From: a virus
Lineage: Duplodnaviria; Caudoviricetes
Virus record (IMG/VR): IMGVR_UViG_3300016643_000099
Span: 1 to 34,097 of that record
Reading direction: 5' to 3' (one strand)
DNA length: 34,097 nt
Part shown: piece by piece, positions 1 through 34,097 of the stretch
Layout: every line of letters starts with the position of its first letter
How positions within the stretch are numbered: the stretch's first letter is position 1
Translations under genes and position numbers: made by a program
The notes under the pieces: model-generated
Seen by the model: the letters and a program-made list of their open reading frames with translations, nothing else
Database searches by the model: none
Told to the model about the DNA's origin: nothing

Positions 1-708
1 GGTGACTTTTTTTGTTTGATGCAAGGAAAGGGCGACCCAAGGCGAAGCAAGGATGAGATTCGACCCGAGCATAATAAGGGCAATTACCTGCAAGCGGTCG
101 TGGAAGATGCGGTGGAGTGGTTTAGTCCGTACAAGGACAACCTGTTGCTAATCGGCTACGGCAACCACGAAACGCAAATCATCAAGCATATGGAGTTCGA
201 CCCGTTGCAGATGTTCCAATCCATCTACAACTACAAAAATCAAAGCAACCTGCACATCGGTGGATATGGTGGAACGTTGAAGGTACTGAAAAACGTTCGT
301 AGCACCCTGCACCGTACCTTCGTCATCCACTACTACCACGGCTCAGGCGGTGGTGGCCCAGTGACCAAGGGCGTGATTCAGGACCAACGGATGATGTCGT
401 TCGTGGAAGGCTACGATATGACTTGGCAGGCTCACGTTCACGAATTATATCACCACGTGAATATGGTGCAGTTTTTCAATCGCACGCAGGACATCATCCA
501 GCATCGGCGTGTACATCAACTGCGCACCAGCACCTACAAAGAGGAGTACGGTGCAGGTGAAGGTGGCTATCACATCGAGAAGGGCAGGCCACCGAAGCCG
601 ATGGGTGGCTATTGGCTGAACCTGCAAATGGAACGCCTACGGACGACTGAGGACAACGGAAAGGAAAAGGATAGAATGGAGTGGATTGTCAAACTACATA
701 CTACTTAA
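1..708 (+). CDS. Calcineurin-like metallophosphoesterase, 3' part (gene starts at 33917 and wraps the junction; ~292 aa)
   Basis: Frame 1 reads GDFFCLMQG.., with later GNHE, HYYHG and AHVH motifs. It joins in frame to the ..ISDIHWD..VIVN N-terminus at the window end. Confidence 0.88.
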   Translation, partial: GDFFCLMQGKGDPRRSKDEIRPEHNKGNYLQAVVEDAVEWFSPYKDNLLLIGYGNHETQIIKHMEFDPLQMFQSIYNYKNQSNLHIGGYGGTLKVLKNVRSTLHRTFVIHYYHGSGGGGPVTKGVIQDQRMMSFVEGYDMTWQAHVHELYHHVNMVQFFNRTQDIIQHRRVHQLRTSTYKEEYGAGEGGYHIEKGRPPKPMGGYWLNLQMERLRTTEDNGKEKDRMEWIVKLHTT

Positions 709-745
709 ATACGCGATATTTGCATTTATCACTTAATAGCACGAT

Positions 746-1165
746 ATGCGACAAATCAAATACCTTGTTGTCCATTGCACGGCCACGCCACAAACGACAA
801 CCGTTGGCAGCATCCAGAGGTACTGGCAGGACAAGTTGAAATGGAAGGCCAACGGATATCACAAGATAATTGAGGCAGATGGGGATATTATCACACTTTC
901 GCCAGATGACGCAATCTGCAACGGCGTTGCTGGCTACAACACTAATTGCCTGCACGTTAGTTATGTGGGCGGCGTTGATAGAAATGGCAGAGCGATTGAC
1001 AACCGCACGCAGTATCAGAAGCACGCGCTGATGCAGGTGCTTCAGGCGTGGCGCGCCAAGTACCCAGACGCCAAGATTCAAGGTCACCGCGACTTCTTGA
1101 AGCGTGGTGTTAACTGGAAAGATTGCCCTTCATTCGATGCAAAAGCTGAGTATAGTCATATTTAG
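746..1165 (+). CDS. N-acetylmuramoyl-L-alanine amidase endolysin (T7-lysozyme/Amidase_2 type)
   Basis: VVHCTAT, GYH, GHRD and KDCPSF Zn-amidase motifs. Confidence 0.92.
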   Translation: MRQIKYLVVHCTATPQTTTVGSIQRYWQDKLKWKANGYHKIIEADGDIITLSPDDAICNGVAGYNTNCLHVSYVGGVDRNGRAIDNRTQYQKHALMQVLQAWRAKYPDAKIQGHRDFLKRGVNWKDCPSFDAKAEYSHI

Positions 1166-1553
1166 CCTCCTGCTGGCAGGGTGCTGTCGCAAGGCGGTCG
1201 AAGTCCGCACGACTACGGTGGTGCAGAAGGACAGCGTTATGATTGAGGTGCCTCACTTCACCGAGCTATTCATTGACAAGCCCTGCGATAGTGCGGGCAT
1301 ACTTCGGCAGTTCAGATTGATTGACAGTACCAAAACAAGCGTTCTAAGCGCATCAAATTATCGGGGTGGTATTCGCATACAGCTGCGCAGAGATACGGTC
1401 ATACAACGCACCTTAGAACGCGACACGGTAACGATTGAGCGTGTGGTGCCAACGACACCAAAGAAGCGCGGCAACCCTGCGGTGTTGCTGCTCACTGGCG
1501 CGTTGCTGGGCTTGTTAGTTAGTATTGTAATATTCAAATCCATATTCAAATGA
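1137..1553 (+). CDS. Putative unimolecular spanin (lipoprotein with C-terminal TM helix)
   Basis: From ATG 1137: MQKLSIVIFSLLLAGC lipobox, a beta-rich periplasmic part and C-terminal hydrophobic AVLLLTGALLGLLVSIVIF. It lies directly after the endolysin. Confidence 0.7.
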   Translation: MQKLSIVIFSLLLAGCCRKAVEVRTTTVVQKDSVMIEVPHFTELFIDKPCDSAGILRQFRLIDSTKTSVLSASNYRGGIRIQLRRDTVIQRTLERDTVTIERVVPTTPKKRGNPAVLLLTGALLGLLVSIVIFKSIFK

Positions 1554-1708
1554 AACAGGAGCAAATTCAGGGAATTATCCGTCACGCATTAAGCGCAATT
1601 GGCGGCTGGTTGGTGTACAAAGGCTACGTTGAAGCGGCTGACGTGGAGGCAATCATCGGCGTCATTTTGACGCTGATTGCGACCATTTGGTCGGTCGCCA
1701 GTAAGTAA
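1550..1708 (+). CDS. Small holin-like membrane protein (52 aa)
   Basis: Hand translation MKQEQIQGIIRHALSAIGGWLVYKGYVEAADVEAIIGVILTLIATIWSVASK has two hydrophobic segments and an ATGA overlap with the spanin. Confidence 0.7.
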   Translation: MKQEQIQGIIRHALSAIGGWLVYKGYVEAADVEAIIGVILTLIATIWSVASK

Positions 1709-1831
1709 CCGAATTTTCGCCGTTTGGTTGAGCAGGCCGAAAATCAAGGCTTGTCGGGAGGGTGTTTTTTATACTTTTTTTTCAAAAGTGCGTTTAGACG
1801 CTGGAAACGCAGAAAAAAAAATAAAAAAAAG

Positions 1832-1864
1832 TTTGGTTCATATATATATATGTATGTATATTTG
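1832..1864 (+). promoter_or_regulatory. Bacteroidota sigmaA-type early promoter
   Basis: TTTG (1832-1835), 21 nt, then TATATTTG (1857-1864) matches the -33/-7 consensus. An A-tract lies upstream, and the site precedes the first early gene. Confidence 0.8.
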
Positions 1865-1904
1865 CATATACCAAAACGGGAAAAACAAACTAAACCAACA
1901 CACC

Positions 1905-2078
1905 ATGAAACCAATTAGAACAGTTTACCTTGAGAGATGGGAAGGCAGCGAATCAGTAAAATACTGGTACTGGCTTGTAGATGCCAAAACAGGCGAGCCA
2001 ATTGATGGCGATAGGAGAAGATATGTTGCCGTAGAAATGGCGCAGCGCTGGGGACTCAAAATAATACCTAAAAAATAA
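1905..2078 (+). CDS. Hypothetical early protein (57 aa)
   Basis: ATG after an A/C-rich leader: MKPIRTVYLERWEG... The longer upstream extension in the ORF track runs through the promoter. Confidence 0.7.
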   Translation: MKPIRTVYLERWEGSESVKYWYWLVDAKTGEPIDGDRRRYVAVEMAQRWGLKIIPKK

Positions 2079-2142
2079 CCCTAACCAACCCGAGGGGCGC
2101 GGCTCACCAACGCGCATCTTTAACCCTCTAAACCCAAACCCA

Positions 2143-2415
2143 ATGAACAACCAAACCCAATTTTACCTTTTTACCGAAAAGGGCATCACCGACCGCTTTT
2201 TCTGCGGCAACATTTACGAGGCGCAAGCCAATGAGCCTATCATTTACCACGGATGCCCAATGACCTTTCAGGAATGCGCTGACAACAACCTGTGCAAGCA
2301 GTTCGCAACCCGCAAAGAGGCGAACCAGTACAGCCGCGTGCAGGAGCGTTTTTTGGAATTGAGCAACAACCACGCGCTCACAGCGATGCGCGAAGAAGAG
2401 TCCTACCTTTATTAA
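2143..2415 (+). CDS. Hypothetical early protein (90 aa)
   Basis: Starts in repeat 1 and stops on the TAA of repeat 2. Confidence 0.8.
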   Translation: MNNQTQFYLFTEKGITDRFFCGNIYEAQANEPIIYHGCPMTFQECADNNLCKQFATRKEANQYSRVQERFLELSNNHALTAMREEESYLY

Positions 2416-2434
2416 CCATCTAAACCCCAAACCA

Positions 2435-2590
2435 ATGAAACACACCTTCACCCTTGACGCGTGGTTCGCGCATATCCGCAAGCAACTGCGCACCACACCA
2501 ACACCGACACCTGCGGAAATCAAACAGCCACTGCGCTTCGACTGGGCCTTGTATGGCCGCATCCTTCAAGCTAAACACCTAACCAACTGA
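2435..2590 (+). CDS. Hypothetical early protein (51 aa)
   Basis: Hand translation MKHTFTLDAWFAHIRKQLR...AKHLTN. Starts in repeat 2. Confidence 0.7.
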   Translation: MKHTFTLDAWFAHIRKQLRTTPTPTPAEIKQPLRFDWALYGRILQAKHLTN

Positions 2591-2593
2591 CCA

Positions 2594-2821
2594 ATGAAAC
2601 TGACCAAAGACGAAGCATACATATTGGCCTGTGCGATACAGGATTCCAAATACAATTTAGTAGAAGCTTGCCAAAGCACTGACTCAAATCTGATGACTGC
2701 ATTGAATGATTTGGAAGAACGATTATTTGAGTTAGCAAAAGACCAAAGGCGAAATGGCAGAAAAAGCCATAATAGCTATACTGACATTTTGAAAAGATAT
2801 TCTAAAAAATCAACCATCTAA
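2594..2821 (+). CDS. Hypothetical early protein (75 aa), AT-rich
   Basis: From the ORF track. Stops inside repeat 3 and is visibly more AT-rich than its neighbours. Confidence 0.75.
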   Translation: MKLTKDEAYILACAIQDSKYNLVEACQSTDSNLMTALNDLEERLFELAKDQRRNGRKSHNSYTDILKRYSKKSTI

Positions 2822-2834
2822 ACCCCAAAAACCA

Positions 2835-3005
2835 ATGCAAGGTATCATCTTCAAAATCATCGGCGGCACACGCGCATACGAACTGCGGTTCACCGCAATG
2901 TCAAATCAACACGCGCAAACGGTAGCGCAAGAACTTCACACCAGCCTTGGCTTAATCGGCAGGCACTACGTTGAACTGGACAACGGCTTTTCTTTCACCA
3001 TTTAA
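2835..3005 (+). CDS. Hypothetical early protein (56 aa)
   Basis: Hand translation MQGIIFKIIGGTRAYELRF...FSFTI. Runs from repeat 3 to repeat 4. Confidence 0.72.
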   Translation: MQGIIFKIIGGTRAYELRFTAMSNQHAQTVAQELHTSLGLIGRHYVELDNGFSFTI

Positions 3006-3024
3006 CCATCTAAACCCAAACCCA

Positions 3025-3612
3025 ATGATTCAAATCACACCATTTCCCAAGTTGCACCTTGCCGCTTCAAGCGACAAGCTATACGAAAACATGAACTACA
3101 TTCAGTTCAAAACACTGCCAGCAGGCAACCAAGGCAGGGCAGGTATGTATATGGCCGCCACTGATGCGCACATATTAGCGTGGACACCTGTGGACTTCTA
3201 TATCGAAACGACTGACCTACCCGCTGAATTTTACATCCACAATGCTCAGTTCAAGAAGCTATGCCAAAGCAAACTTCAATACGTAACCTTCAACAAAGAA
3301 TCGCAGGTTGTGTTGCTTCACGACAAAAGTGGTAACGTTTATGATACGATGTTGTATATGAGTGCAGAAGCCTACAATCATATCCATAGATACCCTAACT
3401 ATGCCAGCATCATTCCAATTGATGCAACCGAACTGAACAACGGCCAATTCCACATCGATGCCAAGAGGCTATCAGATGCAATGCAGATTTTCGCGGCTGG
3501 TTGTATTACTATGAACTTCCGCACCGACAAACGCGCCTGCGTTATGAATTACAGCGACACCGAAGGCAAAGGTGAACTGCAAGTTATTGTAATGCCAATC
3601 ATTAAATTCTAA
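3025..3612 (+). CDS. Beta sliding-clamp (DnaN)-like protein, truncated (195 aa)
   Basis: AATDAHILA and RYPNYASIIP resemble the DnaN ATDGHRLA and xFPDYxxVIP motifs, and it ends in VIVMPI. Starts in repeat 4. Confidence 0.6.
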   Translation: MIQITPFPKLHLAASSDKLYENMNYIQFKTLPAGNQGRAGMYMAATDAHILAWTPVDFYIETTDLPAEFYIHNAQFKKLCQSKLQYVTFNKESQVVLLHDKSGNVYDTMLYMSAEAYNHIHRYPNYASIIPIDATELNNGQFHIDAKRLSDAMQIFAAGCITMNFRTDKRACVMNYSDTEGKGELQVIVMPIIKF

Positions 3613-3632
3613 CCATCTAAACCCCAAACCCA

Positions 3633-3830
3633 ATGACAACCCTACTTGACAAACTGACACCCGAAGCACGCGCTCAAATGGATTCGTGGCCTGCCGAAAA
3701 ACAGGAAAAAGCAATGTACTGGCTAAGCCAAAACGAGTACGTGTACGAAACGTACTACACCACCGCACGCTGGATTTGCGTTCACTTCCAACAGCCCATT
3801 GAAAACTTCTACGACCTATTCGCCGTATGA
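3633..3830 (+). CDS. Hypothetical early protein (65 aa)
   Basis: Starts in repeat 5. Confidence 0.75.
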   Translation: MTTLLDKLTPEARAQMDSWPAEKQEKAMYWLSQNEYVYETYYTTARWICVHFQQPIENFYDLFAV

Positions 3831-4000
3831 AAGCCCTGACCTACACCGCGTTCCTTCTCGCCACCTGCTTCGTGTGTGCCATACACACGGACGCAGGATG
3901 GTGGTACTTCACCGCCTATGCGCAAACGATTATATTTATTTATATATTTGCGCTTATAAACAAACACGATGAAAAACACAACCAAAACCAAAACCCCTAA
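3827..4000 (+). CDS. Small membrane protein (57 aa)
   Basis: Hand translation MKALTYTAFLLATCFVCAI..WWYFTAYAQTIIFIYIFALINK.. has two hydrophobic stretches and an ATGA overlap. Confidence 0.55.
   Translation: MKALTYTAFLLATCFVCAIHTDAGWWYFTAYAQTIIFIYIFALINKHDEKHNQNQNP
3943..3950 (+). promoter_or_regulatory. Bacteroidota -7 promoter box
   Basis: TATATTTG in an AT-rich patch, 18 nt before ATG 3969. Confidence 0.6.
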
Positions 4001-4133
4001 ACCGTTAATGCAACTTACTTCCGTTTACTGCGAGGCTGACACCCTCACCATATGCCGAGCGCGATTTGGCACGATTCGCGCCGCGTTGAATTACGCTGCC
4101 ACCCAAACACAAACTAAACCCTTAAATCAATGA
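3969..4133 (+). CDS. Small hypothetical protein (54 aa), possible regulator
   Basis: Hand translation MKNTTKTKTPKPLMQLTSVYCEADTLTICRARFGTIRAALNYAAT.. with an ATGA overlap to the next gene. Confidence 0.5.
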   Translation: MKNTTKTKTPKPLMQLTSVYCEADTLTICRARFGTIRAALNYAATQTQTKPLNQ

Positions 4134-4783
4134 CATTTACCGAATATCTTAAATCTATTAAAGCTTGCTCCGATGCAGTTGAGTGGGCATCAAATAAAAC
4201 GGTGGAGGAGGTTGTTGCTACCTGCCACCGAGGCGATTGGTTGCTGTGGCTCGCAAATAAATGCGAGATTGGACTGCAACCGCTAACACTTGCAAAGGGT
4301 CACTGCGCCAACACCGTCAGGCACTTGATGAAGGATGATGCGAGCCTTAAAGCAGTTGACACCGCGATTGCTTTTGGTGAAGGCAGGGCGAGCCGAAACG
4401 AGTTAGACATTGCCTATGCCGCTGCCGCTGTCGCTGACGCTGACGCTATCTATGTCGCTGACGCTATTACTGCCGCTGCCGCGGCCGCCGCCGCCGCCGC
4501 TGACGCTGTCTATGCCTCTGCCATTACCGCTGCCACAGCCGCTACCACTGCAGCTGCCTATGATGCTGCCTATGCCATTGCCGCTACCACTGCCGCTACC
4601 ACTGCCTCTGCCGCTGCCGCTGCCGATATGGCTGCCTATGCCGTTGCCTATGCCGTTGTTGCCGCTGACGCTGACGTTGCTCGTAATGCGAATCGATTGC
4701 AAACAGCTGACATTTGCCGAAAGTACATTGGCGACCTAATCATCCAAAAAGTTAATTTAATTCTAAACCCTTAAATCAATGAC
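4114..4783 (+). repeat. Exact 21-bp direct repeat CTAAACCCTTAAATCAATGAC
   Basis: Copies at 4114-4134 and 4763-4783 bracket the Ala-rich gene. Confidence 0.92.
4130..4774 (+). CDS. Ala-rich low-complexity phage protein
   Basis: Ordered ends (ACSDAVEW..RGDWLLWL; QTADICRKYI) surround a GCY-codon poly-Ala tract at ~4410-4680. Confidence 0.8.
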   Translation: MTFTEYLKSIKACSDAVEWASNKTVEEVVATCHRGDWLLWLANKCEIGLQPLTLAKGHCANTVRHLMKDDASLKAVDTAIAFGEGRASRNELDIAYAAAAVADADAIYVADAITAAAAAAAAAADAVYASAITAATAATTAAAYDAAYAIAATTAATTASAAAAADMAAYAVAYAVVAADADVARNANRLQTADICRKYIGDLIIQKVNLILNP

Positions 4784-5306
4784 CAACTTAAAAACAATCA
4801 ACATCAAGGGCAAACCTTACGTTGAAGTCGTGGAGCGCCTGCGGGTGTTCCGCGAGAGCTTCGCTGATTATAGCCTGACCACCGAAGTGGTGCAACTGAC
4901 ACCCGACTTCGTAGTGCTGAATGCCATCATCACCGACCCGACTGGCCGCATCGTTGCGACTGGACTGGCGCAGGAAGACCGCACCAGTTCAATGATTAAC
5001 AAGACGTCTTATGTCGAGAACTGCGAGAGCAGTGCGTGGGGTCGTGCGCTTGGAAACTTCGGCATCGGGTTGCAAGCCGCAATCGCTTCCGCTGACGAAA
5101 TGCAAATGGCGCTTGCCAAGGAACAGGCAGGCATCAACCTGCAACCATCGCAACAGGTAATGGACAACCTGTTCGCTGAGTACAACAGCTTGCTGGCGCA
5201 GTTGCCAGAGCAATTTCAAAAAAACCTGCAAAGCAACCCGAGCTGGAATTTGGCTAAAATTCAGAAGGGCATCATCTACCTCAAACAACAACTAAACAAC
5301 AACTAA
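4779..5306 (+). CDS. Single-strand annealing recombinase (Sak/Rad52/ERF-like)
   Basis: IKGKPYVEVVERL..ATGLAQE..NKTSYVENCESSAWGRALG.GIG signature. Confidence 0.72.
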   Translation: MTNLKTINIKGKPYVEVVERLRVFRESFADYSLTTEVVQLTPDFVVLNAIITDPTGRIVATGLAQEDRTSSMINKTSYVENCESSAWGRALGNFGIGLQAAIASADEMQMALAKEQAGINLQPSQQVMDNLFAEYNSLLAQLPEQFQKNLQSNPSWNLAKIQKGIIYLKQQLNNN

Positions 5307-5322
5307 ACAACAACTAAACAAC
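5283..5322 (+). repeat. Tandem repeat (AAACAACAACT) x3.6
   Basis: Spans the SSAP stop codon and the leader of the next gene. Confidence 0.85.
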
Positions 5323-5330
5323 CTCAACCA

Positions 5331-5603
5331 ATGACACCCTTAGAATTTATCGACACCCTTCCCGCCCATCGCCGCACATCCCTGCGGCAGATGGCCGAAG
5401 AACTGAACAAAGCGGGCATCCTCACACCACGGGGCTACCAGTGGACAGCACCCGCCGTATTCGCGGAGTTTCGCCGCAACGAAATAGAATACGTGACCCT
5501 GCCTAAACGGAAGCAGAATCTTGTGACAAAAGCAATGCGCAATTTGTCACGTGCCGAACACCTTATCCGTTCATCCGTCAAAATGCTACAAACCAATGGC
5601 TAA
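5331..5603 (+). CDS. Stand-alone recombinase-like HTH DNA-binding protein
   Basis: SLRQMAEELNKAGILTPRGYQWT resembles the DNA-binding recombinase domain of large serine recombinases. No catalytic domain is present. Confidence 0.6.
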   Translation: MTPLEFIDTLPAHRRTSLRQMAEELNKAGILTPRGYQWTAPAVFAEFRRNEIEYVTLPKRKQNLVTKAMRNLSRAEHLIRSSVKMLQTNG

Positions 5604-6033
5604 CCTGCAACTACCCGCTAACATCAGCAAGGCTGACATTAGCGAATTTATCGATTCTGTGACCACGGAAGTGCTGGGTGGCAACATATCACCACTCAGC
5701 GTTCACGTGCGCTGTAAAGCGCTGATAAAGGCCTTAGAAGGCATCCTTGAAAACACGCAGGATATTGCGATTGACGAGGCGTACCACTACAAGGGCGCGT
5801 TCAACATCGAAGGTGCGAACGTGGTGCTGAGGGAAGGACACGGAATGCCTGACTTTTCGCAGGACGAATTATGCAATAACCTCACCGTGCAACTGAAGGC
5901 GCGACAGGAACTGCTCAAGCAAGCGTTTCGGATGAACGGCAAGGCTGTGATTGTTGACCCTGACACTGGCGAGGTCGTGCCAGTGATGCCGATGAAAGCA
6001 AACAAAACCACCTTAACCGTTACCTTCAAATGA
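5596..6033 (+). CDS. Hypothetical phage protein
   Basis: ATG 5596 (MANLQLPANISK..) and C-terminal DPDTGEVVP, in the recombination module. Confidence 0.75.
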   Translation: MANLQLPANISKADISEFIDSVTTEVLGGNISPLSVHVRCKALIKALEGILENTQDIAIDEAYHYKGAFNIEGANVVLREGHGMPDFSQDELCNNLTVQLKARQELLKQAFRMNGKAVIVDPDTGEVVPVMPMKANKTTLTVTFK

Positions 6034-6077
6034 CAATTCACGCCAAATCAGGAAGTAAATTCACGCCAAAACAAGAA

Positions 6078-6365
6078 ATGACAATGAGCAATCAAATCTA
6101 TTTCGACCACAACATCGACACCTTCGCTGGAGGGTTTCCCGTTATCTTCCACTTTGACGCACGCGACTGGTTCGAGGGCGAAGGTCAGATTCCTGAGCTA
6201 AATTACATCGACCTTGATTACGATGAAAGGCAGACCTCCTTAATCAAGCAATGCCTTGATTCGCTGAACAGCGATGACAACACGCTAATCTATGCGATGC
6301 AAGAAGCGGCTGACAAGTTTAAGCACCAACTGGACTGGGAGAAAGCACTGGATTACGGCATTTAA
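6078..6365 (+). CDS. Hypothetical acidic protein, paralog A
   Basis: AGGFPV.F..DWF..IP..Y.DL..D.RQ..AMQEAAD. The start could be 6030, 6078 or 6084. Confidence 0.72.
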   Translation: MTMSNQIYFDHNIDTFAGGFPVIFHFDARDWFEGEGQIPELNYIDLDYDERQTSLIKQCLDSLNSDDNTLIYAMQEAADKFKHQLDWEKALDYGI

Positions 6366-6385
6366 TTTTTGCAAGAAACAGGACT

Positions 6386-6688
6386 ATGAACGACATCCAA
6401 TTTATCTTAAAAATTGAAACTGAAGCAGGTGGCTTCAGCGTACCTATGTACTTTTCCGCACACGAATGGTTTGACGATAACAGCGGGGACATCCCCGCTG
6501 TTCACTACACCGACCTCGGATTCGACAATCGGCAGAAGACAATCATCCACGACTTTATCGGACAGGTAGGCACCGAACACGATGGCGGCTTGCTGATTGC
6601 TATGCAGGAAGCGGCGGATTGGTGGAAGAGCCAGCAAGGTTCTGATTCAGTGTGGCACGATTACTTTACTAATGATTATAATGCTTAA
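6386..6688 (+). CDS. Hypothetical acidic protein, paralog B
   Basis: AGGFSV..F..EWF..IP..Y.DL..D.RQ..AMQEAAD. Confidence 0.75.
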   Translation: MNDIQFILKIETEAGGFSVPMYFSAHEWFDDNSGDIPAVHYTDLGFDNRQKTIIHDFIGQVGTEHDGGLLIAMQEAADWWKSQQGSDSVWHDYFTNDYNA

Positions 6689-6716
6689 TTTTACAAACCT
6701 TAAACCAAATCAAGTT

Positions 6717-6980
6717 ATGAGCAACTATCAAAAGAAAGACGGTGACATCAGCGTCTTCACTAACCAATCAGCCAACGCCAACGCACCGCGATGGAAGGGC
6801 AATCTGCTACTGAACGGGCAGGAATACAGCGTGTCGCTGTGGGTCAAGAGCGGCGCGAAGGGCGAGTTCCTTGCGGGCAGTGTACAGCCGAAGCAGAGCT
6901 ATTCGGACAAACAACCCGACACCGCACCCTATGTTTACAACGCACCTAAACCCGATACCAATGGAGACCTACCATTCTAA
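6717..6980 (+). CDS. Phage single-stranded DNA-binding protein (DUF736-like)
   Basis: P.WKG.L..NGQEY.VSLW..GEFLAGSV core with a C-terminal DLPF tail. Confidence 0.72.
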   Translation: MSNYQKKDGDISVFTNQSANANAPRWKGNLLLNGQEYSVSLWVKSGAKGEFLAGSVQPKQSYSDKQPDTAPYVYNAPKPDTNGDLPF

Positions 6981-7173
6981 TTACGGCAACACGACCCTAA
7001 GCCTGCAAATCGACGGGCGCACCTGCACGATTGCGCTGGAAGGCAACGAGCATTCCGCTGGCGATATCATAGAAGCCTTTGTCGGCCTGATGGTAGGGCA
7101 AACCTTCACCGAACCAACTTGCTACAAGGCGATGAGGAAATTGGCTGAGGAAAGGTACAGGGAGGACGATTAG
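6961..7173 (+). CDS. Hypothetical protein (70 aa)
   Basis: ATG 6961 METYHSNYG.., overlapping the SSB end. Confidence 0.6.
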   Translation: METYHSNYGNTTLSLQIDGRTCTIALEGNEHSAGDIIEAFVGLMVGQTFTEPTCYKAMRKLAEERYREDD

Positions 7174-7187
7174 TCCCAAATATTGCC

Positions 7188-7195
7188 TATATTTG
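7188..7195 (+). promoter_or_regulatory. Bacteroidota -7 promoter box for the primase leader
   Basis: Intergenic TATATTTG. Confidence 0.7.
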
Positions 7196-7261
7196 TGACA
7201 GAGTTAGCACTGTGATACCAGCGCATTGTTGACGTAAGACGAGCCGCGTTCCATTTGGCTT

Positions 7262-7295
7262 GCCCCGACAGCTGGTATCTGTCGGGGCTTTTTTT
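7262..7295 (+). terminator. Intrinsic terminator/attenuator in the primase leader
   Basis: GCCCCGACAG-CTGGTAT-CTGTCGGGGC perfect 10-bp stem followed by T7. Confidence 0.85.
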
Positions 7296-7312
7296 ACCTC
7301 TAAATTTTAACG

Positions 7313-9499
7313 ATGATAAAAGTATCCGTATTTGCCAACAACAAAGCCGTAACGCCTTCGCAGACAAGCGACCTCAACACCTTGCTGATGAACATCAAGG
7401 ATGGAAGGTGGCAAGACCAAGTGCTGGCCTATCGAACAGGCAAAGGCACAAAAGACAACTTACCTGCATTCACCACAAGTGGCGAGTTTAAGCAACGCAA
7501 AAAAGAACACCTGATTGAACATAGTGGCTACATCGCAATCGACATTGATGCCAATGACAATCCGAACATCAAAGAAGGCATCGCCAAGCTACGCGAAGAC
7601 CCTGCACTGTACGCGATGTTCGTAAGCGTTGGCGGTCAAGGCTACTGCGCTATATTTCCCATCGACCCGAACCGACACCTTGACGCTTACCTTGCGCTTG
7701 AAAAGCGACTTGCTGATAGGTACGAACTAATTTGCGACAAAGCGTGCAAGGACGTGGCACGCCTGCGGTTCGTCAGCTATGACCCTGACCTGTACCAAGC
7801 CGCGAAAAAGATACCACGATTTAAGGACTACCTGCCGAAGCCATCAGCACCAATGCGGGCGCAGTATGTAGGTAACGAAAGCGATAGCAACTATATGCTT
7901 TCGCAAATCATCAGCCGAGGCATAAACCTATGCGAAGGGTATCACGACTGGTATCGCGTTGGCTGTGCCATCATCAACAAGTACAAAGATTCACCCGAAG
8001 GCAGGGCAATGTTTCACTCGCTGTCATCAGTCAGCGCAAAGTACGACAGCCGCAAATGCGACAGCAAATACGATGAACTGCTGAAATCAACACGCGGAGA
8101 AATCACCTTCGCAACCCTTGTCTATATGGCCAAGTGCGCAGGTGTTGAGGTCCAAACGCCTGAAACAAAGCGCATCGAAAAGCAAGCACTGGTCAACCGC
8201 TCACGCGTTGGTGTCGCTGGTGGATTCAAGTCAACCGATGATGCGCGAAATGAAACAATCGCATACCTAACCGAAGTCGAAGGACTGGAAGACGTGGAAG
8301 ACCGCGTCACCCAAGCCTTTGCACTGCAAGAAAAAGACGTAGAAAAGCCATCAGCAGATGAGATGCTGGACGCGCTCAAAACCTTTATCGCAGGTTTCAA
8401 CATCAAGATGAACGATGTGACCAGAAACTACGAGAAGGCAGGCGAGCCATTGACCGACCGTGAATTGAACACCATCTACCTGCAAGCCGTTCACGCCTAC
8501 GGCTCAAAGGTCAAAAAGCAACTGGTGTTCGACATCATTGATTCTGAAAATACAGCGCGCTATAATCCATTCGTGGACTTCTTTGCGGCAAATGCATCAA
8601 AGCGACCGAAGGGCCTTATCGATGAGTTAATTACCTGCATTGATAGCAACAACCACGATATTTTTTACATCGCAAACTTTTTACGAAAGTGGCTTTTGAG
8701 CATTATCGGGTCAATGCACTACGACTATTCAGTCATTTGTTTGGTGCTGACAGGCGCGCAAGGCATCGGCAAAACAAACTTTTTTCGACAACTACTGCCT
8801 GATGAACTGCAAGGCTACTACGGTGAAACAAAACTTGACGCGGGTAAGGATGATGAGATTCTGATGTGCAAAAAAATAATCCTATGCGATGATGAGTTTG
8901 GTGGAAAGTCAAAGCAGGAGGCGAAAAAGTTGAAGGAGTTGTCAAGTCGTAAAACGTTTACGATTCGCAAGCCTTATGGAAAAGTACACGAGGAACTGCG
9001 GAGGTTGGCCGTGCTGTGCGGCACAAGTAACGAATCCGAAATCATCAATGACCCAACAGGAAACCGCCGCATCATTCCAATTGATGTGATTAAAATCGAC
9101 TGGGAGAAGTACGAAGCGATTGACAAAACCGAACTATTGGTTGAACTATACAACGAGTGGAGAGCAAACCCACAAGGCTGGTATTTGAGTGGTCAAGATA
9201 TTGCAGTGCTGAACCAAAACACAATGGGGAACGAACAGCCAAGTTTAGAGCGCGAGTTAATTGTCAAGTACTTTGAGCCGCCAAGTCAGTCGTGTACAAA
9301 CTGGATGACCACCAGTGCAATCAAAGTTTACATTGATATGAACTCACGCCAATCAATGAGCCTGCACAAACTTGGACTGCAACTTCGAGCGTTGGGATAT
9401 AACCAAAAAAGCCGCAGGGATGGCAATTGCGCAGTTCCTGTGAGGAAATGGCAAATCAATGTGGGTGAACTTCCAGCACAACATTCGCCTCTTTTGTAG
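7313..9499 (+). CDS. Primase-helicase (BT4734/VirE N-term + PriCT-2 + VapE/VirE P-loop)
   Basis: LPAFTTSG..IAIDID..FVSVGGQG..DVARLRFVSYDP, YHDWYRVG, Walker A GAQGIGKT, CDDE and DPTGNRR. Confidence 0.9.
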   Translation: MIKVSVFANNKAVTPSQTSDLNTLLMNIKDGRWQDQVLAYRTGKGTKDNLPAFTTSGEFKQRKKEHLIEHSGYIAIDIDANDNPNIKEGIAKLREDPALYAMFVSVGGQGYCAIFPIDPNRHLDAYLALEKRLADRYELICDKACKDVARLRFVSYDPDLYQAAKKIPRFKDYLPKPSAPMRAQYVGNESDSNYMLSQIISRGINLCEGYHDWYRVGCAIINKYKDSPEGRAMFHSLSSVSAKYDSRKCDSKYDELLKSTRGEITFATLVYMAKCAGVEVQTPETKRIEKQALVNRSRVGVAGGFKSTDDARNETIAYLTEVEGLEDVEDRVTQAFALQEKDVEKPSADEMLDALKTFIAGFNIKMNDVTRNYEKAGEPLTDRELNTIYLQAVHAYGSKVKKQLVFDIIDSENTARYNPFVDFFAANASKRPKGLIDELITCIDSNNHDIFYIANFLRKWLLSIIGSMHYDYSVICLVLTGAQGIGKTNFFRQLLPDELQGYYGETKLDAGKDDEILMCKKIILCDDEFGGKSKQEAKKLKELSSRKTFTIRKPYGKVHEELRRLAVLCGTSNESEIINDPTGNRRIIPIDVIKIDWEKYEAIDKTELLVELYNEWRANPQGWYLSGQDIAVLNQNTMGNEQPSLERELIVKYFEPPSQSCTNWMTTSAIKVYIDMNSRQSMSLHKLGLQLRALGYNQKSRRDGNCAVPVRKWQINVGELPAQHSPLL

Positions 9500-9720
9500 T
9501 CGATGTAGTCGGTGTAGTCACTGGAAAAACAACTTTGAAACTCTATAACGTGTATAATATTCAATATTCGTATACATATAATATATACTCTTTTTATTAA
9601 AAAGAAGTGACTACACTGACTACAAACCGAAAAAACGCCCTTGCAGGTATCGCCAAGGCACTTTTTTTGTAGTCACTTTGATTGCAAAAAACTGACTACA
9701 AACTGACTACAATGACTACA
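9495..9720. repeat. Iteron-like origin of replication
   Basis: TGTAGTC at 9495, 9504, 9513 and 9668. Its complement GACTACA at 9609, 9618, 9694, 9705 and 9714. AT-rich core at ~9540-9605. Confidence 0.78.
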
Positions 9721-11148
9721 CTTAGACCATACCAACAACACGCCATTGAACTGCTACGCGAAGCGATGCGGAAAGGAAATAGGCGCATCATCCTGTGCGC
9801 ACCAACTGGCGCGGGCAAGACCGTTATGTTTTCATCGATGGTTCAGGCCGCACTGACCAAAGGAAAGAAGGTGCTGATTATCACCGACCGCATCGAACTG
9901 CTGACGCAAACGGATGGCGCACTTACACGCTTCGCGATTTTGCCCTCTTACATCAAACAAGGGACACGCAAACTGCCTGAGGCTACCTCGTATATAGCAA
10001 TGGTAGAATCTCTCAACCACAGGCTTAAAAACGATGAATACGCGAATTGGCTAAAAAGCATCGACCTTGTCATCATTGACGAGGCGCACAAGGCGAGTTT
10101 TGACAAATTATTTAAATTCATCCAGCCAACTACAACGGTCATCGGCGCGACTGCTACGCCGCATCGCGAGGGCAATCAGAAAGCACTCAAAGAATTTTAC
10201 ACTGCCATTGTCGAGCCTGTAACTATCCGCGAGTTGGTGGATGCTGGGTACCTCGCAATCCCGACAACGTATAGCGTTCCTGTGGACCTGTCAGGCGTGC
10301 GGATGTACAATGGCGATTATGATGCGAATCAGATGGGGCAAGCGTTCAGCAAGCAGAAGGTCTTTCGCGGCGTTATCACAAACTACAACAAATACACGGC
10401 AGGGAAGAAAGCACTGGCATTCGCGCCATCCATTGCAAGCAGTCGCGAACTGTGCGAAGAGTTGCAAGGCGCAGGACTACCCGCGCGACATTTGGATAGC
10501 ACGATGAAAGGCGATGAGCGTTCGGAAGTGCTGGCGTGGTTTAAGAATAGCACAAAGGGAATCTTGTGCAACTGCGGCATTCTCACCACTGGCTTCGATG
10601 ACCCAAACGTGGAAGTCGTTATCCTGTACAGAGCAACGAAGTCGCTACCGCTATACTTGCAGATGTGCGGCAGGGGTAGCAGGGTAACGCCAACGAAGAC
10701 CGAGTTTACCATCCTTGACTTCGGCAACAACCGACAGCAACACGGCGGCTGGGAGATAGAAAGGCCGTGGTCTTTGGAGAAGAAGGAGAAGAAACGCAAA
10801 GGGGTCGCACCTGTAAAGACGTGCCGCAAGTGCGGATATATGATGGCATCGTCAACGGTTATTTGCCCATCGTGCGGATTTGTCGCACCTGTCAAAGAAT
10901 CGCAGATGGGCGAAGAAGTAATCCTGCAACGCGACAACTACACGCCGTACCAATGGCGACAGCTGGCAAAAGAATCGTCACTTGCAGAAATAGCGGCGAT
11001 GATTCGTGCAAAGAAAATTAAGCTATTTTTCGTGCTTCACAACATAGTCAAGCGCGAATCGGATGTCAGGGAATTGCTACGACACTGCGGCTATTCAAAA
11101 TACTACTGTGATAAACTTCAAGAACTACACGGATTCAAATGGGATTAG
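9712..11148 (+). CDS. SF2 DEAH-box helicase with C-terminal Zn ribbon
   Basis: LRPYQ, APTGAGKT, DEAH, ATATP, QMCGRGSR and CRKC..CPSC. Confidence 0.93.
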   Translation: MTTLRPYQQHAIELLREAMRKGNRRIILCAPTGAGKTVMFSSMVQAALTKGKKVLIITDRIELLTQTDGALTRFAILPSYIKQGTRKLPEATSYIAMVESLNHRLKNDEYANWLKSIDLVIIDEAHKASFDKLFKFIQPTTTVIGATATPHREGNQKALKEFYTAIVEPVTIRELVDAGYLAIPTTYSVPVDLSGVRMYNGDYDANQMGQAFSKQKVFRGVITNYNKYTAGKKALAFAPSIASSRELCEELQGAGLPARHLDSTMKGDERSEVLAWFKNSTKGILCNCGILTTGFDDPNVEVVILYRATKSLPLYLQMCGRGSRVTPTKTEFTILDFGNNRQQHGGWEIERPWSLEKKEKKRKGVAPVKTCRKCGYMMASSTVICPSCGFVAPVKESQMGEEVILQRDNYTPYQWRQLAKESSLAEIAAMIRAKKIKLFFVLHNIVKRESDVRELLRHCGYSKYYCDKLQELHGFKWD

Positions 11149-11465
11149 AAGAATTTAAACTACAAGCGCAGTGCTTTCGCTACCACTGGAATGAAAGGCC
11201 GCAGGAACGTGGCCGCTTATTCACGGTCAACAACAACAGTGGCGGCAAGTTTGAAGGCGCGATAATGAAAGCGATGGGCGTGGTTGCAGGAGTTGCGGAT
11301 ATGATGTACCTGTCGGATGCTGGACTTATCGCACTGGAATTTAAAACACCAACAGGCAGGCAGTCACCTGCTCAAAAGGAATGGCAGGCTGTCATTGAAG
11401 CGGCAGGCTATCGATACTACATCATCCGAAGTTTTGAGCAATTTAAAGAAACCCTAAACATATGA
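11139..11465 (+). CDS. VRR-NUC nuclease
   Basis: GVVAGVADM..LEFKTPTGRQSPAQKEW. Confidence 0.88.
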   Translation: MGLEEFKLQAQCFRYHWNERPQERGRLFTVNNNSGGKFEGAIMKAMGVVAGVADMMYLSDAGLIALEFKTPTGRQSPAQKEWQAVIEAAGYRYYIIRSFEQFKETLNI

Positions 11466-11560
11466 AAACACCAACCTTTATCACTGAAATTGCCAATCGC
11501 ATCATCCGAACCACAAAGGAATTTTGCGACCTGATGAACATTCAACTGAGCGGAGTATGA
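11462..11560 (+). CDS. Small hypothetical protein (32 aa)
   Basis: MKTPTFITEIANRIIRTTKEFCDLMNIQLSGV, ATGA-coupled at both ends. Confidence 0.45.
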   Translation: MKTPTFITEIANRIIRTTKEFCDLMNIQLSGV

Positions 11561-11901
11561 CCCAAGACTATATTTTCATCCAACTGACCAACCGCATCGA
11601 GCGGGCAACGGGCGTAACTATCGACCAGATTCGCAGCCGCAGCAAGAAGGCGCACATCGTTGCGGCGCGGCACGCGCTGTGCTGGTACCTACGTATGTAC
11701 CACGGCAATATGTTCACGCTTGAGTACATCGGCAAGTTAATCAACCGCCACCATACAAGCGTGAGCGTCGCGGTGCAAGTTGCGAGCTGGGCAATCGCCA
11801 ACAAAGAGCAGCGGATAAAATTCATATTGAATTTAGATTCGCTTGTGTATATTTGCCCACAATGTGGAAGCAAGCACCATCATACACCAGCTGTACAATG
11901 A
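11557..11901 (+). CDS. DnaA C-terminal-like HTH protein
   Basis: IRSRSKKAHIVAARH..LEYIGKLINRHHTSV matches the DnaA domain IV pattern. C-terminal CPQC. Confidence 0.75.
   Translation: MTQDYIFIQLTNRIERATGVTIDQIRSRSKKAHIVAARHALCWYLRMYHGNMFTLEYIGKLINRHHTSVSVAVQVASWAIANKEQRIKFILNLDSLVYICPQCGSKHHHTPAVQ
11848..11855 (+). promoter_or_regulatory. Bacteroidota -7 promoter box for the sigma-factor gene
   Basis: TATATTTG 8 nt before GTG 11864, with ATTG 18 nt upstream. Confidence 0.6.
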
Positions 11902-12424
11902 CGGAGTATTCCGACAGGTGGCAAGGCAAATCGCAACAAGCGAGTATGCCGCTGACCTTGAACACGAATTGGTGTTGTACTGCTACGACAGACCCGAGCG
12001 TGTTGAACAGCTACACGCAGCTGGTGCCCTCACCTTCTACATCGTGCGCGCCGCTATCAACCTATTCCGCGGCAAGACGTCACCATTCCAGCGGAAGTAT
12101 CGACACAACGAAGAACGCGTGCCTTTGGAAGATGTTGAGCAGGTGGATGAGCGTTATAGCACAGTACCTGACCACCTGTATCGCAAGGCCGAGGCAGAGA
12201 TGGACAAATGGGCGGCGGCAGGGAAGTATCCATACGACAAAAACTTATTCCTGCTATGGCTCGAATTGGGAAACAAGAAGCTCATCAATCGCAACACAGG
12301 CATTCCATACCGTTCAATCTGCTACACGATTGACCTATGCAGGCAACGACTAAAACAAGCGTTACAAGATGATTACAACGATTTTATTGGCTGCTTTGAC
12401 AGCCTTGGCGATGGAGAGGTATAA
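11864..12424 (+). CDS. Phage ECF/sigma70-like factor
   Basis: Region-2-like AADLEHELVLY..FYIVRAAINLFR and region-4 HTH-like KLINRNTGIPYRSICYTIDLCRQRLK. Confidence 0.7.
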   Translation: MEASTIIHQLYNDGVFRQVARQIATSEYAADLEHELVLYCYDRPERVEQLHAAGALTFYIVRAAINLFRGKTSPFQRKYRHNEERVPLEDVEQVDERYSTVPDHLYRKAEAEMDKWAAAGKYPYDKNLFLLWLELGNKKLINRNTGIPYRSICYTIDLCRQRLKQALQDDYNDFIGCFDSLGDGEV

Positions 12425-12602
12425 CGTCCTGCCAACGTGGTACTACCGAATTAGCCGCTTCAAACCTTTATCCTGCCAATCCTGCCTTGCGTTTTGGGTT
12501 GGATTTGGTTTGTCACTTATTGGCCACCCGCTATACTACGCGCCATTCATTGGCTTGGCATCTGCGGCATTGGCCATCATCATCATAAAGCTAACCGAAT
12601 GA
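12369..12602 (+). CDS. Small membrane protein with CxxC..FW motif
   Basis: Hydrophobic segments around KPLSCQSCLAFW. Confidence 0.7.
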   Translation: MITTILLAALTALAMERYNVLPTWYYRISRFKPLSCQSCLAFWVGFGLSLIGHPLYYAPFIGLASAALAIIIIKLTE

Positions 12603-12889
12603 ACGCAATCCTAATCCACGAGGTGCTGGCCATCAAGCCGAAGCTGGAAGCATACCACGCAAGCAAGTCGCTACGACTGACCCCTGCGGAAGTGAATACC
12701 CTGCAAGCGGCGGCGGTGAGCCTTGGCATCCCGCGCACCGACTGGTGGTGCGCAACCTGCGCCATTGGCCGCCTGTCGGAATTAATAGCCCACGCCGAGC
12801 ATTGTGTAAAAGAAGGGGAAGTGGTATTTAATGTAAACGGAAGCGATGCCCCTACCGAAGACAAGCCAAAGCGAAAAGAGCTACACTGA
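12599..12889 (+). CDS. Hypothetical protein with CxxC
   Basis: ATG 12599 (ATGA overlap) and WWCATCA. Confidence 0.65.
   Translation: MNAILIHEVLAIKPKLEAYHASKSLRLTPAEVNTLQAAAVSLGIPRTDWWCATCAIGRLSELIAHAEHCVKEGEVVFNVNGSDAPTEDKPKRKELH
12802..12830 (+). promoter_or_regulatory. Putative phage late promoter
   Basis: TTGTG-N14-GTGGTATTTA upstream of the terminase operon. Confidence 0.7.
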
Positions 12890-13064
12890 AGCAGTTCAGA
12901 AGCACAACCTGCTGATGAGCAAGTGGGAGCATCAGGGTGCGCTGCTCAGCGATATGGCCAACATATTGGACTCGCTGAACGACTGCGATGCACCCAACGC
13001 ACTTCACGCGAAGGTGGCTATCTGCGAGAAGATAATCGATATAATGAATTCGATGGAGGTATGA
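12846..13064 (+). CDS. Hypothetical protein (72 aa)
   Basis: From the ORF track; coupled to TerS. Confidence 0.65.
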   Translation: MPLPKTSQSEKSYTEAVQKHNLLMSKWEHQGALLSDMANILDSLNDCDAPNALHAKVAICEKIIDIMNSMEV

Positions 13065-13480
13065 AGAAGGTAGGAAGGCCACCCGCGTTTGAAAGTCCCG
13101 AGCAGTTGTGGGATTTGTTCTGCACCTATAAAGCGTGGACGAAAGCAAATCCGTACAGGGTGCAGGATTACGTGGGCAAGGATGGTGCAATGGTGTATCG
13201 AGACAAAGAGCGACCGCTGACGTTTAGGGGGTTTGAAGGCTACCTTGCAGAAGAAGGGTGGTGCTATGATTTGTCTTCCTATCAAAGAGAAGAAGGCGAG
13301 CATCACAAGGCATTTCTCCCCATCCTAACCCGCATACGCGCGACCTGTGACCGCGATATGGTTGAGGGCAGTGGTGCGAATGTGTACAACAGTGCCATCG
13401 CAGTGCGGGTGCTTGGCTTGGCTGACAAGCAAGAGCAGAAGGTACACATCGAACAGCCGCTATTTAATGACGACCTATGA
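13061..13480 (+). CDS. terS: Terminase small subunit (P22 gp3-like)
   Basis: GRPPAFESPEQLW..RPLTF.GF..YNSAIA.R.LGL.DK, upstream of TerL. Confidence 0.8.
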   Translation: MKKVGRPPAFESPEQLWDLFCTYKAWTKANPYRVQDYVGKDGAMVYRDKERPLTFRGFEGYLAEEGWCYDLSSYQREEGEHHKAFLPILTRIRATCDRDMVEGSGANVYNSAIAVRVLGLADKQEQKVHIEQPLFNDDL

Positions 13481-13764
13481 CCCTACCTGAACTACAACAC
13501 CTGCTGAACTTGATGGATGCGGATAACAAACGGACGCGGGAGGCTTACAAACTTGGCATCGACCTGACCGAATTTAGAGAGAGCGCACAAGAAGTTATAG
13601 ACCTGCTATTGAAGCACGTCTTCAATGAAGACCAGTACGAGTGCATTACTTGGTGGATGTACGAGAAGGACTTTGGGAGGCGTGAGGACTTACAGATGTG
13701 GGACAAGGATGGCAATGAAGTATGCCGCACGGTAGAGGAACTGCACCAATTTTTGTTCGCGTGA
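13477..13764 (+). CDS. Hypothetical protein
   Basis: ITWWMYEKDFG..TVEELHQFL; coupled ORF. Confidence 0.72.
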   Translation: MTLPELQHLLNLMDADNKRTREAYKLGIDLTEFRESAQEVIDLLLKHVFNEDQYECITWWMYEKDFGRREDLQMWDKDGNEVCRTVEELHQFLFA

Positions 13765-13949
13765 GTGACCGCGTTGTTGAATCAGTTATTGACCAATTTA
13801 GGACAAGAGCGGAACAGGGCAAGGAGAAGTACGGCACAACGATGGAACGCGATGACCTGACGCTGATGCAGTGGTTGCAGCATTTGCAGGAAGAGTTGAT
13901 GGATGCGGCAGTATATGTTGAGAAATTGAAGCAGACAGGTGGACTTTAA
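13761..13949 (+). CDS. Small all-alpha NTP pyrophosphohydrolase (MazG-like) protein
   Basis: G.EKYGTTM.R.DL...WLQHLQEELMDAAVY. Confidence 0.6.
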   Translation: MSDRVVESVIDQFRTRAEQGKEKYGTTMERDDLTLMQWLQHLQEELMDAAVYVEKLKQTGGL

Positions 13950-15114
13950 GTACACAACAGCAATCAGCCGAATACGGCGGATGACTGCCCGCAAGAAGGT
14001 CATACAAGGCGGCACCAGCGCAGGCAAGACCATCGCCATCCTCGCCATACTAATTGACATAGCCGCCAAGGCCAAGACCGAAATCAGCGTTGTATCCGAA
14101 TCCGTGCCGCACCTGCGGCGGGGTGCGATTAAGGACTTCGCCAAGGTGATGCAGTGGACAGGACGCTGGGCACCCGAGCGGTGGAACAAGACCCTGCTGA
14201 CCTACAACTTCGCCAACGGAAGCACGATTGAATTCTTCAGCGCCGACAGCGAGGGAAGGCTACGCGGTGCAAGGCGGCAGGTGCTGTACATCAACGAGGC
14301 CAACAACATCGACTTTGAATCGTACTACCAACTGGCAATCCGCACAAGCGGGACAATCTACATCGACTACAACCCAACGCACGAGTTCTGGGCGCATACC
14401 GAGGTGTTACGCGAGGATGACGCGCAACTGATTATATTGACCTATCTCGATAACGAAGCACTACCCGACACGATACGCAAGGACATCGAAATGGCACGGG
14501 TGAAGGCGGAGACATCCAGCTATTGGGCGAACAGGTGGAAGGTGTACGGATTGGGACAAGTCGGCAGTGTGCAGGGCGTTATATTCAGCGACTGGACGCA
14601 GGTGGATGAGATTAACTACACGACATCGAAGTTGGTCGCGATTGGCTTGGACTGGGGGTACACGTTAGACCCGACAGCACTGGTGGCGGTGTACAGGTCA
14701 GGCGATACGCTAACCCTTCACGAATTGCTGTATGCTAATAACCTGACAAACCAAGACATCGCGACCAAGTTGCGGGAGTTCGGCATCAATCGGGCGTGGG
14801 AGATTGTCGCGGATTCAGCAGAGCCAAAAAGCATCGAGGAGGTGCATCGCCTTGGTTTTAACATCAAGCCAGCGCAGAAGGGTCAGGACAGCATCCGCAA
14901 TTCCATCGACATCCTGCAACGCTTCACGCTTCAAGTGACCAAGACCAGCACCAATCTAATCAAGGAGTTGCGGAACTACACGTGGGACACTGACCGCACG
15001 GGTGCCTCGTTGGGAGTGCCGATTGACAAATACAACCACGCCATTGACGCGGTGCGTTACGTGGCATTGAACAAATTATCGCAGAGTGCAGGCGGGAAAT
15101 ATATAATTATGTAG
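13939..15114 (+). CDS. terL: Terminase large subunit (PBSX-like)
   Basis: QGGTSAGKT, YINEAN, DYNP, GLDWG..DP, ADSAEP and NHAIDAVRY. Confidence 0.95.
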   Translation: MDFKYTTAISRIRRMTARKKVIQGGTSAGKTIAILAILIDIAAKAKTEISVVSESVPHLRRGAIKDFAKVMQWTGRWAPERWNKTLLTYNFANGSTIEFFSADSEGRLRGARRQVLYINEANNIDFESYYQLAIRTSGTIYIDYNPTHEFWAHTEVLREDDAQLIILTYLDNEALPDTIRKDIEMARVKAETSSYWANRWKVYGLGQVGSVQGVIFSDWTQVDEINYTTSKLVAIGLDWGYTLDPTALVAVYRSGDTLTLHELLYANNLTNQDIATKLREFGINRAWEIVADSAEPKSIEEVHRLGFNIKPAQKGQDSIRNSIDILQRFTLQVTKTSTNLIKELRNYTWDTDRTGASLGVPIDKYNHAIDAVRYVALNKLSQSAGGKYIIM

Positions 15115-15123
15115 ATTTGCATT

Positions 15124-15585
15124 ATGATACACCCAACTGCAATCATCGATGAGAATGTCACGCTTGGCAAGAACTGCCGCGTCTGGGCATTCGCGCACAT
15201 CCGCACAGGCGCAACGATTGGCGACAACTGCACCATTGGCGAGGGCGCGCACATCGACTACAACGTCACCATTGGCGACAACTGCAAAATTCAAAACCAC
15301 GCGCTGATATATCACGGCGTAACCATTGAGAATGATGTGTTTATCGGCCCGAATGTAGTGACCACCAATGACCACATGCCAAGCGTACACGGCGATTGGA
15401 TGAAGAATGGCAGGTTCAGGAAGACAATACTTCGCAAAGGTTGCAACATTGGCGCAAATGCAACGATTGTCTGCGGCATTGAAGTAGGCGAAGGCGCAAC
15501 CATTGGCGCGGGTTCAGTGGTGACGCAATCAATACCTGCCAAGGCGTTGGCATATGGAAATCCAGCTAAAATTAAGAACCAATGA
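15124..15585 (+). CDS. Hexapeptide-repeat (LbH) sugar N-acetyltransferase, WbpD/WxcM-like
   Basis: IHPTAII, IGDNCTIG repeats, FIGPNVVTTND, IGAGSVVT and GNPAK. Confidence 0.9.
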   Translation: MIHPTAIIDENVTLGKNCRVWAFAHIRTGATIGDNCTIGEGAHIDYNVTIGDNCKIQNHALIYHGVTIENDVFIGPNVVTTNDHMPSVHGDWMKNGRFRKTILRKGCNIGANATIVCGIEVGEGATIGAGSVVTQSIPAKALAYGNPAKIKNQ

Positions 15586-16448
15586 AAATACTAATCGGTT
15601 GCCTTTTCTTTCGTCAGTACACAGGCTCGGAATTGTACTGCCTTTATTTAGCCAAGGAGCTAAAACGCCGAGGCTTTGACGTAACGGTGGCAGGTATGTA
15701 CATCCACCTGCCAATCACCAGCGAGGCGACATTCTATGGCATCAAAGTCGTGGAACTATCGCAGTTGACAGGCGATGAGCAGTTTGACGTTATCCACTGC
15801 CAGCACAAGCCAGTGACGGAACACCTGTGCCAGCTATACCCGACAACACCGAAGGTTATGACCATTCACAGCATCGTGTACGATTTGGAGCGACCTGTCA
15901 AGCACGACAGCATCAAGCACTACGTTGCCATTGCCAATCACGAGCGCGACTTCATCATTAGCAACTACGGCATCCCTGCTGGCAAGGTCAGCACCATATA
16001 CAATCCTGTTGATTCATCTAAATTCAACAAGGAGAACACGACCGAGGATAACTTTGTGCTGTTGGCAGGTACGGTTGACTATATGCGCAAGCAGATGATT
16101 TATGATGCAGCGCAGTGGGCAAGGGACAACGGCAAGCGTTTTGTGCTGATTGGCTACGACCACGGCGACTATTTATCCGACCTGAGAAAGTCTCGCGACA
16201 TCATCTATTATCAGCCAATCCCGAACATCGAGATGATGGTCAAATCGTGCCACATCGCCTGCGGGTTGTTCATTGGCAGGACGACTATTGAGGCGTGGAT
16301 GTGCGGAAAATCGGTGTTGAGTTATAAGTTTAACGCATCGGGTGGGATTGTGAGCAGAGAGGTGTTGGCACCACCAAGCGACATCGACCTATACAGCAGT
16401 GACCGCGTTGCTGAATCATTGATAAACATATACAATGAAATTGCTTAA
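15582..16448 (+). CDS. GT-B (GT4-like) glycosyltransferase
   Basis: MKILI..GSE....LAKEL..RGFDVTV, DVIHCQH, IYNPVD and GRTTIEAWMCGK. Confidence 0.8.
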   Translation: MKILIGCLFFRQYTGSELYCLYLAKELKRRGFDVTVAGMYIHLPITSEATFYGIKVVELSQLTGDEQFDVIHCQHKPVTEHLCQLYPTTPKVMTIHSIVYDLERPVKHDSIKHYVAIANHERDFIISNYGIPAGKVSTIYNPVDSSKFNKENTTEDNFVLLAGTVDYMRKQMIYDAAQWARDNGKRFVLIGYDHGDYLSDLRKSRDIIYYQPIPNIEMMVKSCHIACGLFIGRTTIEAWMCGKSVLSYKFNASGGIVSREVLAPPSDIDLYSSDRVAESLINIYNEIA

Positions 16449-16998
16449 CCGCCTAACCGTTGCCCAGTTCCAAGAGCTGACCGCCATTGACCCTGATATG
16501 GGCGCAATCCGCAAGAAGTTGCGAATGGTCTGCATCGTCAACGGCATTGACCCGAAGGAGGTGGAGCAGTGGCAGATGGAACAGCTGAACGCGGAAGCGG
16601 CGAAGATTGACGATGAGTGCGGTGCGCTTTCGATGCTACCTGCCAAGCGGGTGGTTCGGATTGGCGGTAAGCGCTACAGGATGGAATGGTTCATCGACCA
16701 GATGACAGCGGGGCAGATGATGGAATTGCTAAACTACCAGCTGACCAGCGACGGGGAGGTCATTGCGAATCTGCACCTGTTGCTCGCCAGCCTGACGCGG
16801 GAGGTGACGTGGTGGGGCAAGACGTTGGCCTATGATGGCGGCAAACACGCGGAGCGGGCGGAGGCGATGAAGCAGGCGAAGATGGCTGACGTCTGGGGCT
16901 TTGCCTGTTTTTTTTTGCGTCATTCCGAACCTTTGTTGAAGATTATGCAGACCTATTTCGTGGAGGGGAACAAGACGAAGACAGTGGACAAGGCGTAG
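16435..16998 (+). CDS. Tail assembly chaperone (gpG-like)
   Basis: Slippery T9 run near the 3' end with an open -1 frame beyond the stop. Confidence 0.65.
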   Translation: MKLLNRLTVAQFQELTAIDPDMGAIRKKLRMVCIVNGIDPKEVEQWQMEQLNAEAAKIDDECGALSMLPAKRVVRIGGKRYRMEWFIDQMTAGQMMELLNYQLTSDGEVIANLHLLLASLTREVTWWGKTLAYDGGKHAERAEAMKQAKMADVWGFACFFLRHSEPLLKIMQTYFVEGNKTKTVDKA

Positions 16999-17135
16999 CC
17001 AAACCCGACTACGGGTGGCTTGGGGTGGCGTATGTGCTGATAGCGAAGCGCGACCCGCTAAAGATGGATGCGGTGTTTGCGATGCCAGCGCGGCAGTTTA
17101 TGAATTACGTTCGATTAGCGAAAGACCTGCAATAG
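16435..17135 (+). CDS. -1 frameshift product (gpGT-like, ~233 aa)
   Basis: T TTT TTT at 16908-16914. The -1 frame reads FASFRTFVEDYADLF..DYGWLGVAYVLIAKRDPLKMDAVFAMPARQFMNYVRLAKDLQ* to 17135. Confidence 0.7.
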
Positions 17136-17161
17136 CACACATTTGCGGGCAGTGGTATTTA
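17133..17161 (+). promoter_or_regulatory. Putative phage late promoter
   Basis: TAGCA-N14-GTGGTATTTA. Confidence 0.65.
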
Positions 17162-17167
17162 TAGCTG

Positions 17168-17764
17168 ATGAAATTTGATGTAAGCCTAACCAGCCAGCTT
17201 TCACGCATTGGCACGGACGTTACCGAATCCGTACGCCTGACCGAAAGCAAAGACATAAAGAGCGCAGTACTACTGTGGCTACGCGATGCGATTGCTGCGA
17301 TGAATGAAGCTGTGGATAAGTACAAAGCCACGGCCACGCTAAACCTACGCCAATCGTTTCGTTCATCCGAATTCCGCTTGGATGGGCAGACGCTGAAGAT
17401 TGACTTGGAGGGTGCGGAGTATTGGGCATACGTGAACTACGGCGTTGATGGGGTGGAAAACAAGCGCGGTCTTCCGTTTAGTTTCCGCAGGATACGACCA
17501 AGCAAACGCCACGTTGACGCCATCGTGAAGTGGATAAAGGACAAACCGATTACCGTGGATGACTTTGATGACACGGATGCCGAGGAGAGCCTGAAAAGAG
17601 CGGCGTATGGATATGCAAGTAAAACAAAAAGAGAAGGCATCAAGCCGCGACCATTCTACACGGACACGATGACCGACAAGCGGGTGAACGAATTGACGGT
17701 GACCATCGCCGACATCACAGGCAAGCAAATAAGTTTGAAATTGCTATCAACTTTTGAGAAATGA
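17168..17764 (+). CDS. Neck/tail-completion protein (HK97 gp10-like)
   Basis: AT.NLRQS..EYWAYVNYGV..GIKPRPFY. Confidence 0.6.
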   Translation: MKFDVSLTSQLSRIGTDVTESVRLTESKDIKSAVLLWLRDAIAAMNEAVDKYKATATLNLRQSFRSSEFRLDGQTLKIDLEGAEYWAYVNYGVDGVENKRGLPFSFRRIRPSKRHVDAIVKWIKDKPITVDDFDDTDAEESLKRAAYGYASKTKREGIKPRPFYTDTMTDKRVNELTVTIADITGKQISLKLLSTFEK

Positions 17765-18954
17765 GCATAACCATTGTATCTTCCCTTCCCGCCTTACTTC
17801 CTGTCGGCAATTCTGACGTGGTGGTGGTAAGCAGTGACCTAACCGCATCCGCCAACTTCCGCTACATCTGCGATGTGTCAGGAAGCACGGCATCCGCACG
17901 GCTAAAGTGCGATAAATTGCCTAATACCAGCTACGGATTCTTTGGGGTGAGCAAAGTCGTGGAAACGCTGATATTGCCCGCAGTTCCGCAGACAACAAGC
18001 GGATGGCAGGCAGGCGGCTATGCGGTGAAGGCGAACCTGACCTTCCGCGAGGAGTACGGCTCACCGCCAACGGTGGCGACAGGAACAACAACAGGTTCAG
18101 TCATCGCGTGGCAGGCGGCGTTTAGGCAACAGGACTACAACACAGCCATCGCCGCGCCAACGACATACTACGCGGCAACGGTGAGCGGTGACGCGGTGGC
18201 TTTGAAGGTGGTGAGCAACAGGCCAACATCGCAGACGCTGACCAGTGGAAGCAACGACTTCCTGTCGATGGTGGTAGATTCAGCAGTGACAGGTGTGGCA
18301 CTTCGCGTTAGTTACGATAGCGGTGCAACGCGGTCGGCTTTCTTGGTGACAGGAACAGTAAGCGGACTTGCGCCTTTGATTAACGCTGGCCCGCGTGGAT
18401 TGTACAACTTAACATCAGCGCAGTGCAGTGATGGCAGTGCAGGCTCGGTCAACTTCCCAACGCAGGGCGGCACAATTAGCGTGCGAATGTTGGCCAACAC
18501 AACAGGCGGTATCACTTCTACATTCAGTCGCACACAGTTATACACCTACACCATCGACAACTGCGAGAGATACGACCAACTGCGGGTCTTCTTCCGCAAT
18601 ATGTACGGCGGGGTGGATGGCTACACGTTTACAAAAAAGAACCGACAATCGGTAAATGTAAACCGTGAAACCTATGGCTACAACAACAGCGTGTACGGCG
18701 ATGACCAGTTCGACAAGCAATGGAGCGTCACCTATCGCGACACGTACAACCTGCAAAGCGATTGGCTATCGGATGCGGAGTTTAGTTGGTTGCAGGAGAT
18801 GGTGTATAGTCCCGAGTGCTGGATTGAGTTGTCAGGCGCGTTGGTTCCTGTTGTGGTGCAGACAAACACCTTCAACGTGATGAAGCGCATCAATGACCGC
18901 TTGCAGGCCATCACCGTTGACGTGCAGGTGGGCTACGAAAATACCGCGCTATGA
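17761..18954 (+). CDS. Tail structural protein (distal-tail-like)
   Basis: Beta/Thr-Ser-rich, with F.N.YGG.D.YTF..SDWL..E..WL.E..SP. Position supports the call. Confidence 0.55.
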   Translation: MSITIVSSLPALLPVGNSDVVVVSSDLTASANFRYICDVSGSTASARLKCDKLPNTSYGFFGVSKVVETLILPAVPQTTSGWQAGGYAVKANLTFREEYGSPPTVATGTTTGSVIAWQAAFRQQDYNTAIAAPTTYYAATVSGDAVALKVVSNRPTSQTLTSGSNDFLSMVVDSAVTGVALRVSYDSGATRSAFLVTGTVSGLAPLINAGPRGLYNLTSAQCSDGSAGSVNFPTQGGTISVRMLANTTGGITSTFSRTQLYTYTIDNCERYDQLRVFFRNMYGGVDGYTFTKKNRQSVNVNRETYGYNNSVYGDDQFDKQWSVTYRDTYNLQSDWLSDAEFSWLQEMVYSPECWIELSGALVPVVVQTNTFNVMKRINDRLQAITVDVQVGYENTAL

Positions 18955-21209
18955 TGACCAAATTCGTTTGTTACCCTGACGCTGACAACCCAACGGTAGG
19001 TTATGACCTCGACTTGTCGCAGGACACCGACATCGCCATCACGTTCAGCGTTCAGGACTTGGCCGACATCACCAAGCGGCGCGGAGCGTTCAGCAAGACA
19101 ATCGCCTTGCCATCGAGCAAAGCCAATGACATCGCCTTCCGCTACGCCTACAACGTGCAATCTTTCGTGGGTGGGTTCACGCCAAACAAGCAGGTCAAGT
19201 GCGCTTTGTGGAATGATGGGGTGCAGGTGTTTCGTGGCACAATGCAGATGCTGTCGATGTCGGTAACGCGAGGGGTGGCAACTTACGAGGTTGGCATCTA
19301 CGGCGAGGAAGTGAGCCTATTCAAGGCGATGGAAGGGGTGAAGCTGGTTGACACGGTGGGGGTGACTGGGATGAACCACACGTTCACCGAATCGCTGGTG
19401 ACAGGCAGTTGGGATGATACGTTCAGCGATGCAAGTGGGTTTGTGTATGGCATCACTGATGCGATTGGATTGGGTCACGTATTAGGCAGTCAAACGCCTG
19501 TTGGCCCGTTTGCCGCGTTGTTTACTGCGCTCAATTACGCCTTTGACAGGCTGATACCAATCGAAGTCCAGCGACCGAACATTTGGGTCAAGAAGATGAT
19601 TGACCTAATTTTCGCACAACACGGCTACCGCTACCAATCTACCTTCTTTAACAGCACGGAATTTGAGCGGCTTGTGCTTCCTTACGCGGGCGAGGCTTTT
19701 CCGTATGTCAGCGGCGAGAATAAATGCTTTGTGGGCGCATCGGGATATGTTTCGGATGCCGCATGGACTTATAACGTTATTTTCAACGACACCACATCGC
19801 CATTCTACAATTCCGATAATGGCAAGATGGACACAGGTACAGGTGTGTTTACTGCCGCAAGTGGTTATGCGGGTTTGTATAACTTGAACGTTGAGTTGAA
19901 TTTAGCAGGTGCGACTGATGCGAGTGAGTTCACGATTGAAGTTAAGGACAGCAGTGGCACTTTGCTCAAAGACACGCAGGGCAATAGCATCAGTGAGGTT
20001 GTAGGGATAGGCAGTAACATTCTATTTCACAGCATAAACAGGCAGGTATTTTTGGCGCAAAATGGCACGCTGAAAGTTGTGGTCACTGCCAACGAAGGCG
20101 CGATGGAATTGCAAGCGGGTACTTTTCAGCTAAACCTGACGCAACGTTTTTCGATGTTGAATCAGTATATCGATATGCGCACGGCATTGCCCGCCGACAC
20201 CTTGCAGATTGACCTGCTTGCAGATTTGCAGAAGATGTTCAACCTGTACTTCTACCAATCGCCGCTTGACCCAACGCTTATCTACATCGAGCCGTTTAAT
20301 GAGTTCTACACCAGCGGCGTGGTGGATTGGTCGCAGAAATCTGACGAAGCACAGGAGATGCAGATAACGATGGGCGACCCTGAACTTCGCAAGCAGTTTA
20401 CATTCGCATACCGAAATGGCGGTGAGGCGTTAGCCAAAAGCTATCAAGCGACTTGGCAGGAAGGCTACGGATGCAGGATTTTTGACACGGACAACTTCTA
20501 CGGCGTTGGCGAACAGCGAATTGAAACCAAGTGCGCAACAGTCATCCCTGCGCAGTATCGCACCAACATCGTGCTTGGTCGCACCTTTGACGTGCAGGAT
20601 GATGGCACTTTGAAAACGATGAAGACAGGTTATCGAATAGCGCAGTACAACTACGTTCAGATGACACCTGCGCCGAGTGGGTCAACCGAAACTTGGTACT
20701 GGGTAGCTAACTTCGGCACTAACATAAGCGGCTGGGTTAGCGGCAACACGCTTCCGTATATTGGTCACGTTGATAATCCATATGACCCACAACAGGACTT
20801 GGCATTTGGAATGCCAAAGCAGATTTATTTCGCGCTTCCCGATGGTCAGGGCGGCTACACGCCGTACACGAACAACAACCTGTTCAATGGTTATTGGAAG
20901 ACCTACATCGAGGAGATTGCAAGCAAGGAAGCGATGACGGTGCAGGCCACCTTCTTGTTAACCGTTACCGACATCGCATCGCTTGACTTCCGCAAGCCTG
21001 TCTACTGGCACGGCGTGAAGTGGAGGTTATTGGAAATTAGCGACTATCGGGTCGGGCGCAATGTGATGTGCAGAGTGACACTTAGGCGCATCCTGAACCT
21101 TTCGGAATTTAGCCCGCAGACGGTCACACCAAATTTAAGCTATAACCTTGAATCTGGAGTGGATGGCGAGGTCACGCCAACATTCATTTCACCTGTAAAA
21201 GTCAAATAA
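18951..21209 (+). CDS. Tail tip/hub protein
   Basis: N-terminal DI.ITFSVQDLADI.KR.GAFSKTI.LP, LQKMFNLY and a C-terminal hub-like end. Adjacent to the tape measure gene. Confidence 0.65.
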   Translation: MMTKFVCYPDADNPTVGYDLDLSQDTDIAITFSVQDLADITKRRGAFSKTIALPSSKANDIAFRYAYNVQSFVGGFTPNKQVKCALWNDGVQVFRGTMQMLSMSVTRGVATYEVGIYGEEVSLFKAMEGVKLVDTVGVTGMNHTFTESLVTGSWDDTFSDASGFVYGITDAIGLGHVLGSQTPVGPFAALFTALNYAFDRLIPIEVQRPNIWVKKMIDLIFAQHGYRYQSTFFNSTEFERLVLPYAGEAFPYVSGENKCFVGASGYVSDAAWTYNVIFNDTTSPFYNSDNGKMDTGTGVFTAASGYAGLYNLNVELNLAGATDASEFTIEVKDSSGTLLKDTQGNSISEVVGIGSNILFHSINRQVFLAQNGTLKVVVTANEGAMELQAGTFQLNLTQRFSMLNQYIDMRTALPADTLQIDLLADLQKMFNLYFYQSPLDPTLIYIEPFNEFYTSGVVDWSQKSDEAQEMQITMGDPELRKQFTFAYRNGGEALAKSYQATWQEGYGCRIFDTDNFYGVGEQRIETKCATVIPAQYRTNIVLGRTFDVQDDGTLKTMKTGYRIAQYNYVQMTPAPSGSTETWYWVANFGTNISGWVSGNTLPYIGHVDNPYDPQQDLAFGMPKQIYFALPDGQGGYTPYTNNNLFNGYWKTYIEEIASKEAMTVQATFLLTVTDIASLDFRKPVYWHGVKWRLLEISDYRVGRNVMCRVTLRRILNLSEFSPQTVTPNLSYNLESGVDGEVTPTFISPVKVK

Positions 21210-23140
21210 TGGCAGACATCAAAAACACCGTAGTCGTTGGTCTGAAACTTGAAGACGAAACGCAGAAAGGCACGCAATCGGCGAGGTCGCAACTTAAATC
21301 GTTGCGCGATGAGATGTTGCAATTGGAGCAGTCGGGACAAAAGAATACCCAACGCTTCCGTGAGTTGCAAGCGCAGGCGGGAGGACTTGCAGACCAGATT
21401 GGCGACACCCAAGCGCAAATCAAGGCGATGGCTTCCGACACGCGAACGCTGGACACCTTGCTTGGCGTGGGTCAGGGCTTGGCAGGTGCATTCGCAGTGG
21501 CGCAGGGTGCGGCGGCTTTGTTTGGTGAGGAGAACGAGGATTTGCAGAAGGCGATGATGAAAGTACAGGCGGCATTGGCAATCTTGAACGGCGTACAGGC
21601 GGTTGCTAACGTGCTGAACAAGGATAGCGCGGTAATGGTGAATCTTCACGCAACGGCGCAGAAAATATTTAGCAGTACGTTGGTCACATCCATTGCCAAA
21701 ATGAATGCGTTTAAGCTATCATTAGCAACGACAGGTGTGGGGGTGTTGATTGTGGCTATTGGGTTGCTGGCTGAGTATTTTAGCAATTTGAGCGATGAAG
21801 TTGAGGAGGCGAAAAAGAAACAAGATGACTACAATGAATCGCTGAAAAGACAAAAGGAACTTGTTGACCAAGCCAATACAAATGCACAGATACGCAACGA
21901 TTTGCTAGCGGCACAAGGTAAAGCGGTGGATGCGGCAAGGTCGCAGATGACATTGGCTGAGCAAGAAATTAGGCAGGAGCAAGAATTTACAAACGAAAAA
22001 TTAAGGCAACGTAAAAGGTTAATTGATGCAGGCTATGCTGAAACTGACCAATACATCCAATTGATTGACAAGCACGTTGGGGAATCAGAAGGCAGAAGGC
22101 TAAAAGCTCAAATTACACTTTTAGAATCGCAGAAGACCATTGACGATGCCGCAAAGGCAAGCGCAGATGCAGCGCAAAAAAGAGAAGAAGAAAGGCAAGC
22201 AAAAGCCAAAAAAACCGCCGAGGAACGCGCCGCGAAAGAGCAGGAAGTCAACAATATCATAGCCGCCTCACGACAGGCGTTGCTGATGGCTACGCTGTCG
22301 GATAACGAAAAAGAACTGGAATCCATTGACCAATCTTTTGAGGAGCGACTGGCAAAGGTCAAGGGCAATGAAGAAGCGACAAATTTGGTGCTTGAAGAAT
22401 TGCGGGTGGCGCGACAGGCTAAACTGGATGAGCAGGCGGCGGTGGCAAAGCAAAAAGAGGATGAACGGTTAGCCGCTGAACTGGAACAACAGAAGGCGGA
22501 AATTGACTATAAGATTGCGCTGGAAGATGAATATTATGCGCAACAACAAGCGATGCGGGAGAAGGCAAAAGCCGATGAACAAGCATTGCAACAAGCGCGG
22601 GTACAATTTTACAACGACGCATCGCAAAGCATCGTTACCATATTACAGGCGTTTGGCAACAAGTCGAAGGGATTTATGTTGGCGGCATTGGCTTTGGAAA
22701 AAGGCGTGGCTATTGCAAACGTCATCATCAATCTGCAGAAAGAAATAGCTGGTATTTCTGCCAATGCGGCGGCAAATCCAGCCAACGCGTTGACCGCGGG
22801 TGCGGCAGGTGCGGCGCAGGCGGCCACGCTCATAACGATGGCCAAAGTCAAAGCAGCGTTGAGTATTGCAGCAATTGCGGCAACAGGATTGAATCAGGCT
22901 AAAAGCATTTCAGGTGCAGGCGGTGGAGGTGGAGGCGGAGGTAGTGTTAGCGCAGGCGGCGGCAATATGGGCGGGCAGGCATTGCCACCACCAACAGCAA
23001 CCAACCCGAATGCGCAACTGCTGAACCCACCTGCTAACGGCCAAGGCTCAGGAATGCGTGCTTATGTGGTTGAGAGCGACATCCGAAGTGTAAGCGGCAG
23101 GCTTCGGCGGATGAGTGAATTTGCAACGTTGGGGGCGTAA
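21209..23140 (+). CDS. Tape measure protein
   Basis: 643-aa Ala/Gln/Glu-rich coiled coil with hydrophobic Ala/Gly segments and C-terminal RAYVVESDI. Confidence 0.8.
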   Translation: MADIKNTVVVGLKLEDETQKGTQSARSQLKSLRDEMLQLEQSGQKNTQRFRELQAQAGGLADQIGDTQAQIKAMASDTRTLDTLLGVGQGLAGAFAVAQGAAALFGEENEDLQKAMMKVQAALAILNGVQAVANVLNKDSAVMVNLHATAQKIFSSTLVTSIAKMNAFKLSLATTGVGVLIVAIGLLAEYFSNLSDEVEEAKKKQDDYNESLKRQKELVDQANTNAQIRNDLLAAQGKAVDAARSQMTLAEQEIRQEQEFTNEKLRQRKRLIDAGYAETDQYIQLIDKHVGESEGRRLKAQITLLESQKTIDDAAKASADAAQKREEERQAKAKKTAEERAAKEQEVNNIIAASRQALLMATLSDNEKELESIDQSFEERLAKVKGNEEATNLVLEELRVARQAKLDEQAAVAKQKEDERLAAELEQQKAEIDYKIALEDEYYAQQQAMREKAKADEQALQQARVQFYNDASQSIVTILQAFGNKSKGFMLAALALEKGVAIANVIINLQKEIAGISANAAANPANALTAGAAGAAQAATLITMAKVKAALSIAAIAATGLNQAKSISGAGGGGGGGGSVSAGGGNMGGQALPPPTATNPNAQLLNPPANGQGSGMRAYVVESDIRSVSGRLRRMSEFATLGA

Positions 23141-23149
23141 TGGTATTTG
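23121..23149 (+). promoter_or_regulatory. Putative phage late promoter
   Basis: TTGCA-N14-ATGGTATTTG. Confidence 0.6.
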
Positions 23150-23154
23150 CAAGT

Positions 23155-23742
23155 ATGGAACAGCTCCCTGTTTACCTGATGACGATTGACGAAGATGGCG
23201 AGGGTGTCAGCTACGTCAGCCTCGTGGAATCACCCGCAATCGAGCGGCCATTTATCGCATTAAGCACTCAACAGCGGTTTGCCGAAGATGCGGCACTTCG
23301 CATCCTGACAGGCCCGCTTATGCTGGCAGACACGCCAATTCTACGAAGCGATGACCAGCGGGGCAAGTATTACGTGATTTTTGACAAGGATACCATCCGC
23401 AAGATGGTGCAGAAGTATTTCAAGCAGCAGAACCAAGCGAAGGTGAATGCGGAACATAGCAAGCCGCTGGATGGCGTGTATATGTTTGAAAGCTACCTGA
23501 TTGACCGCGAGCGCGGGGTGAATCCACCGAAGGGATTTGAAGATGCACCTGACGGCAGTTGGTTCGGTTCGTTCAAAGTTGAGAATGACAAGGTGTGGGC
23601 AGAACGCGACCAGTTCACAGGTTTCAGCATTGAAGGCTATTTCGGGATGCAACCAACAGAGGCGAGCGTGGAAGCGGCGATGGCGAACCTTGAAGAGGCG
23701 TTCAATCTTTTTTTGCATACTATCAAACAGCGTGGTATTTAA
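23155..23742 (+). CDS. Prohead serine protease (XkdF-like)
   Basis: SLVESPAI, LTGPLMLAD, NAEH, GSWF.SFKV and GFSIEG. Confidence 0.8.
   Translation: MEQLPVYLMTIDEDGEGVSYVSLVESPAIERPFIALSTQQRFAEDAALRILTGPLMLADTPILRSDDQRGKYYVIFDKDTIRKMVQKYFKQQNQAKVNAEHSKPLDGVYMFESYLIDRERGVNPPKGFEDAPDGSWFGSFKVENDKVWAERDQFTGFSIEGYFGMQPTEASVEAAMANLEEAFNLFLHTIKQRGI
23713..23741 (+). promoter_or_regulatory. Putative phage late promoter
   Basis: TTGCA-N14-GTGGTATTTA. Confidence 0.72.
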
Positions 23743-23757
23743 CTACAAAAGCGACAA

Positions 23758-24345
23758 ATGAGCATAGCAAATCGTTTGACTGAATTGGCTGACGCATTGC
23801 GGAAGTTTACCGCAACGCCAACGCCGCAGAATTTTGCAGATTACAAACTGGAAGACGGCACGATGGTGCGCGTTGATGGTGACTTGGTTGCAGGTACGCC
23901 TGTGTTCGTTGTAACGGAAGAAGGGATGTTGCCCGCACCTGATGGACAGCACACTGTACCCGAAGTTGGCGTGATTACCACCGAAGGCGGCAAGATTGTA
24001 GAAGTGGGTGACCTGCCAGCAGGTGAGCCAGTCGTTGAGGAGGAAGTAGCGGCACAGGAAGTGGAGATTGAAGTCGCACCCGAAGGCGAGGCCGCCGAAG
24101 CCGAAATAGACGCGAGAATTAGCGCACTTGAAGCCAAGCTGGATGAGATTATGGCGAAGTTGGCAGGGGCGATGGAGGCAAACAAAGCGCGGTTTGACCA
24201 GTTGGATATTGAGGTTCAGAAGATGAGCAAGGTGCCAACGGCAGAGCCACGCAAGCGCACCAGCGATGCGATTGTTGAGAACATCAAGTTGTCGCGCAAC
24301 ACGAATTTTGAAGCATTAACACAAAACCTAAAAAACCTAAAATAA
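23758..24345 (+). CDS. Capsid scaffold-like protein
   Basis: KLEDGT..PAPDGQH followed by an acidic coiled coil. Lies between the protease and capsid genes. Confidence 0.6.
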   Translation: MSIANRLTELADALRKFTATPTPQNFADYKLEDGTMVRVDGDLVAGTPVFVVTEEGMLPAPDGQHTVPEVGVITTEGGKIVEVGDLPAGEPVVEEEVAAQEVEIEVAPEGEAAEAEIDARISALEAKLDEIMAKLAGAMEANKARFDQLDIEVQKMSKVPTAEPRKRTSDAIVENIKLSRNTNFEALTQNLKNLK

Positions 24346-24351
24346 AAAACT

Positions 24352-25338
24352 ATGAGCTTTTCACTTGGAGGATTAACATCCTACGTTGAGCAACAGCGAT
24401 TGCCGTTGCTGACCAAAGCCGTCTTCGATGCGAAGACGCAGTCATTAATGCAGAAGCGTGTTGGCGTTAAGTATGAGGAAGCCCTCAACTTGATGGACAC
24501 CGATGCAGTATTCCAAGCCGCATCCACCTGTGCGTGGAATGCGTCAGGAACAACCACGTTCAGCCAGCGTAACATCAGCGTTGCGCGGGTGAAGGTGCAG
24601 GAGGAGTTGTGTCCTCGCTCGTTGGAACAATACTGGATGCAAACCCAGTTGACGCAAGGTAGCAACTACGAAGGCGTACCTTTCGAGCAGGCTTTCGCAG
24701 AGAAGAAAGCGAAGCAGATTGCCAAGAACATTGAGAACGCCATTTGGCAGTCAACCACTGCAACTGGTGCCTCAGGGTGGACAGGTTCATCTGCATCATT
24801 GAGCGGTGACGCGAATTTGAACAAGACCGTTGGTTTGCTTCACCTGATGGAAAAGACAGCCGCATCTGGTTCAATCGTGTCGAGCCTTGCAACTTCGACT
24901 ATCAATGACAGTACCGTCGTGGGCGCGTTTGAGACCGTTTACCAAAACATCCCTGTTGAAATCATCAGCAAGGACGACATCTACGCTTTTTGCGGATGGG
25001 ATACCTACCGCATCCTTGCCAACAAACTTGTAGGTTTGAACCTGTATCAGGGTGACCTTGGGCAGTTGGGCGCAGGCGAGATGTTCTTCCCATCGACCAA
25101 TATGCGTGTATGCGCGGTGAATGGCTTGAACAGCACCCGCCGAATCGTAGCGACTTCGTTGAGCAACCTGTTTTTCGGTACTGACCTGCTTTCCGATGAG
25201 GACACTTTCCGCATCTGGGCGAGTTACGACAACGACCAAATCCGCTTCCAAGCGGCGTTGAAATACGGGGTGCAGTTTGCTTATCCCGAATTTATGGTGC
25301 TGTACAGAGCGAGCAACTCAACGCAACCTGCTGGCTGA
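24352..25338 (+). CDS. Major capsid protein
   Basis: 328 aa after the protease and scaffold, strong A-rich start, IENAIWQ and NLFFGTDL, followed by a terminator. Confidence 0.8.
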   Translation: MSFSLGGLTSYVEQQRLPLLTKAVFDAKTQSLMQKRVGVKYEEALNLMDTDAVFQAASTCAWNASGTTTFSQRNISVARVKVQEELCPRSLEQYWMQTQLTQGSNYEGVPFEQAFAEKKAKQIAKNIENAIWQSTTATGASGWTGSSASLSGDANLNKTVGLLHLMEKTAASGSIVSSLATSTINDSTVVGAFETVYQNIPVEIISKDDIYAFCGWDTYRILANKLVGLNLYQGDLGQLGAGEMFFPSTNMRVCAVNGLNSTRRIVATSLSNLFFGTDLLSDEDTFRIWASYDNDQIRFQAALKYGVQFAYPEFMVLYRASNSTQPAG

Positions 25339-25341
25339 TGA

Positions 25342-25369
25342 AAGGGCAGGGAAACCTGCCCTTCTTTTT
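25342..25369 (+). terminator. Intrinsic terminator after the major capsid gene
   Basis: AAGGGCAGG-GAAA-CCTGCCCTT followed by CTTTTT. Confidence 0.85.
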
Positions 25370-25396
25370 CTTCTGACACTATAAACAAGAAAAAAT

Positions 25397-25945
25397 ATGA
25401 GCTGCGCACTTACATCTGGTTATGCATTAGGTTGCCGCAATAACGTTGGCGGCATTAGCGAAATTAGGCTTGCGTCTTACGTTGCATCGGGAGTCATAGC
25501 CACCAACGCCACAGGCACGGTGAGTGGCTTCACTGGCTACGCTTCGGGTAGCAATGCCTTCTACAAATACGAATTGCCGAAGGGTGTGGGTCAGTTCACC
25601 GAAACGACCAACGCCAGTGTTGAAAACGGCACTATCTTCTACCAGCAAGAAATGACGCTGGTCATTAACAGGCTCACGCAGGAGGTGCGCAATCAGTTGC
25701 GCCTTGCTTCCAACGGCAGGTTGCTGGCAATCGTCACCGACCGCAACGGCAAGTATTGGCTGTTGGGTGAAACGAATGGCATTGAGGTGACTGGCGGCAC
25801 GGCGCAGTCAGGAACAGCGATGGGTGACCGTGGTGGCTACGAGCTTACCTTCACTGCGATGGAGGCACAGCCTTGCCGCGAGGTATTATCGACTGCCATT
25901 GCAGGGGTAACCGCAACAGCGCAAATCACAGGCGGCGCGAATTAA
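25397..25945 (+). CDS. Major tail tube protein
   Basis: MSCALTSG...C....GGI, ENGTIFYQQE and G.AMGD..GYELTF.A.E. Confidence 0.65.
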   Translation: MSCALTSGYALGCRNNVGGISEIRLASYVASGVIATNATGTVSGFTGYASGSNAFYKYELPKGVGQFTETTNASVENGTIFYQQEMTLVINRLTQEVRNQLRLASNGRLLAIVTDRNGKYWLLGETNGIEVTGGTAQSGTAMGDRGGYELTFTAMEAQPCREVLSTAIAGVTATAQITGGAN

Positions 25946-25968
25946 TTGTAGTTAAGTTTGGGGTGGTT

Positions 25969-26010
25969 GAAAGCCAGTGCATTAAGGGTTGCACTGGCTT
26001 TCTTATTTTT
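25969..26010 (+). terminator. 13-bp hairpin terminator, possibly a small RNA
   Basis: GAAAGCCAGTGCA-TTAAGGGT-TGCACTGGCTTTC followed by TTATTTTT. Confidence 0.8.
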
Positions 26011-26038
26011 GCACAACGTTAACCCTTAAATCTGCACA

Positions 26039-27109
26039 ATGAGAATCTGCATCGTTTACAACCAACACCCGACTGGGTGCAGTTATTATCGCCTTGAAAT
26101 GCCGAATGCCGCCGTTCACGACCTATGCGGTGGCGTGGTGGACTTCGTCAGCATCGACGACATCAGGAGGATGAATGATGATGAACTGAAAACCATTGAC
26201 TTATTCCTGTACAACCGAACGTGGATAGCAGGCCCGATTGAAGCGGTGGAACAGGTGGCCAACATCCTGCGGCAGTACGGTGCGCGCATTATTTTGGATA
26301 TGGACGATTACTGGCACCTTGGCACAGGGCATAGCTTTTACAGGCACTACCACGAAACCAAGATGCCTGCCATCATTGAGAAGCATATCAGGCTGTCTGA
26401 CCACATCATTTGCACTACCACCTACCTGCGCGATGAGTTGGTAAAATTTAATAAGAAAGTCAGCATTTTCCCGAATACGCCTTACATTCAGTACAAGCAA
26501 TTTCAGGAACAGCCAACGCAAAGCGAGCGGGTGCGGTTTGGTTACTTCGGCGCGGCCCAGCACACAGAGGATGTTGAACTAATGCGGTCACCGTTGCAAC
26601 GCCTGTCGGATGAAACCCAACTGGACGGCAAGTATATGATTTACTTGGCGGGATGGAATGAGAATAACCCGATATATCAAGGATATGAGCAGGTATTCAG
26701 CAATAAAGGCAAGAACAACAACTATTCGCGGATTCAAGCGGCGGATATTTACAGCTATGTGCAGGGGTATAATTGGGTGGACGTGAGCCTTGCGCCACTG
26801 CGCGACACCAAGTTTAACAAGTTGAAGTCGGAGTTGAAGATAACGGAAGCGGCTTGGATGGGTAAGGCGGTCATTGCCAGCGAGGTGCCGATGTATGCGG
26901 ACTGCATTGAGAATGGCGTGGATGGTTGGCTTGTTCCCGAGAAGAAGGAGAAGCTGTGGCACAAGTATATGCGGGCGTTCATCAACGAGCCAGCGATGGC
27001 AAAGGAAATGGGTGAGCGGTTACGTGCGAAGATGCAGGGCAAGTTTGACATCCAGCAAATCAGCGAGGCAAGGTTGAATTTGTACAAAAGCGTGGCGCGT
27101 GGTATTTAG
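26039..27109 (+). CDS. GT-B glycosyltransferase
   Basis: GCSYYRL..P, DMDDYW, LAPL..KFNKLKSELKITEA..GKAVIAS.V.MY and NGVDGWLV. Confidence 0.85.
   Translation: MRICIVYNQHPTGCSYYRLEMPNAAVHDLCGGVVDFVSIDDIRRMNDDELKTIDLFLYNRTWIAGPIEAVEQVANILRQYGARIILDMDDYWHLGTGHSFYRHYHETKMPAIIEKHIRLSDHIICTTTYLRDELVKFNKKVSIFPNTPYIQYKQFQEQPTQSERVRFGYFGAAQHTEDVELMRSPLQRLSDETQLDGKYMIYLAGWNENNPIYQGYEQVFSNKGKNNNYSRIQAADIYSYVQGYNWVDVSLAPLRDTKFNKLKSELKITEAAWMGKAVIASEVPMYADCIENGVDGWLVPEKKEKLWHKYMRAFINEPAMAKEMGERLRAKMQGKFDIQQISEARLNLYKSVARGI
27080..27108 (+). promoter_or_regulatory. Putative phage late promoter
   Basis: TTGTA-N14-GTGGTATTTA. Confidence 0.72.
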
Positions 27110-27114
27110 AAGTA

Positions 27115-27921
27115 ATGCTATACCTGAAAGCCAGCCAATCCAACACCATCAGCGTCACGTGGACAGAGCGCGCAAGCAACGCGAACATCTACAAGTTGAT
27201 TCTGACCAACATCGCCAAGAACACCAGCACCGCGATTTACATAGACGCGATTAGCAACGCGAGCAGTTACGAGGAGAGATATGACCGCTTTACGTTTACG
27301 TTGGGTGCGCTTGAGAAGGGACAATACAAATACGAGGTGTTGCAGGACGCGAATGGATACGAGGCAGGTGACGCGCTTGGCGGCGGATTGTTCGTGTTTG
27401 AGGATGGCGGCTATGCGTACATCAGTGCGGCGGCTGACCAAAGCGACAAAGCACCTTGGGGGTGTGATACAGTGAATATCAGCGGTACATTAGAGGCTAT
27501 CGGCAAAGGCTCGGCAAACACGGCGTTAATCGTTGCGGGTTGCACCACATCGGGTATAAGTGCAGAGATTTGCGAGAAATTAACCCTGAACGGGTATAGC
27601 GATTGGTTTCTTCCTTCGCTGAATGAATTGGCTGAAATGTACACCCAGCTTGATGCTAACGGCTTCGGTGGCTTTGCAAATCAAAGTTATTGGTCATCCA
27701 CGCAGGATTCAGTTGACCCAGTAAAAAACGCAATGACGATTGACTTTAATAACGGCAACGAGCACGCTCACCAGAAGTCACAAACCAACCGCCACACGCG
27801 AGCGATGCGGAGATTTTTGATGGGAACCCCGAAGGTCGTGGAAACAGGATTGGCGTACATCGAACCCGCAGTTGAAACCTACGTTGCACCAAGTAACAAC
27901 AACACCTATGTCAGCTTCTAA
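27115..27921 (+). CDS. Structural protein containing a DUF1566/Lcl-type C-lectin-fold domain
   Basis: IG.G..NT..I, GYSDWFLPSLNEL, YWSSTQ, DFNNG and RAMRRF motifs inside a beta-rich protein just before the portal. Confidence 0.7.
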   Translation: MLYLKASQSNTISVTWTERASNANIYKLILTNIAKNTSTAIYIDAISNASSYEERYDRFTFTLGALEKGQYKYEVLQDANGYEAGDALGGGLFVFEDGGYAYISAAADQSDKAPWGCDTVNISGTLEAIGKGSANTALIVAGCTTSGISAEICEKLTLNGYSDWFLPSLNELAEMYTQLDANGFGGFANQSYWSSTQDSVDPVKNAMTIDFNNGNEHAHQKSQTNRHTRAMRRFLMGTPKVVETGLAYIEPAVETYVAPSNNNTYVSF

Positions 27922-29959
27922 ATTCGCATTCAGTTTCATCCCGACCACCGACTACCAGTTACCCGTTATGCTTGAAAACAAGCAGGCCAATATGGTGCTG
28001 TTTGGTGAGCGCAATGAATACCCATATTACCTGCTTGACAACTACCATAAGAGTGCAAAGCACTGCGCCATCGTGAATGGCAAGGTTCACTACATCGTTG
28101 GCAAGGGATGGAAGGCGAGCGACAAAGGCACGGTTGAACAGCAGGCACGTGCGGAGGAGTTCATCCGCGACCCGAATGTTGAGGATGACCTGAACGACCT
28201 GACCGAGAAGCTGGTGCTGGATTTGGAGTTGTTCAACGGCTTCGCGCTTGCGGTGACGTGGAACAGGGGTGGCGGCATTGCTTTTGTCGAACACGTGCCA
28301 TTCCAGAAGGTACGCGTGTCGTTGGACGATGAGATGTTCCTAATTGCTGACTGGTACGATGCGCGTATGGTTCAGCAGTTTCCACGCGGAAACGAGGTCG
28401 AGAAGATGCCGAAGTTTGATGAGCAGAACCGCGTTGGCAAGCAGATGTTTTACTACCGCCATTATTCGGCAGGAGTTCAGCATTACCCGCTTCCTAATTA
28501 CCAAGGTGCGCTTGCGTACATTGAGTGCGACGCGGAGATAGCGCGCTTTCATATCAACAACATCCGCAACCAGTTTTGGGGCGGGCAGTTGATAAACTTT
28601 GCTGATGGCATCCCGACTGAGGAAGAAAAGGATGAGATTGAACGGATGATGCGCCGCAAGTTCAGCGGTGCAGGGAACGCAGGCAGGTTCGTGTTGACCT
28701 TCAGCAGTGGCAAGGAAAGCGCGCCGAGCATCCAGTCGCTCACGCCGAGCGACCTTGATAAGCAGTTCGACCTGCTGAACAAGCAGATACAAGAAGAAAT
28801 ATTTGTCGCGCACAATGTAACCAACCCACAATTGTTTGGCGTGAAGACCGAAGGGCAGTTGGGTGGCAGGAAGGAATTGATTGAGGCGTATGAGCTGTTC
28901 AAAAACACCTACGTCAACGCACGCGTGATGATTGTGGAACGGATGATTAACTACATTGCAGGATTCAACAACATCGAAGGCCTATACCTATGCCCAACTG
29001 ACCCAGTGACGGAGCAGTTAAGCGAACAGGTGCTGACGCAGATAATGACGCGCAACGAATTGCGCGAGAAGGCAGGACTTGACCCGCTTGAAGAAGAACA
29101 GGCGCAACCCGAAGGCGCACCTGCGGCGGAGGCATTGGCAACCGAGCCAGTGAACGAAGCATTGCGCACGATGACAGGACGGCAGTTTCAGCACCTGATG
29201 CGGATTGTCCGCAACTTCCAGTCGGGCAAGATTAGCGAGGCGCAGGCACGCACGATGTTGGGCAGTGGCTTTGGATTGACCGCCGAGCAGATTAACGACT
29301 TCCTGACCGATGGCCAAGCCGAGTTCAGCGCACAGGGCGAGGATGCAGAGATGCGGGTGTTGGCGACGGTTGGGTCGCAATTTGGCGATGACGCGGAAGC
29401 CTTTGACGTGGTGGATAGCTGGGAACTTGCGCTTGAAGGCGACCCTGAAACCTTTGCGGTGGATGAGGAGGAAGAGAAGCTGGATAAGCGGATTATGGCC
29501 TATCGCAAGAAGAACAGGCTGGCAACGGTGAAAGAAATGGCCGAGGCGTTGAAGGTAAGCCCCGCGAAGATTCGCAAGCGCATTGCGTATCTGCTGGAAA
29601 AGAACCGCTTCCCGATTAGCCGCGATATTGACATCGCAACCAAAGAAAAGCCAGTTGAAGAAGAGGTAGTGGAGGTGCGCTACCGCTACGACTGGCGGCC
29701 TGAATATTCGGGGTTGAGCAAGGAGGATGGATATGACAAAAGCCGCAAGTTCTGCCAGACAATGCTGGATTTGAGCGCGACCAAGTTGTATACGCGTTCA
29801 GATATAAACGACATCGGGCAGTTAGTTGGGTGGAATGTTTGGGAGCGCAGAGGCGGGTGGTTTACCCTTCCCGATGGCAGACACAGGCCATCGTGCAGAC
29901 ATATGTGGGTTCAGCAGTTGGTAGTCAAAAAAGGAACAACAGTTAAACGTGTAGTATGA
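27908..29959 (+). CDS. Portal protein with C-terminal HTH and Cys/His extension
   Basis: FGE.N.YP.YL..Y..S..H.AI, YPLP.Y.GA, FSG..NAG.F and I..AH.V..P.LFG, followed by ~270 extra aa. Confidence 0.85.
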   Translation: MSASKFAFSFIPTTDYQLPVMLENKQANMVLFGERNEYPYYLLDNYHKSAKHCAIVNGKVHYIVGKGWKASDKGTVEQQARAEEFIRDPNVEDDLNDLTEKLVLDLELFNGFALAVTWNRGGGIAFVEHVPFQKVRVSLDDEMFLIADWYDARMVQQFPRGNEVEKMPKFDEQNRVGKQMFYYRHYSAGVQHYPLPNYQGALAYIECDAEIARFHINNIRNQFWGGQLINFADGIPTEEEKDEIERMMRRKFSGAGNAGRFVLTFSSGKESAPSIQSLTPSDLDKQFDLLNKQIQEEIFVAHNVTNPQLFGVKTEGQLGGRKELIEAYELFKNTYVNARVMIVERMINYIAGFNNIEGLYLCPTDPVTEQLSEQVLTQIMTRNELREKAGLDPLEEEQAQPEGAPAAEALATEPVNEALRTMTGRQFQHLMRIVRNFQSGKISEAQARTMLGSGFGLTAEQINDFLTDGQAEFSAQGEDAEMRVLATVGSQFGDDAEAFDVVDSWELALEGDPETFAVDEEEEKLDKRIMAYRKKNRLATVKEMAEALKVSPAKIRKRIAYLLEKNRFPISRDIDIATKEKPVEEEVVEVRYRYDWRPEYSGLSKEDGYDKSRKFCQTMLDLSATKLYTRSDINDIGQLVGWNVWERRGGWFTLPDGRHRPSCRHMWVQQLVVKKGTTVKRVV

Positions 29960-30522
29960 GCATCGCCTTATTTGTAAGTGAGCAATACCTGCTGGAAAAC
30001 AGCGTCATCAACGAAAACGTAGCCTACACCCAAATCAGGCCCACGTTGGTCAAGGTGCAGGATATGCATATTCAACCCGCGCTTGGTTCGGCCTTGTACA
30101 AAGAAGTGCAGGCGCAGGTGGTTAGCGGTTCGGTGACTGCGCTAAACACGACACTGCTTGAAGATTACATCCAACCTGCCATCGTGCAATGGATGTACTT
30201 TGAACTGCCGATGGTGCTATCGTTTAAGTATATGAACAAAGGGATGGACCGCAGGACCAGTACCGAAAGCAACCCGATGAGCGTGGATGAGGTGTTTCAG
30301 TTGATGGACAAGGTCAAGAACGATGCGGAATGGTACACGGAAAGGATAACGCGTTACCTACAAGAGAACCACGCCAGTTACCCATTGTTTGACAACCCAC
30401 CAACGGCTATCGACACGATTTACCCCAATGGAAGCAGTTACGAAACAGGAATGGCACTTGGAAGGCGTGGGCGTTTCCGTGACCCGATTGACTTTCCCGA
30501 AAAACGCTTTTACCCATTTTAA
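29956..30522 (+). CDS. Head-tail adaptor-like protein
   Basis: QD.HIQP.LG..LY..L.DYIQP..Y.ERI..YL, directly after the portal. Confidence 0.55.
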   Translation: MSIALFVSEQYLLENSVINENVAYTQIRPTLVKVQDMHIQPALGSALYKEVQAQVVSGSVTALNTTLLEDYIQPAIVQWMYFELPMVLSFKYMNKGMDRRTSTESNPMSVDEVFQLMDKVKNDAEWYTERITRYLQENHASYPLFDNPPTAIDTIYPNGSSYETGMALGRRGRFRDPIDFPEKRFYPF

Positions 30523-30561
30523 TGGCACACGCGAAAAACATAAACAAATTAAAGCAGTACT

Positions 30562-31065
30562 ATGAGTTGGGTTCGATTAAAGAACGACCTGCTGACGTTT
30601 GCGGCGGGTCATCCACAAATCAACAGCGTGGGCTTCGGCGACCCGTTGGCGATAGGAACGGACAACACAATCAACCTACGGACAACCGACAGGGATAGGG
30701 TTGTTTACCCTTTGCTGTTTGCCGACCTGCAGTCGATGACCGCGAATGTTGGTGCGCTGACGCTTGGCGTTAGCGTGCTTGTGATGGACAGGGTTGAAGA
30801 TAGCCGCAACCTATCCACAGCGGTCACTGGTAGCGTTGTGGTGCGTTGGACGGATAACGAAGACGAGGTGCTGAACGACACGCTGTACATTATGCGTGAC
30901 TTCATCAGCAAATTCACCAACGACCCTGCGAAGGATTACACCTTGCAGGATGCGGTTAGTGCAACGCGATTCGTGGAGGCGCGGGATGACAAGGTCGCAG
31001 GATGGCAGGCAACCGCCAACTTCGACTTTGAATATCCGCACAATTCTTGCGAAGTTCCGACATAA
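30562..31065 (+). CDS. Tail terminator-like protein
   Basis: YPLL, VMD, VLNDTL.I..D and F.E..DD.VAGW pattern. Confidence 0.55.
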   Translation: MSWVRLKNDLLTFAAGHPQINSVGFGDPLAIGTDNTINLRTTDRDRVVYPLLFADLQSMTANVGALTLGVSVLVMDRVEDSRNLSTAVTGSVVVRWTDNEDEVLNDTLYIMRDFISKFTNDPAKDYTLQDAVSATRFVEARDDKVAGWQATANFDFEYPHNSCEVPT

Positions 31066-31075
31066 GTGGTATTTA
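31047..31075 (+). promoter_or_regulatory. Putative phage late promoter
   Basis: TTGCG-N14-GTGGTATTTA. Confidence 0.72.
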
Positions 31076-31090
31076 ACTAAAAACAGCGAT

Positions 31091-31363
31091 ATGAACATTG
31101 GACAACAATTAGACGCAATGCTGGGTGGCTATGGTGGCATTACCGTAGTCACTGGCGCGGTCACAGGTCAGGCGTTTGAATTCCTTGTGGTAAACGCATC
31201 CACGAGTTTCACAACCCTCACCGACAGCGAAGGCAACAACGCGCTGACCTACTTGGGCTTGTCAGGGATTACGGTGATGACAGGGATGATTGTCAGGGCG
31301 CGTTACGGCTTGAAGTTGGCGGCGGCCACTGTATCAGGCGGCAACGTATTTGCGTATTCCTGA
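31091..31363 (+). CDS. Small beta-rich virion protein (90 aa)
   Basis: ATG 31091 after the late promoter, ending in SGGNVFAYS. Confidence 0.65.
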   Translation: MNIGQQLDAMLGGYGGITVVTGAVTGQAFEFLVVNASTSFTTLTDSEGNNALTYLGLSGITVMTGMIVRARYGLKLAAATVSGGNVFAYS

Positions 31364-33405
31364 TGGCATTAGCGCACGGATATGCTTTGCCTTTCGAGGC
31401 AATAAGGCGCACGGGCGTGCTGGCGCAGAACACTGCTGACGCTACCAACCGCGCAACTGCTGATGGCGCGACAAAGGAGGCGGCGGGCAATTGCTTGGAT
31501 GCGCGTGCATTGGAAGTGCAACAGCGCACGGTGGTTCAGCCTTCCATTTTGGTTGTGCCGCAACTAACGCGCAATGGTGTTGTAATGAATCAACTACCTG
31601 ACACCCGCACCAACTTCATCCAAAACAACACGATGGTAGGCGCGACTGGTTCGGTACTACCTACAACTTGGAGTATTGTCGCCCCACCTTCGGGAATTAC
31701 TATTGGCTATTCTGCGAGCGGTCAGACAACTGCGGCTGATGGCACTTTGGTCGATTATGTTGACGTAACGGTGAGTGGCACGGCAACGGCAGCTGGTAAT
31801 TTTAATTTGCGTCCAGAACCTGTGAGTTCAGCTGTCAGCGGTAATTTGTTATTTGCCGCAGGGATGACCTACACGGCCAGTTTTTATATGGCTTTATTGT
31901 CAGGTTCGGTTTCGGGAGTTAGTCCTAATTATCAAATTCAAGAAGTTTCAGGAACTACATTTGTGTCTGGTACTTCATTAGATTTATCGGCGATTACATC
32001 AAGCCTTACAAGATATAGCGTCACACGACAAATGGTAGGCACAGGCGGTGCTAATAGGGTTAGGACGCGTTATGGACACGCCATAGCAAGCGGTCAGGTG
32101 TTGAACTACACGATTCGGATTGCTTCACCGCAGTTGGAGAAGGGTAGTGTTGCTACGCCTATCATCCGCACGGTTAGTGGCTTTGTTACCGTTGATATGC
32201 TTGGGGTGGCGAGAGATGGCGCACCGCCTGACTTCACCTTCACGCGAGCGACCAATGCCACGCGCGTCAATAGCAGCGGCCTCATTGAAAGCGTAGCGTC
32301 GGGAGTGCCGCGCATCGACTGGCTGGGGCAGTCGTGCCCTGCCTTGTTGGTCGAGGCGAGTGGGCAGAATGTATGCTTGCATAGTGAGGTGTTTAATAAT
32401 GCGTTTCATTTTCCTTTTAACTTAAACGCTTTTGGGAGCGGTAGCGTAGCAAATACAACTGCAACGCTTGACCCTTATGGCACTAATGTCGCTGATTACA
32501 TTCAAGAAAATTCTTCGGCATCCGCTCAACACAGTATTATTGATATTTTCGCTGGCAATGTTTCAGGGACAACTTACACTTGGAGCGTTTTTGCAAAAGC
32601 GGCCGAAAGAACTATAATTCAATTAGCCAATAATGCAGGAGGCGGGGGAACTGCAAACTTTAACCTAATCACGGGCGTTGCAACATTAACTAATGGCGTT
32701 TCTTGTTCAATGCAGAATTACGGCAATGGGTGGTATAGATGTATATTGACCTATAACTCAACTGCAACGGGAAACCATAACGTCCAAATTCGCCTCTGCG
32801 ATGCTTCGGGGAATACAACCTACAACGGCACGGGAAATCAAGGCGCATACATCTTTGGCGCACAACTCGAAGCAGGGAGCGTCGCAACGACATACATCCC
32901 CACAACGTCAGGAGCAGTCAGCCGTGCCGCTGATAGCATCAGCGCATCGGGTGCGCTTGTGAGTGGCTTGATAGGCCAAACGGAGGGGACGATTTATGCG
33001 GAGGTGGATATTCGGAACATGGCCAAAGAAACACACCTCATCCGCATAGATGACGGAGCAACTGCCAATGTCATTACCTTACGAACATTGACAAGTAATG
33101 TTATAAGAACGGCTATTACCGCTCCAACAACATCGGGAACGCTTAACATATCCAGTGCAGCTTTCACTGCTGGAATAGTCAAAATCGCCTTTGCATACAA
33201 ATCAGGCGAAATTGCCTTGAGCGTAAATGGCGCAACGGCGTTGACGGCAAATGGGACATTCGCTTTCGGTGCATCTTTTAATAGAATAACACTTGGTAGT
33301 AACCAGTCTGCAAGCAGCGAGTTCAACGACCGCATCCGCGCCGCCGCACTCTACACCACGCGGCTATCTAACGACCAACTTGCAAACCTAACCGCACTAA
33401 CGTAA
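31363..33405 (+). CDS. Fibre/spike receptor-binding protein with repeated modules and LamG-like end
   Basis: Ser/Thr/Gly-rich, two QLE.GSVAT.(Y/I)I.T motifs, FTRA..ATRVN..GLIE and C-terminal Y..RLSN.QL..LT. Confidence 0.7.
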   Translation: MALAHGYALPFEAIRRTGVLAQNTADATNRATADGATKEAAGNCLDARALEVQQRTVVQPSILVVPQLTRNGVVMNQLPDTRTNFIQNNTMVGATGSVLPTTWSIVAPPSGITIGYSASGQTTAADGTLVDYVDVTVSGTATAAGNFNLRPEPVSSAVSGNLLFAAGMTYTASFYMALLSGSVSGVSPNYQIQEVSGTTFVSGTSLDLSAITSSLTRYSVTRQMVGTGGANRVRTRYGHAIASGQVLNYTIRIASPQLEKGSVATPIIRTVSGFVTVDMLGVARDGAPPDFTFTRATNATRVNSSGLIESVASGVPRIDWLGQSCPALLVEASGQNVCLHSEVFNNAFHFPFNLNAFGSGSVANTTATLDPYGTNVADYIQENSSASAQHSIIDIFAGNVSGTTYTWSVFAKAAERTIIQLANNAGGGGTANFNLITGVATLTNGVSCSMQNYGNGWYRCILTYNSTATGNHNVQIRLCDASGNTTYNGTGNQGAYIFGAQLEAGSVATTYIPTTSGAVSRAADSISASGALVSGLIGQTEGTIYAEVDIRNMAKETHLIRIDDGATANVITLRTLTSNVIRTAITAPTTSGTLNISSAAFTAGIVKIAFAYKSGEIALSVNGATALTANGTFAFGASFNRITLGSNQSASSEFNDRIRAAALYTTRLSNDQLANLTALT

Positions 33406-33659
33406 TGGCTACCTTCAGAAAGTATAGCTTCCCAACCCAAGCCGAGTTCGAGGCTTTCTTCACGCTATCCCAACCCGATGCCACCTGCGTGGAGTTGGGC
33501 GACATCGATGGCACCTACTGCGTTGACCTGCTGTGGAACGACCAACCCGATGCAGATTGGGAGCAATTTGAAGTTTGGCCTGAACCTGTCGGCGTGCATA
33601 CCTTCCTCGGCTGGGACGAAACTTACACCAAAGAATACAATGAAAGACTTCCTAAATAG
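33405..33659 (+). CDS. Fibre-associated small protein
   Basis: FRKY.F..VELG..Y.VD.LW..P.P.GVHTF.GW, coupled to the fibre gene. Confidence 0.65.
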   Translation: MATFRKYSFPTQAEFEAFFTLSQPDATCVELGDIDGTYCVDLLWNDQPDADWEQFEVWPEPVGVHTFLGWDETYTKEYNERLPK

Positions 33660-33942
33660 TATCGGCATCAACATCGGCCTAACCATCGCGGGCTTCCTTG
33701 GCTCGCTTATCCTGCTTCCCAAACAGCGGAATTGGAAGATGCAGTTGATTAGCGTGTTCAGTGGCTCACTATGCGCCACCTACCTCGCGCCTGTGGTGAT
33801 TGGCTTTCTGGGAATAAACGCGCCGAATATCGAATATGGCATTGCATTCTTGGTGGGATTCAGCGGGGTCAAAATCGCCGAAGTGCTTGAAAAAAAACTA
33901 CTCAAAACCCTTAACAATGGAAGTCACCCGCAACGCAACTAA
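33640..33942 (+). CDS. Holin-like protein with three hydrophobic segments
   Basis: ATG 33640 MKDFLNSIGINIGLTIAGFLGSLILL.., with a basic C-terminus. Confidence 0.65.
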   Translation: MKDFLNSIGINIGLTIAGFLGSLILLPKQRNWKMQLISVFSGSLCATYLAPVVIGFLGINAPNIEYGIAFLVGFSGVKIAEVLEKKLLKTLNNGSHPQRN

Positions 33943-34097
33943 CATCCACACCCTGAACTACGAGGGCGACGAACTGAACCTTCTGCTCATTTCCGACATA
34001 CATTGGGACAACCCGAAGTGCGACAGGGTGTTGCTCAAAAAGCATTTGGACATAGCAAAAGAAATGAACGCAGGGGTCATCGTCAATGGTGACTTTT
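33917..34097 (+). CDS. Metallophosphoesterase, 5' part (continues at base 11 after the overlap)
   Basis: MEVTRN..LLLISDIHWDNPKCD..VIVNGDF contains the DxH and GD motifs. Confidence 0.88.
   Translation, partial: MEVTRNATNIHTLNYEGDELNLLLISDIHWDNPKCDRVLLKKHLDIAKEMNAGVIVNGDF

Follow-up and report, generated by a model that had tools for sequence, protein, structure and literature searches.

Small early genes of a freshwater phage are joined by a short, promoterless linker that supplies the stop codon of the gene before it and likely forms the start signal of the gene after it. The linker marks the places where gene content differs between related phages, and we consider it probable that these differences arose by crossover at its short core. 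The window, that is, the whole stretch of DNA analysed, is a virus record of 34,097 bases with a CheckV completeness of 100%, classed as linear; PHROG matches in the window include terminase, primase, amidase and capsid-like genes. Its origin is freshwater: among the matches listed, 18 DNA runs, all metagenomes, contain 0.46-0.99 of the sampled phage words, and two RNA runs contain 5-7% of them.

The array is the start of an early operon and is headed by a predicted promoter (Table 1), whose -33 box TTTG and spacing we take to be those of a Bacteroidota sigmaA promoter. On the + strand of the first 8 kb, TAnnTTTG occurs at 1857, 3943 and 7188 only, and never within a linker. This motif is described as the -7 box of Bacteroidota sigmaA promoters (PMC9723704), from which we infer a Bacteroidota host. 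A scan of genome contigs for the long linker gave nine matches, in MAGs of mixed phyla, and assigned no host; among GenBank phages, the capsid protein had no match and Sak matches were distant only. A second TATATTTG box is located at 3943 (window 3943-4133). The short ORF after it (3969-4133), which is conserved and overlaps with a GC hairpin near 4055-4090, may represent a structured leader instead of coding for a protein. A putative holin upstream of the array (52 aa, membrane-like; window 1550-1708) is missing at that position in most relatives.

The sequence-only reading had described five ~25-bp copies of a repeat, each closing with a gene's ATG, and this description holds. When the genome was searched with TAACCATCTAAACCC at up to three mismatches, six matches were found, five of them on the + strand at 2121, 2413, 2811, 3003 and 3610 with 0-1 mismatch; 0.59 matches were expected, and the maximum in 100 shuffles was three. 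The corresponding ORFs start at 2143, 2435, 2835, 3025 and 3633. It was equally right that the repeats supply the upstream stop (the first TAA at 2413, 3003 and 3610, an inner TAA at 2819), that the enclosed genes are unrelated, as clustering puts them into separate families, and that the gene at 2594-2821 is AT-rich, with a GC content of 35.5% where the genome has 50.4%. The repeats lie between early genes as linkers rich in A and C, G-free before the ATG in all five copies; A/C linkers of a looser kind continue through the early region up to ~7000. The sequence-only reading had overlooked these looser linkers, the 70-nt long linker with its structured element, the degenerate sixth copy and the second repeat pair on either side of the gene at 4130-4774. 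The product of the gene at 3025-3612 is likely clamp-like, its PHROG matches being in conflict (phrog_3007, RusA-like, E 1e-7; phrog_947, processivity factor, E 0.004). Further downstream, an adjacent pair of paralogous genes (111 and 100 aa; window 6030-6688) is single in most relatives.

Table 1. Features of the early region, in window coordinates
Feature	Position	Strand	Remark
Bacteroidota-type sigmaA promoter, TTTG - 21 nt - TATATTTG	1832..1864	+	predicted; heads array; region conserved in relatives
Gene J, 57 aa, first-slot cassette	1905..2078	+	function unknown
Long linker: TAA, short A/C stretch, structured element, repeat 1, ATG	2076..2145	+	in 27/82 junction types
H-type pseudoknot, 25 nt	2091..2115	+	predicted; stem 1 2092-2094/2103-2105; stem 2 2097-2101/2111-2115
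Repeat 1, short linker	2121..2145	+	3' end of 70-nt long linker; hybrid with repeat 3 in L006, L087
Gene A, 90-aa cassette	2143..2415	+	function unknown
Repeat 2	2413..2437	+	fills whole spacer; first TAA is stop of gene A
Gene B, 51 aa	2435..2590	+	found in most relatives
Degenerate sixth linker copy	2580..2596	+	encodes final codons of gene B; joints at 2575, 2588
Gene C, 75 aa	2594..2821	+	35.5% GC; homologues also before SSB gene in L009, L010, L154
Repeat 3	2811..2837	+	inner TAA is stop of gene C
Gene G, 56-aa cassette	2835..3005	+	
Repeat 4	3003..3027	+	first TAA is upstream stop
195-aa cassette, likely sliding-clamp (DNA pol III beta)-like	3025..3612	+	ESM Atlas feature score 0.96
Repeat 5	3610..3635	+	first TAA is upstream stop
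Gene T, 65 aa	3633..3830	+	conserved end of array
Second repeat family, left copy, 21 nt	4114..4134	+	identical to 4763-4783
Ala-rich cassette, 214 aa	4130..4774	+	of 68 loci, 9 have the slot filled and 59 have it empty
Second repeat family, right copy	4763..4783	+	
Rad52/Sak-fold protein, likely single-strand annealase	4779..5306	+	predicted; AlphaFold mean pLDDT 76.8

Four scans, three by homology and one by pattern, yielded relatives at 179 loci; once loci with array DNA fully covered by another locus had been dropped, 81 arrays were left, the window among them. The 42 promoter-bearing loci gave 35 called gene sets, a number slightly too high because the gene caller missed genes (it skipped some in at least four junction types and overlooked gene B in L007 and L088). 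Forty arrays that end in a T-type gene hold 36 families, 19 of which were found in the first slot. Gene Q is preceded by 21 different genes, and ten different genes follow gene B. Two relatives, L006 (98-99% identical) and L087 (92-99.6% across the flanks of the array), lack window 2146-2811 and with it genes A, B and C; their junction is a hybrid made of the 5' half of repeat 1 and the 3' half of repeat 3. The earlier reading had proposed that related genomes be aligned and would have settled for a translation signal if gene content were fixed or breakpoints fell elsewhere; content varies, and the gain and loss differences sit in the repeat.

After removal of ten flanking or miscalled families, the junction set comprised 259 junctions of 82 types. 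By a loose rule for the short linker (gap <=39 nt and no more than one G among the final 16 nt), 71/82 types consist of linker only, 44 with the short linker and 27 with the long plus the short linker. Four of the 11 others are caller misses, and seven represent three real non-linker events: a c24 block (L009/L135), a gene remnant (L167/L176) and a RadC block (L174). The last of these, at L174:2325-3521, is a foreign block after gene B, with a RadC-like JAB gene, a 233-aa gene and T-rich TTTTAAACCC repeats between them. The core CTAAACCC was matched at 7-8/8 positions in 59/82 junction types, compared to 0/33 core genes, and TAA is the stop in 41/43 upstream families, compared to 13/33 core genes. 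Sequence linked to the upstream gene extends to the TAA, sequence linked to the downstream gene begins at the ATG, and the switch between them lies inside the linker. For one and the same gene pair the spacer comes in steps, of 4, 11-12 or 20 nt between the clamp-like gene and T and of 4-5 or 11-13 nt between B and T, a pattern that fits exchange in more than one register of a word with internal repeats. Linker copies are exactly identical over 6-21 nt; repeats 1 and 3 share 9 nt.

Inserted genes carry the linker on both sides. Gene C in one relative (L115) has the B-to-T linker on both flanks, and the Ala-rich slot has two identical 21-nt linkers when filled and one in its commonest empty form. 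In L100 a tandem second copy of the Ala-rich gene is present, identical at 320/330 nt, for which chimeric assembly is possible. Homologues of gene C and of the Ala-rich gene also occupy other early-region slots; those of the latter lie in at least three slots and are present twice in L009, L100 and L158. The Ala-rich gene also contains a 12-nt tandem repeat tract (window 4399-4680) whose length varies among relatives (proteins of 163-214 aa). Exchange probably reaches beyond this lineage as well. In a comparison with a second lineage, scored by the best pair among up to 12 by 12, core genes reached 62-69% identity and cassettes f112 and f88 reached 96% and 94%; eight other first-slot families common to both lineages ranged from 57% to 79%. 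Beyond the ATG and TAA of f112 and f88, each lineage has its own linkers.

The claim that the linker is a portable translation-initiation unit fits the sequence in part. With folding energies of 0 to -1.5 kcal/mol the short linkers are unfolded, and A is found at -12 and at -13 in 66/82 junction types each and at -6 in 52/82. Adenines at -3, -6, -12 and -13 enhance initiation in Flavobacterium johnsoniae (PMC6847099). Position -3, however, is C in 55/82 junction types and not the favoured A, which speaks against the claim. Positions -12/-13 are often filled by AA from the stop codon and the adenine after it. Judged by these positions, the linker likely forms the translation start signal of the next gene. 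The start of the major capsid gene is A-rich but different from the linker, so translation alone would have no need for the exact linker word.

We propose that one word serves both as stop and as start signal: a TAA followed by A would set adenines at -12/-13, where Bacteroidota ribosomes favour them. Exchange would take place at microhomologies of 6-21 nt, either through annealing by the Rad52/Sak-fold protein or through template switching during replication. Such exchange would delete or duplicate genes within a genome and swap genes between co-infecting phages. Since any crossover would rebuild both stop and start signal, most products would be viable and expressed from the single upstream promoter. 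Gene order would mostly be kept because exchange takes place between collinear arrays and not at a fixed entry site. Crossover is likely on the evidence of the junctions, as distinct from direct observation.

The protein at 4779 had been called a Sak/ERF-like annealase. Its structural model supports a Rad52/Sak-type fold at modest E-values: the top Foldseek matches were Mgm101 and RAD52 (E 7e-5 to 7e-4, TM ~0.35-0.4), with 80a-Sak at E 4e-3, and the protein had no Pfam match. Slippage works on short, close repeats. The 6-21 nt shared by linker copies are shorter than the minimum of 23-27 bp at which Red-beta is said to be efficient (PMC3945230), and the annealase is therefore one candidate beside replication slippage. 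It may act here; template switching is equally plausible.

Independent samples contain the same kind of joint. Contigs of eight runs gave ten distinct joints within 1900-3900, eight from linker to linker and two within gene T. Linker joints were found in 7/8 runs, from four studies; run X1, from which this DNA may have come, had none and is not counted as support. The best-supported joints (2132-2824, 2588-3623 and 2575-2999) have short sides of 40-53 letters and depths up to 270. The other five linker joints are weaker, four having short sides of 25-30 letters and one being given with no side length, and all aligned at 90-92% likeness, where other organisms are possible. A search for repeat-to-repeat deletions or circles had been suggested; linker-to-linker joints are present, whereas no backward (circle) joint at the linkers was seen in these contigs, which drop rare forms.

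It is possible, though unlikely, that the linker serves purely as a strong signal for translation, with rare illegitimate joins from which selection keeps whole genes and an intact start. Because the linker fills the whole spacer, breakpoints within it are also expected from selection for whole genes; the linker sequence fits a Bacteroidota start region, and the exact identity between copies is short. Scarred or fused junctions do occur, as in L179:296-577, where the start of a T-type gene is fused in-frame to the end of family c6 with the breakpoint inside coding sequence, but scar-free hybrid linkers prevail among the junction types. (L179 also carries a second copy of gene B.) The looser downstream A/C linkers border variable genes too, and they match the core at 7-8/8 in 11/65 junction types. 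Flanking of inserted genes by duplicated linkers, a tandem duplication bounded by the repeat and the different A-rich start of the capsid gene argue against this account.

Integrons hold a row of promoterless genes behind one promoter, with most diversity near the promoter, and rely on a tyrosine integrase and palindromic attC sites. The sequence-only reading had called the array integron-like, and a dedicated phage or host recombinase that cuts the linker and moves cassettes as circles would be in keeping with the promoterless genes behind one promoter, a resemblance read from the DNA alone, with the diversity of the first slot (19 families in the 40 arrays), with a few order changes and relocations, and with one weak domain match. 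The latter lies in a stand-alone 90-aa protein at 5331-5603, which scored below threshold for PF07508 (Recombinase DNA-binding; E 0.002, 18.6 bits against a cut-off of 21.1) and for HTH_62 in a Pfam scan that covered the early ORFs of the window. Yet PF00589, the tyrosine integrase IntI, had 0 matches in the genome (the control was positive 14/14), no palindromic attC-like sites lie between cassettes, the short linker being asymmetric and unfolded, and both the linker sequence and the register of crossover vary. The free shuffling that had been claimed proved rare: only 2/190 ordered family pairs were seen in both orders, one of them only in the fused L179, and a single three-way order conflict involves A, c21, and I or c17. 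With order kept in 188/190 pairs, gain, loss and replacement dominate. Since identity is limited to 6-21 nt, order is kept, and neither a circle joint in contigs of the eight runs nor a tyrosine integrase was found, the array is not an integron, and we regard a dedicated recombinase as very unlikely.

Chimeras formed at repeats during assembly or library preparation are extremely improbable as the source of the variant arrays: the relatives are all metagenome assemblies and L133 and L150 hold odd tandem blocks, but exact repeats of <=21 nt do not reach the word length of 31 letters used in the run index, identical joints recur across samples and studies at depths up to 270, and many arrays hold genes absent from this genome. 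The tandem blocks, in L133 after ~6000 and in L150, consist of early genes and reflect duplication or an assembly artefact.

The long linker (70 nt here; 60-70 nt form) follows many unrelated genes and contains a predicted pseudoknot. Among 58 distinct copies, 95% of cells pair, the search pattern having fixed six of the nine pairs, and the outermost pair holds in 37/58. Two-sided changes were counted in 42 cells, compared to 16.0 +/- 3.2 in shuffles, none of 500 being as high. The pattern is estimated to occur in ~300 viral stretches. Of 114 distinct contexts, 110 show an ORF start no more than 70 nt away, and 94 of these have a G-poor leader. Further pseudoknot loci (L194-L313) lie between stop and start, some in other lineages with SD-type starts. 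Rfam gave nothing credible for 1500-7500 or 2050-2170. A simple hairpin, GAGGG with CCCUC of repeat 1, gives the best fold of a single strand in the window (-15.5 kcal/mol, z -2.5); it was rejected in favour of the pseudoknot because its outer stem had zero compensatory changes in 28 copies.

Among known systems, the array is a minimal, promoterless variant of the PeSL (promoter-early stem-loop) cassettes of T4-type phages (Arbiol 2010, PMC2839356; Comeau 2014, PMC4122927). In the available text of these papers, PeSL is likewise a repeated intergenic regulatory unit that runs from the upstream stop to the next start and borders orphan early genes; indels between relatives at the element leave one chimeric copy, a feature also found here; no dedicated recombinase is described, and the authors already drew the integron comparison. 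PeSLs measure ~100 bp and include a promoter, a terminator stem-loop and a Shine-Dalgarno site of their own, and mini-circles have been demonstrated for them, whereas the linker is 4-25 nt long (long form 60-70), is promoterless, has no Shine-Dalgarno site, shares 6-21 exact nt and left no circle in the contigs of eight runs, which drop rare forms. A promoter in each repeat and a terminator-like stem-loop are absent here, only the long linker being structured.

The SAS/ESAS of cluster K mycobacteriophages (PMC3203893) are short asymmetric repeats before the ATG of non-structural genes; as outlined in the available part of that paper, they keep one orientation, sometimes hold the upstream stop and, in the extended form, add an upstream element. 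A one-orientation repeat abutting the ATG of non-structural genes is found here too, but SAS has a Shine-Dalgarno core and was proposed for translation, whereas the linker is G-free and tied to gene gain and loss. The Botstein/Campbell 'linker' model and the T-even IP-locus repeats, as summarised in PMC2839356, resemble the array in that conserved flanking sequence places and expresses an exchanged module; in contrast, single genes are exchanged here at microhomology scale in a 34-kb phage. Among the open-literature listings searched, no account of the present linker was found. Whether phage mosaicism arises from short linkers or from random joins plus selection is an open question (PMC3945230), for which the array provides a sharply mapped natural case; the two models are separable here because the site is small enough to recode. 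The array further points to a way in which a single A-rich word could serve as stop, start signal and joint in hosts that lack Shine-Dalgarno sites.

Host-takeover or anti-defence genes had been expected among the cassettes. No PADLOC, Pfam or PHROG match points that way, and cargo of this kind is a guess from position. PADLOC matched 0/14 window proteins, a weak test because it models defence systems. For 65 representatives of the cassette pool, Pfam matched 1/65 (the RadC-like gene of one relative) and PHROGs 3/65; 62/65 matched neither, and one more matched only a PHROG of unknown function. Dozens of small unnamed early genes are flagged as candidates for counter-defence screening. A still broader picture, of a large freshwater phage group with recombinase-free cassettes whose site is stop plus start signal (~8-nt core), a mobile 25-nt pseudoknot marking the most-exchanged slot, cassettes moving as circles between distant lineages and new counter-defence cargo, we hold to be distinctly unlikely in full. 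In L019/L020, an unrelated phage that is AT-rich and whose Sak gene is 65% identical, many small genes are likewise preceded by repeated A-rich stop-start spacers, of a kind peculiar to that phage.

Follow-up and report, generated by a model that had tools for sequence, protein, structure and literature searches.

The seed of the enteric small RNA GcvB is G/U-rich. GcvB is a multi-target sRNA of enteric bacteria whose silencing is directed at A/C-rich, translation-enhancing motifs located ahead of start codons (PMC3879156). GibS of Bacteroides thetaiotaomicron is a trans-acting sRNA with a conserved, single-stranded 5′ seed that pairs with translation initiation regions; the same source recognizes 3′-UTR-derived sRNAs as a class (PMC7366714). 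Antisense RNAs are also encoded by phages, namely C4 of phage P1 (PMC8198154) and sar, OOP and 24B_1 (PMC12197685), all of which hold down genes of their own phage.

The window analysed here is a whole virus record of 34,097 bases, in which all main genes lie on the + strand and run from the early cassette and replication genes (~1.9-12.4 kb) through the terminase and structural genes to lysis. Its TAnnTTTG boxes, its A/C-rich leaders devoid of Shine-Dalgarno (SD) sequences and its relatives point to a Bacteroidota host; the relatives are found in Chitinophagaceae assemblies, and Nonlabens phage P12024S is a cultured relative. The element under study (25946-26010) begins behind the stop codon of gene 25397-25945. 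With moderate confidence, we interpret it as an antisense RNA with multiple targets, which would keep ribosomes from entering the mRNAs of the early genes and of the adjacent glycosyltransferase (GT) gene. The element has a terminator-like stem, is complementary to start regions, ranks at the top of the genome in this respect and co-varies with the leaders across clades. Literature searches listed no description of such an element in Bacteroidota phages.

Like GcvB as described in PMC3879156, the element has many putative targets, and its seed is predicted to be complementary to A/C-rich motifs ahead of their starts. GcvB, however, is chromosomal and acts on amino-acid transport genes beside the SD, whereas the element is phage-coded and would be aimed at the phage's own early genes. 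With GibS it shares a conserved, predicted single-stranded seed complementary to initiation regions in the Bacteroidota as well as a predicted intrinsic terminator, made of the stem structure and the T-tail; it differs in that GibS, as presented in PMC7366714, is a host metabolic sRNA with two shown targets, while the predicted targets of the element share a repeated tag and change together with the seed. C4, sar, OOP and 24B_1 are likewise phage-coded and self-directed, but according to the cited accounts each of them controls a single gene or operon within the lysis-lysogeny switch (PMC8198154, PMC12197685), whereas the element faces about ten scattered genes from behind a structural gene. 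Unlike C4, which is encoded with its icd/ant targets, it has that structural gene and a glycosyltransferase as neighbours. Finally, the element resembles 3′-UTR-derived sRNAs (PMC7366714) in that its terminator is common with the parent mRNA, the stem beginning 23 nt behind the stop of 25397-25945, but sister clades rely on a promoter box located 3′ of the stop codon. In terms of sequence, the element matches neither the GcvB nor the C4 model of Rfam and has no positive likeness to GibS. Rfam searches around the element gave nothing above chance (two weak rows), and no hit reached the gathering score when the window was searched together with four stretches from two relatives.

Behind the stop codon, the layout consists of a 23-nt arm, the 13-bp stem with its 8-nt loop, a T-tail overlapping TATTTTTG, and a 23-nt GT leader (Table 1). 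The hairpin with its loop and the two TAnnTTTG boxes flanking it are all present as the sequence-only reading had described them; followed by a T-tail, the hairpin tops the list of terminator-like sites within 16000-34097. Little or no variation is seen among 23 aligned sequences in the arm words GTAGTT and GTTTGGG, the loop core, the 26004 box and the GT leader. In isolation, the predicted fold of 25946-26010 is a hairpin preceded by an unpaired arm (z -4.6). The 26004 box is likely the -7 promoter of the GT gene, judging from the consensus given in PMC6847099; T-tails like the one it overlaps are closely followed by gene starts in unrelated loci too. The 25953 box, in contrast, is found in only 1 of the 23 aligned sequences (that of the window), with TCAGTTTG in 21, and is therefore not a conserved promoter; as the promoter of the putative RNA it was rejected. 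YUNR is known as an RNA loop motif, and a reading of the hairpin loop as YUNR was rejected too, the motif being lost in 7-nt loop variants. The expression data consist of one RNA run, present as contigs only (share 0.08), in which no discrete transcript was seen; contigs cannot show transcript ends.

Table 1. Features of the element, its surroundings and its predicted targets in the window.
Feature	Position	Strand	Remarks
Repeated early-cassette leaders before 2143, 2435, 2835, 3025, 3633	2119..3643	+	strongest predicted arm targets
21-nt leader repeat before gene 4130	4114..4134	+	predicted target
21-nt leader repeat before gene 4779	4763..4783	+	predicted target, conserved across clades A-D
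Tail-tube gene (likely)	25397..25945	+	phrog_19091; directly 3′ of likely major capsid gene; 3′ end carries the element
G/U arm	25946..25968	+	predicted single-stranded; 20/23 nt G/T, no C
-7-like box TAAGTTTG	25953..25960	+	private to this genome type
Terminator-like stem, 13 bp	25969..26002	+	compensatory changes at 4/13 pairs; pairing 100% across 23 sequences
Loop TTAAGGGT	25982..25989	+	second predicted seed; TAAGGGT in 22/23 aligned sequences
Box TATTTTTG	26004..26011	+	invariant in 23/23; overlaps terminator T-tail
GT leader AACCCTTAAATCTGCAC	26021..26037	+	invariant in 23/23, though 5 nt ahead vary; predicted target of loop and arm
Glycosyltransferase (GT, group 1)	26039..27109	+	predicted target of the element
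Gene 33917, leader	33906..33919	+	leader a predicted target; gene runs off the window end

The parent gene of the element likely encodes the tail tube, based on its position after the likely capsid gene and on weak fold matches: the top Foldseek rows are phage tail tubes, with a best E of 1.9e-3, none at or below 0.001, and a model pLDDT of 68. L450 has two tail-tube-like genes, the second directly after the first, and three tail-tube-like matches occur within one assembly (G031). The late region of the window also holds two cassettes with their own host-type promoter boxes, 15112-16448 (a hexapeptide acetyltransferase-like gene and a GT4 gene) and 26004-27109 (the GT1 gene); our guess is that they modify surface or virion glycans. 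Regarding lifestyle, the PF00589 tyrosine integrase is absent in 5/5 records searched, and one genome that carries a D-type element (see below), G055, is classed as a provirus.

The starting point was a 9-mer, AACCCTTAA, which occurs four times on the + strand (4117, 4766, 26021 and 33906) and once on the - strand, across the hairpin loop (25982-25990). The + copies end 5, 5, 10 and 3 nt ahead of the ATGs at 4130, 4779, 26039 and 33917, respectively; the last of these genes likely continues in 1-708, a phrog_7339 nuclease/phosphoesterase. Likewise, ACCCCAAAC lies on the + strand at 2424 and 3621 and on the - strand at 25956-25964 (0.13 expected). All of these positions agree with the sequence-only reading, and in a shuffled genome only 0.14 occurrences of the 9-mer are expected, 0 of 100 shuffles reaching five. 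Such a whole-genome null is too lenient and overstates the significance, given that the leaders belong to one family of A/C-rich repeats (repeat sets D3/D6/D19). We therefore tested the element against relatives and other controls. Gene 4779 is PF27148-like by language-model features, and gene 4130 contains a long, Ala-rich, low-complexity repeat at 4399-4680.

The predicted matches fall mostly on early genes: 31/134 early genes as opposed to 9/205 others in 7 of 10 genomes, with G001, G007 and G010 left out since their early/late boundaries were wrong. In the window, the median energies are -9.6 kcal/mol for early and -3.5 kcal/mol for other genes (p 9e-6). After correction for accessibility, genes 3633, 2835, 2435, 4130, 9712, 3025, 2143 and 33917 rank first, all via the arm, which reaches -10.5 to -16.1 kcal/mol after opening costs against the cassette leaders (2143, 2435, 2835, 3025, 3633). 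The loop is also predicted to pair, but its duplexes come to only about -9 to -10 kcal/mol (about -9 for GT and 4779), a level that the capsid gene and gene 23758 also reach. The stronger predicted pairing is thus that of the arm 5′ of the hairpin, which these models suggest as the main seed against both the early start regions and the GT leader. The matches centre at about -13 to -5 relative to the start. This coincides with the region of A-3, A-6 and A-12/-13, which raise translation in F. johnsoniae (PMC6847099).

The complementarity to A/C-rich leaders would be incidental if the element were simply an ordinary terminator whose G/U-rich 3′ UTR is retained on other grounds, such as protein binding or stability. 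Both sides are of low complexity, and in the window alone the element matches 7 of 51 start regions against 3.6 for its dinucleotide shuffles (p=0.09); across genomes, the same test gives p<0.05 in 9 of 26. However, the element is the top of the genome. In a scan of 45-nt + strand windows it mirrors 7 of the phage's own start regions (Watson-Crick matches of at least 8 nt), a number that no other window reaches; it is the best + strand mirror window in the window phage and in G020, G001, G006 and G007, and lies in the top 1% in 8/12 genomes of clades A-D and in 10/36 overall. In clades E, F, I, K and L the scan gives no enrichment and the element is unremarkable. Coding interiors match it at about 1-2%. 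The control UTRs also argue against an ordinary terminator, since they are A-rich: the arms before 15 Chitinophagaceae terminators have an A content of 0.35-0.38, and those before 67 unrelated terminators that share the stem base an A content of 0.39 and a G content of 0.13. A generic Bacteroidota 3′ UTR feature was not seen in the 15 UTRs (taken from 400 kb of two Chitinophagaceae genomes that are not necessarily those of the host). The UTR of the tail-tube gene is A-rich as well in integrated copies on large bacterial contigs.

The clade-specific words of the element and of the leaders switch together, which also speaks against an ordinary terminator. Scoring each element against the start regions (-30 to +9) of 26 genomes (12 clades) in a cross matrix shows an excess of own-clade matches, with permutation p values of 1e-4 (k=7, 8) and 1e-3 (k=9), and with ranks of 2, 1 and 1 of 120 for the five nearest clades alone, although these tests rest on few independent units because the clades are few and related. 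In clade A, the orthologues of gene 4779 carry the leader CTAAACCCTTAAATCA in 12 of 13 loci, the remaining one having a G-U-compatible change, and face the loop TAAGGGT; AAACCTCA is found in 45/65 more distant loci with a readable start. Among 24 records with a gene 4779 orthologue that were followed up, the tail gene is present in 12. The AAACCTCA leader occurs in 5/5 genomes with a TGAGGTTT element and in 0/7 with a GGTTTAGTGG (D) element, and all 12 keep a match of 7-11 nt. Over 21 genomes, the own-clade pairing of gene 4779 ranks 1 of 24, but in only 7/21 does the own element outscore all foreign ones, as the leader dialects overlap. With automatic starts, p<0.05 is obtained in only 5/68 gene families, and p is 0.075 for gene 4779 when 9 clades are included; these starts come from a simple script that misplaced some of them, e.g. 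those of GT in clades B-D, which were corrected for the GT comparison below. At a fine scale, the private arm change of the window shows no covariation, its leaders giving 3 matches with this arm as opposed to 5 with the arm of the relatives. Considering that foreign elements often match equally and that the element is absent from many lineages on one side, and the joint switching, the genome rank, the A-rich controls and the promoter boxes of three clades (see below) on the other, we regard the ordinary terminator as unlikely.

Relatives with 50-66% protein identity retain the layout, while the words differ. The element reads TTTTGGTTGGTTGG in clade B, GGTTTTCAT plus TGAGGTTTG in clade C, a 5′ hairpin whose loop is CTCAT together with ATGGTTTAGTGG in clade D, and TTGTCGTT in clade E. 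The distant Nonlabens phage P12024S has an arm rich in U and G (p=0.03 against shuffles). The raw duplex energies of clade D are meaningless, given that its 5′ hairpin was left unpaired in the calculation. While the clade of the window has no conserved -7 box, a -7-like box lies 0-5 nt behind the stop in all 10/10 whole records of clades B, C and D. Clade B has the variant TATATTAG, which also replaces TATATTTG at an orthologous early promoter. From its sequence, the clade D layout (box, then a 5′ hairpin at the start) would be that of a small-RNA gene. With a box-to-start-site spacing of 4-5 nt (PMC6847099), the unit between promoter and terminator in clades B-D would thus be ~55-65 nt long. 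In a distant AT-rich clade (S), most of the 53 distinct sequences listed carry TAGTAGTTTTCATATAT, which mirrors ATATATGAAAACTACTA, or a close variant of it; the GTAGTTTTCATAT of this clade mirrors a start codon context, and its best own matches include one orthologous gene in 5/8 genomes. Many far lineages have A-rich UTRs and lack the element. In clade E, a D-type unit (promoter-like box, CTTCAT-loop hairpin, U/G linker, terminator) lies behind another gene (G021 24891 and G022 3572, in oriented record coordinates), and in G017 a TTTTTCAT arm precedes another terminator. The D-type unit may move between sites.

A control in cis only would have the long-range helix of the arm, or a pseudoknot of the loop, hide the GT start, the early matches then reflecting a shared leader motif. 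The predicted fold does hide the GT leader: in a read-through RNA with the leader attached, the arm pairs with it (-32.3 kcal/mol). Moreover, the GT start co-varies with the element, its own-clade match ranking 1 of 120 with and without G-U pairs; it is a conserved predicted target. This pairing runs via the loop in clade A (8.2 nt), via the arm in clade E (8.5 nt, or 12.5 nt with G-U) and via the arm over the AUG in clade C (11 nt with G-U), and is weak in clades B and D. The loop-leader pairs are 99% paired in 23 sequences, but 6/7 never vary and 0 are compensatory; the loop and the GT leader being invariant in clade A, they give no covariation evidence, and it is the arm that co-varies with the leaders across clades. 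Among the family loci of a metagenome scan, there are no loop variants with matching changes in the GT leader. The loops of clades B-E, which are tetraloops or other loops, do not mirror the GT start, so the proposed cis pseudoknot over GT is confined to the clade of the window. Clades B-D keep an element that mirrors distant early genes, yet their GT is leaderless or nearly so; a cis block therefore cannot explain them. Furthermore, the GT promoter box lies behind the terminator, such that most GT mRNA would lack the element. A mechanism in cis alone is consequently quite unlikely in our estimation, but on read-through RNA the GT start may be blocked in cis as well, alongside the antisense RNA. 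Since GT is leaderless or nearly so in clades B-D, its leader looks inserted in clade A. TGCACAA occurs twice in 26009-26038, flanking the GT leader motif on both sides.

Alternatively, the RNA could mainly shut off host mRNAs with similar start regions, the matches in the phage being a by-product. The element of clade H matches 13.6% and 7.9% of Chitinophagaceae start regions, compared with 2.0% and 2.5% for shuffles, and anti-AUG words recur (5/39 element clusters vs. 1.9 expected). The element of the window, in contrast, shows no excess on two Chitinophagaceae genomes (2.6 vs. 2.8% and 3.2 vs. 1.9%), which is weak evidence because these genomes need not be the true host. We consider host shut-off as the main function very unlikely. 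An explanation at the level of DNA, in which a protein-binding site or recombination repeat is present as an inverted copy in the element, or the element is the leader of a minus-strand gene, is highly improbable: the leaders are indeed near-exact DNA repeats, but the matches are split over arm and loop, mirror ATGs, where present, hit a stop within a few codons or change frame, and the absence of a minus-strand ATG, ORF start and nearby -7 box rules out such a gene.

The multi-target antisense RNA could work as follows. In the clade of the window, the abundant tail-tube mRNA would supply it, either as its 3′ end or as a fragment cleaved from it, whereas clades B, C and D would make it from their own -7 promoter. 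It would pair at about -20 to +8, over the initiation determinants A-3, A-6 and A-12/-13 of the Bacteroidota (PMC6847099), and thereby damp the early proteins as structural transcription rises; the presumed targets are genes with host-type promoters, i.e. the early cassette and GT. The sequence-only reading had proposed a trans sRNA or 3′-UTR silencer expressed late. Its trans or 3′-UTR version withstands its own refuting condition, in that arm and leaders co-vary across clades; several far clades give no signal. The timing can only be inferred, given the host-type promoter box that clades B, C and D possess themselves: it would be late in the clade of the window and possibly from the start of infection in clades B-D. 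A wider version of the antisense model is tentative, and we hold it to fall somewhat short of an even chance: an RNA-run regulon, in which the early start regions carry clade-specific tags, one small RNA behind the tail-tube gene switches the set down, and tag and RNA co-evolve, with the RNA of some lineages mirroring the start codon and potentially hitting host mRNAs as well.

A second RNA-like element was noticed at 7188-7305, ahead of a primase/VirE-like gene. It comprises a TATATTTG box, a 5′ hairpin with the loop ATACCAG and a terminator-like hairpin with the loop CTGGTAT; the two loops are exact complements and are predicted to kiss. Ten different loop/partner pairs, all exactly complementary, are seen in 41 records, some of which overlap, and there is no Rfam match. 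The covariation is much stronger here than for the element at 25946-26010. From its sequence, 7188-7305 is likely an attenuator of the replication gene.

The phage antisense RNAs described to date mostly act on one lysis-lysogeny gene or on host genes. If the antisense reading of 25946-26010 is true, the damping of a whole early set by a single RNA through shared tags would be a new way of timing phage infection. It would also explain the repeated leaders, and the natural co-varying pairs offer ready-made matched and mismatched controls for a reporter test. Finally, it would show sRNA control of many genes in a phylum that lacks Shine-Dalgarno sequences.
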